Counted from the stretch's first letter, positions 1-64,000 are shown. The stretch is 64,000 nucleotides of DNA from Candidatus Zixiibacteriota bacterium (GCA_021163775.1 JAGGTI010000127.1:691-64690); one strand, 5' to 3'. Numbers and translations are program-made. The notes: generated by a model from the sequence alone, not told the origin.

Positions 1-537
1 ACAACTTTGTGAGTCTTTGGCAAGAGCAAGATGACCAAAACGTTTTACCAACTCCTTGTGATGATGCATGGCCTCAACAAGCTCTCCACTCACCTCAAGA
101 CCGATCGCCATCTCGTAGAGTTGTTGAGCCTCCCTTTGCGCCTTCCTATCGGGGTCAAGTAGCTCCCAATAGATGTCGGTTCTGTATTCCTTGACTTTCT
201 GTAGCACAAACCAGTGAAATATGCAGGGTATCCCACCGAGGAAACTACCGAGGACTACGTGCGCACGTATCATGTAGACAAACATATTGAATGTCGTTAG
301 CTCTCGTACAGCGAGAAATCGGTAATCAATAACGAGGGAGACTGGTCCAATAATCCATAAGGGGAGACTGAGAATAGTCAACTCCCAAGGGCCAAGTCCA
401 AACATCCCACTAGCCATCAGCGTTAGCAACGCTGTTGCTAGCGAAGAGTGAATAAAATACAGATAGCCTACGATACGCGTCTTTAGAGGGTATGGTGCTG
501 TTTTGCCAACTGAATCAGAAGGTTGTTCTACTACCAT
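1..537 (-). CDS. Hypothetical multi-pass membrane protein; the C-terminus runs off the window edge
   Basis: I translated the minus strand from the ATG at 537-535 to position 1 and found 179 codons with no stop. The ORF is missing from the track because it has no stop in the window. The product ([72 protein letters not shown]...) has several hydrophobic helices. No family was recognised. Confidence 0.4.
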   Translation of the reverse strand, partial: MVVEQPSDSVGKTAPYPLKTRIVGYLYFIHSSLATALLTLMASGMFGLGPWELTILSLPLWIIGPVSLVIDYRFLAVRELTTFNMFVYMIRAHVVLGSFLGGIPCIFHWFVLQKVKEYRTDIYWELLDPDRKAQREAQQLYEMAIGLEVSGELVEAMHHHKELVKRFGHLALAKDSQSC

Positions 538-571
538 ATTGTTAACCTTTCAACTTATTCCGGTGAGTGGC

Positions 572-790
572 TCAGCGTATCTCTTTGGCTATTACCGTAA
601 TCTCATTGTCATTTATGTTCCAGTCCCCGAATCCCAGCGTTTCCGAAATCGTCTTTGCCCACAACCCCTTGAAATCCAACCTCGTTGAGTCCGGTTTATG
701 GCGCAACTCGAATATCTGTTTGCAGTGTACATCCATACATAACTCCCGAATAGGCTCATCCATAATAGACTTGCACCTTGTACGCCTCAT
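572..790 (-). CDS. Small hypothetical protein (72 aa)
   Basis: The ORF lies 12 nt downstream of the GNAT gene on the same strand and fills the gap to the next gene. It has no recognisable motif and no clear RBS. Confidence 0.2.
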   Translation of the reverse strand: MRRTRCKSIMDEPIRELCMDVHCKQIFELRHKPDSTRLDFKGLWAKTISETLGFGDWNINDNEITVIAKEIR

Positions 791-802
791 ACTGATAAAT
801 CA

Positions 803-1363
803 TTATTCAATAAATAGCAACCTGGTTTTCTTGATACTCACTCCCCACTCCTCCCGCAAAATCGAGTACAACAACAAATCTCGCCAGCGGCCACGGTGTT
901 TGATCCGCTTACGCAACAACCCCTCCTGCTGGAACCCGCATTTCAACGGTCCCTGCGCGACCGCCATCACATACGCGTGTACCCGAACCAGCTTCAACTC
1001 CCGAAAAGCGAACCCAAGCGCCAGATTAACCGCCTCGTTCATGATGCCCTGACTTCGATACTTTTTCCACAGCCAGTACCCGGCTTCGCAGTTACGGTGT
1101 TTCTTGCTGACATTATCCAAGCCGACACAGCCAATTACCGAGCCATCGGCCGGTTCTTCGATCATCAGTGTGTAGCTGTTCCCTTTTTGCCACTGTTGAT
1201 GTGATTTCTTGATAAACTCGTGGGCGTTTTTCACACCGTACGGATGCGGGATAAACGTATTCCGGGCTATGGTGATGTCGTTGATCCGCGCCGCCAAAAC
1301 CTCGGCATCGGAACGCTTAATCCGCCGCAGGTTGATCCGGTTGCCCTCAATTCGCTCGATCAT
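803..1363 (-). CDS. GNAT family N-acetyltransferase (RimJ/RimL-like)
   Basis: The 186-aa product has the typical RimJ/RimL layout: LRRIKRSDAEVL, then IGCVGL, then an acetyl-CoA-binding-like segment WLWKKYRSQGIMNEAVNLALGFAF, then HAYVMAVAQGPLKCGFQQEGLLR. Confidence 0.8.
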   Translation of the reverse strand: MIERIEGNRINLRRIKRSDAEVLAARINDITIARNTFIPHPYGVKNAHEFIKKSHQQWQKGNSYTLMIEEPADGSVIGCVGLDNVSKKHRNCEAGYWLWKKYRSQGIMNEAVNLALGFAFRELKLVRVHAYVMAVAQGPLKCGFQQEGLLRKRIKHRGRWRDLLLYSILREEWGVSIKKTRLLFIE

Positions 1364-1474
1364 GAACTCACCTTATTGCGCAAGTTGTCGTCTGGCAACC
1401 AAAAACGACTATTTGACTCGCTGGGCTTGGCCAACTATATTCGCGGTTATGATAACGGTTGTAAGGAGATATGA

Positions 1475-3130
1475 ATGCCCCCGAAAGTTGTGAAAGCCGC
1501 TCGCGGTATGAAGATGTCCTGCAAGGGTTGGGCGCAGGAAGCCGCCCTTCGCATGCTCAACAATAATCTTGATCCGGAAGTCGCCGAAAACCCGCGCGAA
1601 CTGATAATCTATGGTGGATCCGGCCGCGCCGCGCGTAATTGGCCGGCGTACGAGGCAATTGTCAGATCGCTCAAAGCGCTTGGTAACGATGAGACGCTGT
1701 TAGTCCAATCAGGCAAACCGGTTGGTGTTTTCCGTACCCACGAGTACGCGCCGCGGGTTCTGATTGCCAACTCCAATTTGGTTCCTAAATGGGCGACTTG
1801 GGAGAATTTTCGAGATCTCGAAGACCGTGGCCTGACTATGTTTGGGCAGATGACGGCCGGAAGCTGGATTTATATCGGCACCCAAGGGATTATCCAGGGG
1901 ACGTACGAGACGTTTGCCGCAATCGCCGACCAGCATTTCAAAGGTGACCTGACCGGTAAGTGGATTCTCACCGGTGGCATGGGCGGTATGGGTTCAGCTC
2001 AACCTTTGGCCGCGACAATGGCTGGTGCTTCTACGATTGTCGTTGAAGTTGATGAATCTCATATAAATCGGCGGATCAAAATTGGTTTCTGCGATGTCAA
2101 AGTAAAGACACTCGATAAAGCGCTTCAATTAATCAAAGAACACACCAAATCGGGTGAGCCGATTTCAATCGGCCTGGTTGGCAACGCCGCTGAGATTTTC
2201 CCTGAAATATACCGTCGCGGTATCCTTCCGGATATTGTCACCGATCAGACTTCGGCCCATGACGAGCTAAATGGATATATTCCTGAAGGCTACACAGTGC
2301 AGGAGGCCAAACGGTTCCGCAAGAAAGACCCCAAAGGGTATATTGCTAAATCATACAAATCGATGGTCCGGCACTGTGATGCAATGGTCAAGTTCCTGAA
2401 AGCCGGCTCGATTGTCTTTGACTACGGTAACAATCTTCGCGGTCAGGCCGAAACTGGTGGATTAAAGACCGCTTTTTCGTATCCCGGTTTTGTGCCGGCC
2501 TATGTGCGTCCGCTTTTCTGTGAGGGACGGGGGCCGTTCCGCTGGGTGGCACTTTCGGGCGATCCGAAAGATATCGCGATCACTGACGAGATCATTCTAA
2601 AGAAGTTCAAGCACAACAAATCATTGGTGCGCTGGATTACCAAGGCACGCGAACTGGTCCCATTCCAAGGTTTGCCGGCGCGGGTTTGCTGGCTCGGTTA
2701 TGGTGAACGGGCCGAGTTTGGCGATATTATCAATACCTATATCAAGAAGGGCAAAATCTCGGCGCCGGTGGTGATTGGCCGTGACCATCTTGATTGTGGT
2801 TCGGTAGCGTCACCGTACCGAGAAACTGAAGATATGCTTGACGGTTCCGATGCTATCGCCGACTGGCCGTTACTCAACGGTCTGTTGAATTCCGTCTCAG
2901 GTGCGTCGTGGGTGTCGATTCATCACGGCGGCGGAGTTGGAATTGGTCTGGCGATTCATGCCGGGATGGTTATTGTGGCTGATGGTACCAAGGAGATGGC
3001 GATACGGCTCAACCGGGTGTTGACCAATGATCCGGGTATCGGTGTCGCTCGTCATGTCGATGCCGGCTACAAAGACGCCAAAGCGTTCGCCCGTAAGCAC
3101 AAAGTTAAGATTCCGATGAGTCAGAAATAA
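1475..3130 (+). CDS. hutU: Urocanate hydratase
   Basis: The 551-aa product has the NAD-binding [18 protein letters not shown] motif and urocanase-like sequence throughout. An AAGGAG RBS lies upstream, and hutI follows directly. Confidence 0.95.
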
Positions 3131-3141
3131 GGCGACTGTCA

Positions 3142-4404
3142 ATGGCCCGTGAGAAGAAAGCAACTCTGTTGATCAAGAACATCGGTCAGCTAATCACCAT
3201 GGAGGGACCGACTCCCCGACTCAGATCCGACATGGATAATCTTGGGCTGATCGAAAACGGCGGCCTGGCGGTGTCCGGGGAAGAAATCCTGGCGGTCGGG
3301 ACTTCGGATGAGATTGAAGGGAAAGTGCCTCTCGCCCAGGGTTGCACCGTTATTGATGCTGGTGGAGCGGTTGTAACACCTGGTCTAATCGATGCGCACA
3401 CCCATCCGGTGTTCGCCAAAACCCGCGAGCGCGAGTTCGAAATGCGCGCCCAGGGTAAGTCATACATGGAGATTGCCGAGAGTGGCGGAGGAATTCGCTC
3501 ATCGGTGCGGGATCTTCGCGCCGCCGATCGCGAGCAATTGAAGAAACGAACCAGGGGCTGTCTCAATCGGATGCTTGCGCATGGTACCACAACTATCGAA
3601 GCCAAATCGGGTTATGGTTTATCAACTGAGGCTGAAATCAAGTCACTCAAAGTTATCCGCGATCTGAATCTGGAGCATCCGATTGAACTGGTGCCAACAT
3701 TTCTGGGCGCACATGAAGTCCCCGATGAGTACCGCGATAACCGCGAAGAGTATATACGGATAGTTATCGAGGAGATGATTCCCCAGGTAGTCGAAAAAGG
3801 CCTGGCGGAGTATTGCGACATTTTCTGCGAAGAGGGTGTGTTCAACGTTGATGAATCAAGACGGATCATGCAGGCCGCTCTTGATGCCGGACTTCGACTC
3901 AGATTCCACGCCGACGAACTGGGCTCATCCGGTGGAGCCGAACTGGCCGCGTCGATGCAGGCAGTTACAGTTGATCACATTGTCTACGTTTCGGAGGCTG
4001 GTATCAAAGCACTGGCGAAAACCGGTACGGTGGCGGTTCTCCTTCCGGGGACAACTTTTTCGCTGGGTGGAAAGAAATACGCTCCAGCTCGGGACATGAT
4101 CGACGCGGGCGTCACGGTGGCGCTATCGACTGATTGCAACCCCGGTTCCAGCTACACCGAATCGCTGGGTATTGTTGTCTCGCTGGCCGTGCTTCAGATG
4201 AAAATGACCGCCGCCGAGGCGATTAGCGCTATTACGGTTAACGCCGCTTGTGCGGTCGAGCGAGCCGACACTATTGGCCAGTTAACCCCCGGTTTTCAGG
4301 CCGATATTGTGATTTGGGACATGCAAAATTATCGTGAATTGCCCTATCATTACGGTGTTAATCTGGTTACCAATGTGATCAAGAAGGGCAAAGTTGTGGT
4401 TTGA
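3142..4404 (+). CDS. hutI: Imidazolonepropionase
   Basis: The 420-aa amidohydrolase has the metal motif GLIDAHTHPVF and the later HADEL and STDCNPGSS motifs typical of HutI. It lies 11 nt after hutU. Confidence 0.93.
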   Translation: MAREKKATLLIKNIGQLITMEGPTPRLRSDMDNLGLIENGGLAVSGEEILAVGTSDEIEGKVPLAQGCTVIDAGGAVVTPGLIDAHTHPVFAKTREREFEMRAQGKSYMEIAESGGGIRSSVRDLRAADREQLKKRTRGCLNRMLAHGTTTIEAKSGYGLSTEAEIKSLKVIRDLNLEHPIELVPTFLGAHEVPDEYRDNREEYIRIVIEEMIPQVVEKGLAEYCDIFCEEGVFNVDESRRIMQAALDAGLRLRFHADELGSSGGAELAASMQAVTVDHIVYVSEAGIKALAKTGTVAVLLPGTTFSLGGKKYAPARDMIDAGVTVALSTDCNPGSSYTESLGIVVSLAVLQMKMTAAEAISAITVNAACAVERADTIGQLTPGFQADIVIWDMQNYRELPYHYGVNLVTNVIKKGKVVV

Positions 4405-4450
4405 TTATTTCAAGGAACCGCGCCACAATCCAGGGGTCTAAGAAGTAACA

Positions 4451-4960
4451 ATGTTTCGCCGCTTGAATACAATTCGATTTGCTGGTGTGGCTGGGCTGGT
4501 TTGTCTGGCTATAGCTCTCTCAGGTTGTGGGGTGTACACGTTTAACCCTCGTGGTAAGTCGACTATCTCGACTATTGCCGTTGAGCCTTTTGAGAACCAG
4601 ACCTCGCAGTATGGTCTGGCGGATCAGATGACCGAAACTGTGATTGATGCTTTTATTGCCGATGGTAGTATGAAAGTAGTTGCGGTTGATGTTGCCGATG
4701 CAACCCTGATTGGAACCCTGACCCGCTACGAACGGCTGGCTCAGGAGTTTGACGAATCTGACCAGGTGACTCAGTATAAGGTTCAGATCGGTTTCAACGT
4801 GACGTTGAAGAACACGGCCGACCAGAGCGATATCTGGACTATACAGCTCACCCTTGACGGAATTTACGACGCCGACGAGGAAACCGAAGAAAATGGCCAG
4901 CGGCTTGTAGGTGAGCAGTTGGTCGAAGCAGTGCTTAACAAAACGACCAAGTCGTGGTAG
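4451..4960 (+). CDS. LptE-like LPS-assembly lipoprotein (putative)
   Basis: The 169-aa product has a signal peptide with lipobox LSGC, followed by GVYTFNPRGKS...IAVEPFENQT. This resembles Bacteroidota-type LptE N-termini. Confidence 0.5.
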   Translation: MFRRLNTIRFAGVAGLVCLAIALSGCGVYTFNPRGKSTISTIAVEPFENQTSQYGLADQMTETVIDAFIADGSMKVVAVDVADATLIGTLTRYERLAQEFDESDQVTQYKVQIGFNVTLKNTADQSDIWTIQLTLDGIYDADEETEENGQRLVGEQLVEAVLNKTTKSW

Positions 4961-5030
4961 GTTGGTGTGAGTAAAATGTTTGCTACCGACCAACAGAATT
5001 GATATTTTTGGACTGGAGTTCAAACTAAAC

Positions 5031-5987
5031 ATGCGAAAACTGATGCTCATACAAGTTACCCTGATCGCTTCATGCCTTGTTCTGTTCACGGCCGTCACCA
5101 GCCTTGGACAGGATATTAACTCTGGAGCTGGGACCAGTGGTTTCTCCTTTTTGAAAATAAATGTTGGTGGCCGAGCTGTTGCTATGGGTGGTGCCTACAC
5201 CGGTTTGGCTGATGACGAAGCGGCGCTCTATTACAATCCGGCGGGGATCGCTACCATTGAAGATCCCCGGTTTATTGCTGAATATCACAATTACTTCGTC
5301 GGCCTGCAGTCGGGATTCGCCGGGTACATAAAACCGCTCGGTCTTGACCGGACAGTCGCCATTCATATTACCTACCTGAACTATGGCGAGTTCACTCAAA
5401 CTGACCAGTCGGGTAATATCGAAGGTACTTTCGGTGGTGGTGATATCATGCTGGCTGGGACTTACGCTATGCGCCGCAGTCAGCAGTTTATGCTGGGTGT
5501 CACCGCAAAGTTGATCTACGAAAGTATTCAAGACTACTCAGCGGCCGCGTTGGCATTTGATCTTGGTCTGCGCTACACTTCTAATCGTGGGCGTCATGCG
5601 GTTGGACTACAGCTACAGAATCTGGGTGCCCAGCTTTCGTCGTTGGGTGAGAGTGAAAAAGATGGCTTGCCGACAGTGTTCAGATTGGGGGCTTCATCGC
5701 GACCACGTGGGCTGAATTCGGTGGTGGTGGCTGATATTATTTTGCCGATGGACAACGATGTACAGCTTGCTGTTGGTGCGGAGTATTTTGAATTCAAACC
5801 ACTCTATCTGAGAATGGGCTGGAACAGTATCGGATCCAATCTGAGATCGGAATATTCCGACAACGGTCTGACCGGCCTGACATTTGGTATGGGGTTGGAT
5901 TATAAATCAATGCAGTTTTCATATGCCTACTCACCCGCGGCTGATCTGGGTGACTCTCATCGTGTAACTATTACCGGGAGTATTTAA
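5031..5987 (+). CDS. PorV/PorQ family outer-membrane beta-barrel protein (paralog 1)
   Basis: I prefer the ATG at 5031 (MRKLMLIQVTLIASCLVLFTAVTSLGQD signal peptide) over the TTG at 4980 used in the track. The N-terminal family signature is FLKINVGGRAVAMGGAYTGLADDEAALYYNPAGIA. The rest shows alternating beta-strand character. Confidence 0.65.
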   Translation: MRKLMLIQVTLIASCLVLFTAVTSLGQDINSGAGTSGFSFLKINVGGRAVAMGGAYTGLADDEAALYYNPAGIATIEDPRFIAEYHNYFVGLQSGFAGYIKPLGLDRTVAIHITYLNYGEFTQTDQSGNIEGTFGGGDIMLAGTYAMRRSQQFMLGVTAKLIYESIQDYSAAALAFDLGLRYTSNRGRHAVGLQLQNLGAQLSSLGESEKDGLPTVFRLGASSRPRGLNSVVVADIILPMDNDVQLAVGAEYFEFKPLYLRMGWNSIGSNLRSEYSDNGLTGLTFGMGLDYKSMQFSYAYSPAADLGDSHRVTITGSI

Positions 5988-5990
5988 GCT

Positions 5991-6452
5991 ATGTGGAGTA
6001 GACTCTGTTTTGTATTTCTGATTGTGGTCGTCGCTATTGGGGCGATGTTGTTGACCGCTTGTGGTGGCTCAGATCTGAGTGACCCGCGTCAAACCGTGAT
6101 TTCGTTATTTGGGGCGATGGAGAAAGACGATGAGGCCGCCTTGACTCATCTGCTCGACCTGCCGGAACTGATGCGCCAGAGTCAGGAAGACTACGCTGTC
6201 CAGCGCGATGAAGCCCGGGTGTTCACCAATCCGGAACAGGTACTAAAAGACCTGACCGGCGATGGCGAAACCAAGAAAATCTGGTTTGCACATCAGCGTA
6301 TCGTAGCCAACGCCGAGATCATAGGCGAGACCGCGACGGTCGAAGTGACTTTTGTCGATAAAGAAGCTTCGCGTGGCTATCGCACCAAGTTCGGTTTACA
6401 CCTCAAGAACGGTGAGTGGCGGATTTTTTCGTTCAAGACGTTTACCGAGTAA
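5991..6452 (+). CDS. Small lipoprotein, NTF2/DUF4878-like fold suspected
   Basis: The 153-aa product has lipobox LLTAC followed by GGSD. It starts 3 nt after the PorV-like gene. The family assignment is uncertain. Confidence 0.45.
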   Translation: MWSRLCFVFLIVVVAIGAMLLTACGGSDLSDPRQTVISLFGAMEKDDEAALTHLLDLPELMRQSQEDYAVQRDEARVFTNPEQVLKDLTGDGETKKIWFAHQRIVANAEIIGETATVEVTFVDKEASRGYRTKFGLHLKNGEWRIFSFKTFTE

Positions 6453-6471
6453 ACCGGTTGCCTGACAGCCC

Positions 6472-7443
6472 TCAGTTTTTTGATACCCGACCCAGAATTT
6501 CGACCAGTCGCATAAGAATAGCTGGGTCGAATTTCTCTTTTGCCTGTTTCATCTCTGATAGTGCCTCAAAGGGTGTCGCTGGTGTTTGTCTGTCAGCACC
6601 GTTTACACGTTCATCGTAGTAATCGCATATTGCCACAATACGTCCCGCGTGGCTGATTTCGGCGTCTTTTAATTTGGCCGGGAATCCGGAGCCATCTAAT
6701 CGCTCGCGATGTTCAGCTACCGCCAGTAACGCGCCGGGAGGAACCAGCTCGGTTCGTTTGAGCATATCTCGGCCCACTTGAGGGTACTGTTCCATCCGAG
6801 GGTCATTGCGGAGTTTACAGCTCTCCGGTTGATAGTAGTAATCGCGATCAAGCTGGGACTTGCCAATTTCGTGTAACAACGCTCCAATGCCTAACTCGTG
6901 CAGTTGATCGGCACCGGCCACCGAGCAATCCATACCCAACACTAAGGCCAGATTTGCTACGCTGACCGCATGAGCGATCGGAAACGGTGCCTGAGCACGA
7001 TTGGTAACCATTGTGTTACGGGCCTTGTCACCGATAAATGCTAACCGGACATGGTTACGACATTGACTCACTACGCCACTGACTTCCTCGGATGACATTG
7101 GATTGTCCAGCATCCGCCCCAGAATATTCACCGAAGTTTCGGATAGGATCTCAAGTTTTTCTTCGAGTGGTACCGATTCATCTTTCAACAGACGGGGGAG
7201 ACGTCGCCGGGTGTGGTCATAAAAGAGGTTCCTTTGTGATTCCGGTACATATAGTTTGTTGCAACCGCTCTCGATGAGTTGTTGGAGATCATCGCGGGTA
7301 AACGGGTAGTCGCGGCTACGATAGAGAGTAATCTGTCCACCGGTTGATCGGTAAAGATCAAAGGATAGGATTTGATCGACTGAGAAAGCGGTCGGTCGGA
7401 CGGCCATGTACGATTCTTGTTTTGGGGGGGCTGTATTGTTCAA
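6472..7443 (-). CDS. HD-GYP domain phosphohydrolase (putative c-di-GMP phosphodiesterase)
   Basis: The product carries HEIGK and EHRERLDGSGFP motifs. This is an HD-GYP signature with GFP in place of GYP. Confidence 0.8.
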   Translation of the reverse strand: MNNTAPPKQESYMAVRPTAFSVDQILSFDLYRSTGGQITLYRSRDYPFTRDDLQQLIESGCNKLYVPESQRNLFYDHTRRRLPRLLKDESVPLEEKLEILSETSVNILGRMLDNPMSSEEVSGVVSQCRNHVRLAFIGDKARNTMVTNRAQAPFPIAHAVSVANLALVLGMDCSVAGADQLHELGIGALLHEIGKSQLDRDYYYQPESCKLRNDPRMEQYPQVGRDMLKRTELVPPGALLAVAEHRERLDGSGFPAKLKDAEISHAGRIVAICDYYDERVNGADRQTPATPFEALSEMKQAKEKFDPAILMRLVEILGRVSKN

Positions 7444-7588
7444 TTCAAGTCTCCTGTACGTGGAGCCACTTTAATGGCTTATCTGGTCCGTTCTTGTACG
7501 AACCGCGTAGTAATACAGATAGTTTCGGACCTTTTGCCGTGGTCTTTATGTTGAAAATCTGACCACCGATCAACGGCCAGACCTACTA

Positions 7589-7617
7589 TTGACATCGCTG
7601 ACTGAAAGGCATAGACT
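7589..7617 (+). promoter_or_regulatory. Candidate sigma-70 promoter for aspS
   Basis: TTGACA (7589-7594), a 17-nt spacer, then TAGACT (7612-7617), about 90 nt upstream of the aspS start. Confidence 0.3.
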
Positions 7618-7704
7618 TACGGTGAAAGGATTGATTTGCCCGGACTCTCAATGTTAGGATGGAAGGGCCGATAAATCTATAATTAGCAGGAAGTTAAGAT
7701 TATT

Positions 7705-9531
7705 TTGACAGTTCCGTATTCTAAATTGAAAAGAACCCACAATTGTGGGCAGATTCGGGCGGCAAACGCCTCCGAAAAAGTGTGTCTGAATGGCTGGGTT
7801 GATGGCTATCGCCATCTCGGTGGTTTATTGTTTATTGATATCCGTGACCGCTACGGTTTGACACAGGTTCTGATTGATCCCCAGACTTTCAATTCTGAGA
7901 TGTTGGTCGAGGCTGAACGTGCGCGCCACGAATTCGTAGTGGCCGCTATTGGTATGGTTAGACTCCGACCGGAAGGCACGATCAACCCCAAGATGCCGAC
8001 CGGTGAAATCGAGATTGTCTGCGATGAATTTCATATTATTTCAGAGTCATTGACGCCGCCGTTTGAGATCGAAGATGAAACCAACGCCAGAGAATTGCTC
8101 CGGTTGGAATACCGGTATCTTGACCTGCGTCGCAAACCAATGCAGGAGGCTATCAGGGTACGCCATCAGGTAACTCGGGTGATCCGGGAATACATGAGCG
8201 ATGCCGATTTCTATGAGATCGAAACACCCCTGCTGATACGGTCTACCCCCGAAGGTGCTCGCGACTACGTTGTCCCCAGTCGGGTGTCGCGGGGTAAGTT
8301 TTACGCCCTGCCACAGTCACCGCAGTTGCTCAAACAGATTCTGATGATCTCCGGTTTTGATAAGTATTTCCAGATTGCCCGTTGTCTGCGCGATGAAGAT
8401 CTTCGCTCTGATCGCCAACCGGAGCATACTCAACTCGATATGGAAATGTCGTTTGTCACGCCGGAAGATGTCTGGGTTGTGATTGAAGGTCTGATGACCA
8501 AATTGTTCGATCAGGTGTTGGGTGTGACAGTCGAAACGCCATTCCCGCGGTTCGACTATGAAGAAGTGATGAATCGCTGGGGAATCGACAAACCTGACCT
8601 CCGTTTCGGGATGGAAATTGTCGACTTATCGGATATTGTAGCCGATTGTGATTTTAAGGTCTTTGCCGACAACGTCAAATCGGGCGGTGTAGTCAAAGGA
8701 ATCGTACTTGAAGGTGGCGGTTCATATTCTCGTAAGCAGATTGACGGTTTGACCTCGATCGCCAAAGAACACGGAGCTGGTGGGTTGGCCTATATTCTGA
8801 GGGCCGAAAGCGGTGATAAGTCACCAATTATCAAATTTCTCGGCGAAACCGTTAAAGACAAACTGATCGAAACAGCCGGTGTCAAGCCGGGTGACGCTCT
8901 GTTTATTATCTCGGATCGCAGGCTTAAAACCGAATCAATTATAGGTCAACTCCGGTTGCATCTGGGGCGTGAGCACGGTTTGATTCGTGCGGGTGAATAC
9001 CGTTTCCTCTGGGTGAACAATTTCCCGTTGTTTGAGTACGATGAAGACCACGGTGGGTTTACAGCGATGCACAATATCGTATCGCACCCGATAGAAGAAG
9101 ATATGCCCTTGATTGATGCCGGTTTCAAATCCGACCTGCTCGGAACTGATCCTGATCATCCCTGGCGTCGTGCTCGTGCCGACCAGTATGATTTGGTAAT
9201 CAACGGTTGGGAGATCGGCTCAGGTGGTCAGCGGATCAATCACCGCGAATTGCAGGAGCAGATGCTCGATATTCTTGGTTTCGACCGGGAACGAGCCAAT
9301 CGGATGTTCGGTTTTCTACTCAAGGCACTGCAATATGGGGCACCGCCACACGCTGGTGTTGCGCTGGGGCTGGATCGTCTGGTTTCGCTGATGTGTGGTC
9401 TGAACTCTATTCGTGATGTAATCGCTTTTCCGAAAACCACCAATGCTTCTTCGCTTATGGATGAGGCTCCGTCGTATCTCGATCCGGAACAGCTTGACGA
9501 GCTGGGTTTAACTATCAGGGATGCTGATTGA
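7705..9531 (+). CDS. aspS: Aspartate--tRNA ligase
   Basis: The 608-aa class II aaRS has an N-terminal OB anticodon-binding domain, FYALPQSPQLLKQ (motif 1 region), the QIARCLRDEDLRSDRQPEHTQLDME motif and a C-terminal GLDRLV motif. Confidence 0.95.
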   Translation: MTVPYSKLKRTHNCGQIRAANASEKVCLNGWVDGYRHLGGLLFIDIRDRYGLTQVLIDPQTFNSEMLVEAERARHEFVVAAIGMVRLRPEGTINPKMPTGEIEIVCDEFHIISESLTPPFEIEDETNARELLRLEYRYLDLRRKPMQEAIRVRHQVTRVIREYMSDADFYEIETPLLIRSTPEGARDYVVPSRVSRGKFYALPQSPQLLKQILMISGFDKYFQIARCLRDEDLRSDRQPEHTQLDMEMSFVTPEDVWVVIEGLMTKLFDQVLGVTVETPFPRFDYEEVMNRWGIDKPDLRFGMEIVDLSDIVADCDFKVFADNVKSGGVVKGIVLEGGGSYSRKQIDGLTSIAKEHGAGGLAYILRAESGDKSPIIKFLGETVKDKLIETAGVKPGDALFIISDRRLKTESIIGQLRLHLGREHGLIRAGEYRFLWVNNFPLFEYDEDHGGFTAMHNIVSHPIEEDMPLIDAGFKSDLLGTDPDHPWRRARADQYDLVINGWEIGSGGQRINHRELQEQMLDILGFDRERANRMFGFLLKALQYGAPPHAGVALGLDRLVSLMCGLNSIRDVIAFPKTTNASSLMDEAPSYLDPEQLDELGLTIRDAD

Positions 9532-10524
9532 GTGAGTTTTATGGATGATGAAGTAACAGACAAGATCAACGCGGTATTTGATGTCGAAGGCGTTGACCAG
9601 CGTATGTTGTTTGGTCAGAATGATGTTTTCTTACGGATTATCGAGAATCACTTTTTGGTAAAAATTATCGCTCGCAATGATCGGATCGGACTTGAAGGTG
9701 ATCAGGGTGAGGTGACTATGGTTACCCGTCTGTTACAGGATCTCACTACCAGGGTAAAACTTGGCGACCCGATAACTGAACAGTATGTCAACTATGCTAT
9801 TGCGATGGTGCGTGAGAACGGGCGAGGACCAGCTGACGAAATTTCAACTGAAGCTCTACTCACCAGCGCACTAAAGAAAGTCATCAAACCGAAAACAGTT
9901 GGTCAAACAAAGTACGTTCAGGCTATTAACGATAATGATATCGTTTTTGCTATCGGGCCGGCCGGTACTGGCAAGACCTATCTGGCTTGTGCGGCGGCGG
10001 TCGCGGAATTGAAAGCCAAGCGGGTCAACCGGATCGTCTTTACTCGTCCGGCAGTAGAGGCTGGAGAATCTCTTGGTTTTCTGCCGGGGGATGTTCGGGC
10101 CAAGGTCGACCCTTACTTGCGTCCGGTCTACGATGCCCTTTACGACATGTTGCAACCAGACAAGATTCGAAACCTGCTTGAGTTAGGGGTAATCGAGATT
10201 GCACCGTTGGCTTTTATGCGGGGGCGGACCCTCAACGAGGCGTTTGTTGTGCTTGATGAAGCTCAAAACAGCACTCATGCCCAGATGAAAATGTTTCTCA
10301 CGCGTATTGGCGAGGAGTCTAAAGCGGTGATTACGGGCGATATCACTCAGATCGACTTGCCCAACCCAAAGGATTCGGGATTGGTCAAAGTACAGAAGGT
10401 TCTTAGGCGTATACCCGGTATTGAGTTTCTATACTTGACCGATAAAGATGTAGTGAGACATCATTTGGTACAAAAGATAATTAAAGCGTACGAGAAGTAC
10501 GAGAATCCCAGGCGAAAGGGCTAA
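9532..10524 (+). CDS. phoH: PhoH-like ATPase (YbeZ)
   Basis: The product has Walker A GPAGTGKTYLA and Walker B VVLDEAQN. It occupies the conserved phoH / 7TM-HD / ybeY / corC gene order. Confidence 0.9.
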   Translation: MSFMDDEVTDKINAVFDVEGVDQRMLFGQNDVFLRIIENHFLVKIIARNDRIGLEGDQGEVTMVTRLLQDLTTRVKLGDPITEQYVNYAIAMVRENGRGPADEISTEALLTSALKKVIKPKTVGQTKYVQAINDNDIVFAIGPAGTGKTYLACAAAVAELKAKRVNRIVFTRPAVEAGESLGFLPGDVRAKVDPYLRPVYDALYDMLQPDKIRNLLELGVIEIAPLAFMRGRTLNEAFVVLDEAQNSTHAQMKMFLTRIGEESKAVITGDITQIDLPNPKDSGLVKVQKVLRRIPGIEFLYLTDKDVVRHHLVQKIIKAYEKYENPRRKG

Positions 10525-10545
10525 GGCGACAAGGACGTTCGCCGT

Positions 10546-12801
10546 ATGTTTAAGTTACTGCTCAGACTCAAGCGCCGGATCCGCAAACTGCTGAAGGTCA
10601 AGACCGAAAGCCGGCAAGCCCAGACTGTGACGGTCCGATCCCGCACCGTGCGATACCTGATATTGGTGGTGACCGCTGTGGTTATTGGTGTTCTCTATCC
10701 GGCTGAGGTGCTCTACGATCCTCTCGATATGCCTCGACGGGGTGAGTTTGCGCGGGAGGACATAGCCGCGCCGTTCCAGATCTCGATCTACAAAAGCCAG
10801 CGTGATATGGAGGAGGAAGGGGCGCAAGTTCAAAGATTTACGCCGCATGTGCTGGATGTCGATACGGTGGTGGTGACACGAGCAGTCGAACGGCTCGACC
10901 GCTTTGTGGAGCTTGTTGAGAACTTCCGCAGTCAGGACAGTCTCACACGGTCAAATACTCGGGGTGTTTTCTTGGATTCGCTCGGAGAAAAGTTTCCTTC
11001 TCTCAGCGAGACGGCACTGAACAAAGCTCTCACCGATTCGCTTGACATGAGGCTGATGCAAGCCCGGTTAGCGACGATCTTCCGAGACCACATCTATACC
11101 GTTGGTGTTTTGGCACGGAGTGATGAATTGCCTGCTTCGACCAATCCGAAAGTACTGGTTCGGGTAGGTGAACGAGAGAATCTATATAGTCGGAGTCGTA
11201 TCCGTGATGTTAGCCTGGCCAACGCCCGACTCACTACTGTTTTGAATCAGTTGGCTGATTCACTGCCTATTGACGTGGATTTTTACTACAATGTCGGGCG
11301 GAGTTTCCTGTGGCCCAATCTGACTGTTAATTTGTCTGAATATAACCGTAGGGTGACCGAGGGAATCGAACAGCTATCTACGGTTCGAAGAGTTGTGAAC
11401 GCCGGAGACATCATAGTGTCGGCCCGGCAAAAAGTGACAGCCGATCAGGAGGAAATTCTCCAGGAAATGGTGCGGATCATGCGTAGCCAGGCCGCCAGTC
11501 GTGGTTGGTGGGTAGCACTATTGCCAATGCTTGCGCGATTCATTTTGGTCGTGGCGGCATTTGTGGCACTCTATTTATTTTTGGCCTATTTCCGCCCCGA
11601 CATGGCCCGCTCGAATCCCAAGTTACTGGCTTTGTCGCTGATGTTTGGTTTACAGATGCTCTTGATTCACTCGGTCGATTATTTGGCGGCGACTGCAGGA
11701 ATCAACTCAATCTACATATATCCGCTGGTTGTGTTGCCGGTGATGGTTACGATTTTGTTTGATTCCGAGGTTGGCATCCTGTCTACTTTCATTCTGGCTC
11801 TACTTTTGGGGGTGATGCATCGATTCAGTTTTTCGCTCACGCTACTGACCGCTGTGGTCGGTTTTGTCGGTTGTCTCAGTGCTCGCCAGGTACGTCGTCG
11901 GTCACACTTCTATCGCATTATGCTGGCAGTTTTGCTGGCCCACGTTTTGTTGATTCTGGTGGTTGAGAAATTAAAACTGACACCCAATCCTGAAATCTTA
12001 AGCGAAATGGTCTACGGGATCATAATGTCTGTGGTCTCGATTATTTTCGTAATCGGGATACTTCCGGTGTTTGAATCGCTCTTTGGAATCACCACCGACA
12101 CAACGTTGTTGGAGCTGTCCGATCTTAACCATCCGTTATTAAAACGCCTGTCGATTGAAGCCCCGGGAACTTACCACCATTCTATTTCGGTGGGTAATCT
12201 ATCAGAATCAGCCGCCGAGGTAATCGGTGCCAATGCGTTGCTGGCTCGTGTGGGGGCGTATTATCATGATATTGGCAAGATCGAAATACCCGAGTATTTT
12301 GTTGAAAACCAGTTTAGTATCCGTTCCAAGCACGATTCTCTGACACCGTCCATGTCGACGTTGATATTATCGTCACATGTCAAGAAAGGGCGGATGCTTG
12401 GTGAAGAGGCTGATATCCCTGACGAGGTACTCAATTTCATCGAAGAACACCACGGCACTATGGTTATGGAGTATTTCTATCATCGGGCCAAAGAGCAGGA
12501 GGGTGACGATGTTGATATCAACAAGTATCGCTATCCCGGCCCTAAACCTCAAACTCGTGAAACCGGTATCGTCATGTTGGCCGATGCGGTGGAAGCCGCC
12601 AGCCGAACACTTGATGAACCAAAACCGGCTCGGATCGATGTGCTAATCCAACGTATCATAAATAACCGATTCCAATCAGGCGAATTAGATGAATGTTCGC
12701 TAACCCTGCGAGACCTGGCTGGAATCAAGCGTGCCTTCACCCAGAACTTGATTGCTGTTTTCCACCATCGGGTAAAATACCCATCCCAGCGTGGAGACTG
12801 A
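10546..12801 (+). CDS. 7TM receptor with intracellular HD/HDIG hydrolase domain (PgpH/YqfF-like)
   Basis: The 751-aa product has a long extracytoplasmic N-terminus and about 7 TM helices. These are followed by HHSISVGNL, YYHDIGK and EEHHG motifs of the HDIG domain. Confidence 0.85.
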   Translation: MFKLLLRLKRRIRKLLKVKTESRQAQTVTVRSRTVRYLILVVTAVVIGVLYPAEVLYDPLDMPRRGEFAREDIAAPFQISIYKSQRDMEEEGAQVQRFTPHVLDVDTVVVTRAVERLDRFVELVENFRSQDSLTRSNTRGVFLDSLGEKFPSLSETALNKALTDSLDMRLMQARLATIFRDHIYTVGVLARSDELPASTNPKVLVRVGERENLYSRSRIRDVSLANARLTTVLNQLADSLPIDVDFYYNVGRSFLWPNLTVNLSEYNRRVTEGIEQLSTVRRVVNAGDIIVSARQKVTADQEEILQEMVRIMRSQAASRGWWVALLPMLARFILVVAAFVALYLFLAYFRPDMARSNPKLLALSLMFGLQMLLIHSVDYLAATAGINSIYIYPLVVLPVMVTILFDSEVGILSTFILALLLGVMHRFSFSLTLLTAVVGFVGCLSARQVRRRSHFYRIMLAVLLAHVLLILVVEKLKLTPNPEILSEMVYGIIMSVVSIIFVIGILPVFESLFGITTDTTLLELSDLNHPLLKRLSIEAPGTYHHSISVGNLSESAAEVIGANALLARVGAYYHDIGKIEIPEYFVENQFSIRSKHDSLTPSMSTLILSSHVKKGRMLGEEADIPDEVLNFIEEHHGTMVMEYFYHRAKEQEGDDVDINKYRYPGPKPQTRETGIVMLADAVEAASRTLDEPKPARIDVLIQRIINNRFQSGELDECSLTLRDLAGIKRAFTQNLIAVFHHRVKYPSQRGD

Positions 12802-13240
12802 GCCTATGACGCTTTCGATATTCAAGGAGACAGATGTCCGGCTACCCATGCGGCGATTGAATCGCCTCTTCGAGATAGTAGTGTGTGGCGAGGGCAACAC
12901 CGACTGGTTGGCCACGGTCAATTTGGTGCTCACTGACAATCCGAATATGCGTCGACTGAACAACCAATATCGCTCGCTTGATCGTCCGACCGATGTGTTG
13001 TCATTCAATATTGATTCGCCCGAGGATCCTGACGGCATCTTTGGCGAGATTTATCTATCTGTTCCGTATGTTCGCCGTCAGGCCACCAATAACGGCAATG
13101 GTATCTGGTCGGAATATCTGATGTTGTTCTGTCACGGTTTGTTACACCTGTTTGGCTACGATCATGCAACAACCGCCGAGAAATCTTCTATGTTCACCCT
13201 TCAGGCTGACTATCTGGAGGAGCTGTACGGCGAGGGCTGA
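12791..13240 (+). CDS. ybeY: rRNA maturation endoribonuclease YbeY
   Basis: The product has the zinc motif HGLLHLFGYDH. The GTG at 12791 overlaps the upstream stop. An ATG at 12806 is an alternative start. Confidence 0.9.
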   Translation: METEPMTLSIFKETDVRLPMRRLNRLFEIVVCGEGNTDWLATVNLVLTDNPNMRRLNNQYRSLDRPTDVLSFNIDSPEDPDGIFGEIYLSVPYVRRQATNNGNGIWSEYLMLFCHGLLHLFGYDHATTAEKSSMFTLQADYLEELYGEG

Positions 13241-13242
13241 GA

Positions 13243-14517
13243 GTGATGGATATTCTGATATTCATACTGGTAATCGCCTGGTGCTATTTCTCAGCCTATG
13301 TTGTCTCTCTGTATGCTTTAGCGGTGTATATTGATCCGGAAGATATCTCCGAGCTGATTCCAGACGCCTCGGATCGACATCGACAGACCCTGATCAAACT
13401 GGTGAACGATCCTCGTGCCTTTGTGCAAGTGGCTACAGTCTATAGCTCTTTTGTCCTGGTCGTAATTTCGGTATGCGTGGTTTTTCTCACTGATCGGATA
13501 ATCGTCGGTTTCAACCCGGTGTTTTGGTATCCGGGTAGTCTGCTTTTGGCCTGGCTCTTTTTTATCGTTTGCGCGCAGTATCTTCCACGTCGAACTTCGC
13601 GAACAGCCATTGATCGAAATATGCTTCGCTACCTGAGGTTGATCAGTGTTATCTTCAGACTGTTTTTTCCGGTGGTATCGGTGTATCGGCGCGGTTTGAT
13701 ACGCTACTCACGGGAGCATCAGGTAACTGAGGAAGAGAAAGAGGAGATTGTCGAACGAGCTATCGAGACGTTAGCTGAACAGGCTGGTATTGGTGAGGCG
13801 ATTGTCGAGCAGGATGAGAAGGAAATGATCGGTCATATCTTCCAGTTGGATCAGACTCTGGTTCGAGAGATTATGATTCCCCGAATTGATCTGGTAGCGG
13901 TTGAGAAGTCAACTCGGTTTGTTGATATTCGTGATCTGGTTCGGCGTGATGGTCATTCGCGCTACCCGGTGTATGAAAGTTCAATCGATAAAATCGTTGG
14001 GATTCTTTACGTAAAGGATCTTTTTACCAACTTACCACAGCCTGGTGAAGAGTTCGTGATCAGCAAATATCTTAGAAACCCGTATTTTGTACCGGAAACC
14101 AAGATTATCGGTGATCTGTTACGTGAGTTCCGGACCCGCAAACTGCACTTAGCTATGGTTGTTGACGAATACGGCGGTGTGGCTGGACTGGTCACTCTGG
14201 AAGATATTCTGGAGGAAATCGTAGGGGAGATTCAGGATGAGCACGACTCCGAACCTGAAGAATGTCAGGTCCAACCAGATGGAAGCTATATAGTCGATGC
14301 GGCCATGCAACTGGACAAGCTCCAGGAAAGGCTCGAGACAGAGTTCCATCAGGATGAGAACGACACTGTCGGGGGGCTTATCTACGATTTAGTTGGATCG
14401 GTGCCGGAAGTCGGTACCTGTGTGAGTTGGAATGACTTACAATTTGAAGTTCTTGGCCTTGATGGCCAACGCATCCTGAGTGTGCGAGTTAATCTGACTC
14501 AATCACCCCCAAACTAG
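13243..14517 (+). CDS. CNNM/CorC/TlyC-family protein (DUF21 TM domain + CBS pair + CorC_HlyC)
   Basis: The 424-aa product has N-terminal TM helices, a CBS-pair region (REIMIPRIDL...RYPVYE) and a C-terminal transporter-associated domain. Its operon position after ybeY is the conserved one. Confidence 0.85.
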   Translation: MMDILIFILVIAWCYFSAYVVSLYALAVYIDPEDISELIPDASDRHRQTLIKLVNDPRAFVQVATVYSSFVLVVISVCVVFLTDRIIVGFNPVFWYPGSLLLAWLFFIVCAQYLPRRTSRTAIDRNMLRYLRLISVIFRLFFPVVSVYRRGLIRYSREHQVTEEEKEEIVERAIETLAEQAGIGEAIVEQDEKEMIGHIFQLDQTLVREIMIPRIDLVAVEKSTRFVDIRDLVRRDGHSRYPVYESSIDKIVGILYVKDLFTNLPQPGEEFVISKYLRNPYFVPETKIIGDLLREFRTRKLHLAMVVDEYGGVAGLVTLEDILEEIVGEIQDEHDSEPEECQVQPDGSYIVDAAMQLDKLQERLETEFHQDENDTVGGLIYDLVGSVPEVGTCVSWNDLQFEVLGLDGQRILSVRVNLTQSPPN

Positions 14518-14563
14518 TAGCATTCCCTGGCCGGCGCAAATTCTGCGACATGTAAAATATTGC

Positions 14564-14592
14564 TTGACAAGGTGATAGGTCGTTGCTATTAT
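14564..14592 (+). promoter_or_regulatory. Near-consensus sigma-70 promoter
   Basis: TTGACA (14564-14569), a 17-nt spacer, then TATTAT (14587-14592), about 115 nt upstream of the small secreted-protein gene. Confidence 0.45.
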
Positions 14593-14709
14593 TGATGTAG
14601 CAGGAAATGCGATAATGAGTTACTTCGCTTTCTATTCCCTTACGTTTCATGACATACTTCATTTGCCTGGTTAGCTGGGAATAGTGCGGACAGTTTGGAG
14701 GATATAGTA

Positions 14710-14982
14710 ATGAGTGGCAGATTATTTAAAAGTATTCTTCTGTTGCTGGTCTTGTTTGTAACCTGTTTTGTGGTCAGCCCGATTTCATCTGGTGAGCATC
14801 CTTGGGGTTCAGATCGCGACACAGGTGAAGAAGATACCGACACGAGTTCAATCACCATAGACACCACCTCTATGACAGATACCACAGTAGTTGTGGGTGG
14901 TTCTGGTGGTGATGTTGATTTGGCACCGGCTTGGTTCAGTTTCTTTACCAGCGTTTGGTCATCGGTATCGTTCGTATTCTAA
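14710..14982 (+). CDS. Small secreted acidic Thr/Asp-rich protein with hydrophobic aromatic C-terminus (hypothetical)
   Basis: I prefer the ATG at 14710, which has a GGAGGA RBS 7 nt upstream. The product starts with signal peptide MSGRLFKSILLLLVLFVTCFVVSPISSG, continues with DRDTGEEDTDTSSITIDTTSMTDTT, and ends GGSGGDVDLAPAWFSFFTSVWSSVSFVF. Confidence 0.45.
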   Translation: MSGRLFKSILLLLVLFVTCFVVSPISSGEHPWGSDRDTGEEDTDTSSITIDTTSMTDTTVVVGGSGGDVDLAPAWFSFFTSVWSSVSFVF

Positions 14983-15004
14983 GCAGGAATGCCGATTCGA
15001 CACC

Positions 15005-15030
15005 CGAAGCGGTAGATCGAAGCGGTAGAT
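15005..15030. repeat. Perfect tandem duplication of a 13-nt unit (cgaagcggtagat x2)
   Basis: Read directly from the sequence. The duplication is nested inside an 8-bp inverted repeat, gccgattc (14990-14997) / gaatcggc (15054-15061), in the leader of the sigma-54 activator gene. Confidence 0.8.
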
Positions 15031-15096
15031 GTTTTGGGGTTAAGAATCGGCCGCCCGTAAGAATGGGCATTAACCAGATCTAAACAGAAGAGTGAC

Positions 15097-18033
15097 ATGG
15101 CTACAACCTCACAAAAGCTTGTCTTTGATAGTCGTCTCCTGGTCATAGAGGAGTTGCTTCTACAGCGGAAGTTTGAAGCGGCTCGGAAGGATCTGCAGGC
15201 TCTACAGCCGAGTGAATTTGTCGGTGAAAGCATCCATGCAGGTCTTTATCTATCGCACACGGCCGACATCAGCTTCATTGATGGAGACTATCAAGAGGCT
15301 CTGGACAAAGGGCTCCGCGCCGCGAAAATTCTGGCCGGATCGCACCACAATCGGCAGTACGCTCGAGCCTTGCATATTCTCTCAAAAACTTATTGGGCGC
15401 TCGGAAATTTGAGGGCCGCTGAAGACAAAGCCCACGACGCTGTGGCCTCGTATCGCCGTGCGGGCGATTACTTTGGCCAGGGGAGTGCACTCAACGAGTT
15501 GGCGCACATCGCATTTATGCGATCAGATTTTTCTGTCGCTTGTGAGTATCTCGATCAAGCAATCACATTAGCCGAGGGGCATCCGGCGAAGGCGGCCATG
15601 CTCTCAGGTAACGCTGGCCGTATTCGCACCCTGATGGGTGATTGGTCGGCGGCGGAATCAGACCTGAAAGTGGCTCTTGAGTATTCCCAGGAGAACAGCG
15701 ATGAACAGGCAGAAGCTGAAACCCTTCTTTCCTTAGGATATGTCCATCTGAGAAAACGGGAGTTCGTGTTTGCTGAAAATTGCTTTACTGATGCCAAAGA
15801 GATTATTGATCGTCTCGGTTTGAAGCGTCAGAAAATATTCCAGCAGAAGTATGCCGGTGAGTTGGCCTTGGAGAAAGGCGACCTCTATCGGGCCAAAACT
15901 CATTTAGAAGAAGCATATCGGGCAGGTCGGAGGCTGGCGCCGGAGTCGGCGCTCATTTCACAGGCCGGACGGCGTTTGGCTGAAGTTGAATTGGCTCTCG
16001 ATAATATTGATCAGGCAACTAAGTATGCCCACAAGGCACTTGAATTGGCGCTTCAAATCGGCGAACAGGCCGAAATAGGGCAGACCAGACGAGTTATTGC
16101 TGAGGCTTTTGCGGCTCGATCGGAATTCCCTGAAGCTCTGGAGAGCGGTCGTCAGGCGTTGGAAACGGCTGAAACAGCCGGTGATCCGCTCGATCTGGCA
16201 CGCACTGTTTTTTCGCTGGCCGAAATAATGGTTCAGGCAGGGTCGGATGATGCCGAGCGTATCAATGCTTTATATAGTAGGGCTGGCAAGATATTCCACC
16301 GTCTTGGTCTGGATTACTGGACCGCCGAGACAGATTATCGGGCTGGTGTTCTGGCCTGTAGTATTGGTCAGCTACCACGTGGTTTTAAGAAACTAAGTCA
16401 CTCCGAGAGGTTGTTTTCCGCTCTGGCTGAAACTGCCAAAGTCCGACGGGTCAGTCAGTTCCTGACAGGCTTGGCTGATCAGGCTGTGGCTTTGTCCGTT
16501 TCTGATGACAACGAGTTCAGGCTCTTCGGTCGGTTAATAAACCAGGCCGAGATAGAAGATATTGATGCCAGCCAGATGGGTGGTATTATTGAGGCTTTAT
16601 GCCGTCGGACTGGAGCCGATCGAGTGATTATTATGACTCCGGATCTTGAGGACGGCTCATTTACTTCTTCGGTGGTATTGACTGATAGACAGATACGCAC
16701 ATTTGTCGATGGTTTCCGTCGTCTGTTGGGTGAGGAGATCTCAACTACCAAGCCAACCTTATTGTTGGACTGTCGCCGCGATCCGTACGTGGCAGAACTG
16801 TTTTCGGATATGCCGGAAGTGATCGCCAGCGTGCTGGTGGTTCCTTATCGTATGGGTGACGGTACCCGCAGTTATATATATCTTGACCGTTTATCATCCG
16901 ATGGGCGTCTTAATCCGTTCAATCAGGATGCGCTGAATTTCACTGTAGGCTACTCAGATATCGTGGCTTTTATGTCGGCGGAGCTTCAGAGAGCGCGACT
17001 ATTGGAAGATAATCGTCGCCTCAAAGCTCAGCTTATGGAAGAGACCGCATTCCCGAACATTATCACCCGCAATCACGAAATGTTGCGTATTTTGGACCAA
17101 GTGCGACAGGTGGTCGATTCGCCGATTTCAGTCACTATTAATGGTCCCACGGGTAGTGGCAAAGACCTGTTAGCTCGGGCTATTCACTATAATTCGGTAC
17201 GCCGTGAGTACCGGTTCATTTCGGTTAATTGTGCCGCTTTGCCCGAGACGCTACTTGAGTCTGAACTGTTTGGGTATTGTCGGGGAGCTTTTACTGGCGC
17301 TGACCGTGACAAGCCGGGTCTATTTGAGGAAGCTGATGGCGGTACTTTTTTCCTCGATGAAATAGCTGATATGCCATTGAGTGTACAGGCCAAGATTCTT
17401 CGCGTTTTGGAAGAGAAAGAACTGGTTCGTCTGGGCGAAAGCACTCCACGTGCGGTGGATGTCAGAATTATTTCAGCTACCAACAAAGTGCTGAAGGATG
17501 AAATGAAAACAGGTCGTTTCCGTCAGGATCTCTACTATCGACTGGCTGGATTGACTTTCCGCCTTCCGCCGTTAGCCGATCGGCGCGAGGATATCCCATT
17601 ATTGGTGGAACATTTTCTGGCCGAGAGTGGCAAAAAGGTTTCACCGACCGTGATGAAGCACCTTATGGCCTATGACTGGCCGGGCAATGTTCGGGAGCTT
17701 GACAATGAAGTCAAGAAATTGGTTTTGTTGACCGGGAGCGATGAAACGATAGAGACCGACATTCTTTCAGCCAAGACAATGGCTACCGATTCCATGAATC
17801 AAAGTTTGGCGGTAAGCGTCTCAGCGCCAACGGAGAACATTCAATTTGATCAGGAATACTCACTATATGATTATCTGGCTGGCCATGAGCGCAGGTTCAT
17901 TGTACAGGCTTTAAAAGAGCGCAAAGGAGTCAAAAAACACGCGGCGGCTATGCTCAATATCCCGGAGTCAACCTTGCGTCTGAAGATCAAGGAGTACAAT
18001 ATTGATCTGAAGCGACTTGACGCTATCAATTGA
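15097..18033 (+). CDS. Sigma-54-dependent transcriptional activator with a long TPR-like N-terminal region, a GAF-like middle region, an AAA+ domain and a Fis-type HTH
   Basis: The product is 978 aa. The AAA+ region has Walker A GPTGSGKDLLARAIH, the sigma-54 contact motif ESELFGYCRGAFTGA, and Walker B FFLDEI. The C-terminal HTH reads KKHAAAMLNIPESTLRLKIKEY. The N-terminal 450 aa or so is helical-repeat (TPR-like). Confidence 0.85.
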   Translation: MATTSQKLVFDSRLLVIEELLLQRKFEAARKDLQALQPSEFVGESIHAGLYLSHTADISFIDGDYQEALDKGLRAAKILAGSHHNRQYARALHILSKTYWALGNLRAAEDKAHDAVASYRRAGDYFGQGSALNELAHIAFMRSDFSVACEYLDQAITLAEGHPAKAAMLSGNAGRIRTLMGDWSAAESDLKVALEYSQENSDEQAEAETLLSLGYVHLRKREFVFAENCFTDAKEIIDRLGLKRQKIFQQKYAGELALEKGDLYRAKTHLEEAYRAGRRLAPESALISQAGRRLAEVELALDNIDQATKYAHKALELALQIGEQAEIGQTRRVIAEAFAARSEFPEALESGRQALETAETAGDPLDLARTVFSLAEIMVQAGSDDAERINALYSRAGKIFHRLGLDYWTAETDYRAGVLACSIGQLPRGFKKLSHSERLFSALAETAKVRRVSQFLTGLADQAVALSVSDDNEFRLFGRLINQAEIEDIDASQMGGIIEALCRRTGADRVIIMTPDLEDGSFTSSVVLTDRQIRTFVDGFRRLLGEEISTTKPTLLLDCRRDPYVAELFSDMPEVIASVLVVPYRMGDGTRSYIYLDRLSSDGRLNPFNQDALNFTVGYSDIVAFMSAELQRARLLEDNRRLKAQLMEETAFPNIITRNHEMLRILDQVRQVVDSPISVTINGPTGSGKDLLARAIHYNSVRREYRFISVNCAALPETLLESELFGYCRGAFTGADRDKPGLFEEADGGTFFLDEIADMPLSVQAKILRVLEEKELVRLGESTPRAVDVRIISATNKVLKDEMKTGRFRQDLYYRLAGLTFRLPPLADRREDIPLLVEHFLAESGKKVSPTVMKHLMAYDWPGNVRELDNEVKKLVLLTGSDETIETDILSAKTMATDSMNQSLAVSVSAPTENIQFDQEYSLYDYLAGHERRFIVQALKERKGVKKHAAAMLNIPESTLRLKIKEYNIDLKRLDAIN

Positions 18034-18052
18034 GTGATCCACAAAAACGATT

Positions 18053-18081
18053 GCGCCCCACCTCGCGGGGCGCTTTTTTTG
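18053..18081 (+). terminator. Rho-independent terminator after the sigma-54 activator gene
   Basis: Stem gcgcccc (18053-18059) pairs with ggggcgc (18067-18073) and is followed by TTTTTTT. Confidence 0.7.
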
Positions 18082-18084
18082 TTT

Positions 18085-18888
18085 ATGCAACAATATTACT
18101 TTTACAAGCACTGTGCGGCCGACCCGTTTTTTAATATGGCCTTCGATGAAATGATGCTGGATTTCGTTCTGGAGCGACCCGATGTCATTTTGCTACGACT
18201 TTATACCTGGATGCCGGGGACAATCACGATTGGGCTGAATCAGGAGATGGATCGGGCACTTGATCTCTCACGATTGGGAAACACGCCGCTAATACGCCGA
18301 GTAACCGGCGGAAGAGCAGTTTATCATGATCCTTCTGAACTGACTTACGCTGTGGCCGTGAACCCTGAAGGGGTTGGCTTGGATGCTTGGCGTGGTTCGA
18401 TCTCTGACGTCTATCTCTATTTGGCTCAAGCACTTCAAGGCTATTTGAAGGTGCTGGGGGTGCGTAGTAAAGTGGTTCGAACTGTTTCGGAGCCAGCTCG
18501 TTCACCATCGACATTAGCTCGACAACCCTGTTTTGCTTCTGCGGCCCGATATGAGTTATTGGCCACAGGTGGTAAAGTGGTAGCTTCGGCTCAGCGTCGG
18601 ATTGGACGTGCTCTGTTACAGCACGGGTCAATAAAGCTGGATGGTGTCGCTACGCACGCCGCTCTGGAGGGTATGGAGGCAAGCGATCAAGATTTGCAAC
18701 CGCTTGGGAAGCGGCGATTTGACCGGATGGCTGACCTGTTTCTACGAACTTGGGCGAGTATTCTGGGTGGTCCTCCCGGGGGCGACTTACCCGTTTTGGA
18801 GGGATCGAGTCGTTTTCTTAAACGTCTCGAAAGAGTACACTTTCAGCCACTTGATCGACGGGATACTTTTGAACAGACAAACGGTTAA
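18085..18888 (+). CDS. Lipoate-protein ligase / octanoyltransferase family protein (LipM/LplA catalytic domain only)
   Basis: BPL/LPL catalytic motifs are present: LRLYTWMPGTITIGLNQ, IRRVTGGRAVYHD and GGKVVASAQRR...LQHGSI. I moved the start to the ATG at 18085, because the track start at 18034 would read through the terminator hairpin. Confidence 0.75.
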   Translation: MQQYYFYKHCAADPFFNMAFDEMMLDFVLERPDVILLRLYTWMPGTITIGLNQEMDRALDLSRLGNTPLIRRVTGGRAVYHDPSELTYAVAVNPEGVGLDAWRGSISDVYLYLAQALQGYLKVLGVRSKVVRTVSEPARSPSTLARQPCFASAARYELLATGGKVVASAQRRIGRALLQHGSIKLDGVATHAALEGMEASDQDLQPLGKRRFDRMADLFLRTWASILGGPPGGDLPVLEGSSRFLKRLERVHFQPLDRRDTFEQTNG

Positions 18889-19201
18889 TGGAGTCTATAG
18901 GAGAGCGGTTTAGATAGTCTCTTCAGCCTTGTTTCGCCAAAAATTCGCTTGACTTGGTTGTGCTGGCAGAATTATCTTCCGTGACTAATTGAGTAGGTGT
19001 GCGATAACACCGTAGATGTACGAGGATGGTGAGGTTGGTTATCGAAAAGTCAGTTGAGACAAGCAAGGTTTCATCCACCCTCCCTATGTTTGCTGGATAT
19101 TGGATAACAGGTTATTTATGGTTGCGATGGTGCGACAAATGACTTGCCAGCGATTGGTGTACATCGGTGTTTGAGTTTAGGCTTCTTTAGGAGGAAGAGC
19201 A

Positions 19202-22200
19202 ATGGCTGGGATTGGCAAAAGGCTGCTCGCGACAACTCTGGTTTTAACACTGGGGCTGTTTCTACTGCCGTTGAATTCTTTTGCTGCGTCCACCGGGCAA
19301 ATTAAGGGCAAAATAACGCACGGAGAGACCGGTGAACCGGTAATCGGTGCCTCGGTTCTCGTGGTTGGTACAACCCAGGGAGCCACGACTAACCTTGAAG
19401 GTGAATTTCAGGTCTATCGTATGGATCCCGGTACGTACGTGCTGAGAATCTCCCATGTGGATTTCGTGACCGTTGAGGTGACGGATGTGGTAGTGAAGAT
19501 TGACGAAACATTTGAGGTTAATCAGGGTATGACCTCGAAGGTTACCGACCTTGATGAGGTTATCACTGTCAAAGGTGTCCATGATATTTTGGACAAGTTT
19601 GTGAGCAGTAGCCAGGTAGTGATCAGTCAGGAGCAGATCAAGTCGGCACCCGTCCAAACCGTAGATAACCTGTTGCAACAGGTGGCTGGGGTGCGGACTA
19701 CCGCTGAGGGCGAAGTTTTTGTCCGTGGTGGTCGTGCTGGTGAGGTCGCTTATATTGTTGACGGTGTACCTATCGGCGATCCGCTTGGTGGTGGTGGTGG
19801 TGGTCAGGTTGGTGCCAACCTGTCACTGGTGTCAGGGTCTATTGCTGAAATTCAGATCATCAAAGACGGTTTCGATCCGGAGTATGGTAATGCTTTGTCC
19901 GGTATTGTTAATATTCGTAGTTTTACTGGTGATAAAAACAACACCACATTGAACTTGCATTATATGACCGATGATTTTGGCAACCAGGCCTTGAACAAGT
20001 ATTCGCGTAATATGGATTACCTTCGATTTACACTTTCGGGTCCGGATCCTCTCTTGAGCAACAAGATATTGCCGTCCATAGGACTGAACTTCCTGAAAGA
20101 TCAAGAATTTACCTATTTCCTGTATGCCGATGTTGACAAGAATGATGGTGTCTACCAAATGCAGGATTATAACACGCCAACGACAGTGCGTGACTGGCCG
20201 ACCATGGGTTTTCTGGGTTTTGATATCCCCGAACGTTTGAGTAACCGGTATCACTTTGAGTCCAATTTCAGGTTCAGGCCCCGGCAAAATCTGAAGTTTA
20301 TTCTTTCCTACAAGAATTGGCACACCAAAGTAACTCACTTTAGTCAGTCTTATTGGGAATATCGGTACAGTGGTCTTACGGCTCCGATTTATTCTCAGGA
20401 CCAGAGCAGTTTATCCCTGGAAATTACGCATTCGATCTCTCGTGAGATGAACTACGAGATAACTCTATCTTATTTTGATTACGATATTTCGGATAAGCCG
20501 GGTGACCCCAACAACCCGGGCAAGGTTCTTGATCCGGATGATTCCTACCTCGAGTACGAATGGGAAACATTTACCGATAATAACGGTAATGGAGTCTATG
20601 ATGCCCCTGAGCCGTTGATTAACCTGTTCCCCGATACAGCCAACTATGGCAACAATTTTAATGGGCCTGGTTACACTCACGGTGAGCGGAATTACTACTC
20701 CACCTATCAGGGCGGCGACCGAATCCCAAGCAACTTCCGGTTCAACAACAATGACATGATTGACTACTATGAGGGCGAACCATTCCTTGATCTTAATGGT
20801 AATGGTGTTTGGGATGAAGGTGACTATCTGAATGACCGGAATAATAACGGTGTGCTGGATGCGGATCGGATTCCGACGGTTCAGGTGCCGCGAGCTGAGC
20901 CGTATATTGACGGTGATTCGGCTATCGGTGAACCGTTTACCGACCTTAATTCCAACTTTGTCTACGATGAAGGTATCGATATTTTCTTCCAGAGTGCTGA
21001 CGAAAATAACCAGGATTTGAATCATAACGGCATGTATGACGGGACCGATCCTATGACCTGGACACCAGGGGTGCCTTTCCTTGATCGTGATGGCGACGGG
21101 ATTTTTGACCGGCCCAATAACAGCTATGACCCAGGTGAACCATACACTGACCTCAATGGTAACGGAAAATATGACTACGGTGGCACCGGAACTTTCCTTG
21201 AACCGGGAACTCATAATGAGGGTATGTTGTGGAGCGAACGGTCGCTTCGCAGACTCCGGGCTGAGTTTAAGGTTGTGCGTCAGATGAAGAAGCACGAGGT
21301 CAAGGCTGGTTTCTTCCTGGCGAGGGAAGAACTTGAGTACGGCGAGATTGAGCGGCCATACATGGCTTACAACGGTCGGCCCGACACTCTTAATGCATAC
21401 TCTGATCGCGGTCTTTTCCGTGATTTCTACGAATATACACCGATAACTGGTGCTGTTTATTTTCGTGATAAGATTGAGTATGGCTCGATGGTGGCTTCAC
21501 TCGGACTCCGCTGGGATTTCTTTCTGCAGGATACCGACGAACTAGCCGGTATTATGCGGAGTGATGACCGCGGCGGTCTTATTCTCGGTGATCGGCAACA
21601 ATTTGCCCCTCGGATCGGTTTCTCATATCCGATTTCGGATAAGGCGAAGGTGTATTTCAACTATGGCCATTTCTTCCAGTTGCCGCAGTATTACCAGATG
21701 TATCGCCGGAACACGACCAGTGCCGACCAGAACGATGTTTTGGGTAACCCGAATCTGAGCTACCAAAAGACCATTCAGTACTCATTTGGAATCAAGTATA
21801 AGTTGGGTGAGAGCTACTCCGTTGACGTTGAAGGCTACTTTAAGGATGAGTTCGACAAGATCAACTCAGGCGATGTTCATGAAGAATACCTTATTCGGCA
21901 ACAGTACTTGAATAAGGATTACGGCCGCTCTCGGGGCTTCGAGTTGACTTTGGAACGACGCGGTGGTGGCCGTGTTAACGGAAGCATTTCATATACTTAT
22001 GCTTTTGCTTATGGCAAGGATTCAAAGTCTGCTGAGCAATTTGAGGATGATCTTCAATCGCGTGAGCCTTTGACCGAGTCGCCTCTGACAAACGATATCC
22101 GTCATTCTCTCAAGTCGGCTATTATGATTGCTATGCCTCAGACTGTCAAGCCGCGCCTGTTTGGGATTCCGATTCCGAACGGTTGGTATTTGTCAATAGA

Positions 22201-22549
22201 GACTATTATTGAGAGTGGCAAACCATTCACACCAGCCGCCAATTATCCTGGTCTTGCTGGTTCTACGACGGACCCTGAGACCAACTCGATGCGTTTCCCC
22301 ATGACAGCTACTTTCGATGTCAGGTTTACCAAGGAATTTGCTCTGGCCGGTCTTGACTGGCAGGCGATTCTGTGGGTTGAAAACCTGTTCAATCGGAAGA
22401 ATGTAGTTTCGGTTTATACTGCCACTGGTCGTGCAGATACTCAGCAGAATATTAATGGTCTTATTCTTGGTGGTACTGATTATGACCAAAATCCGTATAA
22501 CTGGGGCTACGGTCGCCAGATTCGTTTCGGACTTGAATTGAGCATATAA
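19202..22549 (+). CDS. TonB-dependent receptor-like outer-membrane barrel (CarboxypepD_reg domain + plug; Oar-type) with a large Ca-binding-repeat insertion
   Basis: The 1115-aa product has a signal peptide ending FAAS. It then has a CarboxypepD_reg-like domain (GKITHGETGEPVIGASVLVVGTTQGATTNLEGEFQV) and a TonB-box-like DEVITVKG. The plug region reads VDNLLQQVAGV...VFVRGGRAGEVAYIVDGVPIGDP...EYGNALSGIVNI. The barrel is long. Repeats of the DLNGNGVWDEGD type lie between residues of about 430 and 675. Confidence 0.8.
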   Translation: MAGIGKRLLATTLVLTLGLFLLPLNSFAASTGQIKGKITHGETGEPVIGASVLVVGTTQGATTNLEGEFQVYRMDPGTYVLRISHVDFVTVEVTDVVVKIDETFEVNQGMTSKVTDLDEVITVKGVHDILDKFVSSSQVVISQEQIKSAPVQTVDNLLQQVAGVRTTAEGEVFVRGGRAGEVAYIVDGVPIGDPLGGGGGGQVGANLSLVSGSIAEIQIIKDGFDPEYGNALSGIVNIRSFTGDKNNTTLNLHYMTDDFGNQALNKYSRNMDYLRFTLSGPDPLLSNKILPSIGLNFLKDQEFTYFLYADVDKNDGVYQMQDYNTPTTVRDWPTMGFLGFDIPERLSNRYHFESNFRFRPRQNLKFILSYKNWHTKVTHFSQSYWEYRYSGLTAPIYSQDQSSLSLEITHSISREMNYEITLSYFDYDISDKPGDPNNPGKVLDPDDSYLEYEWETFTDNNGNGVYDAPEPLINLFPDTANYGNNFNGPGYTHGERNYYSTYQGGDRIPSNFRFNNNDMIDYYEGEPFLDLNGNGVWDEGDYLNDRNNNGVLDADRIPTVQVPRAEPYIDGDSAIGEPFTDLNSNFVYDEGIDIFFQSADENNQDLNHNGMYDGTDPMTWTPGVPFLDRDGDGIFDRPNNSYDPGEPYTDLNGNGKYDYGGTGTFLEPGTHNEGMLWSERSLRRLRAEFKVVRQMKKHEVKAGFFLAREELEYGEIERPYMAYNGRPDTLNAYSDRGLFRDFYEYTPITGAVYFRDKIEYGSMVASLGLRWDFFLQDTDELAGIMRSDDRGGLILGDRQQFAPRIGFSYPISDKAKVYFNYGHFFQLPQYYQMYRRNTTSADQNDVLGNPNLSYQKTIQYSFGIKYKLGESYSVDVEGYFKDEFDKINSGDVHEEYLIRQQYLNKDYGRSRGFELTLERRGGGRVNGSISYTYAFAYGKDSKSAEQFEDDLQSREPLTESPLTNDIRHSLKSAIMIAMPQTVKPRLFGIPIPNGWYLSIETIIESGKPFTPAANYPGLAGSTTDPETNSMRFPMTATFDVRFTKEFALAGLDWQAILWVENLFNRKNVVSVYTATGRADTQQNINGLILGGTDYDQNPYNWGYGRQIRFGLELSI

Positions 22550-22600
22550 CATTATTGTAATGGATAGAAATTCATTTTGTTGAACATAAACGAGGTAGAT

Positions 22601-23611
22601 ATGTTTGCACAGCCAAGTCGGACTACTCGACAGCCCCGAATCGGGCGCGTTGTGGCCGTGGTGCTGTCTGTTACGCTGGCCTTTCTTATTGCCGGCCTGA
22701 CTCCTTCTGAGGTGTCAGCACAGGCCAAGGTAGGTACCACTGGGGCACAATTCCTAGAATTGGGTGTCTCGGCGCGATCAATGGGCATGGGTGATGCTTT
22801 CACCGCGATTTCCAACGACGTGTCGGCGGTTTACTACAACCCAGCCGGGCTGACCTCCCTGTTGGGGACAGAAATCATGGCGACGTATGTCGATATGCCG
22901 GTCGGAGTCCAGTACGGCTTTTTCGCGGCGGGCTTTCCGCTGGAATCAATAGGCGGTGTGTTAGGTATTGGGGTCTGCTATCTGTCGTCCGGAGATATGA
23001 TCGAACGAACCTACAATCGGGGCGTTGATTATATTTCCGAGGGTATCTATGGTACCGGACGGACTTTTTCCTGGACCGATATGGCTGTGTCCGTGAGTTA
23101 TGGACGATACCTGACTGATCGCTTCTCGCTCGGTTTTACGGTACGCTATATTGGTGAGCAGGTCCATGACTATTCAGCGGCCAGCTGGGGCGCTGATGTC
23201 GGTACCAGCTACAACACCGGTTACCGTGATTTCAAACTCGCTATGGCCATCACCAATTTTGGACCGGATCTGAAGTTTATTGATAAGGCGGCTCCGTTGC
23301 CGATCAACTTCCGTTTCGGTGGTTCTATCAACGTTATTGATGGAGTTGATCATGTGATGGTAATGGCGGCCGAAGGGTCTCACCCCTCGGATAACCTGGA
23401 AAAATATAATGTTGGGCTTGAGTACTTGTTCAAGGACAGGTTTGCTCTTCGCGTGGGCAGTCGCTTTAATTATGATAGCGATGGCATCACTGCTGGAGCG
23501 GGTGTGCGGGTTCCTTACGGTGAAGAAGGTCTCATTAGTTTTGACTATGCATACCAGGACTTTGGCCTGTTGACAGAAGTTCATCGATTCACAATGGCAT
23601 TTGCTTTTTAA
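22601..23611 (+). CDS. PorV/PorQ family outer-membrane beta-barrel protein (paralog 2)
   Basis: I prefer the ATG at 22601, which has a GAGG RBS 5 nt upstream. The family signature is GAQFLELGVSARSMGMGDAFTAISNDVSAVYYNPAGL. The product ends in the aromatic sequence FTMAFAF. Confidence 0.65.
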   Translation: MFAQPSRTTRQPRIGRVVAVVLSVTLAFLIAGLTPSEVSAQAKVGTTGAQFLELGVSARSMGMGDAFTAISNDVSAVYYNPAGLTSLLGTEIMATYVDMPVGVQYGFFAAGFPLESIGGVLGIGVCYLSSGDMIERTYNRGVDYISEGIYGTGRTFSWTDMAVSVSYGRYLTDRFSLGFTVRYIGEQVHDYSAASWGADVGTSYNTGYRDFKLAMAITNFGPDLKFIDKAAPLPINFRFGGSINVIDGVDHVMVMAAEGSHPSDNLEKYNVGLEYLFKDRFALRVGSRFNYDSDGITAGAGVRVPYGEEGLISFDYAYQDFGLLTEVHRFTMAFAF

Positions 23612-23632
23612 CTGGGTAAAGGCACTCATAAG

Positions 23633-25906
23633 ATGAATACATTTAGATATAGCATTGTTCTCCTGACCCTGGGTGGTCTGCTACTTCCGGCGTTGTTCTT
23701 CGGGGGTTGCTCGAAAAACCTCGAGGGTGACACTTACGCCAATGAGAAACCAGTGGTCTGGTTTGTCAATGTGCCTCCGGAAGGTTCTCGATCCTCAATC
23801 AATCCGATCGTCAACTGGTACGGTCAGGATCGTGACGGTCAGATCGACTATTACCGGTACATCGTTGTTCGTGAGGGCGACATGGGCACAGCTATGGGCA
23901 GAACTGACTGGAATCCGCTGGATGATCCACTGAACGAGACTGATCTGGCCACTTATGTCAGTGATTACCTCGGCGATATCTCGGATACTATGTGGACGGT
24001 GTTGTTGGTGCGAGCCGATTCTACTGATCCCCATACCAGTAATATCGTCCCGATGTCAGCCGAGATGAATGATCCGGTGATGACTTTTGTTCCGCAGTAT
24101 GTGTTCGTGCAGGCCTATGACGAAGAAGGCCTCGGGTCGGATATCGCGTTCCGCCGCTTCTTACGGAATGATAACCCACCCAACACGCGTATTATTGGGT
24201 TCATTGAGGGGGTACCGTTTATCAACTCACCCGGACCCTCCGGGCCGGCGACTGGTATCAGGTTGAGATGGAAGGGTTCCGACGTTATCGACTATCCTAC
24301 CGATGCACCTCCTTTTGAATTTCAGTGGAAACTGTTTGGACCGTATTCGGATGCCGAGTATGACGCCCTTATAGATTCCTTCCTGGTGCCTGTCTTTGTG
24401 ACCAACGATGCCCGGGTATTCAAGTTTGGATTGCCAGCGGTTGAGATAGGTTGCGATACGGTCATAGACACAACAGCAACTCCGCCTGATACAACAATCA
24501 CCTGTGATAGCTTGCCAACGGCATTGATTATCTGCGACACTTCCTATGTGGACACTAGTATGGTCGAGTCTTGCGACACGATCCTGATTGACACTCTCGA
24601 AGGTAGCAACATCTACGGTACCGTGGACACTCTGTTGCGCGTCTACGACGACGATTTTCTGACCAGTGATGAATTCTACCGCGTTGCCGACAGCTCTAAT
24701 GATGGGTTCGGCAATGTCTGGGTCACCGACATGAATGAAACGATTTACGATGTTTACAAGAATGCCCCGGCTGATACAACCCAGGCTGGTACCTTCATAT
24801 TTGTGGTTCGCAGTCGTGATGATGCCGAAGTTCCCGATCTGACTCCTAACTGGCGCAAATTCACGGTAATAAATCCTCAGCATGAACGGGATGTTCTGGT
24901 AGTGTTGTGGAATAGCAGCGCCCAGGAGAACAAATCGGACGATGATTCGACAAGGGCCTTCTGGGAGAACGCCATTAATGATTGGATAACTGATGGGCGA
25001 GTTGGAGATGTTACATTTGACTCTGCCCTTGATATCCAGCACGAGTCAGGCCACTCTCAGCATAATGCCATGCTCAAGCTTATTCTTCGATATAAGGTTG
25101 CGATCATGCATCAGGATGCCGAGGTGAGTGGTAAGTGGAGTGCTCAGGGTGAGGCGGTTCAGAACGTAATCACCGCGCTTCAGACCGGTGTAAACGTGTG
25201 GGTTACGGCTCGCGTGCCGCTTGGTTCTCACGGAACAGCTAGTCAAAGAGCAGTTGATTACGCCAGCCCTGATTATCAGTATTTCTTCGGTATTCAGCAA
25301 ACCACATTCCCCGGTTGGAGTTCTGGTTTCTTCAATAACACGGATGGTTACGGCCTTGGCTTACCTCGCACCGAGCACTTTATCGGGACACTGTCGCTGG
25401 ATGAAGATAAATGGCCGGAACTGGCTGTGGATTCTGTTTTGCTTCGTACCCGATACAAGTGGGAAGGGAGTATCGATCCCTTGGTGTTCCCATTCTATCC
25501 GTATATGTCGGATCTCGGTGCTTTGCCGCAGGTTGGATGGTGTGTCCGTACCTTTGATACCGAAGCAATGTATCTGTTCAAGTCCTTGTATGGCAATGAG
25601 CATGCTCAGTTCACTGAGCTTAGTTACCATGGACGGCCGGTCTGTGTCCGACTCAATCGTGGTCTGTTCCGAACAGTGCACTTCATGTTTACACCTCTGG
25701 CCCTGGAGCCAACATCAGCTGGTGTTATGATTGATGGAGTGATGGACTGGCTCTTTGATGGCAGGACGACTGGGTTAACATCGAGCGGACGCACGGATCG
25801 TAACGCGGCTTTGTCGGCCGATTTGGAGAATCGCTACTGGCAATGTTATTGGAATGCCAATGGTGATGCCGAGACTTTCCATGAACTGCTGAAGAACGCT
25901 TACTAA
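23633..25906 (+). CDS. Large lipoprotein of unknown function (757 aa)
   Basis: The signal peptide has a lipobox-like FFGGC followed by SKN. The gene starts 21 nt after the PorV-like gene. No family motif was recognised. Confidence 0.6.
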   Translation: MNTFRYSIVLLTLGGLLLPALFFGGCSKNLEGDTYANEKPVVWFVNVPPEGSRSSINPIVNWYGQDRDGQIDYYRYIVVREGDMGTAMGRTDWNPLDDPLNETDLATYVSDYLGDISDTMWTVLLVRADSTDPHTSNIVPMSAEMNDPVMTFVPQYVFVQAYDEEGLGSDIAFRRFLRNDNPPNTRIIGFIEGVPFINSPGPSGPATGIRLRWKGSDVIDYPTDAPPFEFQWKLFGPYSDAEYDALIDSFLVPVFVTNDARVFKFGLPAVEIGCDTVIDTTATPPDTTITCDSLPTALIICDTSYVDTSMVESCDTILIDTLEGSNIYGTVDTLLRVYDDDFLTSDEFYRVADSSNDGFGNVWVTDMNETIYDVYKNAPADTTQAGTFIFVVRSRDDAEVPDLTPNWRKFTVINPQHERDVLVVLWNSSAQENKSDDDSTRAFWENAINDWITDGRVGDVTFDSALDIQHESGHSQHNAMLKLILRYKVAIMHQDAEVSGKWSAQGEAVQNVITALQTGVNVWVTARVPLGSHGTASQRAVDYASPDYQYFFGIQQTTFPGWSSGFFNNTDGYGLGLPRTEHFIGTLSLDEDKWPELAVDSVLLRTRYKWEGSIDPLVFPFYPYMSDLGALPQVGWCVRTFDTEAMYLFKSLYGNEHAQFTELSYHGRPVCVRLNRGLFRTVHFMFTPLALEPTSAGVMIDGVMDWLFDGRTTGLTSSGRTDRNAALSADLENRYWQCYWNANGDAETFHELLKNAY

Positions 25907-25960
25907 CCGACGCCAAGTCGAGAATATATCGTTACGCTGTGAGGCGTAGCCGAACTTTAA

Positions 25961-25990
25961 GGGGCCGAGAAATCGGCCCCTTTGCTTTGG
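25961..25990 (+). terminator. Rho-independent terminator
   Basis: Stem ggggccga, loop gaaa, stem tcggcccc, followed by tttgctttgg. Confidence 0.65.
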
Positions 25991-26004
25991 TGTTAAGCAG
26001 GTAG

Positions 26005-26290
26005 TCCGACCTCAGTTGGAGATCTGTTGATAAACACTATTCACAGTTGTGTCGGGTCCTTATCCCGTCAAGACGGGATTGAGACCTGACACGTAAGTGC
26101 ATGTCGGACAAAAGCGGCAGGTCTCACGTATTCGCCCGGGCGAATTCGCAGGACCCGTCGCAACTACATAAGAGGGCTTAATCAACGAACCCCTTAGCGG
26201 GTGTGTGAACTGGTAGCAACTGGAATCAACTGGACGACATCATCTTTATGTGGTGTCGGGCGATTCTGCCCGACACCTGGCAGTCCGAAC
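26005..26290. repeat. Intergenic palindrome-rich repeat element, locus A (REP/BIME-like family)
   Basis: The locus contains a nested hairpin at 26049-26091 (gtgtcgggtc...gacctgacac enclosing atcccg/cgggat) and the palindrome attcgcccgggcgaat (26129-26144). It also has the shared motif cccttagcgg (26191-26200) and the hairpin gtgtcgggc-gattct-gcccgacac (26253-26276). Confidence 0.6.
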
Positions 26291-26297
26291 CGTCGCT

Positions 26298-28478
26298 CTA
26301 TCTTAGCCGCAATTTTCTGATTTGATTGTGCTCAGGGAAACGGTTGGCCGCCTCGGTCAATACCGAATCGGCTGTGACGAGTCGACCGGTGGACAAGTAG
26401 CCACTGTACAAGTTGATGTAAGCCTCAGCCAGCAGAGGGTCGAGGCTCAGAGCTTTCAGGGAGTAGCTGATCGCCGTTTCGAAGTAGCCTTCAACACCGG
26501 CGCAATAACCAAGCAAATAATATGTTTTGGCGCGTTCTATGTTAAACGCCTGTTGTCGGTTGCTGGAATTGGCGTGGAAGGCTTGATCATCGGTTTCGAT
26601 AGGGGGCGGGACCGCCCGTTCAGCGCGATGCAAACATTTTTCAACGGTCGGGTTGCACCCATCTCGGGCCAGTATTGAGGCTCCCCAGTTTAATACAATC
26701 AGGGCTTCATCGGTTGCATAAGTGGCGGTTTCAACAGCACGCCAAAGACTGTCAATGGTTATAGTCGGGTCAGCCGCTAACGCCCGCAGTTTTATGATAT
26801 TGGCCGGCACGCTGTATGGCGCCAGTGTCAGAGCCTGGCTGGTCAGGTGAAGAGCCTCGGTATACCTCCCATTTACAAGGTGTAGCGATGCCAGGTTATG
26901 GTAGGCTTTGGGTCGCTGTGGATGCAGAGTTATCTCACGGTCAAAATAGAACGACGCTGAATCCTCCTGTCCCATGCGGAAGAAACAGGCTCCCAGACTG
27001 AGATTCGTTTCCGGGAAGGTCGGGTCGAGTGCGGCCGCCTGTCGATAAGTGGTCAGGGCGTCTTGGTATTTTCCTTGATCGTATTGGTATAGCCCCCGTG
27101 ACATTAGATTCTGCGATGACCGTTGTTGCGGGTAACTCATCGGAGGAGAAAAAGAGAACCAAACGGCGGCGACAGCTATTGAGGCTGGTCCGATCAGTAG
27201 CCAGGGCCGTTGACGGGCGATTTCAGTGATCCGGCAAACTCCGGCTATAGCGAATACGAAATAGTAGGGCAGGAGGGGTAATCGAAAACGAGCATTCACA
27301 AAAAAGAAGGCCATAGCCAGCGAATAAACTATCAGTAAGACCATGATAAACTGCGCTGACTCGTTGCGTCGATATTGTGCGATTAACCCGATAAGGGCCA
27401 GCGGAAAAATAACCCCAAACGAAAGCGGATTGTACCGAAGTATGCCAAGGGAAGCAAAGTGAGGCCCGACCTGCCGATTGTTGGAAATCTCTCGGTCTAC
27501 CAACTGATAACCGACTCGTTTCGCGTATAGCTCAAGAAACTTCCCCGGATGAGAGAGAATCCAGGCGATGGCCCGGTCGCGCCAGTAGTCGGATATCTCG
27601 CCCGGTTTGAGTGGGCCGCCTTGATCGGTTTCAGCTATCTGTCTTATCTGTCGCAAAGTCCAGTTGTGCCCGAGTGGTTCCGGCAGGATGGCCGAGAGTC
27701 CGTCAGCCGTGTCATTGTTGCCGATGAATAAATTGATTCCGCCCTGAGACGCAATCAGCACCGGGTCACCGGCTACCATTAGATTGCGGATTGATACCGG
27801 TATGACACAGATTGCCAGACCACATAGAAACAGGCCGATTTGACCGGCAGTTGAGGCGACCGCGGATGATCGTTGACTGGGGCGCACTATCATCCATATC
27901 ACTATCAGCGGCACGGCAATTAGAACTGTGGGACGGGTGATGGCGGCCAGACCAAACAGCAGGCCGGTGCCCATTATGTCACGCGTATGTCGCGATTCCA
28001 GCCAGATAAGAAAACGATGCACCGCCAATTGCGTCAGCAGGCAGAACATCGGATCCAGCAACAACTCAGATTCAAAGTATATTACCGCGGGGAAAAGAGC
28101 CTGGAGTGCGGCCGCTCCCCACGCCAGTTTGTTGCCGGAAATACGTTGGGCCAGCAAGTAGGTCATGACGATTGAAGCCAGGCCGATTACCAGCCCGAAC
28201 AAACGAGCTGTCCAGAGTGAAGCCCCAAACAGATAGTACAATGCTCCCAGAAAGAGTGAATAAAGGGGTGCTCTGAAGTAAGTAGTATCGCCGAGCACGT
28301 TGCCATTGGCTATGGTCTCGGCCCAATGATGGTGATACCAGTTGTCAACCGTAAGCTGATTCCATACCGGAGCCTGGCTGTACTCGGCCAAATAAGTAAG
28401 GCGTACCGCAAGGCCCAAAACCAATACGATCAGTAAGCCCTTGTGCTTTCTTAGTGCGGCAAAAAACCCGAGAACCAT
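26298..28478 (-). CDS. Glycosyltransferase family 39 (ArnT/PMT_2-like) membrane protein fused to C-terminal TPR repeats
   Basis: The 726-aa product has about 11 TM helices and an N-terminal region typical of PMT_2 (VRLTYLAEY...YFRAPLYSLFLGALYYLFG). The C-terminal 270 aa or so has TPR-like repeats (YQDALTTYRQAAALDP..., YTEALHLTSQALTLAP...). Confidence 0.7.
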   Translation of the reverse strand: MVLGFFAALRKHKGLLIVLVLGLAVRLTYLAEYSQAPVWNQLTVDNWYHHHWAETIANGNVLGDTTYFRAPLYSLFLGALYYLFGASLWTARLFGLVIGLASIVMTYLLAQRISGNKLAWGAAALQALFPAVIYFESELLLDPMFCLLTQLAVHRFLIWLESRHTRDIMGTGLLFGLAAITRPTVLIAVPLIVIWMIVRPSQRSSAVASTAGQIGLFLCGLAICVIPVSIRNLMVAGDPVLIASQGGINLFIGNNDTADGLSAILPEPLGHNWTLRQIRQIAETDQGGPLKPGEISDYWRDRAIAWILSHPGKFLELYAKRVGYQLVDREISNNRQVGPHFASLGILRYNPLSFGVIFPLALIGLIAQYRRNESAQFIMVLLIVYSLAMAFFFVNARFRLPLLPYYFVFAIAGVCRITEIARQRPWLLIGPASIAVAAVWFSFSPPMSYPQQRSSQNLMSRGLYQYDQGKYQDALTTYRQAAALDPTFPETNLSLGACFFRMGQEDSASFYFDREITLHPQRPKAYHNLASLHLVNGRYTEALHLTSQALTLAPYSVPANIIKLRALAADPTITIDSLWRAVETATYATDEALIVLNWGASILARDGCNPTVEKCLHRAERAVPPPIETDDQAFHANSSNRQQAFNIERAKTYYLLGYCAGVEGYFETAISYSLKALSLDPLLAEAYINLYSGYLSTGRLVTADSVLTEAANRFPEHNQIRKLRLR

Positions 28479-28709
28479 AACACAAATATAATCCTGATGT
28501 TACCGGTGTCACCGATAAAACCGGCCTGGAGTGATGAAACTGTATGCTCTGTGATGCCGCCAGTTTGCATAGAGAGGTATCTTATTTCACTTTCCGGCTT
28601 CAGATCTTCAAAGCGTGATATTTTACTAACCTGTTTATATGTATATGGTTAGCGGTGACCTGTCGTTGAGATATGAATAGAGTTGCAGTCTTCAGGCTGA
28701 CGGATCTTG

Positions 28710-28725
28710 TGGCATCCGCTTTGCG
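28710..28725 (+). promoter_or_regulatory. Candidate sigma-54 (-24/-12) promoter
   Basis: The site reads TGGCAT-ccgct-TTGCG, against the consensus TGGCAC-N5-TTGCW. The GG and GC elements have the correct spacing. The site lies about 35 nt upstream of the ATG at 28759, and an AAGGAG RBS sits in between. Confidence 0.55.
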
Positions 28726-28758
28726 GTTAGAGGGATGGAAGAAGTAAAAGGAGTCTCA

Positions 28759-31668
28759 ATGCGTATTAGAAGCCGCCTGAACATAATAGCCTCGATTCTG
28801 CTCACAATCGGAGTATTTCTATCCAGCCCACAGTTTTCAGCCGCGGCTGACACTGGTGATCTTGGTTGGTTACAAGAACCGCAGTTTGTTACTAACGGGC
28901 GGGTATCCGTGGTTATATTTCTCGAAAATGATGATCTTCGGGATCAGGTGGAAAGGACTTCCTCGGTCGGACCGCTGAGCCGATCGGTACGGATCAAGTC
29001 GGTGAGTCGTAGTCTCCAGTCATATGTACCGTCACAGGCGGCGGAAATTAAACAATATCTGGATCAGGTTTCTACCGAAGAAGTGGTTCGTTTTTGGATC
29101 GTTCCAGCTTTTTCCGCAACTTTGGATCAAGCCCAAATACTGGACCTTGCGGCGATGCCTGGTGTTTACAAAATAGTCCCTGATCTTGGAATAGAAAATA
29201 TTGAGCCGGTCGAGATTCGAACTTCGGATGCTATCGCGACTTCATCCTCCAGTCATCTTCAAATGCTCAACGTGCCGTATCTCTGGAGCCTTGGCCTGAC
29301 TGGAGCCGGACGCCTGGTATGTTCTTTTGATACCGGGGTAGAGCAGTCGCATCCAGCCCTCTCGGGCAACTGGCGCGGCAACTCGGCTTCCTTGTCGTCC
29401 GCGTGGTTTTCAACAATAACCCCAAACTCGTTACCCACTGACAACGCTGACCATGGCACCCACACTATGGGTACTATGATAGGAGTTGACGGGGCCGATA
29501 CAATTGGTGTGGCACCGGGTGCCGAGTGGATTACGGCCGGTGTAATCGATCAGGGGAAATCACTCCAGGGGACTTTTTCAGATATTTTGGCCGCTTTCCA
29601 ATGGGCCTTGAATCCAGATGGTGACACGGCTACTACCGATGATGTTCCTGATGTAATCCTGAATTCCTGGGGCGTACCCGCCTCTCTGCTCGGGCCGTGT
29701 GATGATACCTTCTTCGCCGCCATTGACAATGTTGAAGCGGCCGGGATTGTGTGTATTTTCTCTGCCGGCAACGAAGGCCCAGCCCCATCAACTTTGCGCA
29801 ACCCGGCCAATCGGGCATCATCGCCGCTGAATGCTTTTTCGGTCGGAGCGGTTGACAACGATCGGGTAGTCGCCAGTTTTTCATCGCGGGGACCGGGTGG
29901 TTGCGGATTGACTTCTATCAAACCGGAAATCGTCGCCCCTGGGATAGCAATCCGGTCGGCGTCCAAGACTGGTGGGTACAAGCTAATGAGCGGTACTTCG
30001 ATGGCGGCCCCGTTTATTGCCGGCCTGGTGGCACTCTGTCGTCAGTACAGTCCGGACGCTACGGTTGAAGAGATCAAATGGGCGATTATTAACGCCTCGG
30101 AAGACCTGGGTGTGGAGGGTGAAGATAACGCGTATGGTTATGGTTTCCCTGATGCCGCCAAGTTGCTGGAGTATCTTTCCAGCCCGGATAATCCACATTT
30201 TCAATTGGTTGGCTCTTCAGTCTCCGACGACGGCATAGCCTCGCCAGGTGAGACAGTGGAACTGAACCTTACCCTTATCAGGACCGGTGGTTCGGTAGAA
30301 TTGGTAACCGGCCATTTGATCGCCGAAAACGAAACCGACATTCAGGTTGTTTCAGGCGTGGCCGATTTCTTTTTCGGCTTTTCCGGGACGACTTCTAATG
30401 GCAGTCAGGCTTTTCAACTACAGCTTAACCCCGATCTTCTCAATGGTTCCGAGTTTACTCTGGCTCTGAGTGTACGCGATACTACCGGTCAGGTATATGA
30501 TTCGCTGAACTTCGTGCTTCCCATTGGTTTTGCACCGAATGGAACGATGGCCGATCACAGCTCGGCTGAACTCGAGTTCACCGTATCGGATTTCGGCCAG
30601 TATGGTCTGGCGCCGGGATCTATTTACAATGTCGGTGGACAGGGGTTCCGCTACGCCGGAAGTGATAACTTGTTATACGAAGCGGGCATTATCATTGGTC
30701 GCAGTTCACTTCAGTTATCGAGTTCGGTTCGTGATGAAAACGGTTTATTTACTCCGTCTGACTTTGTACCGGAAATCGGCTTGTCGGACGAAATACTCGG
30801 AACCGACTTTGCTGTTCATCGGACTGCTCGCATGGTCGATGAAGCCTCCGAAGTGTCAATACCTGTGGCGGTCAATCAGATTACTTCTGACTTCGGTCCA
30901 GCCGGTGACGACGGAATCTTGTTGATCCGGTATCAACTGGTCAACACCTCCCTGACCACAATAAACGATCTGTACTTCGGTTTCCTGTCAGATTTTGACA
31001 TGATTGGCGGGTCGGAACAACTCAGCCTGACTCCCGACCTCAACTTGATCAGTCAGACCAGCACCATCGGTCAGGCGATTGGGTTACTTGGACTCTCGGG
31101 CCTTACGAGTTTCCATGTTGTCGAAAATGTCGGTGTCAAGACCGGGTTAAGTCGTTTGAATCAGTTTGAGATGATCTCATCGCCCGGCACTGTTATACCC
31201 GATCAACCCGGAGATTACCTGACCATAATCAGTGGCGGACCGTTCTCATTGGTACCCGGTGATTCAGTCGAAATTGCCATCGCCCTGCTTGCTGGTGCCG
31301 ATGTCGATCAGGTGAATCTGCGTGCGATTCGTGCTCGCGAACTATATATGTCGCCAACCGGTATTGATTTTCCGCTTAGCTCACTGCCTGATGGTTTCCA
31401 GTTGCACCAAAATTACCCTAATCCGTTCAATCCTACCACATTAATAGCTTTTGATCTTCCGGTGGCTGGTGATGTGTCACTACAGGTGTTCAACCTGTTG
31501 GGCCAGCAAGTAAGACAGCTTCACTCAGGCTATCTTAGTGTCGGAAATCATCTGGTTGAGTGGGATGGTCGTACCGATAACGGGTCGGGTGTGGCTTCCG
31601 GAGTCTACTTCTATCGGCTAACTACCAGTGAATACTCGCAATCCCGGAAAATGGTGCTTTTGCGCTAA
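28759..31668 (+). CDS. S8 family (subtilisin-like) serine peptidase with T9SS type-A C-terminal sorting domain
   Basis: The catalytic triad motifs are SFDTGV (Asp), HGTHTMGTM (His) and GTSMAAPFIAG (Ser). The C-terminus reads NYPNPFNPTTLIAFDL...GVYFYRLTT...KMVLLR. I prefer the ATG at 28759 (MRIRSRLNIIASILL signal peptide) over 28735. Confidence 0.9.
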   Translation: MRIRSRLNIIASILLTIGVFLSSPQFSAAADTGDLGWLQEPQFVTNGRVSVVIFLENDDLRDQVERTSSVGPLSRSVRIKSVSRSLQSYVPSQAAEIKQYLDQVSTEEVVRFWIVPAFSATLDQAQILDLAAMPGVYKIVPDLGIENIEPVEIRTSDAIATSSSSHLQMLNVPYLWSLGLTGAGRLVCSFDTGVEQSHPALSGNWRGNSASLSSAWFSTITPNSLPTDNADHGTHTMGTMIGVDGADTIGVAPGAEWITAGVIDQGKSLQGTFSDILAAFQWALNPDGDTATTDDVPDVILNSWGVPASLLGPCDDTFFAAIDNVEAAGIVCIFSAGNEGPAPSTLRNPANRASSPLNAFSVGAVDNDRVVASFSSRGPGGCGLTSIKPEIVAPGIAIRSASKTGGYKLMSGTSMAAPFIAGLVALCRQYSPDATVEEIKWAIINASEDLGVEGEDNAYGYGFPDAAKLLEYLSSPDNPHFQLVGSSVSDDGIASPGETVELNLTLIRTGGSVELVTGHLIAENETDIQVVSGVADFFFGFSGTTSNGSQAFQLQLNPDLLNGSEFTLALSVRDTTGQVYDSLNFVLPIGFAPNGTMADHSSAELEFTVSDFGQYGLAPGSIYNVGGQGFRYAGSDNLLYEAGIIIGRSSLQLSSSVRDENGLFTPSDFVPEIGLSDEILGTDFAVHRTARMVDEASEVSIPVAVNQITSDFGPAGDDGILLIRYQLVNTSLTTINDLYFGFLSDFDMIGGSEQLSLTPDLNLISQTSTIGQAIGLLGLSGLTSFHVVENVGVKTGLSRLNQFEMISSPGTVIPDQPGDYLTIISGGPFSLVPGDSVEIAIALLAGADVDQVNLRAIRARELYMSPTGIDFPLSSLPDGFQLHQNYPNPFNPTTLIAFDLPVAGDVSLQVFNLLGQQVRQLHSGYLSVGNHLVEWDGRTDNGSGVASGVYFYRLTTSEYSQSRKMVLLR

Positions 31669-31760
31669 CCGATATCGTTCTATATTAAAAATTGAACATT
31701 TTGAATCACATCTCGTTTAGTTGAGTATGTGAGTATAGTTGAACCATGAGGTATGTGTAA

Positions 31761-33914
31761 ATGTCATTTCGCACCCAGTTTGTAAGTCTCCTTCTGATTA
31801 TGGCGTTGCTTATCCCGTGCGCCGCCGTTCAAGCCGTTCCGCCGTCGCCGGAAGCCAAGGCCAAGTTCATCGCCGATGGCACCTGGCCGCAGATAGTGGC
31901 CGACCTGAAAGCCTTTGATGCGGCTCAGGATCCCGACATGTACGAGCGATCCGCAAACCTGCACCTTGACCGTTACAAATCCAAGCTCGCCCTCAGCGCC
32001 GATGCTGTGGACACAGTACGGGTGGCTGTGATCCTGGTGGATTTCCCTGATTTCCATTACGATGCTGACAGCTATCCTATTCCGGGTGGCGACACGCTCT
32101 TCTGCAATATCGCCGGAACGCCGGCCATGTTTGATTCTATACTGTTCTCTCAACGGGGTATCGATGCGGTCTCTAATCCGACCGGTTCCATGACCGAATG
32201 GTACCTGGAAAACTCGTACGGTAGCTATTTCATTCAGGGCGATGTTTTCGGTTGGTATCGAGCACCGAATAACTATTCTGACTACGTTGGTGACAACAAC
32301 GGTATGGGTGGTGGTGCTTTGCTGGCTTCCGATGCTGTGAAGGCGGCCGATGCGGACGGAGTTGATTTTAGCCCGTATGGCAATGGTGGATATTCCGTTC
32401 CCGGCGTCATAATTATTCACGCCGGTCCGGGAGCTGAGGAGGGCGCTTACGGCATCTGGTCGCATCGTAGTAGTATGTATCCCGGTGTCAGTACTGATGG
32501 CGTATCTCTCTCGGGCTACACGATGCAACCGGAGGAGCGGCACAACCAGGCTTCACTTGTCCATATGGGCGTTTTCTGTCACGAATGGGGTCATATTCTG
32601 GGTGCAGTGGACTGGTATGATATTTCCTATACGCCCGGTTCAGTAGGTCTTGGTAAGTGGTGTATCATGTCTGGTGGAAGTTGGAACAATGGTGGCCGCA
32701 CCCCGGCCCATTTCAACTGCTGGACCAAGTACCGCATCGGCTTTGGTGAAATGCAATGGCTGACCGAGAACTACCCGAACGCGCCGATACCGCAAGCCGA
32801 GTTCTCTCCGACTGCCTACTGTTTAAGACAAAACCCCGTTGCAGGCGGCGGCGGTGAGTTCTGGTTTGTCGAAAACCGCCAACAGGTCGGTTTTGACGAG
32901 TTCCTGCCCGGACACGGTTTGCTGATCTACCACTTTGACGGCTCGGCCCCAAACAATACCGATCCCTATCACTATCGACTTGCGGTGGAAGAAGCCGATG
33001 GACGCCGTGATTTAGCCTTCAATGGTAGTAGTGGTCAAGACTCCGACCCATTTCCAGGAACTTGGAACAACCGAACTTTCCACGCCTTTACTGTCCCTGA
33101 TTCACGCACCAACGCAGGCGAAGTGACCGAAGTCAGCGTGCTGAATGTATCTGATTCCGATTCGATCATGTACGCCGACCTGAATGTCTTTTATGCCATG
33201 CCCTACCTCATTCTGGTAGATGATTCTTTGACCGCCACTGATGACCCCCCCGGCGGCAACGGCGATGGCAACTTCGAGCAGGGCGAAACGGTGGAGATGT
33301 ATCTCGAAGTCAAGAACATCATGCGTAATGCATTCTGGCCTACGTTGCATCTCGATGTTGACAACCCGAATGTTGAAATACTTCAGAATGATCAGGGGAT
33401 GGGTTCGTCGCTCAACCCGGTTCTGTTCAGAGTCACCAATACCGAACCGATTATCTTCCATATCCCGGATGACTTTGTCTCAGCGGTTGCGCATTTCACA
33501 TTTACGATTACGTCCGACAGCGCGTTTACGGGGGGGCATGATCGGGCTTTCACGAACACTTTTGAATTCGATATAACGCTCGGTTCGGCTACCGCGGTGG
33601 AAGACAACACCACCGACAACTTGTTGCCGACCAGTTTTGCTCTTGACCAGAACTACCCGAACCCGTTCAACCCGAGTACCACGATTTCGTATTCGATTGA
33701 AGCTGGTCAGGTAGGGCAGACCAACCTGGCGATTTTCAATGTTCTTGGCCAGAAAGTGGCGACCTTGGTCGATCAGGTGCAGGGACCGGGTTACTACTCT
33801 GTTGAGTGGTCCGGGCGCGGGGCTGATGGCAGTCCGGTGGCTTCAGGTATTTACTTTTATCGCCTTACCAATGGTGACCGATCCGAGACCAGAAAGTTGA
33901 TGTTACTTAAGTAA
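31761..33914 (+). CDS. M6-family (InhA-like) zinc metalloprotease with T9SS type-A C-terminal sorting domain
   Basis: The product has a signal peptide and the zinc motif VFCHEWGHILG. The C-terminus reads NYPNPFNPSTTISYSI...GIYFYRLTN...KLMLLK, closely parallel to the upstream S8 protein. Confidence 0.8.
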   Translation: MSFRTQFVSLLLIMALLIPCAAVQAVPPSPEAKAKFIADGTWPQIVADLKAFDAAQDPDMYERSANLHLDRYKSKLALSADAVDTVRVAVILVDFPDFHYDADSYPIPGGDTLFCNIAGTPAMFDSILFSQRGIDAVSNPTGSMTEWYLENSYGSYFIQGDVFGWYRAPNNYSDYVGDNNGMGGGALLASDAVKAADADGVDFSPYGNGGYSVPGVIIIHAGPGAEEGAYGIWSHRSSMYPGVSTDGVSLSGYTMQPEERHNQASLVHMGVFCHEWGHILGAVDWYDISYTPGSVGLGKWCIMSGGSWNNGGRTPAHFNCWTKYRIGFGEMQWLTENYPNAPIPQAEFSPTAYCLRQNPVAGGGGEFWFVENRQQVGFDEFLPGHGLLIYHFDGSAPNNTDPYHYRLAVEEADGRRDLAFNGSSGQDSDPFPGTWNNRTFHAFTVPDSRTNAGEVTEVSVLNVSDSDSIMYADLNVFYAMPYLILVDDSLTATDDPPGGNGDGNFEQGETVEMYLEVKNIMRNAFWPTLHLDVDNPNVEILQNDQGMGSSLNPVLFRVTNTEPIIFHIPDDFVSAVAHFTFTITSDSAFTGGHDRAFTNTFEFDITLGSATAVEDNTTDNLLPTSFALDQNYPNPFNPSTTISYSIEAGQVGQTNLAIFNVLGQKVATLVDQVQGPGYYSVEWSGRGADGSPVASGIYFYRLTNGDRSETRKLMLLK

Positions 33915-33938
33915 TATTTTGTATTCTTTTTGTTTTCT

Positions 33939-33975
33939 TTCCGGCCGGCCCCTTGTGGGGGCCGGCCGGAAGTTT
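33939..33975 (+). terminator. GC-rich hairpin terminator
   Basis: A 14-bp perfect stem, ttccggccggcccc / ggggccggccggaa, has a 5-nt loop. The downstream T-tract is weak (gttta). Confidence 0.6.
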
Positions 33976-34034
33976 ATGTGTCACAAGGCATTGATGTGGA
34001 AGGGCTGAAGTTTGACGATTTTAGTGTGAATCAC

Positions 34035-34062
34035 TTGACAATTTCTCCGATCTAAGTATAAT
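34035..34062 (+). promoter_or_regulatory. Near-consensus sigma-70 promoter of the fur-feoAB operon
   Basis: TTGACA (34035-34040), a 16-nt spacer, then TATAAT (34057-34062). Confidence 0.55.
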
Positions 34063-34072
34063 ACAAGCTGAA

Positions 34073-34091
34073 AATGAAAGTCGTTTTCATT
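34073..34091. promoter_or_regulatory. Fur-box-like inverted repeat (candidate operator)
   Basis: The site reads AATGAAA-gtcgt-TTTCATT and starts 11 nt downstream of the -10 hexamer. Its half-sites AATGA/TCATT match the core of the classical Fur box, but the spacing differs. Confidence 0.4.
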
Positions 34092-34135
34092 AACGTGTTG
34101 GATATGAAAGCGGTTGATGAAGGTGAGTTAAAGTC

Positions 34136-34579
34136 ATGGCCATGAAAGAGTTTCTGAGAACGAAAGGCTTCAAGATGACTCCCCAGCGGGATTTGATCTT
34201 CAAGTCGTTTTTTGAAATGGATCGTCATGTTTCGGTCGACGAATTGTACGACCGTGTGCGCCAACTGAATTCATCGGTCGGTTACAGTACCGTTTGGCGG
34301 AATCTCAAACTGATTTGCAAGATTGGTTTAGCGGAAGAAGTGAATTTAGGTGATGGGGTTACACGTTACGATCGCGTAACCAAGGTTCCTCACGGCCACA
34401 TGTATTGCTTGAAGTGCAAAGAACTGATTGAGTTCAATGTCGACCATATTATGGACTTTCTTACCGTCACCGCAAACGAGAACAATTTTCTGCCTGAAGG
34501 TTACAAGATAGAGATCCAGGGTTACTGCGCCAAGTGCCGCGAAACAATGTCCGAAGATAACGGAGACCGACTGACATGA
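34136..34579 (+). CDS. fur: Fur family transcriptional regulator
   Basis: The 147-aa product has an N-terminal winged helix (KMTPQRDLIFKSFFEMDRHVSVDELYDRV), a metal-site HGH, and two CxxC pairs (CLKC, CAKC). It lies directly upstream of feoAB. Confidence 0.85.
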   Translation: MAMKEFLRTKGFKMTPQRDLIFKSFFEMDRHVSVDELYDRVRQLNSSVGYSTVWRNLKLICKIGLAEEVNLGDGVTRYDRVTKVPHGHMYCLKCKELIEFNVDHIMDFLTVTANENNFLPEGYKIEIQGYCAKCRETMSEDNGDRLT

Positions 34580-34806
34580 CCTACCTTGACAAACTGATTC
34601 CCGGACAATCCGCCCGTGTCGTTGGCTACAAGAGCGATGGTCCTATTTCTCGTCGCCTGGCTGAACTTGGTCTCACGCCGGGGCGGCAGATTGTGTATCT
34701 CCGCAACGCTCCGCTGAAAGATCCTCTTCAACTTCAGTTAGGCTCCGGTAGTCTTTCTCTACGCCATGCACAGGCCGCGTTGATCGCAGTTGAGATTGAA
34801 GATTAG
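34576..34806 (+). CDS. feoA: FeoA family protein
   Basis: The 76-aa SH3-like product reads LIPGQSARVVGY...RRLAELGLTPGRQIVYLRNAPLKDPLQLQL. The gene overlaps the fur stop by 4 nt. Confidence 0.85.
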   Translation: MTYLDKLIPGQSARVVGYKSDGPISRRLAELGLTPGRQIVYLRNAPLKDPLQLQLGSGSLSLRHAQAALIAVEIED

Positions 34807-34814
34807 GACTTTCA

Positions 34815-37097
34815 ATGTCAATGAGTCGTGCTAAGGGAGATCGGGACACACCGCGATCGGATGTCAACGAACCAACTATCGCCATTTGTGGTAATCCAAA
34901 CTGTGGCAAAACAACTCTTTTCAACGCACTTACCGGGCTAAATCAACATGTTGGTAACTATCCCGGAGTCACTGTTGAGAAAACAGTTGGTTCATTTCAA
35001 GTAGGTCATGGCTCAAGTAAGAAATTTCGATTGTTGGATACTCCCGGCAGTTACTCGCTTTCGGCCTTCTCTCCTGATGAATATATAGCAATGCGTGCCT
35101 TGTCAGGTGATATTGAGGGTGAATCTCGCCCTGATGTTATTCTCTGTGTAATTGACGCCACCAGACTTGAGCGGGGTTTGTACCTGTTATTTCAGGTTAT
35201 GCAGGTTGGCAAACCAGTGGTCGTGGCACTGAACATGATTGATACGGCCATGCGTCATGGGACCACCATTAAAGTTAATCAACTGTCCAGTGAACTCGGC
35301 GGTGTACCGGTGGTTCCGATCGTGGCAAATAGACATCGCGGTATCGGAAAGCTCAAGGAAGCAATTGTGGCGACGGTTGATAATCCCCGCCCGTTTGTTA
35401 CGCAGGCCTATGATGATGTAACTATACAGGCGATACGCGAACTGATGGACGTGTCACGTAACGGTTCCCGCACTGGTGCCCAATACATTCGTTTGTTATA
35501 TGACCGGAATGGACCAGCTGAGGTCGCTTTTCTGAAAAGGGAAGGTTCTGACAAACTGGAACTGGTGGAAAGTTTACGTGAACGCATAGTTCAGAAGTTC
35601 GGTGCTCTTTCAGTAGGGGAGACGTCTCCTTTGTCAAACCGGGCGGAGACTATCATTGATAAAGTGATGAATCGCAGGAAAGGTCAGCAGGCAACCCGCT
35701 CTGAGCGAATTGATCGTTTTCTGTTGCACCCATTGTTAGGTCCGTTCTTTCTGTTGGCGGTTATGATGTTAATGTTTCAGTCGGTTTTCACCTGGGCTGG
35801 ACCAATCATGAATCTGATAGACAGTACGTTTGGACTGTTGGGGGTACAGGTCGAAGGTATGATGGTCGAAGGTCCATTGCGTTCGATGATTGTTGATGGC
35901 GTAATTGGTGGTGTCGGCTCGGTTTTGATATTCCTGCCACAGATTATCATTTTATTTTTGTTCATCGCTTTATTTGAAGATTCCGGATATATGGCCCGAG
36001 CCGCGTTTATAGTCGATCGTTTGTTTGGCTGGTGCGGCTTATCAGGTAAGGCGTTTGTGCCGTTGTTGTCCTCGTTTGCCTGTGCTGTCCCAGGTATTAT
36101 GGCTACCCGTACAATTGAAAACAGCCGCTTGCGGCTAATTACTATCATGATTGCTCCGTTGATGAGTTGCTCTGCAAGATTGCCAATATATACGATTATG
36201 ATCGCCGCGTTCATTCCCAGCACGACCTGTCTTGGTCTGTTTAATCTGCAGGGTTTGGTACTTGCCAGTTTATACCTGTTGGGGGTATTCGTTGCGGTTA
36301 TTATTGCGTTTTTAGTGAGTCGCTTCGCTTATGATGGGGAACGGGTGACTTTTATGATGGATATACCATCGTACACAGTACCGACTGTTCGATCAATTTC
36401 TCTCCGCATATACAACCGGGTTAAGTCATTTATAACGCGCGCCGGAACTGTTATACTGGCGATCACAATTGTTATCTGGGCCTTGAGTTACTATCCGCGT
36501 TCGCCTCAAATCGCGGTTGAATACGAAAGACAAGCTGATCAAATTGAAGCTTGGTATGCGGTAGAGTTGGAACGTCCGGAAACTGCAACCGAGGCTGGTC
36601 GCCTGGAAGTTGAGAACCATCGGAGTGCCGCCTACGATAAGTTGACACGCGAACAAGCGGGTGCCTATCTGCGAAACTCTTACTTTGGTCGGATCGGGCG
36701 TATGGTGGCGCCGGCCTTTGCACCGCTCGGTTGGGATTGGAAAATAACAATGGCCACGCTGGCTGCATTCCCAGCCAGGGAGGTGCTTATCGCGACTATG
36801 GGCACGATATATAACCTCGGTTCGGAAACAGAGTTGCCTTCGTCATTGATTGACAAAATGCGTAGCGACACCTGGGAATCAGGAGATAAAATTGGCCAGC
36901 CTGTTTTTTCGGTTGCAGTTGCCTTGTCAGTAATGGTTTTCTTCGCGCTCTGTGCTCAATGTGGTGCTACGTTGGTTACTATCGGCCATGAAACCTCGCA
37001 TTATCGATATGCTGTGATTGCTTTTTCGTACATGACCTCTTTGGCTTACGTGATGGCTTTTATTGTCTATCAAGTGGCTCATAGGATGGGATTGTGA
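34815..37097 (+). CDS. feoB: Ferrous iron transporter FeoB
   Basis: The 760-aa product has an N-terminal G-domain (IAICGNPNCGKTTLFNALTG, DTPG) followed by a polytopic membrane domain with gate motifs. Confidence 0.95.
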   Translation: MSMSRAKGDRDTPRSDVNEPTIAICGNPNCGKTTLFNALTGLNQHVGNYPGVTVEKTVGSFQVGHGSSKKFRLLDTPGSYSLSAFSPDEYIAMRALSGDIEGESRPDVILCVIDATRLERGLYLLFQVMQVGKPVVVALNMIDTAMRHGTTIKVNQLSSELGGVPVVPIVANRHRGIGKLKEAIVATVDNPRPFVTQAYDDVTIQAIRELMDVSRNGSRTGAQYIRLLYDRNGPAEVAFLKREGSDKLELVESLRERIVQKFGALSVGETSPLSNRAETIIDKVMNRRKGQQATRSERIDRFLLHPLLGPFFLLAVMMLMFQSVFTWAGPIMNLIDSTFGLLGVQVEGMMVEGPLRSMIVDGVIGGVGSVLIFLPQIIILFLFIALFEDSGYMARAAFIVDRLFGWCGLSGKAFVPLLSSFACAVPGIMATRTIENSRLRLITIMIAPLMSCSARLPIYTIMIAAFIPSTTCLGLFNLQGLVLASLYLLGVFVAVIIAFLVSRFAYDGERVTFMMDIPSYTVPTVRSISLRIYNRVKSFITRAGTVILAITIVIWALSYYPRSPQIAVEYERQADQIEAWYAVELERPETATEAGRLEVENHRSAAYDKLTREQAGAYLRNSYFGRIGRMVAPAFAPLGWDWKITMATLAAFPAREVLIATMGTIYNLGSETELPSSLIDKMRSDTWESGDKIGQPVFSVAVALSVMVFFALCAQCGATLVTIGHETSHYRYAVIAFSYMTSLAYVMAFIVYQVAHRMGL

Positions 37098-37273
37098 TGT
37101 TTGAAATGTGGCAGGATTGGGTAATACTGTTTGCGGTTCTGGGGGCGGCCGCTTACCTGGTAAACCGTTTCATCCACTGGCGTCATTGCCGAAGTGCTTG
37201 CCCCAATTGCAAGCTTAGGGAAATGATGTTTGAAAAAGATGAGAAAAACACCAAAAGTCAGTCTACTGATTGA
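37097..37273 (+). CDS. FeoB-associated Cys-rich membrane protein (58 aa; below the ORF-track cutoff)
   Basis: I translated it as MFEMWQDWVILFAVLGAAAYLVNRFIHWRHCRSACPNCKLREMMFEKDEKNTKSQSTD. Its ATG overlaps the feoB TGA (TGATG). The product has one TM helix followed by a Cys cluster, C-x3-C-x2-C. Confidence 0.55.
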   Translation: MFEMWQDWVILFAVLGAAAYLVNRFIHWRHCRSACPNCKLREMMFEKDEKNTKSQSTD

Positions 37274-37317
37274 CTTCTTTGCCGGCTCGTCCCTATATTT
37301 CCGTCCGCAGGTAACCT

Positions 37318-38124
37318 ATGGTCAGTTCTTCACCTATGTTGTTGGGGCAATATCGCCCGCTGGACTCTTTTCTCCACCGGCTTGACGTTCGTTCCAAATT
37401 GGTACCGGTTCTGTTGGTGATGGTTTTGGGGTTGCTGACCGACTCTCTGTTTTTCTACATCTTTTCACTGGTGGTACTCATAAGCGGTTTGGCTTTTTCT
37501 GGTGTCAGTGTTGCCGCTATTGGTCGCAGTTTCAAGCCGATTATGATTCTGGTCGCAATCACTTTTGCTTACCACATTATTTTCACGGGTCAGGACGGTG
37601 AACCTTTGGTGGAGTTGTTCGGGTTCACTATTACTGAATTGAATCTGTCGCGGGCCGCTTTTTTCTCGACTCGGCTACTATTATTTGTAAGCGTTGTCTT
37701 TCTTGTAACGTTAACCAGTTCACCATCAGAACTGGCTGAGGCCCTTGCTCGTATTCTGCGTCCATTGGAACGAATAGGTATCCCGGCCGATGATCTTGGC
37801 TTGGTGCTGTTTATCGCCATCAGGTTTATTCCTATCCTGACCCAGGAGTTTCAGGCGATACGTGACGCCCAGGTGATTCGCGGTGTGGATTTCTCCGGTA
37901 GCCTGGTCAACCGGGTCCGCAGGATAGTCACCGTTATTATCCCGGTGCTTGTGGCGGCGATTGCTCGTGCTGATGAACTGGCACTGGCGATGGAGGCTCG
38001 AGGTTACCGTAGCGGTCGGTGTAGGACTTTCTATACTCATGTTAGGTTTGATCAATCTGCCTGGGTTTTTGCTCTGGGCAGTTCGCTATTGTTGGGGTTG
38101 GCTTTTTACATTACGGGGCGGTGA
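37318..38124 (+). CDS. ecfT: Energy-coupling factor transporter transmembrane subunit EcfT
   Basis: The 268-aa CbiQ-family membrane protein has the conserved C-terminal coupling helices (AIRDAQVIRGV, ALAMEARGY). It overlaps truA by 4 nt. Confidence 0.8.
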   Translation: MVSSSPMLLGQYRPLDSFLHRLDVRSKLVPVLLVMVLGLLTDSLFFYIFSLVVLISGLAFSGVSVAAIGRSFKPIMILVAITFAYHIIFTGQDGEPLVELFGFTITELNLSRAAFFSTRLLLFVSVVFLVTLTSSPSELAEALARILRPLERIGIPADDLGLVLFIAIRFIPILTQEFQAIRDAQVIRGVDFSGSLVNRVRRIVTVIIPVLVAAIARADELALAMEARGYRSGRCRTFYTHVRFDQSAWVFALGSSLLLGLAFYITGR

Positions 38125-38879
38125 TGGCAGAACGCAATATCAGACTGCTTATCCAGTACGAAGGTACTCTCTACAATGGCTGGCAGATCCAGCCCGAGGC
38201 CAATACAATCCAGGGTCAACTGGGTGAGGCTATTTTTAAGACTACTGGAATAAATGTCAACCTGCTTGGGGCCGGACGAACTGATGCTGGAGTTCACGCC
38301 TTAGGGCAGGTGGCCAATTTTCGAATAGACCACCGACTCGAGCCGGAACGGTACGCCGATGCGCTTAACTATTATCTGCCTGAGGATATTCGGGTGATGT
38401 TATCCGAAGAAGTGCCGTATGAATTCCACTCCCGTTTTGATGCCCGGGCACGCCGTTATCGGTACCTGATGTCATCCGAACCAAGTGCGGTGTACCGAAA
38501 CCTGCGCTATCACCATCGCTCGGCAATTGATCCGGAACGCCTGCGAGCGGCGGCAGAACTGGTGATTGGTGAGCATGATTTTTCGGCTTTCTGCGTGACA
38601 GCCTCTCGTAAAGAGAATAACACCTGCAAAGTGACCAATTCTCGCTGGCGTCTTGTCGGGCCGCTGTGGGTGTATGAGATCAGCGGGAACCGGTTTTTAC
38701 ACAGTATGGTACGGTCTTTGGTGGGGGCAATGCTCAATCTGGCGGCGATCAAACCAGACCAAAATCGCCTGAACTTGACTTTGGACACCTTTTCGGATAT
38801 CATTATTGTTCCAGGTGAGGGAAGAGTTCCATTTACAGCGCCTGCTTGTGGGCTGTACCTGGTGAAGGTGATATATTGA
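38121..38879 (+). CDS. truA: tRNA pseudouridine(38-40) synthase TruA
   Basis: The catalytic motif GAGRTDAGVHALGQVANF is present. Length (252 aa) and overall pattern fit TruA. Confidence 0.92.
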   Translation: MMAERNIRLLIQYEGTLYNGWQIQPEANTIQGQLGEAIFKTTGINVNLLGAGRTDAGVHALGQVANFRIDHRLEPERYADALNYYLPEDIRVMLSEEVPYEFHSRFDARARRYRYLMSSEPSAVYRNLRYHHRSAIDPERLRAAAELVIGEHDFSAFCVTASRKENNTCKVTNSRWRLVGPLWVYEISGNRFLHSMVRSLVGAMLNLAAIKPDQNRLNLTLDTFSDIIIVPGEGRVPFTAPACGLYLVKVIY

Positions 38880-38894
38880 GCGAAGGAGACGCCG

Positions 38895-39542
38895 ATGAAG
38901 TTCTTCATTGATACAGCTAATATCGATGAAATCAAAGAAGCTCAGGAAATGGGGATTTTGGACGGGGTGACAACTAACCCCTCGCTGGCGGCCAAAGAGA
39001 ATCGGCCATACAGGGAAATTCTGACTGAAATATGCAGGGTTGTGGACGGGCCAGTCTCGGCTGAAGTCATAGCCACCGATAGCGCGGGCATGATTGCCGA
39101 AGCTGATGAGCTGGTCAAGATCGGCGACAATATCGTTGTCAAGATACCGACGATACTTAGTGGCCTGACTGCGATCAAGACTCTCTCTGAACGAGGCATT
39201 AAGACTAACGCTACGCTTGTTTTTTCCCCGATGCAGGCGTTGTTGGTTGCTAAAGCTGGTGCGACTTTTGTGTCACCGTTTGTCGGACGGCTCGATGATT
39301 ATGCATACGATGGTATGGATCTTATCGCTGATATTGTAAATATCTATAATAACTATACTTTCTCGACCGAAGTTTTGGTTGCCTCGGTACGGAATCCTAT
39401 TCATGTGCTTGAGTCGGCTCGTTTGGGTGCGGACGTATGCACTATTCCGCTCAAGGTTATCAAACAGTTGATCCAACATCCGCAGACCGATATCGGTTTG
39501 GCGAAGTTTCTCGAAGATTATAAGAAAGTACCGAAATCCTGA
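38895..39542 (+). CDS. Fructose-6-phosphate aldolase / short transaldolase (Fsa/TalC family)
   Basis: The 215-aa product has the N-terminus [16 protein letters not shown]...GVTTNPSL and the Schiff-base Lys region IVVKIP. Confidence 0.88.
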
Positions 39543-40837
39543 TGATAGAACGCTATACACTACCCGAAATGGGGGCACTTTGGACCGACCAGGCCAAGTT
39601 TCAGTCGTGGCTTGATGTCGAGGTCGAAGCCGCCAAAGCAATGGCCAAGCACAAGATTATCCCGGCTGTTGCCGCCAGGAAAATTGCGAGTAAAGCGAAA
39701 TTTTCGGTTGATCGAATCAACGCTATTGAAACCGAAGTTAATCACGATGTTATCGCTTTCCTTACATCGGTGAGTGAAAATGTCGGTGAACCGGCCAAGT
39801 ATCTGCATTTCGGAATGACATCGTCAGATGTTCTCGATACCGCTCTTTCCCTTCAGATTAAACGTTCGGCAGTTCTGCTTGATAAGAAGCTCAAGGCGGT
39901 ATTGCGGCAAATAAAACGTCTGGCCAACAAATACCAATACACACCTTGTATTGGACGTACGCACGGTGTCCTGGCCGAACCGACTGCATTGGGACTCAAG
40001 TTTGCCGTCTGGTATGCCGAACTTCAACGTCGTTACGAACATTTCACTCAGGCGGTTCAGACTGTCACGGTTGGTGCGATTTCCGGTGCGGTTGGCAACT
40101 ATGCCAATCTGGATCCGAAAGTTGAAGCGGAAGTTTGTCGCTGTCTCGGACTAAAAGTGGCGCCGGTGACGACACAAGTTATCCAGCGCGATCGCCACGC
40201 CGAATATTTAACATCGTTGGCGTTAGTTGGCTCATCGTTGGAGAAATTCGCTACCGAGATAAGAAACTTACAGCGCACCGAAATTGGTGAAATGGCTGAA
40301 GGTTTTGCCAAGGGTCAGAAAGGCTCCTCGGCGATGCCACACAAGAAGAATCCGATTACGGCCGAGAGAGTCACAGGTATTGCCCGGTTACTACGTGGTT
40401 ATGCTTTGTCGGGTATGGAAAATGTCGCCCTTTGGCATGAGCGGGACATTGCTCATTCGTCAGTCGAACGGGTAATTATTCCTGATGCGACTATTATCCT
40501 CGACTACGATTTGCACATATTTGAGGGTGTCCTCAAAGGTCTGGTGGTTGATGAAAAACGGATGCTGGAAAATGTCTACTATCGTGGCGGCCTGGTGTTC
40601 TCCCAGCGGGTAATGTTGAAACTGACCGGGCCGACCGGCTCACGAGAAAAAGCGTACGAATTGGTTCAGCGTAATGCTATGGCGGCTCAGGCTGGTAAGG
40701 GGCTTTTTCGTGACCTGCTCTTGAAAGATGTTGAGGTTATGGCTAACCTGAGTAAATCTGATATTGATAGTTGTTTCGATGTTGGTTACTATACCAAGCA
40801 GGTGGATAAAATCTTTAAGCGGGTATTTGGTCGATGA
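39542..40837 (+). CDS. purB: Adenylosuccinate lyase
   Basis: The 431-aa product has the fumarate-lyase signature [11 protein letters not shown]. Confidence 0.93.
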
Positions 40838-41538
40838 TAGCACGTGATGGCTGGAGTCTCATTCTGATCGGTCTCGTACTTACCGTGGTTATCCTGTGGG
40901 CTTGCACGCGGTGGGACAGTCTGATTCTATTTATCGTTGGTTTGGCCTTTGCTTTTGTTACGGTCTTCAGCGTTTATTTCTTTCGGGATCCCGAAAGAAC
41001 TTTCACTCCCCAGCCTGATTTGCTGGTATCACCGGCGGATGGCACAATTGTTGAGATCGACACGCTTGACACACATCCGTTTGTGGGTGATTCGACCGTT
41101 TGTGTGTCGATATTCCTGTCCATATTTAACGTTCACGTCAACCGGATACCGATCGATGGTACAATCGACTACGTAAAATACATTCCCGGTGAGTTTTTCC
41201 CCGCTTTCGAGAAAAAAGCTTCGGAGAAGAACGAACATACTGAGATCGGTATAACCTCGGTATCTGGTCAGAAGATTGTCTTTAAGCAGATTGCTGGTAT
41301 AATCGCCCGCAGGATTGTTTACCATCTTAGCTCTGGCGACACCGTGAACGCTGGTGCACGATTCGGGATGATTCGGTATGGTTCTCGGGTTGATCTGCTC
41401 CTGCCTCCAAGCGCACGATTGGATGTGAAAGTTGGTGACTGTGTGCGTGGGGGAGAGTCTATCATAGGGGCTCTCGCCCAGGAGAAATCTTCCGCCGAAT
41501 CGGCTGAATCCCAAGAGGAGCCTGATGTCAAATTATAG
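40834..41538 (+). CDS. psd: Phosphatidylserine decarboxylase (short form)
   Basis: The 234-aa product has N-terminal TM helices and a self-cleavage-type motif, YGSRVDLLLP. It is adjacent to pssA. Confidence 0.85.
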   Translation: MIARDGWSLILIGLVLTVVILWACTRWDSLILFIVGLAFAFVTVFSVYFFRDPERTFTPQPDLLVSPADGTIVEIDTLDTHPFVGDSTVCVSIFLSIFNVHVNRIPIDGTIDYVKYIPGEFFPAFEKKASEKNEHTEIGITSVSGQKIVFKQIAGIIARRIVYHLSSGDTVNAGARFGMIRYGSRVDLLLPPSARLDVKVGDCVRGGESIIGALAQEKSSAESAESQEEPDVKL

Positions 41539-42289
41539 ATGTTTCTTCCCCGGGGTTTTTACCATGGGGAATATAATCTGTGGTTTCGTGTCGATCCTGT
41601 CAGTTTTTGAGGGCAATTTCACTACTGCCTGCTGGTTAATTATTTTAGCCGGTTTCCTTGATGCGCTTGATGGACGAGTGGCACGCCTGAGTGGGGCCAC
41701 ATCGCAGTTTGGTGTGGAGCTTGATTCTCTGGCTGATTTCCTGTCGTTTGGGGTGGCTCCAGCAGTGCTGGTTTACACTATTAAACTGAGCTCAATGGGT
41801 AAATGGGGTTGGGTGATTTCGGTAATTTTCATAACTGCGGCTTCTTATAGGTTGGCTCGATACAATCTGTTGGCAGATACGGATGAGAAGAAAGATTTCC
41901 TTGGTATGCCGGTGCCCTTGGCGGCGTTCGGCCTTATATCCTATGTGATATTCAGCTACCGTATTTGGGGTGAACTGCAGTACGGCGAAGTACTTGTATC
42001 TATGATTATCGGTTTTGCTTTTCTTATGGTCTCGCAGATACAGTATGACGCACTTCCGGAACGCTTTTCATCAAAATGTGACCGTGTCAAATTGGCCGCA
42101 ATTATTATTGCTGTGGTGGCTGTGTTTATCGATAGCAGACTTATGTTGTTTCCGATTGTTGCCTCTTATATATTATTTGGGTTGATACGAGAGGCGTACC
42201 GCCTTTTCTTCCTCGGTGTAGGAAAAGTAAGTGCGCATTCCCATCAACGAAGATCGACCGATAGAAGGGAACCTGATGGCAGAGAATGA
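41525..42289 (+). CDS. pssA: CDP-diacylglycerol--serine O-phosphatidyltransferase
   Basis: The CDP-alcohol phosphatidyltransferase motif DALDGRVARLSGATSQFGVELDSLAD is present. Confidence 0.88.
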   Translation: MSNYRCFFPGVFTMGNIICGFVSILSVFEGNFTTACWLIILAGFLDALDGRVARLSGATSQFGVELDSLADFLSFGVAPAVLVYTIKLSSMGKWGWVISVIFITAASYRLARYNLLADTDEKKDFLGMPVPLAAFGLISYVIFSYRIWGELQYGEVLVSMIIGFAFLMVSQIQYDALPERFSSKCDRVKLAAIIIAVVAVFIDSRLMLFPIVASYILFGLIREAYRLFFLGVGKVSAHSHQRRSTDRREPDGRE

Positions 42290-42527
42290 AAAAGCGGTAG
42301 TGCATGTCCGACTCAAGGACGGGGTTCTTGACCCGCAGGGCGTAACAATCCAGAAAGCGCTGGCCCAGATGGGTTTTGATGACTTCGTGTCGGTGCGCTC
42401 GGGTCGGTTCTTTGAGCTCGAGATCTCAGTCGGAGCGGATAATCTTGATCACCAGATCGATGAAATTTGTTCAAAACTTCTGGCCAACCCGGTGATTGAA
42501 AATTACGAGATTGAGCGCAAATCATGA
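42276..42527 (+). CDS. purS: Phosphoribosylformylglycinamidine synthase subunit PurS
   Basis: I prefer the internal ATG at 42276, giving [29 protein letters not shown]..., a typical PurS of about 83 aa. The gene is followed by purQ with a 4-nt overlap. Confidence 0.85.
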
Positions 42528-43237
42528 AATTTGGTGTCGTTACATTTCCCGGTTCTAATTGCGACTACGATGCCTACGCGGCGGCCAGGCATATCCTTGG
42601 CGAGGAAGTTGAATTCCTGTGGCACAAATCATCAGATCTATGTCAGTCCGATGTGGTTATTCTTCCGGGCGGCTTCTCGTATGGTGACTATCTTCGAGCT
42701 GGAGCAATAGCCCGTTTTTCGCCAATTGTGCAGGAAGTGGTCAAATTCGCTGAATCTGGTGGGTTTGTGATTGGTATCTGTAACGGTTTTCAGGTGCTTA
42801 CTGAAGCTGGTTTGTTACCGGGAGCCTTGATTCGCAACTCGCATCTGAAATTCAGTTGCAAGTATGTCTACCTTCGAGTGGAAGACGCCGAGTGCGCCTT
42901 TACCCGCGATTGTGATCACCACGAGGTGCTCAAAATTCCGATCGCTCACGGTGAGGGGAATTACTATCATTTTAAGGAAGACATCCAAAAACTTGAGGAC
43001 TCAGGACAGATTGTTTTCCGTTATGTTGATGGCGATGGCCAACTTACGGAAAATTCCAACCCTAACGGCTCACTGAATAACATTGCCGGGATTCGTAATC
43101 GCGAAGGTAATGTATTGGGGATGATGCCCCACCCGGAACGGGCGGTGGAGGATATTCTCGGCTCGGCTGATGGACTAAAAGTATTCGAATCGCTCCGGTC
43201 GGCCTATCAGGTGGCAAGAGTAGCGGGAGTCGGATGA
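42524..43237 (+). CDS. purQ: Phosphoribosylformylglycinamidine synthase subunit PurQ (glutaminase)
   Basis: The class I amidotransferase motifs GICNGFQ and MMPHPER are present. Confidence 0.92.
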
Positions 43238-43500
43238 AAAAACGTGAATTAACATTTCTGATAACTGCCCTGATCCTTGGGGCTGTTTTAGGTGGTCTGG
43301 TCGGTGACATAGTCGGCACTTTTTTGCCCACCGGAGCCGCCAAGACCGTGTTTAGCAAGTCTATTCAGATCGGTATGGAACCAACCCAGGTTGATTTCTA
43401 CGCGATATCTTTTACGTTCGGATTGAAATTCAAAATAAACTTCATGTCGGTTTTAATCGTATTATTAGTGATTGTATATTTTAGATGGTGGTACCTGTAG
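43234..43500 (+). CDS. Small membrane protein, DUF4321-like
   Basis: The 88-aa product has two hydrophobic segments. Its pattern, [16 protein letters not shown]...[25 protein letters not shown], resembles DUF4321. Confidence 0.5.
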
Positions 43501-43530
43501 AGGCTGGTTTAGCCTCGGAGGATAGTTTAT

Positions 43531-43755
43531 ATGTTTGGTTTAGGACCATGGGAACTCCTGCTGATCTTTTTGGCCATCCTGTTGCTGTTTGGCGCAAAGC
43601 GGTTGCCGGAAATAGCTCAGGGGATGGGCAAAGGCATCAAGGAATTCAAGAAGGCAATGAAGGACACCACCGATGAGTTAAAGAAAACGGTAGATACCGA
43701 TCAACCGTCTTCAGGTGACTCTGATTCATCCGCCAAGTCGGACGAATCCAAGTAG
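43531..43755 (+). CDS. tatA: Twin-arginine translocase subunit TatA/E
   Basis: The product begins [43 protein letters not shown] and has an acidic tail. A GGAGGA RBS lies upstream. Confidence 0.88.
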
Positions 43756-43761
43756 CAGAGG

Positions 43762-44229
43762 TTGGGTGTGGCAATGGGTACAAAATTTACCCCTAAGGAC
43801 GCAGAGAAAATCAGTCAGCTGTTGGTGGCGGAGAAGACTACTTTTGAGAAAGACCACCACCGTCTCAAAATCACCAACATTGAGGAAAAGCGGATTCTTG
43901 TGCTTGAGATCTATCCCGAGATAGATTTGGGCAAGACCCGTGGAATGCTGGTGGTTGTCTATACCGGTAATTCGCACCTGCAGTTGCACAACTGCACAGG
44001 TTACGTGGTTTCCGAAGAACTCGGCGAAGTCACTTTTGTGGCGGAGTCGGATAAGCGGTTGTCCGGTCTGGTTGTCGAACGGGGTGCTTCGTGCTCTATG
44101 TACGCCAGCATTAATCGTGATTTGATTTCATCGGATTTTACTAAGCTTGGAGTCGAAGTGATGTTGTCCGGTGTAGCGATGTCGCTCGCTGAGGATATCC
44201 TTCAGAGCGGGGATGAGGATCAGGGATAG
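43762..44229 (+). CDS. Hypothetical protein (155 aa)
   Basis: The ORF directly follows tatA. No motif was recognised. The start is uncertain; an ATG at 43774 is an alternative. Confidence 0.4.
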   Translation: MGVAMGTKFTPKDAEKISQLLVAEKTTFEKDHHRLKITNIEEKRILVLEIYPEIDLGKTRGMLVVVYTGNSHLQLHNCTGYVVSEELGEVTFVAESDKRLSGLVVERGASCSMYASINRDLISSDFTKLGVEVMLSGVAMSLAEDILQSGDEDQG

Positions 44230-44231
44230 CT

Positions 44232-44450
44232 TTGTAGGCAGGTCTTCATGTGCTGTCAGGCGACTCTGCCTGACAGTTCTTGTGTATTTGGTCCAATGAT
44301 TAGGTGTCGGGCAGGGTCACCCGACACCACGTAAATGTCGAAACCGCTAAGGGATTCCAACCTACTACCTGTCTCTGTGTCCGGCAGAGGTCCACATCTG
44401 CTGGTTTGTCGGGTGTTTTACTAAAATGGTCCACGTTCGAACCCGACCTA
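44232..44450. repeat. Intergenic palindrome-rich repeat element, locus B (inverted relative to locus C)
   Basis: The locus has the hairpins ctgtcaggc-gactct-gcctgacag (44253-44276) and gtgtcggg-cagggtca-cccgacac (44304-44327). The reverse complement of 44249-44370 aligns with 49692-49809. Confidence 0.65.
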
Positions 44451-44461
44451 TGATATTCAAT

Positions 44462-44510
44462 AAAACGAAACAAAACAAAAAGGCCGCCGCGTATATAACG
44501 CGACGGCCCT
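44462..44510 (-). terminator. Rho-independent terminator of the kinase operon
   Basis: On the minus strand the hairpin is ggccgtcgcg-ttatata-cgcggcggcc, followed by tttttgttttgtttcgtttta. Confidence 0.75.
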
Positions 44511-44532
44511 TCAATTTGTCGTGGTTACCGGT

Positions 44533-46998
44533 TTATCCTTTGGCAAACGACTCGACAAAATCCTGCAAGTCGGCGGTGACTTCCGAAGCCTTCTGATACC
44601 GCTCGGCGGGATCCTTCTTGAGTGCCTTGCCAATGATGTGGTCAAAGAGCAACGGCACTTGAGGCCGCACACTGGACGGCTTCTCCGGGTCGCTGTTAAG
44701 CACGGCGTACATCAGCGAGGTTATGTTTTCGCCTTTGAACGGGCGTTTGCCGAGGAGCATCTCGTACATCATGACACCGAGGGAGAAGATATCGGCTCGT
44801 CGGTCAATCTCGGCCCCTTTTAATTGTTCGGGCGAGATGTAGTTGGGAGTACCCATAGCGATACCGGTTTTGGTCATCGAATTTGAATCGACGCGGGCAA
44901 TCCCAAAATCCATAACCTTGATACGATAATCGCCCAGGACCATTATGTTGGCCGGTTTGATATCGCGGTGGACAATACCCCGCTCATGCGCGTATTCCAG
45001 CGCCGCACAAACCTGGCTGATCATCTGCGCGATGATCCGATAGTTGAACCGGGTCTTCTTTTTAATCATATCTTCAAGCGTCTGGCCCTCCAGGAATTCC
45101 ATGGCGATATACTGCAGGCTACCCTCAGAACCAACATCGTAGATCGTCACAATATTCGGGTGCGATAGCTTGCCAGCGGCCTGGGCCTCGCGATGCAGAC
45201 GCTCTTTCAGTTCGGCCATTTCTTCAGGGTCAGTGACAAAATCGAGACGAATGGTCTTGAGTGCTACCGGCCGGTTGATGGCGGGATCAATACCGCGATA
45301 GACCGTACCCATAGCGCCTTTGCCCAGGATACCGCTGACCTGATAGCGTCCCAGGTTTTTCAGCTCGGACAGGTCAATCGGATTTCCGACGCTGTCGGTC
45401 AGGTGTGAGTGGGTGTCAGACGGTGAATCATCAGGCGGAGACGATTGCATCGCAGAGGCATCGCTTTCGGATAATACCGAGGTCTTGTCTGCTTCGGTTA
45501 TATCGGGTGCTTCCGATTTGATTTCGGATTTCGGTTTGGTTGCTTCTTCGTCCAGGCTTATTGTCTGGTGGTCGATCTCAGCGGAAGGAGCTATATTGCC
45601 ACTATCAGTATTCAACGCTGTGGTCTCGACATTTTCCGGATCAGCGGCTGACGATCTTATTTCTCGAACCGGAGTATCTTTCAGATCCTTCTCTGTTATG
45701 ATTTCCGGTGCCTTGATGCCTGGTTTTTTGTTTTCCTCGTCCGTATTGCGTAACAATTTGGAGTCAAGCATCGGTGATGCCATCATAAAGAATACCAGCT
45801 CAAGAGCTACGTATACTGATGGTATCAGCAGACCGTATGAGGAAAACATCATATACACAACGTTGGCCAGCACTACCAGCCCGCCTCCGAGAATGACCAT
45901 GCGATACATTATGTTTACGCGCGGCAGGACAAATGCGCATGCACCGCCAAACAGCAACAGTATAATCAGACTGTACTTGGCCAGATCGCTTCGAGCTGTA
46001 ATGATATTATCATTAATAATGTTTTCTATTACCGTTGCCTTTACGACTAATTCCGAGATATCTTCCTGGGCCGGTGTGTGGTAAAACTCGGTATCTTCAC
46101 CATTTAGTTGTCCTATCACTACTGCCTTATTTAGCAGAACTGAACGGTCAAAGTCTTTGGAGAGTATTTGGGCGGCGCTGAACCTGGTAAACGGTATGCC
46201 TTCAGAAAATCTAACGAGAAGATCGCCGCGTTGATCTAACGGTACGATTCTGGTCGTTCCAATTTGAACGCCGTGACCTTCGATAACCTTGATTTGGTCG
46301 GGTGGTACTCCAAGGAAAGTGGCAGCGGTCAGCAAACTGGTGGCCGGGTAGTAATAGCCGTCATAGTTCATTACGAGTTGTTGATGTCTTAGCTGACGAT
46401 CTGCATCCGGTCGGTTATAATCAAACCCAAGCAGTGGCTTGTGGATCAGCAGTTGGTTGGCTGGTAGAAATACTTTGCGTACCAACAGGCTTGAGTTTTC
46501 GTCCATTACGCCCAGAGGGTTATCGACTACGATCGAGTTGATAAAAAGAAATTCAGGATTGCGGGTTTTGCCGGTACGGTAGGTTGTTTCGGCCACATCG
46601 TATGATAGCACCGCTTGTTTGATCCATGTCAACTGGTCGGCCAGCACTTTGGTATGACCGGCGGCCTCCTGAGAGGCGTTTTCGTACAGATCGATATCAA
46701 GCAGGATCGCCTTTGGGTTGCCGGAAGCTACCGCCGCCGTCAGATCGCCAATAAGGTCGTGATCCCAGGGCCACTGACCGTATTCATCCAGCGATGATCC
46801 ATCAATATCGACTATCACCACATTGGGACGGATACCTTCCGGGGCGGTGGAACTGCAAAGAGAGTCATCTATTGATTGTTGTAGATTGCTGAGAGGGCCG
46901 AAATCATTGACCGCCAGCACGACTACAAATAGAGCCAGCACTAAATACAAAATATAAGGAGAGTATTTATTCATAGTTACGCCACTCTTATCTTCCAA
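44533..46998 (-). CDS. Ser/Thr protein kinase with N-terminal extracytoplasmic CHASE2 sensor domain
   Basis: The product is 821 aa. The CHASE2 region reads VVIVDIDGSSLDEYGQWPWDHDLIGDL...AILLDIDL, followed by 3 TM helices and an acidic/Ser-rich linker of about 130 aa. The Hanks kinase domain has GKGAMGTVY, VALKTI, HRDIKPANIMV, DFGIA and SPEQ. Confidence 0.85.
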   Translation of the reverse strand: MEDKSGVTMNKYSPYILYLVLALFVVVLAVNDFGPLSNLQQSIDDSLCSSTAPEGIRPNVVIVDIDGSSLDEYGQWPWDHDLIGDLTAAVASGNPKAILLDIDLYENASQEAAGHTKVLADQLTWIKQAVLSYDVAETTYRTGKTRNPEFLFINSIVVDNPLGVMDENSSLLVRKVFLPANQLLIHKPLLGFDYNRPDADRQLRHQQLVMNYDGYYYPATSLLTAATFLGVPPDQIKVIEGHGVQIGTTRIVPLDQRGDLLVRFSEGIPFTRFSAAQILSKDFDRSVLLNKAVVIGQLNGEDTEFYHTPAQEDISELVVKATVIENIINDNIITARSDLAKYSLIILLLFGGACAFVLPRVNIMYRMVILGGGLVVLANVVYMMFSSYGLLIPSVYVALELVFFMMASPMLDSKLLRNTDEENKKPGIKAPEIITEKDLKDTPVREIRSSAADPENVETTALNTDSGNIAPSAEIDHQTISLDEEATKPKSEIKSEAPDITEADKTSVLSESDASAMQSSPPDDSPSDTHSHLTDSVGNPIDLSELKNLGRYQVSGILGKGAMGTVYRGIDPAINRPVALKTIRLDFVTDPEEMAELKERLHREAQAAGKLSHPNIVTIYDVGSEGSLQYIAMEFLEGQTLEDMIKKKTRFNYRIIAQMISQVCAALEYAHERGIVHRDIKPANIMVLGDYRIKVMDFGIARVDSNSMTKTGIAMGTPNYISPEQLKGAEIDRRADIFSLGVMMYEMLLGKRPFKGENITSLMYAVLNSDPEKPSSVRPQVPLLFDHIIGKALKKDPAERYQKASEVTADLQDFVESFAKG

Positions 46999-47716
46999 CT
47001 TCCAGTCGATCTATGAGCATTGATGGCATATCGGCCTTGCACATTTTGGCCTGTGTGATCTTGAAATCATACTCTACTCGGTGATAGCTGATTGACATTT
47101 CACCAACGTCATAGACCACAAATGAGGCCCGGGGGTCATTGTCTCGGGGTTGTCCCACCGAGCCAACATTAATCAAATATGAACTCTCTTCATCAGGATC
47201 GAAATCATGCCCCACAATGGTCCGCACATTACCGTTGGGAGCTTGACAGAATATCAATGGCAGGTGAGTATGGCCGTGAAAGGCCAGTTTCTGATCGAGG
47301 TGGGCAAAACCTTTGATAGCCTCCTGCTGTGATAACACATAATGCCACTCATCCGGTTCCTCCGGTGAGGCGTGGACCATCAGGCTACCGGCGTCTTCGG
47401 TTTTCATCTCGAAGTCGGCAATCATAGCCAACTCCCGGTCTTTTAGTTGCGCGATAGTCCACTGAATCGACTGTTGGGCCGCCAGGTTCATCGCTTCCAG
47501 GGGGAGTAGGCCGATAGCGGCGTATTCGTGGTTGCCCATCAGTTTTGCAGAACAATGCTGATTAACCAGATCCAGACAGGCGACCGGGTTACAACCATAC
47601 CCTATAACATCGCCCAGACAGTTGACCCTGTCCACTTTTTGATTTTCGATCTCTTTAAGGACCGCCTGTAGAGCTTCCAGATTGCCGTGAATATCCGAGA
47701 TGATAGCAATTCTCAT
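46988..47716 (-). CDS. Metallophosphoesterase (calcineurin-like; putative protein phosphatase)
   Basis: Motifs present are IISDIHGN, CLGDVIGYG, GNHE and GHTH. The gene overlaps both neighbours and so looks translationally coupled to them. Confidence 0.8.
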   Translation of the reverse strand: MRIAIISDIHGNLEALQAVLKEIENQKVDRVNCLGDVIGYGCNPVACLDLVNQHCSAKLMGNHEYAAIGLLPLEAMNLAAQQSIQWTIAQLKDRELAMIADFEMKTEDAGSLMVHASPEEPDEWHYVLSQQEAIKGFAHLDQKLAFHGHTHLPLIFCQAPNGNVRTIVGHDFDPDEESSYLINVGSVGQPRDNDPRASFVVYDVGEMSISYHRVEYDFKITQAKMCKADMPSMLIDRLEVGR

Positions 47717-48417
47717 TATTTTTCGCCCTCGACAAATTTATAGGTCGATTTACCAACCTGAATTAGATCACCGTTTTTGAGTATGGCGCGATCAATTGAT
47801 TCGCCGTTGACTTTGGTTTTGCCGGATTTGCCCAGATTGGCCAGATAGAAACCATTGTTTTCCCTGACGATCTTGGCCTGAATTCCCGACATAAAGAACC
47901 CCTTGGCCCGTACGTGTACAAATTTGGCTTTACCAATTGTAGTTACTTCACGATCCAGGCGATATTCTGCGAAATCAGCATTCTCTTCGCCGGTCAATAC
48001 CGAGCCGCCGAACTTGGCTACAATTTGGCGCTCGACCCGATCGTTCTCCAATAAGTTCTTTTGCTTCTTGGTATTGAGAACCATAGTGCCATCCATGTCG
48101 GCGGCACCATCATCACTGGCCGATGTTTCAGTGTGGTAGATCATGGTGTACTTGCCGATTGTGATAGTGTCTTCGTTGCGTAGAACTTCTTCAGAGATCT
48201 TACGCTGGTTCACAAACGTACCGTTAAGCGACTCATTGTCCATAATGATGGCGGCGTTATTGTTGAACTCAATCATGGCATGTTTTCGCGAAACGCCACG
48301 ATTTTCCAGGACAATATCGTTCTCGTTGGTGCGTCCGATACTTATCCGTTTTTTCTCGGTGACAACGCGCTCAATTATCTTGTCCTCGAATTTGACAATG
48401 ATCTCGGCCATACCCAA
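47716..48417 (-). CDS. Protein with two FHA domains
   Basis: FHA 1 reads ISIGRTNENDIVLENRGVSRKHAMIEF...SLNGTFVN. FHA 2 reads TTIGKAKF...QAKIVRENNGFYLANLGKSGKTKVNGESI. Confidence 0.85.
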   Translation of the reverse strand: MGMAEIIVKFEDKIIERVVTEKKRISIGRTNENDIVLENRGVSRKHAMIEFNNNAAIIMDNESLNGTFVNQRKISEEVLRNEDTITIGKYTMIYHTETSASDDGAADMDGTMVLNTKKQKNLLENDRVERQIVAKFGGSVLTGEENADFAEYRLDREVTTIGKAKFVHVRAKGFFMSGIQAKIVRENNGFYLANLGKSGKTKVNGESIDRAILKNGDLIQVGKSTYKFVEGEK

Positions 48418-48678
48418 ACCCTTTCGGTTTTTTGATACTTTTGTATCTATATCACTGCCGACAATATCCTTACGACACCAGATCGATCCGGTTCTGTTTA
48501 GGGTTAGTCAGCAACATCAATTCACCTATATAATGTCGGCATTACATGGCAATTCCTGAGTAAGAGTCGCTGGCTCGGGTAATTCGATTACGAATCGGTA
48601 GTTATAGAGACACTTTCTGGTTGCCGGAGGTGAGAACGGTATGTATATTAGTGGCCAACTTGTTGTGGATCAAGAGGT

Positions 48679-49647
48679 GTGATGATGAAAATTCTGGTAG
48701 TTGGACTTCAGAAAAACGCTCGTATTATGTCGGCCACGTTCGAATTGATCACGGCCGCGCGGCAGATAACAGATGACATAACCACTGTTGTACTGGCTGG
48801 AGATGCCAGTGCTGTGGCTGAACCTTTGGCCTCGCGCGGTGGCGGACAGGTAGTAGCCGTGTCCAATCCGGCGCTCGAGTTCTTCAATGACGAAATATAC
48901 GCCAAAACGCTTCGGGAATTAATTGAAAAATACCAGCCTCAACTGGTGTTGGGATCGGCTAATTCCTACGGTAAGGCACTTTTTGCTCGTTTGGCCGCTC
49001 TTGTTGGTGGACCGATGACATCCGATGCTACCGGCATTGAATTGGACGGCGATAAACTTATTATGACTCGACCAAGCTATGGTGGCTCGGTGATCGCTCG
49101 CGAAACCGCCGAAAAATCAGATAAACCGTACTTTGTGACAATTCGCCCCAAGATATTTACGGAAGCGTCCGAAGGTGCTGGCGAGATAACGGCTGAGTCG
49201 GTATCTGATGCTTGTTTTGAAGGCGATACGGTTGTCAAGGATGTCAAATCGGATTCTGGTGGTACTAAAAATTTAGCCGAAGCCGATATAGTTGTCTCGG
49301 CTGGTCGAGGCATCCGCGGTGAAGAACATGTTGGGTTGATCAAGGATTTGGCCGATTCTCTTGGTGCCGCTTTTGGTACCTCGCGAGCTGTGGTCGATGC
49401 TGGTTGGGTCGAATATGCTACTCAGGTTGGGCAGACTGGTCGGACGGTTAACCCGAAATTGTACATCGCTGTCGGTATCTCGGGTGCGATCCAGCACTTA
49501 GTGGGAATGCGTTCCTCACAGCAGATTGTGGCTATCAATAAAGACAAGGACGCGCCTATTTTCAACGTTGCCAACTATGGTATTGTTGGCGATCTGTTTG
49601 AGATTGTACCCGCTCTAGCCAAGAAGTTTAAGGCCGAATTGAACTGA
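48679..49647 (+). CDS. etfA: Electron transfer flavoprotein alpha subunit (EtfA/FixB)
   Basis: The 322-aa product has the C-terminal FAD-binding region [43 protein letters not shown]...[13 protein letters not shown]. No etfB is adjacent. Confidence 0.9.
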
Positions 49648-49664
49648 GTTCGTAGAGCTGATTG

Positions 49665-49890
49665 GTATATAACCATCCTTCGGCAGATAGTAGATAGTAG
49701 GCTGGAATCCCTTGCGGTTCCAACATTGACAATTACGTGGTGTCGGGTAACCCTGCCCGACACTTGACCATTATACCAAAACAGTTAGGCAGAGTCGCCT
49801 GACAGCACAGAACAATGTCGCAGGGCGGATCCGCTTCGAATCCGCCTTCTAAGAGAATTGGCAGGTTTGAAGCAGACCTGCCCTGCAATA
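49665..49890. repeat. Intergenic palindrome-rich repeat element, locus C
   Basis: The locus contains the shared motif ctggaatcccttgcggttcc, the hairpin gtgtcggg-taaccctg-cccgacac (49740-49763), and a degenerate hairpin ...aggc-agagtc-gcctgacag (49782-49805). It also has the palindrome gcggatccgc and the hairpin ggcaggt-ttgaagcag-acctgcc. Confidence 0.65.
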
Positions 49891-49916
49891 CTTAACTGAA
49901 TTCGTTCGAATTGCAC

Positions 49917-49962
49917 AAAAAAGGCCCGCTGGCATATCGCCGACGGGCCTTTGCTATTTGTT
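49917..49962. terminator. Bidirectional rho-independent terminator between convergent genes
   Basis: The sequence reads aaaaaaggcccg...cgggcctttgctatttgttt. The stem is flanked by an A-run on one side and a T-run on the other. Confidence 0.7.
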
Positions 49963-49970
49963 TGAAGAGT

Positions 49971-51434
49971 CTACTTGCCGCCACCGGTGGAGGTAACGCT
50001 GATAACAGTATCGCCACTGAGAGAATCACAGGTGTTAGTCCTTGTCAAGGTCACTGTATATGAATGGGTAGAGTCGGCATACAGGTGGGTTACTGAAATC
50101 GCAGTTGGGTTGCTGGTGTTGTCGCCAAAATCCCATATTCTGTTAACTACTATAGCTGGCTGAGAAGTGTCGGTGAATGTGTACCAGAGCGAGCTATCCA
50201 AATGTGGATTCTGGACCACGCTGAATAATACATCGTCCGCAAGTGTGTCTGAATACGTGATCATGGCGGTCGAATCAAAGGTTGCGACAGAGTCGCCGCA
50301 CGCTCCGAAAGCCGCCAGGCTGACATCGTAGATCCCCGGATTTACGTACACGTGATACGGGTTTTGGGCGTGCGAAGTGTCACCGTCACCGAAATCCCAT
50401 AGCCAGGCGGTGTCTCCGGAGGGCTCTCTGGTGAAGGCAACTGCAAACTGACGGCCGGATATTTGACATCCCTCGTTCGGCGCTACCGCAAACGAAGCGT
50501 CACCTGGATGCGCTATGATCGTATCGTAATATGTTGTCACGCCACCCGAATCGGTTGTCACGGTCAGGCTGACTTCGTAGGTGCCGGCAACGGTGTACTC
50601 CACATCAATGACATTCGGGGCGTAGTCATATTGTTGAGGTGTCCCGACACCGAAGTCAAACAGCCACAATACGATAGTGCCGACTACTTCGCTTGTTGTG
50701 GAATCAATAATTGGCGTCGGTGTCATATCGGTGAACTGGACATACATCGGCACACAACCTTCGGCCGTATCCACCGTGAAATACGGCGCACCGCAATGCA
50801 TCACGTTGACGCTGTCAATAATGAGCGTCTGTCCGCAGTCACCGTTCACAGAGAGGCTACATAGGTACAGGCCGGGATCAGTCCATGCGTAGGTTTGTAC
50901 CGGATTTGAGTCCAGCCGCACGGTGCCGTCACCGAAAGACCAACGCCAATGGGCAACACCAAACGGATTGTGGGCGGTAAGTGTAACCGAATCGCCGGGA
51001 CAGATGGCAAAATCTGAGATGGTCATGCTGTCGATGCTGTGTCCGACAATTACTGCCCGTTTCTTGGTCTCCAGGCCGGCGCCGTCAATGGTGGTGTCAA
51101 AAACCGACAGGTTCACTGTGTAGGAGCCAATCGAGTTGTAGGCATGGCTGATATCACCGCTGTCACCGGAATCGAGATAGAGGGTGTCAAAGGTGCCGTC
51201 GCCGAAATCCCAGACCCAGCGAATTATCGATCCGCTGGAAGCATCCTCAAAATCAACCAGGAATTCACCGTTTAACAAGCAACCGGAATCGTTAACGATG
51301 CGGAACTCAGCAGTCGGATGACCTGCGATAGTGATTTCAATCGTCTCTGTTATCAATTCGTCACAGCCAGGCGAAAGAAGTAGCAAGGCAACGCCGAGCG
51401 TCACCATAATTGAAATAAACCTGATTCTCACCAT
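49971..51434 (-). CDS. Secreted/lipoprotein with about five PKD repeats
   Basis: The 487-aa product has a signal peptide ending LLSPGC. WxFGDG motifs recur: WDFGDGT, WSFGDGT, FDFGVGT, WDFGDGD and WDFGDNT. Confidence 0.8.
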   Translation of the reverse strand: MVRIRFISIMVTLGVALLLLSPGCDELITETIEITIAGHPTAEFRIVNDSGCLLNGEFLVDFEDASSGSIIRWVWDFGDGTFDTLYLDSGDSGDISHAYNSIGSYTVNLSVFDTTIDGAGLETKKRAVIVGHSIDSMTISDFAICPGDSVTLTAHNPFGVAHWRWSFGDGTVRLDSNPVQTYAWTDPGLYLCSLSVNGDCGQTLIIDSVNVMHCGAPYFTVDTAEGCVPMYVQFTDMTPTPIIDSTTSEVVGTIVLWLFDFGVGTPQQYDYAPNVIDVEYTVAGTYEVSLTVTTDSGGVTTYYDTIIAHPGDASFAVAPNEGCQISGRQFAVAFTREPSGDTAWLWDFGDGDTSHAQNPYHVYVNPGIYDVSLAAFGACGDSVATFDSTAMITYSDTLADDVLFSVVQNPHLDSSLWYTFTDTSQPAIVVNRIWDFGDNTSNPTAISVTHLYADSTHSYTVTLTRTNTCDSLSGDTVISVTSTGGGK

Positions 51435-51469
51435 AAATTTCTACTCACGAAAAGTTGCAACTATGAAGC

Positions 51470-51498
51470 TATATACAGGTCGGAGCCGGTAGTGTCAA
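51470..51498 (-). promoter_or_regulatory. Candidate sigma-70 promoter of the PKD gene
   Basis: On the minus strand: TTGACA (51498-51493), a 17-nt spacer, then TATATA (51475-51470), about 35 nt upstream of the ATG. Confidence 0.4.
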
Positions 51499-51518
51499 TT
51501 TATAAAACCCCGAGCGGT

Positions 51519-51571
51519 AAAGGTTCCCATCATTGTCCGCTGTTCTGGAAGCATTGTCTCTGGGAACCTTT
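51519..51571. repeat. Perfect 11-bp inverted repeat in a divergent intergenic region
   Basis: The arms are aaaggttccca (51519-51529) and tgggaaccttt (51561-51571). The 31-nt spacer contains the direct repeat cattgtc twice. Confidence 0.7.
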
Positions 51572-51805
51572 GGGTGGGTGATGGGCTACAAGGGCTGATT
51601 TGCCGTGTGGACGACCCCCACCTGGGTCAAACATGTTGCCAGGGGGGTGCTATTTGGTTATGTTCGGGAGTTGGCTGGGTTGACCGGATTAGGCTGGCGA
51701 TTAAGGTGGATTATAATATCTGGTCAAATAGCTTTTATGTAGAACAACCTGTCTGGTGTCGGCCCAATGCCGCCACTGTTTGTAAGGGTTGTATTGAGGT
51801 GAAGG

Positions 51806-54484
51806 GTGAGAAAATCAATCAAATTGCTGGTCGTGTTTCTGGCGTTGCCTTTGATAGCCAATGCCGAGGTGGCTGAGACGTACAAGACTGAGGCCGGTCA
51901 ATCTACCGGGATTGCTTCTAATGTAGCTATTGATGTTATCGGCCACGGTGTCAGCCCCACTGGGGTCTGGTTAGCTACTGGCAAAGGCGTGGCCTACTCG
52001 CCTGACGATGGCACCAGTTGGTTCTCATACAATACTGCGCATGGGTTGCCGAGCGAAAATCTGTCGGCCATTTTCTCGGTTGATGGTCGCATATGGGTGG
52101 CCAGCAATCACAATGAGCTTATCAATGAGCAGTTGATGACGCTCTCTGATGGTCTGAGTTACTCCGATGACGATGGCGAAACCTGGGTGACGCTTGATTT
52201 TGGTCCTGACGGTCTAAATATCCCATATGTCGAGGGCGGTGACCGGACAATCTTTGACATCACTGGACACACCGATCCCGGTTTCTTCAACAACCGTCCT
52301 GTTGACAGTAGTGACGCGGACTGGTTGTTCTTTGCCGCCTTTGCCGGAGGATTGTTGGCGTCTCAGGACGGTGGCGACCATTGGCAACGTATTTTTCCTT
52401 CGCCGTATGATTCAATCCAATTTGCTTTGTCCGGTGAGGCTCCGTCATTGCGAAATAGATATTTCTCTTGTGTGGCTGATACATCGCATGGCGATTCGCT
52501 CTTTCTCTGGGCCGGTACGGCCGCCGGAATTTTCCAATATGTATTTGCTCCGCCTCGTGATAAACTGTATTCACACTGGATCAACCGGATAAGTTTCTGT
52601 GATTCCCTCTCCAGAGGTGACGGTAGCCTCCTGTTCATCGGTGGCGAAAGCGGTCTTTCGCTCGGTTCGGCGGCAGGCGGCCATCTGGCCACCCGGTTTG
52701 AGATTGACGGTCTTCCGGGAGAGGAAATAACCGCTACGCTGAGTATCGGGGATCGCCTTTTAGTCGGTACGGCTGATCACGCCACCGGCATGCCAACCGG
52801 GTTGGCCATATCCTATGATGGCGGTGAGTCCTTTACTACCCCTGCGGTACCCTGGGCACTCGACTCCGGCCTAACTATAATAGATTTTGCCAAGATGAAT
52901 GGTCGAGTCTATGCCGCGATTGAGGGAGCCGGGTTGTATGTTTCGGTTGACTCCGGTCAGGTTTGGCAACAATTACCTCTGGATACGTTATATACAAATT
53001 CAGCCCTGTGGACAGCCAACTCGCTGGCCACACTGGCAGATACTCTTCTGATCGGAACCGATTCCGGTTTGGTGAATCTGACTTTGGATGGCGCCGGTGA
53101 TATTATTGCCGCTACCAACATTCCCTTTGTCGACACCGACAGCACCGGGGCTAAGGTGATTCGTATTCGCCATCAGACCTGGAGTGATGACTACACCGAC
53201 CACAGTATCCTCTGGACCATTAATCGCCCGCTTACCGGTAATGGCATACCGATGGTGGGCCGGTTCGGACCAGTCACGGTAGATTCACTGTATGATTCAG
53301 TATTTGATACGGTACAAATCGATACTCTGATCATCGATACGTTGGTAGACTTGACCTATGATACTACCGGATTCGCCTGGAACTACTATCGCCAGGGAGT
53401 CGAAATTCGGGATGTGAATTTCTTCAGCGATACTGTTTTTATGGTGGGTGATCTGGCCGTCTGGTTTAGCCCGCGGGGTGCCGAACCGACCAATCATTTT
53501 TCAGTTCGCCAGTATTATGATGATACGCTGGTAGTGGCAAGTCTGGACAATGATACTGTGACAGTTATGGAAGTGAGACAGGATACGGTTATTTTTGGCA
53601 GTTCCAATGGTGTTGCGATTTCTACTGACCGGGGCAGATCATTTGAGATTTATCGTGCCAATACTGACACGCTGTCAGCCGATGTGGTCGTCAACCATTC
53701 CTACATCAGTTCCGGCTTCGGTTTGGTAGGTGATTTCATCCCGGCGCTTGGTGTGCAGTATCTCGATGATGGCCTGGCCCGTATTTGGGCTGGAGCACGC
53801 CCAGCTACTTTTGGTAACCAGGGCATTTCTGCGGGCGATTTTGATCCGGTTACTGGAAACTTGGTCTGGCAGACGGTCTACAAGGATGACTTTGCCTGGA
53901 ACTTCGAATTCATCGGCGATACAATTTTTGCCGCTACCAATAACGGTCTACTCCTTTGCGATGGCGCTTTAGACAGCCTGAACACTACCTGGGGAGTAGT
54001 CGCTCTGACTGATAGCGCATCCGGCGAGGTATTAGTTGAGCATGGAACCGGAGTCTACGGTGTTGAAATGATCGATCCGTACATCTGGGTTGGTACCGAT
54101 GACGGTACCGTACGCCTCAGTCGCAGTGATCTTTGGAGTCAAACCCTGTTCAGGCGAGTCGATTCGACCACAGCGGCCAACGAAGTATACGCATTTCCGG
54201 TACCGTTCCGCCCCAATAGGGGACAGGAAGTTGATTTCCATTTTGTTGCTGAACAGGCTGGAACCGTAACGCTTGAGATCTATGATTTTGCCATGAACCT
54301 CGTGGCCCGACCGCTTGACAATGTTGAACTTCCGGCAGGTATCTATCCACCGCAGGGAAGCCAGGGAGTCACCTGGGATGGTTACAATGCTCAGGGCGAT
54401 ATGGTGGCAGTTGGTATTTATTACTTCAAAGTTGAATTTCAAAATGGTGACACCCGCTGGGGCAAACTGGCGGTGATCCCATAA
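51806..54484 (+). CDS. Secreted BNR/Asp-box beta-propeller repeat protein with FlgD-Ig/T9SS-type C-terminal domain
   Basis: The 892-aa product has signal peptide MRKSIKLLVVFLALPLIANA. Six Asp-box-like motifs are present: SPDDGTSW, SDDDGETW, SQDGGDHW, SYDGGESF, SVDSGQVW and STDRGRSF. The C-terminus reads YAFPVPFRPNRGQEVDFHF...GIYYFKVEF...GKLAVIP. Confidence 0.7.
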   Translation: MRKSIKLLVVFLALPLIANAEVAETYKTEAGQSTGIASNVAIDVIGHGVSPTGVWLATGKGVAYSPDDGTSWFSYNTAHGLPSENLSAIFSVDGRIWVASNHNELINEQLMTLSDGLSYSDDDGETWVTLDFGPDGLNIPYVEGGDRTIFDITGHTDPGFFNNRPVDSSDADWLFFAAFAGGLLASQDGGDHWQRIFPSPYDSIQFALSGEAPSLRNRYFSCVADTSHGDSLFLWAGTAAGIFQYVFAPPRDKLYSHWINRISFCDSLSRGDGSLLFIGGESGLSLGSAAGGHLATRFEIDGLPGEEITATLSIGDRLLVGTADHATGMPTGLAISYDGGESFTTPAVPWALDSGLTIIDFAKMNGRVYAAIEGAGLYVSVDSGQVWQQLPLDTLYTNSALWTANSLATLADTLLIGTDSGLVNLTLDGAGDIIAATNIPFVDTDSTGAKVIRIRHQTWSDDYTDHSILWTINRPLTGNGIPMVGRFGPVTVDSLYDSVFDTVQIDTLIIDTLVDLTYDTTGFAWNYYRQGVEIRDVNFFSDTVFMVGDLAVWFSPRGAEPTNHFSVRQYYDDTLVVASLDNDTVTVMEVRQDTVIFGSSNGVAISTDRGRSFEIYRANTDTLSADVVVNHSYISSGFGLVGDFIPALGVQYLDDGLARIWAGARPATFGNQGISAGDFDPVTGNLVWQTVYKDDFAWNFEFIGDTIFAATNNGLLLCDGALDSLNTTWGVVALTDSASGEVLVEHGTGVYGVEMIDPYIWVGTDDGTVRLSRSDLWSQTLFRRVDSTTAANEVYAFPVPFRPNRGQEVDFHFVAEQAGTVTLEIYDFAMNLVARPLDNVELPAGIYPPQGSQGVTWDGYNAQGDMVAVGIYYFKVEFQNGDTRWGKLAVIP

Positions 54485-54495
54485 AGGATATTGAG

Positions 54496-55476
54496 ATGGC
54501 AAGATTTGCGGCAATTATTGGACTTCTGACAATCCTGGCGGCCGGTGCGATCGGTGGTGAAGGCGATGGCGGTTATGCTGGTGCCTGGCTACTTGTACCG
54601 GCAGGAGCGCGTCCGACAGCGATGGGCGGAGCCTATCTGGCTGTCTCAGATGATGGCGCCGCGCCCCTGTTCAATCCGGCCGGTCTGGCCCGGTTGCAAC
54701 GGCCTATGCTGTCATCTTCATATCGTACTATGTCGATGGGGCGTCAATTGGGATATGTGACGGCAATGTTCCCGGTTCGTGGTCAATCGACCCTCGGGGT
54801 TCATTGGCTTTACGCCGGTTCCGGATCGGTGGAAGCACGTGACAGCGATGGCTACCTTCAGGGCTACGATATTGACATGAACTCGCACCAGTTAGCGATT
54901 GTTTTCGCAAAACGCTTCGAGCGATTCTTCTCGTTTGGTGTCAATATTAATTACCTGATGTCGCGGATTTCGGAGATGAGTGTCAATACGGTCGGTTTTG
55001 ATTTCGGTTTGATGCTTTATGTTGAGCAACTTTTTGATCGTGAAAATCGTGACAAACTGCCGGTGCGTGATCTCCAGATTGGTATTACAGCAAAGAACTT
55101 CTCCAAGGAACTGCGCTGGACTACTGAAAAATATGATCTAAAATACACGACCGATGACTTCGGCTCCGCGCAGGATGACAAAATACCGATCGAGGTTGGT
55201 CTCGGTGTTTCGGCCCGCTGGTTGGATCGTAAACTGTTGACAGCCGTTGATCTGTACAAGAACGACAAGCAGGGTGCCCGCTTACATATTGGGGCCGAGT
55301 ATTTCCTCAGACCGGAAGTCATGTTGCGGTCCGGCTATTCAGATGGTCGCATGACGGCCGGTACCGGCTACGTATTCCAAGTGGGGAATAAGACGCTCGC
55401 TATTGATTACGCATTTTCTACCGACCGGGTCGATGAAGGCTCGGAACATATTTTTTCGTTCGACCTGCTTTTTTAA
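54496..55476 (+). CDS. PorV/PorQ family outer-membrane beta-barrel protein (paralog 3)
   Basis: The family signature is GAWLLVPAGARPTAMGGAYLAVSDDGAAPLFNPAGLA. The product ends in the aromatic sequence FSFDLLF. The gene starts 11 nt after the BNR gene. Confidence 0.65.
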   Translation: MARFAAIIGLLTILAAGAIGGEGDGGYAGAWLLVPAGARPTAMGGAYLAVSDDGAAPLFNPAGLARLQRPMLSSSYRTMSMGRQLGYVTAMFPVRGQSTLGVHWLYAGSGSVEARDSDGYLQGYDIDMNSHQLAIVFAKRFERFFSFGVNINYLMSRISEMSVNTVGFDFGLMLYVEQLFDRENRDKLPVRDLQIGITAKNFSKELRWTTEKYDLKYTTDDFGSAQDDKIPIEVGLGVSARWLDRKLLTAVDLYKNDKQGARLHIGAEYFLRPEVMLRSGYSDGRMTAGTGYVFQVGNKTLAIDYAFSTDRVDEGSEHIFSFDLLF

Positions 55477-55488
55477 GGATGGTGCCTG

Positions 55489-56385
55489 ATGGCAAAACGA
55501 GCCATATATTTAACCCTTCTCGTGATACCGTTGATGGTATCGACCGGTTTTAGCCAGGATGGTCTGGCCCTGATGAAAGTCGAAGCTGGTGCTCGACCTG
55601 CCGGTATGGGCGGCGCTTTTGTAGCAATTAACGGTGATCCCAACGCTTCCTTTTATAACCCGGCTGGGGCTGGTTTCACTGACAAGTTTATCACTTCGGT
55701 TGGCCACAATACCTACTGGGAAAATATCCGTCTTGAGACGATATTTTTCGCCTCCAACGGTACCAAAAATACCTGGATTCACGGCGGTATACGCTATGCT
55801 ACGGTAAGTGATATGGAGTTCCGCCTGGTTCCTTCGGCTGAACCGGATAGTTATTTTTCACTCTACGATGTTTCTTTCAAGGGCGGTTTAGCTCGACGTA
55901 TCGGCCAAAAGTTAGTGGTTGGTGTCTCGCTCGGCTGGTTTATTGAGAAGATTGATATCTATCGTGGTTCAGTGTTCAATATTGATCTCGGTGCGATTTA
56001 TGAAATCAAACCGGGTATGACGTTCGGTGCTTCGGCCACCAATATTGGCTCGGACATATCGCTCAGTGTGTCGTCCCAGCCCGGAACCACGCCGATTTCA
56101 ATCCCTACTACCTATCGTTTCGGTGGTGCCTTACAGCATGATTGGGGGCTGGGTGCGGTCGACCTGGTGTTTGTGGATGATGACGCCCACTTACATGTCG
56201 GTGTCGAGCGGGAGATGCACGAGTTGTTCGATTTACGGGCCGGTTACATGTTTGGCTATGACAGTAAAAATTTATCTGCGGGGGTTTCATTCAAACAAAG
56301 AAAACTGACAATTGATTATGCGTTTGTGCCATACTCCAACAGCCTCGGTACGGCGCACCTTTTTAACCTGACCTTTATTCTTTAG
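55489..56385 (+). CDS. PorV/PorQ family outer-membrane beta-barrel protein (paralog 4)
   Basis: The family signature is LALMKVEAGARPAGMGGAFVAINGDPNASFYNPAGA. The product ends LFNLTFIL. The gene starts 12 nt after paralog 3. Confidence 0.65.
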   Translation: MAKRAIYLTLLVIPLMVSTGFSQDGLALMKVEAGARPAGMGGAFVAINGDPNASFYNPAGAGFTDKFITSVGHNTYWENIRLETIFFASNGTKNTWIHGGIRYATVSDMEFRLVPSAEPDSYFSLYDVSFKGGLARRIGQKLVVGVSLGWFIEKIDIYRGSVFNIDLGAIYEIKPGMTFGASATNIGSDISLSVSSQPGTTPISIPTTYRFGGALQHDWGLGAVDLVFVDDDAHLHVGVEREMHELFDLRAGYMFGYDSKNLSAGVSFKQRKLTIDYAFVPYSNSLGTAHLFNLTFIL

Positions 56386-56403
56386 ATAACAGGAGTTACA
56401 AAG

Positions 56404-57522
56404 ATGGCGAAGTACAAGATTGCCTGGTTACCGGGCGATGGTGTTGGTAATGATGTCATGGAAGCGGCGAAGATCGTACTCGACAAGATCAATCTCGACG
56501 CCGAATACCCACATGGTGACATCGGTTGGGAGTTCTGGAAGGCTGAGGCCAACCCGCTACCGGATCGCACTGTCAAACTACTAAATGAATCCGACTGTGC
56601 GCTGTTCGGTGCGATTACTTCAATGCCGAAAGAAGAGTGCGAGAAGGAACTGATCCCTGAGCTACAGGGTAAGGGACATGTCTACGCCTCGCCGATCGTG
56701 AGGTTGCGACAGGAGTTCAACCTGCGCACCAACCTGCGGCCGTGCAAAGCGTACCCCGGCAATCCGCTTAATTACAAAGATAATATCGACCTGGTTGTGT
56801 TCCGCGAAAATACCGAAGATCTTTACTCCGGGGTTGAGTTTCATCCGTTACCGAATGAAGTTCGCGCGGCGCTCAAGAAGTACAACAAGAAGATGGCGCG
56901 GTTTGATAGTGTCGATGGTGCTGACATCGCCATATCACTGCGTATCAACACCCGTCAGGCTTGCCGCAACATCATCGTTGATGCTTTTGAACTGGCTAAG
57001 AAACAGGGTCGCAAGAGTGTGACGGTGGTTGAGAAACCGAACGTCGTGCGGGAGACTTCCGGCCTGATGGTTCGCACCGCCCGCGAAGTAGCCAGGGACT
57101 ACCCTGGTATTGAACTGTGGGAGACCAATATCGATGCTATGTGCATGTGGTTGATCAAGAACCCGCTCGACTATGGTATTTTGGTGACAACGAATTTGTT
57201 CGGCGACATTGTCAGCGATCTTTGTGCGCAACTGGTCGGTGGTTTGGGCTTTGCGGCTTCGGGTAATATCGGTGACAAACTGGCTGTGTTCGAACCTACT
57301 CATGGTTCGGCGCCAAAATATGCCGGGCAGTACAAGGTCAACCCGATGGCTATGCTGTTATCGATTAAACTGATGCTGGAGTGGCTCGGTGAGCAACAGC
57401 TCGCAGACAAACTCGAAACGGCGATGGCGGCGGTTATCAAAGAGGGCAAGGTCCGCACTTACGATGTGGGTGGTTCCAACACGACCCTTGAAGTAGCCGA
57501 GGCGGTCGCGGCCAAACTGTAG
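56404..57522 (+). CDS. Isocitrate/isopropylmalate dehydrogenase family protein (substrate not assignable by eye)
   Basis: The 372-aa product has the N-terminus IAWLPGDGVGNDVMEAA, plus SPIVRLRQEFNLRTNLRPCK, VVFRENTEDLYSG and NLFGDIVSDLCAQLVGGLG motifs. Confidence 0.8.
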   Translation: MAKYKIAWLPGDGVGNDVMEAAKIVLDKINLDAEYPHGDIGWEFWKAEANPLPDRTVKLLNESDCALFGAITSMPKEECEKELIPELQGKGHVYASPIVRLRQEFNLRTNLRPCKAYPGNPLNYKDNIDLVVFRENTEDLYSGVEFHPLPNEVRAALKKYNKKMARFDSVDGADIAISLRINTRQACRNIIVDAFELAKKQGRKSVTVVEKPNVVRETSGLMVRTAREVARDYPGIELWETNIDAMCMWLIKNPLDYGILVTTNLFGDIVSDLCAQLVGGLGFAASGNIGDKLAVFEPTHGSAPKYAGQYKVNPMAMLLSIKLMLEWLGEQQLADKLETAMAAVIKEGKVRTYDVGGSNTTLEVAEAVAAKL

Positions 57523-57800
57523 TAGTCGGAATCCCTGTGGTTCCGATAGGGAGTCAAGTAGGTCGGTGTTCCGACAGCCTCTTCAGAGACTGGAGAAACC
57601 CGACACGCGTTTGTGCGTGGTGTACGCCCTCGTGCGCCACGGGGCTCTGGGGCAGACGGGGGCGTCTGCCGCCCACAAAACCCGCTGGGTGGGGTACCGG
57701 GTGATCGTTGAGATTTGGGCCAAGAAAAGTAGGTCGAACCCAGACCGTAATGAGCCAGGCGAAGAACGGACGGGTTCGACATCGGTTCCTAACCAACACA
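57518..57800. repeat. Intergenic repeat element, locus D (more diverged) within a 450-bp spacer
   Basis: The locus has the shared motif gtagtcggaatccctgtggttcc (57521-57545) and the hairpin ggcagacg-gggg-cgtctgcc (57651-57670). A 9-bp stem, gtcgaaccc...gggttcgac, lies around 57735-57795. Confidence 0.5.
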
Positions 57801-57920
57801 ATCCCACTAACTTACGCTACTTCTGCGCAAAAGATGCACATTCGCAGTCCATATCTGGATATGTAAACGGAATATGTTGTCTGACAGCGGGTTAGTCCGT
57901 AAATTACAAATATAAATTCT

Positions 57921-57950
57921 GGAACTTCCAGCCGACATGGTGGTACTATA
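57921..57950 (+). promoter_or_regulatory. Possible autoregulated ECF-type promoter
   Basis: GGAACTT (57921-57927) resembles an ECF -35 element and lies 52 nt upstream of the sigma-factor ATG. The -10 region is not convincing. Confidence 0.25.
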
Positions 57951-57972
57951 GATAACCACTGCGAGGAACTCG

Positions 57973-58578
57973 ATGAGTAAACCAAGCGAGAAAGAAAAAG
58001 ATTATATCCTGATGCGAGCCATCCAGAATGGTGACATGGTAGCGTTTGACTCTATGGTCAACCGGTATCGAGGTCGGCTTATGAATGTCATCGGCCGGAT
58101 GCTGTCATCGACAGAAGAAGCCGAGGATGTCGTTCAGGAGACGTTCGTTCGCGTTTATCAGCACCGACAGTCGTTCAATTTCCAGCACTGTTTCTCAACC
58201 TGGATTTACACGATTGGTCTCAACCTGGCACGGAACGAACTTCGCAAGCGTCGCCGATTCAAGTTTTTTGAGATATCGGAAATGAAGGGTAGTGAGAAAG
58301 AGCTGGCGGTTGATCCAAAATTACCGAGCCGACTTCCCGAACTACTCGAAGGCGCGGTGGCAACACTGCCTGAAAAATATCGTGAGGCTTTTCTCCTGCG
58401 GGATGTCGAGGAGATGGCTTACGATGAGGTAGCTAAGATACTTGATGTACCCCTCGGAACAGTGAAGTCAAGAGTCAACAGGGCACGGCTCATGCTTCGC
58501 GAAAAACTAAAACCGAGGATGGAGGAACAGAATGCGTTGTCGAAAAGTACGCTCCTTGCTGTCAGCGGCCTGTTCTGA
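57973..58578 (+). CDS. ECF-type RNA polymerase sigma-70 family factor
   Basis: Region 2 reads AEDVVQETFVRVYQHRQSF...FSTWIYTIGLNLARNELRK. Region 4 reads LPEKYREAFLLRDVEEMAYDEVAKILDVPLGTVKSRVNRAR. Confidence 0.88.
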   Translation: MSKPSEKEKDYILMRAIQNGDMVAFDSMVNRYRGRLMNVIGRMLSSTEEAEDVVQETFVRVYQHRQSFNFQHCFSTWIYTIGLNLARNELRKRRRFKFFEISEMKGSEKELAVDPKLPSRLPELLEGAVATLPEKYREAFLLRDVEEMAYDEVAKILDVPLGTVKSRVNRARLMLREKLKPRMEEQNALSKSTLLAVSGLF

Positions 58579-59224
58579 GGAACTGGATGTTCGTCAGTAT
58601 GCCGAGGTGATGGAGCATGTGGCGTCATGCCCGTCCTGTAAACGGGAATACGCTATCTATGCTTCGATCCAGGAAGGTGCGCGGGAAATACCGGACGAAC
58701 CGATCTCAGACGATTTCAACACTCGTCTATTGGGTCGGATCGCCGAGGAACGATTCGCGGAGACTCGCACTAAAGCATATCTGCCAAAACGGGCGCCGAA
58801 ATTCCAATGGCGGTCTCTTGTTCCTGTGACAGTTGTGGCCGGTTTGTTGGCTGTGGTGACGCTGAATGTTTATCAGCCGAGTCAGGAGATGTCATCAACC
58901 ACCCCGACTGCGAATACTCCGATTCATATGGATGACAGGTATTTGACCACTCAACCATCCAGTAACCCTAACGTCACGGTTGCTATGGAAGATAGCTGGA
59001 CGCTCAATCAGAAGCTGGCGCGAACCGAACGGTTGGGTCAGATTTCGCAACGGCTTACCAGTAATCGGGCGTTTGTAAATCAATTGACCAGTGGCACTAT
59101 GGTGCGGAGTCAGACTACCAGACCTAACCCAGGACAATTCTTTCAGACTTCAGGCGGCGTCACCTATTACATCTACCGGGTAAACACTCCAACCTCTGGA
59201 GGGGAGAGTGGCCAGGCATACTAA
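58532..59224 (+). CDS. Anti-sigma factor (zf-HC2 N-terminus, one TM helix, extracytoplasmic C-terminal domain)
   Basis: The N-terminus is MRCRKVRSLLSAACSEELD...HVASCPSCKREY, and the TM helix is LVPVTVVAGLLAVVTLNVY. A GGAGGA RBS lies 5 nt upstream. The gene overlaps the sigma-factor ORF by 47 nt. Confidence 0.75.
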   Translation: MRCRKVRSLLSAACSEELDVRQYAEVMEHVASCPSCKREYAIYASIQEGAREIPDEPISDDFNTRLLGRIAEERFAETRTKAYLPKRAPKFQWRSLVPVTVVAGLLAVVTLNVYQPSQEMSSTTPTANTPIHMDDRYLTTQPSSNPNVTVAMEDSWTLNQKLARTERLGQISQRLTSNRAFVNQLTSGTMVRSQTTRPNPGQFFQTSGGVTYYIYRVNTPTSGGESGQAY

Positions 59225-60395
59225 AATGTTAACGATGAAGCCAATGACCGCCGCGAGACAACTGGTTGTGATCCTCGGGGCGGTCTTTTTTGCCTCCAGC
59301 GCCTTTGCTGTCGATAGCTCATTGCACGGTTTTGAGAACAGTTTCACCGAACTGGTCTTTGGTCTCTCCCGCTCGATTGTTACGGTTGAAGCTTCCCGCC
59401 GACTACCGTTCAGTCGCTTTGGCAGTCCCACCGATGAAACCTATACCAAGGAATATACTACTGGAATAGTTGTCGATTCGGGAGGTCTGATACTTGTTCC
59501 GGCTCGTCCGGTTCTGGGACGGGATCACATAACGGTTCGGTTCGACAACCAAGTGGTGTCGGCGGAGTTGATAGCAGTCGATTATCAGACAGAACTAGCG
59601 CTTCTGCGAGCGGCTTCAACGACAGTTGTTCCGGTCAGACTGGTTGATCGACAGACGTGTGCCGGAAAGATGGTCATTGCTGTAGGTCATGCTTTCGGTT
59701 TTCGTTCGTCGCCATCACTTGGTTTCTGCGCCGGGATTCGCGATGATGGCGTTATGCAATTTTCGATCCCACACATGGGTAGTCAGTTGGGTACCGGGGT
59801 GTTTGACTTGTCAGGCTGTCTGTTGGGAATTGTCACCGAGTTGACAACAGATCAGCCATCATTACCTTCGGCTGTGCCTGCGCACCGTATTTCGGCGATA
59901 GTCAATTATCTGCTTCACAGTGGTGACCGCCAGTCTGGGTTTGCCGGTATCCGATCGCAGGAGATTGAAATAACCCCTGGGATTATTATCCAGCAGGCGG
60001 TTATTCCGGCATCATCCGGACGGCCTCATCAGACAATCATAGAGCGGGGTATGGTAGTGACTTCGGTGGTACCGGCTTCCCCCGCCAGCCGTGCTGGTTT
60101 GCTGGCGGGTGATCTGATTTACGCTGTCAACGGAATGGAGGTCAATTCTGCCACTGGTTTGGCCAGTTTGGTCAAGCAGAGTGTGCCGGGTACGGCTCTC
60201 CGGATGGATATCCTCCGGCAAGATCAGCAGTCTTCTATATCGCTGATCGTTGGGCGAAAGAGCCTCAATCTTGAAGGTGATGGGATGCCACGAGACCAGA
60301 AGGCACGGGACCATCTGGCCGATTCAATCCGACAAATGCTGGTAAAAATGAAGAATCATATCCGATTACTTGAGAATCGTCTCGACGAACTATAG
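59208..60395 (+). CDS. HtrA/DegS-like trypsin-fold + PDZ protein with substituted catalytic triad (predicted pseudoprotease)
   Basis: The product has signal peptide ...FFASSAFA. Its trypsin-like core aligns without gaps to the E. coli DegS core as I recall it. In that alignment TNKHVI corresponds to VPARPV, TDLAVLKI to TELALLRA, and HGNSGGALVN to GSQLGTGVFD. The PDZ domain (GMVVTSVVPASPASRAGLLAGDLIYAVNGMEV) is intact. Confidence 0.8.
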   Translation: MARHTKMLTMKPMTAARQLVVILGAVFFASSAFAVDSSLHGFENSFTELVFGLSRSIVTVEASRRLPFSRFGSPTDETYTKEYTTGIVVDSGGLILVPARPVLGRDHITVRFDNQVVSAELIAVDYQTELALLRAASTTVVPVRLVDRQTCAGKMVIAVGHAFGFRSSPSLGFCAGIRDDGVMQFSIPHMGSQLGTGVFDLSGCLLGIVTELTTDQPSLPSAVPAHRISAIVNYLLHSGDRQSGFAGIRSQEIEITPGIIIQQAVIPASSGRPHQTIIERGMVVTSVVPASPASRAGLLAGDLIYAVNGMEVNSATGLASLVKQSVPGTALRMDILRQDQQSSISLIVGRKSLNLEGDGMPRDQKARDHLADSIRQMLVKMKNHIRLLENRLDEL

Positions 60396-60441
60396 TAAGT
60401 TTCAAATTGCCAGAAGGTGAGAGTCATCATAACTTGGCAGT

Positions 60442-61110
60442 ATGAGTTGTATCGATCACAATGAGTCTCTCAACGATTGCCTGGCTTTATTTGCCCCGAC
60501 TCGTTATGAGGTTACCCGCTCACTCGCTCTTTATTCTGCCGCTATTACTGATTCATCTGACAAGAACCTTCGTGCCGCAACCGGGGTTTGCCTGGGTCAT
60601 CACGCTACCCCTGAACAGCTCTACGAGATTGTCCTGCAATCGCATCTTTTCTTGGGCTTTCCCCGAATGCTGATTGCGGCGGAGGCGTTAACAGCCTCGG
60701 TTCCAAACGGTTCATTGGTTCTTCAGCCGGCGGAATTATCGGATGACACTCTGACCACCTGGCTTGAGCAAGGGCAGAATCTGTGTCGCCGTATTTATGA
60801 CAGCAGTTATGATGCGCTCAAGACTCGTGTCCAGGGAATAGCTCCCGAGATATTTCTGTGGATGGAACTTGAGGGTTACGGTAAGGTGCTTTCTCGTCCG
60901 GGTCTCGACATCATTGATCGCGAAATGGCTATCGTTGCCTGTTTGATGATGGAAAACCGGGTGTCGCAACTTCATTCACATTTGCGGGGGGCACTAAATG
61001 TTGGTGCTGAACCACAATTGGTGCGCGACGTGATCTCTGACCTGTCGCCAGCATCACCCGAAGGGCACGCTACGGCAATCAATATTCTCAACCAGTTGGG
61101 GATAGGCTGA
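60442..61110 (+). CDS. Carboxymuconolactone decarboxylase (AhpD-like) family protein
   Basis: The 222-aa product has two CMD-like helical segments: YEIVLQSHLFLGFPRMLIAAEAL and REMAIVACLMMENRVSQLHSHLRGALNVGAEPQLVRDVI. Confidence 0.5.
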   Translation: MSCIDHNESLNDCLALFAPTRYEVTRSLALYSAAITDSSDKNLRAATGVCLGHHATPEQLYEIVLQSHLFLGFPRMLIAAEALTASVPNGSLVLQPAELSDDTLTTWLEQGQNLCRRIYDSSYDALKTRVQGIAPEIFLWMELEGYGKVLSRPGLDIIDREMAIVACLMMENRVSQLHSHLRGALNVGAEPQLVRDVISDLSPASPEGHATAINILNQLGIG

Positions 61111-64000
61111 TGCATCGATTGCTATACTGGTCAGGCATAATCGTGGCTATTCTGCTGGTGTTGGTTATCGCGTTCTATGTGTACTTTTTTCATCTGGGTG
61201 GAATTGAAAGCTATGTAATCGGTAAGATCAACGATGCTATTGTTGATCAGAGTGGCCTGACCGTGAGTATTGATCGTATACGAGGTGGACTTGTCAGCGA
61301 CCTTGAACTGGAAGGTGTCTCGATTAACTATTCCGACTCTGTCCGGTCGTTCAGTCTGATAAATGTGTCATATCTGACGGCCCGGTATGACTTGTCCGAT
61401 CTGTGGAATCGGACTTTCATGTTTGAAAGAGTCCAAATTGATGGGGTCGACCTGATTGCTTCCAGAGGAGATGATGGCCGCTGGTTGTTGCCGTTGCCCG
61501 GTGCGCCCAAGACGGGCGGTGGTGTTGCTCCAGCCTTTGCAGTTGATGAGCTAAGTATCGAAAATGTTCGGTTACGAATAGATCGAACCGATGACACGCT
61601 TTGGGTGTCCGATCTTTCACTGGCGATGGCGGTGTGTTCGGAAGGCGGTGCCACTTCGCTGGAAATTCAGAGCCTTGGTTTTAATTCTTCCGATCCGGTC
61701 ATCGGTCTGGATAATCTCACGGGGAAAGCGACCCTGGCCGACGGTGCTCTGGTGTTTCAGGATTTGATGATACTGCGGGATCAGACTCATCTGAAAATCA
61801 GTGGCGCAGTCGATGTGCGCGAGTGGTCAGGCCAGGTAGAACTGGTGGCTGATGGGCTGGATCTGGAACAGGTCAGCGCCCTGACCAGTCTCAACCTGCG
61901 AGGTGTGCTTGATCTCAACGGTTCGGTGGCATTTGATCGCAACGGCATGAAAGGTCACTTAGGTCTGGGGGGTAATTTTCTTTTTGCCGACCTGGAAAAC
62001 CTGTATCTGGATTTTTCATTTGCCGACCGGCTGTTGTCGTTTGATACCTTGTATGGCACTATCCTTGGTAATTGTAGTGTTGATGGCCGTGGCGAAGTTG
62101 ATTTCAGCGACAAGCCGGAACAATATTGGATTTCAGCCGACCTGCGTGACTTTAATCTGATCCAGATTGTTCGCAACGGTTTTGAATCCGACCTCAGTGG
62201 CCGCATGGAACTTCGGGGAGAGTCCTTCTCCAACTCTACTATGTTGCTGAAACTTGATGTCAACCTGCATGAATCGTCATTTGACGAATACCCGTTGCAT
62301 CGCGCCTCGGGGCCGATATATATCACCACCGATTCGCTCTGGTTTCCTTCAGTTTTCCAAGTTGATTATTTTGAAAATGAATTCTATGTCGCGGGAACGA
62401 TTATCTACTCTGGCGACATCAATCTGGATGTTGAAGCCGACCTTGTAAATCTGGATCGTTATCGTGAGCGGCTATTTATCAATCAACCGGGTGGTCGTGG
62501 TCGGGCGAGTGCTACGCTCACAGGGCGGACTTCCGATCCTGACCTTAAGGGTTGGTTTTATTCTGATTCGTTGTGGATCTATGGCCTTTATGCCGATAGC
62601 GCCTATGCGACTTTTGACATTGATCGTTTTTTGACCGGGCGTGTGGGAGCGGTTGAAGTTGATTTTCTGACCGGAACTGCCTGGGATGTCCCTTATGATA
62701 CCGGGTACAGCCTGATTAAACTCGATTCCCAACTGGTCATAATTGACACTGTGGCGTTTCGCAGTTCATTCGCAGGGCTGGCTTCAAAGGCAACACTTAA
62801 TCAGGGGGTGTATCCCTGGGCACTGACTATCGATACTCTGACTCTTCAAGTCCTTGATCGCGATTTCTACAACCAATCAGAAATGTTAGTGGAGATCGAC
62901 TCGCTCGGTTTTGATTTGTCGGAAACGGCGATTGGGAATAAAATGCGATCGATTGTGGCCGATCGACGCATCAACTTTGACGAAACAATGGATTTAGCTC
63001 TCAGTGCTTCTGGTATTCCAATAGCGCCCTGGTTACGTTTGTTCGAATGGGATTTAGGGTTGGATGCTGGTCTCTCTGGCGAGGCAAGTATCAGTGGTGC
63101 TTTTGCCAAACCTGTATTCAATCTCTCGGGTACTCTCGATTCGCTTGTATATATGGATACAACACTTGGTGTTGGGGCCGGCAGTGCTCATTACCGGGAT
63201 GGCCTCGTAATTCTTGACAGTGTGGTAGTGAAATCTGATCTCGGGGCTTATCGAGCAAACGGTCAGTTCTATGCCGACCTGTCATTTACTAAAGGTGTTG
63301 ACGAACGTCTGCCCGATCAGCCGTTTGACCTTGCAATTACAGCCGCTGACCGGGAATTCAAACTGGTCTACCTGTTTTTGCCATCGGTGGAGCAACTGGA
63401 TGGTGATTTCAACGCTGACTTCCGTCTGAGCGGTACGCCCCGCCGTCCGCACCTTGATGGTCAGGCGTTTCTGAAGGATGGTCGCTTGAAATATTTCGAT
63501 TTGGTCAACCCGTTCCAGGTCGATTCTGCCGCCGCCAACATGCGTGACAATATTATCAGCATTGATACCGTGCGGGCCTTTGTTTGCGACAAAGACAATG
63601 AGTCTAAACGCTTAGGTTATGCCGACATCTGGGGTGAATTAACAGTCAAGGCGCTCGACAGTTTACACTATAACATAGATATTGACATACCCAGCGAGAC
63701 ATACTTCCAGTATGATCTGGACGATGTTGAGGGCGTTGTCATGGGGCATCTAAAAGTGTTGGGCGACACACCCCCGGCGGTGACGGGTGATCTGATTCTA
63801 TCCGAGGGCAAATACCAGGTTGAATTCGCCGATGACGAAACCGGTTCGCCACTGATGCTGGCGCTATCCGGTGAGAATACCTGGGATCTGAATATCAACA
63901 TCGAAATACCTTCCAACTACCGGATACGCAACGAAGATATCGATGCTGAGTTCGGTGGGTTCCTCAACATTATTCGCGAGAACGGTCTGTATCGCTTTAT
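61110..64000 (+). CDS. TamB/AsmA-like translocation-and-assembly-module protein, 3' end beyond the window
   Basis: I translated the frame from the ATG at 61110 (overlapping the upstream TGA) to the window end and found more than 960 codons with no stop. It is absent from the ORF track for that reason. The product has an N-terminal TM anchor (MHRLLYWSGIIVAILLVLVIAFYVYFF) and a long beta-rich repetitive body. TamB-like segments include LSGTPRRPHLDGQAFLKDGRLKYF. Confidence 0.7.
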   Translation, partial: MHRLLYWSGIIVAILLVLVIAFYVYFFHLGGIESYVIGKINDAIVDQSGLTVSIDRIRGGLVSDLELEGVSINYSDSVRSFSLINVSYLTARYDLSDLWNRTFMFERVQIDGVDLIASRGDDGRWLLPLPGAPKTGGGVAPAFAVDELSIENVRLRIDRTDDTLWVSDLSLAMAVCSEGGATSLEIQSLGFNSSDPVIGLDNLTGKATLADGALVFQDLMILRDQTHLKISGAVDVREWSGQVELVADGLDLEQVSALTSLNLRGVLDLNGSVAFDRNGMKGHLGLGGNFLFADLENLYLDFSFADRLLSFDTLYGTILGNCSVDGRGEVDFSDKPEQYWISADLRDFNLIQIVRNGFESDLSGRMELRGESFSNSTMLLKLDVNLHESSFDEYPLHRASGPIYITTDSLWFPSVFQVDYFENEFYVAGTIIYSGDINLDVEADLVNLDRYRERLFINQPGGRGRASATLTGRTSDPDLKGWFYSDSLWIYGLYADSAYATFDIDRFLTGRVGAVEVDFLTGTAWDVPYDTGYSLIKLDSQLVIIDTVAFRSSFAGLASKATLNQGVYPWALTIDTLTLQVLDRDFYNQSEMLVEIDSLGFDLSETAIGNKMRSIVADRRINFDETMDLALSASGIPIAPWLRLFEWDLGLDAGLSGEASISGAFAKPVFNLSGTLDSLVYMDTTLGVGAGSAHYRDGLVILDSVVVKSDLGAYRANGQFYADLSFTKGVDERLPDQPFDLAITAADREFKLVYLFLPSVEQLDGDFNADFRLSGTPRRPHLDGQAFLKDGRLKYFDLVNPFQVDSAAANMRDNIISIDTVRAFVCDKDNESKRLGYADIWGELTVKALDSLHYNIDIDIPSETYFQYDLDDVEGVVMGHLKVLGDTPPAVTGDLILSEGKYQVEFADDETGSPLMLALSGENTWDLNINIEIPSNYRIRNEDIDAEFGGFLNIIRENGLYRF

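Follow-up and report, generated by a model that had tools for sequence, protein, structure and literature searches.

An outer-membrane operon of Zixibacteria encoding a TonB-dependent transporter, a PorV/PorQ-family barrel and an orphan lipoprotein

Within the window, the 64-kb stretch of DNA from a Candidatus Zixiibacteriota bacterium that was analysed here, ORF calling places three genes, A, B and C, on the plus strand at 19202-22549, 22601-23611 and 23633-25906. The original prediction of three co-directional genes with small gaps holds: A and B are separated by 51 nt (counted from the ATG at 22601) and B and C by 21 nt. The genes and their features are as follows.

18936-18978, plus strand: conserved sigma-70-type promoter, A-tract included, with −35 to −10 at 18949-18978 (promoter scan, orthologue alignment)
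19202-22549, plus strand: gene A, TonB-dependent transporter, 1115 aa (Pfam Plug, barrel and CarbopepD_reg_2)
19298-19564, plus strand: N-terminal CarboxypepD_reg-like extension of A, aa 33-121 (PF13715, PF13620, PDB sequence matches)
19550-19570, plus strand: TonB-box-like motif LDEVITV of A, aa 117-123 (sequence and orthologue consensus)
19604-19903, plus strand: plug domain of A, aa 135-234 (PF07715)
20507-21241, plus strand: D/N/G-rich insert of A, about 245 aa, aa 436-680 (motif count, orthologue alignment)
22601-23611, plus strand: gene B, PorV/PorQ-family outer-membrane barrel of the 14-strand type, 336 aa (NF033709)
23633-25906, plus strand: gene C, lipoprotein, 757 aa (lipobox, homologue searches, AlphaFold2)
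23744-24877, plus strand: tandem Ig/FN3-like beta-sandwich domains of C, aa ~38-415 (AlphaFold2 model, Foldseek)
24884-25768, plus strand: alpha/beta domain of C with a class I glutamine-amidotransferase-like fold, aa ~418-712 (domain model, Foldseek)
25959-25989, plus strand: intrinsic terminator 3′ of gene C (sequence and folding)

A, B and C are one transcription unit, which runs from its own conserved promoter to an intrinsic terminator. The promoter lies about 225 nt 5′ of the start codon of A and is built from an A-tract followed by CGCTTGACTT, with the −35 element TTGACT (18949-18954), an 18-nt spacer and the −10 element TATCTT (18973-18978). Of 48 distinct orthologous upstream regions, 41 contain CTTGACTT, and when such regions are aligned the A-tract, −35 and −10 columns show conservation of 80% or more. 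The promoter looks constitutive. Searches of the region upstream of A for a riboswitch, a Fur box or a sigma-54 promoter came back empty, and the region therefore gives no pointer to a substrate. The terminator predicted after C is real: the hairpin at 25959-25982 has a 10-bp GC-rich stem followed by UUUGCUUUG, and its fold has a ΔG of −24 kcal/mol (z = −4.24) that none of 200 shuffled sequences equalled. That a simple consensus scan did not call it is due solely to the stem, which takes up part of the T run.

Judged by its sequence, A is an intact TonB-dependent transporter, with plug, barrel, CarboxypepD_reg domain and TonB-box-like motif; the domain composition first proposed for it, CarboxypepD_reg with plug and barrel, is borne out by Pfam models that all score above their cut-offs. 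Behind a signal peptide (approximately aa 1-28), the extension scores 58.7 bits against PF13715 (CarbopepD_reg_2) and 49.5 bits against PF13620 (CarboxypepD_reg), and its sequence matches in the PDB are CarboxypepD_reg-type domains of TonB-dependent transporters and a SusC homologue. The plug, with 42.9 bits against PF07715 (cut-off 23.9), is the most conserved part of A (column identity 0.8-0.9), and its profile matches the plugs of XusA (9gbc), CirA, YncD and PqqU. The barrel reaches 71.2 bits against PF00593 (TonB_dep_Rec_b-barrel; cut-off 27), and when the PDB was searched with the orthologue profile, no barrel of known structure was matched at E < 0.001. Among proteins of known structure, the N-terminal third of A is closest in sequence to XusA, a transporter of Bacteroides whose partner is a surface lipoprotein. 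The motif LDEVITV (phylum consensus DLDxTITV) is conserved at the expected site before the plug, a position that marks it as a putative TonB box, as in SusC-type transporters. The insert contains seven DxNxNGxxD calcium-loop-like motifs (at aa 459, 530, 545, 581, 605, 628 and 650), where 0.06 would be expected from 2000 shuffles. It is conserved across the phylum without gaps, has no Pfam match and, going only by the pattern of strands and turns, probably lies in extracellular loop 4.

A had been called Oar-type, a label that stands in part. The architecture of CarboxypepD_reg, plug and barrel is shared with Oar of M. xanthus, and many orthologues of A have a precomputed match to PF25183 (Oar-like barrel). 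However, A in the window has no match to this model at E ≤ 0.01, and the CarboxypepD_reg extension is also present in SusC-type transporters and thus is not Oar-specific. The oar gene adjoins a TonB/ExbBD cluster of its own (PMC6434023), whereas the flanks of A showed no Ton genes. Like Oar, PorF of P. gingivalis (PG0534/PGN_1437) has a plug and resembles TonB-dependent transporters but has been linked to protein secretion rather than to nutrient import. A can be likened to PorF from literature descriptions only, and for neither Oar nor PorF has an operon been described that also encodes a PorV-like barrel and a lipoprotein. A is not a SusC/RagA protein either, as it scores 59.8 bits against TIGR04056 (cut-off 368) over only the N-terminal 190 aa.

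For B, the start is more likely the ATG at 22601, behind a GAGG Shine-Dalgarno sequence, giving 336 aa, than the TTG at 22577 of a longer, 344-aa reading. The protein has a signal peptide (aa 1-40) and ends in ...FAF. Its proposed place in the PorV/PorQ family is confirmed by a score of 197.3 bits against NCBIfam NF033709 (PorV_fam; cut-off 90), with the model covered end to end. B is not PorV, PorQ or PorV2 proper, the scores being 68 bits for NF033710 (cut-off 250), 108 bits for NF033711 (cut-off 220) and 64 bits for NF052325 (cut-off 325), respectively. Among solved structures its sole match by sequence is F. johnsoniae PorV (6h3i), with which it has an N-terminal signature motif in common, and BamG is not matched. 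Four PorV-family paralogues, B included, are encoded in the window, one of them nearer to PorQ. Two further pairings of a PorV-like barrel with a large secreted or lipidated protein had been suggested. The one at 51806-56385 is confirmed, with the gene for a BNR/sortilin-like protein of 892 aa whose end is CTD-like (51806-54484) followed by PorV-family genes at 54496-55476 and 55489-56385. The other is not, the PorQ-like barrel at 4980-5987 being flanked by small lipoproteins, LptE (169 aa) and a 153-aa protein. The window has two instances of a lipoprotein gene lying directly behind a PorV-family gene, B-C and 4980-5987 with 5991-6452.

C was expected to be an orphan lipoprotein, and so it proved. 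The signal peptide carries a lipobox (...LFFGG-C26) in which G25 and C26 hardly vary over 49 homologues. Pfam and NCBIfam gave no match even at E = 5, no sequence in the PDB was matched, and the homologues retrieved (127 word-indexed and 590 profile matches) are without exception unnamed or 'hypothetical'. The family is restricted to Zixibacteria, nearly all of the trio loci being from that group. In the AlphaFold2 model (pLDDT 85.5, pTM 0.77), Ig/FN3-like domains, for which Foldseek found matches to tandem FN3 and Ig proteins, are followed by the alpha/beta domain and a poorly conserved helical tail that extends to aa 757. Within the Ig/FN3-like region, aa 41-240 and 361-420 are best conserved; the cysteine pair C301/C314 is nearly invariant. 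The alpha/beta domain (model pLDDT 86.7) has a ThuA-like fold that also resembles the GH42 trimerisation domain, and Foldseek matched it to lin1909, STM3548, ThuA-like proteins, HisH and the GH42 middle domain with probabilities of 0.99-1.0 and modest TM scores of about 0.5 per target. Its invariant residues are E418, D467, G519, R527, S651, P669 and R673. In the same 49 homologues no Cys or His is invariant between aa 418 and 712, and C was rejected as an active glutamine amidotransferase, since the fold comes without a conserved Cys-His-Glu triad.

Remote-homology searches with C found no known family by sequence or fold, and C was set aside as a SusD-like protein or as a T9SS, Lol or Bam accessory. 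It does not look like T9SS cargo: no C-terminal sorting domain of type A or type B was matched (Por_Secre_tail, TIGR04183 or CHU_C), and the end of the model is alpha-helical and forms no beta-sandwich. C is the fastest-evolving member of the trio and has indel-rich regions, which fits its predicted surface exposure. A Bacteroidota-type lipoprotein export signal is, however, absent after Cys26, and this counts against placing C at the surface.

A barrel paired with a lipoprotein recalls BamG and BamH, reported in six of seven other FCB phyla (PMC12611786, PMC12578637), where a 14-strand barrel of the FadL/PorV superfamily is likewise the partner. BamG holds the lipidated N-terminus of BamH, and the paralogous BamG2 and BamH2 genes are adjacent (PMC12578637), an arrangement mirrored by B followed by C. 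On these grounds the trio could be an outer-membrane biogenesis or structural complex, with B and C as BamG/BamH analogues or with all three as abundant structural proteins. The phylum-wide occurrence of the operon, its strong promoter and the adjacency of LptE to another PorQ-like barrel in the window would suit such a role. We nevertheless consider it quite improbable. B matches PorV and not BamG, the C profile found no BAM subunit among solved structures, and no BAM subunit, BamH included, is among the best 50 Foldseek matches. There is no BamA context, with neither bamA nor bamD nearby, and the partner barrel is a TonB-dependent transporter that retains every hallmark of an energised one.

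The trio is syntenic throughout the phylum. Its order and small gaps are kept in about 55 species-level loci, nearly all from Zixibacteria, and it occurs in nearly every sampled Zixibacteria genome. Across these loci the gaps are typically 14-61 nt between A and B and 7-64 nt between B and C, and identities are 46-72% for A, which has almost no indels, 50-76% for B and 26-58% for C. Synteny continues beyond the trio, from a sigma-54 activator through the FeoB and CbiQ-TruA blocks, over tens of kilobases. A, B and C might therefore be co-transcribed yet act independently, their order reflecting only this long-range synteny, and the ability of inserted genes to break the adjacency of A and B agrees with that. 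We think this very doubtful, as the genes stay on one strand with small gaps even where identity in C has dropped to 26%, one promoter and one terminator serve all three genes, and insertions fall inside the unit, which does not split. It is probable that A, B and C assemble into one outer-membrane complex.

In most loci the trio has S8 and M6 proteases with T9SS sorting domains as neighbours; the type A domain of the neighbouring proteases scores 42-43 bits against TIGR04183 (cut-off 23). Because gene order is kept over such distances in this phylum, their adjacency is weak evidence of a functional link. The three lineages L079, L080 and L082 carry one or two genes between A and B, for proteins some 860 aa long whose ends are CTD-like; in some lineages this puts a CTD-bearing protein directly upstream of B, as porU lies upstream of porV. 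These observations, and the kinship of B with PorV, raise the question of whether the trio is a T9SS-linked module by which cargo, for example the neighbouring proteases, is secreted or attached to the surface. B would then bind or shuttle CTD proteins, A would be a PorF-like accessory or an Oar-like exporter, and C would be a lipoprotein scaffold. PorF, a plug-containing, transporter-like protein, is needed for normal T9SS output (PMC5445135, PMC12704123), and high conservation with a strong, constitutive-looking promoter would suit a housekeeping machine. On balance this seems rather unlikely to us. C lacks a CTD and is unlike any T9SS component by sequence or fold, and B falls far below the equivalog cut-offs for PorV, PorQ and PorV2. 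Unlike PorV and PorQ, B is encoded beside a transporter and a CTD-less lipoprotein, with three more paralogues in the same 64 kb, one of which is closer to PorQ. Furthermore, most lineages have no CTD-protein gene in the operon, and the CTD-protein family is also found away from A-B-C, beside peptidases and an MFS transporter.

At the level of sequence, then, the trio is neither a SusC/SusD pair (SusD-family models match neither B nor C) nor a described T9SS core module, in line with the original prediction, and the C family has no known relatives. Among the systems closest to it are the Bacteroidota uptake pairs SusC/SusD, RagA/RagB, BtuB/BtuG and XusA/XusB, which share with it a CarboxypepD_reg extension and, putatively, a TonB box before the plug, a downstream lipoprotein gene in the same operon and T9SS-secreted hydrolases encoded nearby. 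The differences are considerable. C is neither helical like SusD nor, as BtuG and XusB are, a beta-propeller and has instead an Ig-like stalk and an amidotransferase-like head; only in the trio does a PorV-family barrel gene lie between the transporter and lipoprotein genes; and the barrel of A has no solved match at E < 0.001 and carries the calcium-loop insert.

Our preferred reading, held tentatively and as somewhat short of probable, is that the trio is a TonB-energised outer-membrane complex with a lipoprotein accessory and an adaptor barrel, following the logic of SusCD, BtuBG and XusAB. To our knowledge, the roles described for the PorV/PorQ family all lie in type IX secretion and none in uptake, which counts against it. 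So do the conservation of A and B, unusually high for a nutrient transporter, and the constitutive-looking promoter. In such a complex, TonB would engage the LDEVITV box of A and shift the plug, while the calcium-loop insert may offer a binding or docking surface. C, lipid-anchored at Cys26, may serve through its stalk and non-catalytic head as a capture, cap or accessory subunit, a role analogous to that of SusD, the SusE/F-type binding proteins, BtuG and XusB beside Bacteroidota transporters. B could be a PorV/FadL-type adaptor beside A that keeps C in place by its N-terminal lipid anchor, as BamG does with BamH; a surface lipoprotein held by a FadL-type barrel has been described before (PMC12611786, PMC12578637). 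Where the operon of a lineage encodes an additional CTD protein, its CTD could be held by B, as PorU and PorZ are by PorV and PorQ; these CTD proteins of three lineages can be likened to the secreted enzymes of polysaccharide utilisation loci. The direction of transport is most likely import, and we lean to uptake over export. Candidate cargo would be what the T9SS-secreted S8 and M6 proteases encoded next door produce, peptides for instance.

The three outer-membrane genes are closely packed on one strand.

19202-22549, plus strand: gene A, TonB-dependent transporter; ORF of 1115 aa
22577-23611, plus strand: ORF of gene B, PorV/PorQ-family barrel; likely start at ATG 22601, with a GAGG Shine-Dalgarno sequence just before it; 336 aa
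23633-25906, plus strand: gene C, lipoprotein; ORF of 757 aa
25959-25982, downstream of C: terminator hairpin; 10-bp GC-rich stem, then UUUGCUUUG

Judged by its sequence context, ATG 22601 is the most likely start of B, which leaves gaps of 51 nt between A and B and 21 nt between B and C. The hairpin folds at -24 kcal/mol (z = -4.2), none of 200 shuffles folding equally well, and the gene after C (26298-28478) is on the opposite strand. Thus the original prediction of three co-directional genes with small gaps and a terminator was upheld, both in its coordinates and as an operon.

At 41 of 48 distinct loci, the motif AAAAAA-tCGCTTGACTT lies about 225–260 nt 5′ of A and is followed some 17–18 nt on by TAtcTT or TAATTT. 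This is a sigma-70-type promoter with an UP-like A-tract, suggesting that the operon is strongly expressed in its own right. The neighbouring TPR/sigma-54 activator was rejected as a regulator acting through sigma-54, the best matches to TGGCAC-N5-TTGCW scoring 7.55 vs 7.50 for shuffled sequence (49 upstream regions), as was a Fur box upstream of A, which showed no enrichment (11.08 vs 11.05) although Fur and FeoAB are encoded nearby. The activator is conserved upstream, yet no sigma-54 promoter precedes A. Rfam gave no riboswitch and no other known RNA for the leader: the window has no match at gathering score, and 18850-19250 yields nothing at E <= 1. The leader itself (18979-19201, about 225 nt from the promoter to the start codon of A) is mostly unconserved except for a patch resembling GGTGAGGTTGG. 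The 300-nt spacer between C and the convergent glycosyltransferase gene (25991-26297) holds several GC-rich inverted repeats, for example at ~26045-26100 and ~26250-26280, which may terminate the minus-strand gene or represent a small RNA.

When a single genome was scanned for each species, 77 loci emerged, the majority labelled Zixibacteria; the remainder have labels such as ‘uncultured Ignavibacteriales’ or ‘bacterium’ and an identical gene order, so these labels may be coarse. The window's proteins were compared with all loci by tblastn, and order was judged where the contig was long enough. In every such case A-B-C were syntenic, so that conservation of the trio in relatives was borne out, and one order recurs: sigma-54 activator, LplA/B-like gene, A, B, C, PMT_2-TPR glycosyltransferase (opposite strand), S8 protease and M6 protease, the two proteases each with a T9SS C-terminal sorting domain (CTD). 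Identity across loci is 46–72% for A, 50–76% for B and 26–58% for C, with gaps typically of 14–61 nt (A-B) and 7–64 nt (B-C). The synteny reaches beyond the operon, to Fur-FeoAB and a CbiQ-TruA-transaldolase block; given such long-range synteny in the phylum, conservation of neighbours outside the operon is weak functional evidence. The operon is among the most conserved envelope loci of Zixibacteria, and it seems secure that it occurs phylum-wide, has its own promoter and encodes three outer-membrane proteins. The following genes lie around it in the window.

15097-18888: sigma-54 activator (978 aa, N-terminal TPR/MalT-like) and LplA/B-like lipoate-ligase-family gene
26298-28478, minus strand: membrane glycosyltransferase of the PMT_2 type (GT39/ArnT-like) with fused TPR repeats
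28735-33914: S8 subtilase (977 aa) and M6 metalloprotease (717 aa), each carrying a T9SS type A sorting domain (TIGR04183, 42–43 bits)
44533-48417, minus strand: signalling cluster of a CHASE2-domain Ser/Thr kinase (821 aa), a metallophosphoesterase and a double-FHA protein
61200-64000: large ORF that continues past the end of the window, matching the TamB, YhdP and DUF748 models

The stop of the activator gene abuts the start of the LplA/B-like gene, and both are kept upstream of A phylum-wide. The PMT_2-TPR gene is convergent with C, a position also kept across the phylum; the architecture of its product resembles that of eukaryotic TMTC O-mannosyltransferases, and the protein could glycosylate envelope proteins or LPS. 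The S8 and M6 proteases adjoin the operon in most loci, with Fur-FeoA-FeoB next in related loci. The ORF at the window end encodes an AsmA-like protein, a further envelope-biogenesis gene of the region; such proteins are implicated in lipid transport between membranes.

The proposed make-up of A was confirmed, all its domains exceeding curated Pfam cut-offs: CarbopepD_reg_2 and CarboxypepD_reg (aa 33–121), Plug (135–234) and TonB_dep_Rec_b-barrel. The sequence LDEVITV at aa 117–123 (phylum consensus DLDxTITV) occupies the same place as the TonB box in SusC-type transporters. The NCBIfam SusC/RagA model gives A 60 bits (cut-off 368) and covers only its first ~190 residues, and C is without a Pfam or NCBIfam match, in keeping with the earlier view that this is not a SusC/SusD pair; A approached no NCBIfam equivalog model. 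Among the homologues of A that were listed, Zixibacteria orthologues with 56% identity or more took up all the places. With a profile of 32 orthologues, solved relatives aligned to the N-terminal extension and plug only, no solved barrel matching the barrel of A at E < 0.001. The best was 9gbc_A, the transporter XusA, which is partnered with the surface lipoprotein XusB. The 9gbc entry is cited in ‘Structural basis of iron piracy by human gut Bacteroides’ (bioRxiv 10.1101/2024.04.15.589501).

A D/N/G-rich insert occupies aa 436–680 of A and is conserved without gaps across 49 orthologues. It carries seven DxNxNGxxD motifs, at 459, 530, 545, 581, 605, 628 and 650, against 0.06 expected from random shuffles. 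No Pfam model matched the insert even at E = 5, and TSP_3, dockerin and EF-hand were rejected as its identity, since those models gave nothing at that threshold. Tight turns at about aa 360–364, 414–418 and 696–700 are interspersed with longer connections, an alternation that would make the insert extracellular loop 4.

C is a lipoprotein, G25 and C26 of its lipobox being nearly invariant. It has no Pfam or NCBIfam match and nothing in the PDB by a 49-sequence profile, so the claim that it belongs to no recognisable family stands; the candidates SusD-like protein, T9SS component, Lol/Bam accessory and solved protein were rejected on these empty sequence searches. A word-indexed search found 127 homologues, all unnamed or ‘hypothetical’ and, where the source is named, nearly all from Zixibacteria, and a profile run exhaustively against 1.84 billion representatives gave 590 matches at E < 1e-3. 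The AlphaFold2 model is confident (pLDDT 85.5, pTM 0.77) and has tandem beta-sandwich domains at aa ~38–415, for which the Foldseek matches are FN3/Ig tandems. Modelled separately (pLDDT 86.7), aa 410–757 match class I glutamine-amidotransferase-like folds (lin1909, STM3548, ThuA-like, HisH, GH42 middle domain) with Foldseek probability 0.99–1.0, at a TM of about 0.5 per target. An amidotransferase-class enzyme was rejected, the fold being present and the catalytic triad absent: there is no conserved Cys-His-Glu, the invariant residues being E418, D467, G519, R527, S651, P669 and R673, and this domain is unlikely to be an amidotransferase. Helices of low conservation make up the C-terminus of C, which has no T9SS sorting domain.

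With 197 bits, B clears the cut-off of 90 set for the NCBIfam PorV/PorQ family model, and it falls far under the equivalog cut-offs (PorQ 108/220, PorV 68/250, PorV2 64/325). It has a signal peptide at aa 1–40 and ends in ...FAF; F. johnsoniae PorV (6h3i) is the one solved protein to which its sequence is related, the similarity lying in the N-terminal signature and several strands. The main rival to a transport function, a T9SS-linked role of the trio, draws on the fact that PorV/PorQ proteins are so far known from type IX secretion only, but B lies under every equivalog cut-off. Two proteins serve as comparisons for A in this reading: PorF, a transporter-like T9SS accessory with a plug whose mechanism is unknown (PMC5445135, PMC12704123), and Oar in protein export, PopC export requiring Oar (PMC6434023). 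The locus also has a housekeeping look, but C, which lacks a CTD, is unlike any T9SS part. We consider a T9SS-linked role possible but doubtful. Other PorV-family genes and their neighbours in the window are as follows.

4451-4960: LptE, 169 aa (PF04390, 45 bits)
4980-5987: the most PorQ-like barrel of the window (NF033711, 180 bits, cut-off 220), 19 nt after LptE
ending at 6452: 153-aa lipoprotein with lipobox LTAC, 3 nt after the PorQ-like barrel
51806-54484: BNR/sortilin-like protein, 892 aa, with a FlgD_ig/CTD-like C-terminus
54496-55476 and 55489-56385: two tandem PorV-family barrels after the BNR/sortilin-like protein, only about 24% identical to each other

A PorV-type barrel is directly followed by a lipoprotein gene in two cases in the window, the second, at 4451-6452, standing beside an LPS-assembly gene; the order CTD protein, then PorV-type barrel, is seen there once, and again in variant operons. 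The original prediction that a PorV-like barrel is paired with a large protein elsewhere in the window therefore held at 51806-56385, with its 892-aa CTD-like protein, and failed at 4980-5987, where the lipoprotein has only 153 aa.

In three divergent loci (L079, L080 and L082), one or two paralogous proteins of ~860 aa lie between A and B. Members of this family were located as follows.

L079: 1308-7007
L080: 4273-6951
L082: 2862-9006
L073: 9491-11887
L084

The family has no Pfam domain, a T9SS-CTD-like C-terminus (...GKxVVIK) and more than 2000 homologues, all ‘hypothetical’ and all from Zixibacteria. L082 has a duplicated unit of ~860-aa protein and B-type barrel, and tandem copies outside A-B-C lie beside peptidases (C1, M29, M20) and an MFS transporter. 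The family was rejected as an obligate fourth subunit, being missing from the operon in most lineages and found in other contexts. The ‘plug-less’ A orthologue annotated at 871 aa in CP070824.1 (L002, identical to L010) is an artefact of an assembly gap, a run of N at ~6230-6330 of L002 having removed its N-terminal 250 aa.

We tentatively favour, at just short of even confidence, the reading that A, B and C form a TonB-energised transport complex whose mode of action is surmised. Nearly all characterised TonB-dependent transporters are importers, and those of the FCB group are typically paired with downstream-encoded lipoproteins (SusD, RagB, BtuG, XusB, SusE/F-type binding proteins). This reading is also favoured because C has an accessory-type stalk-and-head architecture and evolves fastest, and because genes for secreted hydrolases lie close by or, in certain lineages, within the operon itself. 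By analogy, B would be an adaptor barrel, likened to BamG, which holds the lipid anchor of BamH (PMC12611786, PMC12578637). A BAM-like or structural role of the trio is improbable, and that A, B and C have independent functions seems equally so; both are less likely than the transport or T9SS-linked readings. It is unlikely, though less so, that A-B-C are an undescribed Zixibacteria-specific outer-membrane machine in which the TonB-energised barrel, linked to the PorV-type barrel, acts on proteins, not small nutrients. Such a machine could, for instance, drive T9SS cargo or surface lipoproteins through release, attachment to the surface or turnover, and the calcium-loop domain of A might bind the Ig-like domains of C much as dockerin and cohesin pair, in dependence on calcium.

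The Zixibacteria, a phylum of the FCB group that is widespread in sediment and soil, are uncultured, and to our knowledge nothing is known of their cell envelope. Our literature search found no paper on T9SS, PorV-like proteins or the A-B-C operon in this phylum, and the combination of a TonB-dependent transporter, a PorV-type barrel and a phylum-specific lipoprotein is not described in the literature searched. The transporter-plus-lipoprotein logic is already known; what is new is the inserted PorV-family barrel, the calcium-loop insert of the transporter and the lipoprotein family of C. If the three proteins form a complex, serving as adaptors in transporter-lipoprotein assemblies would be added to the known roles of PorV/FadL-type barrels, with a bearing on the function of PorF and other transporter-like T9SS accessories. 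The operon, predicted to be strongly expressed, offers a defined surface target for studying Zixibacteria.
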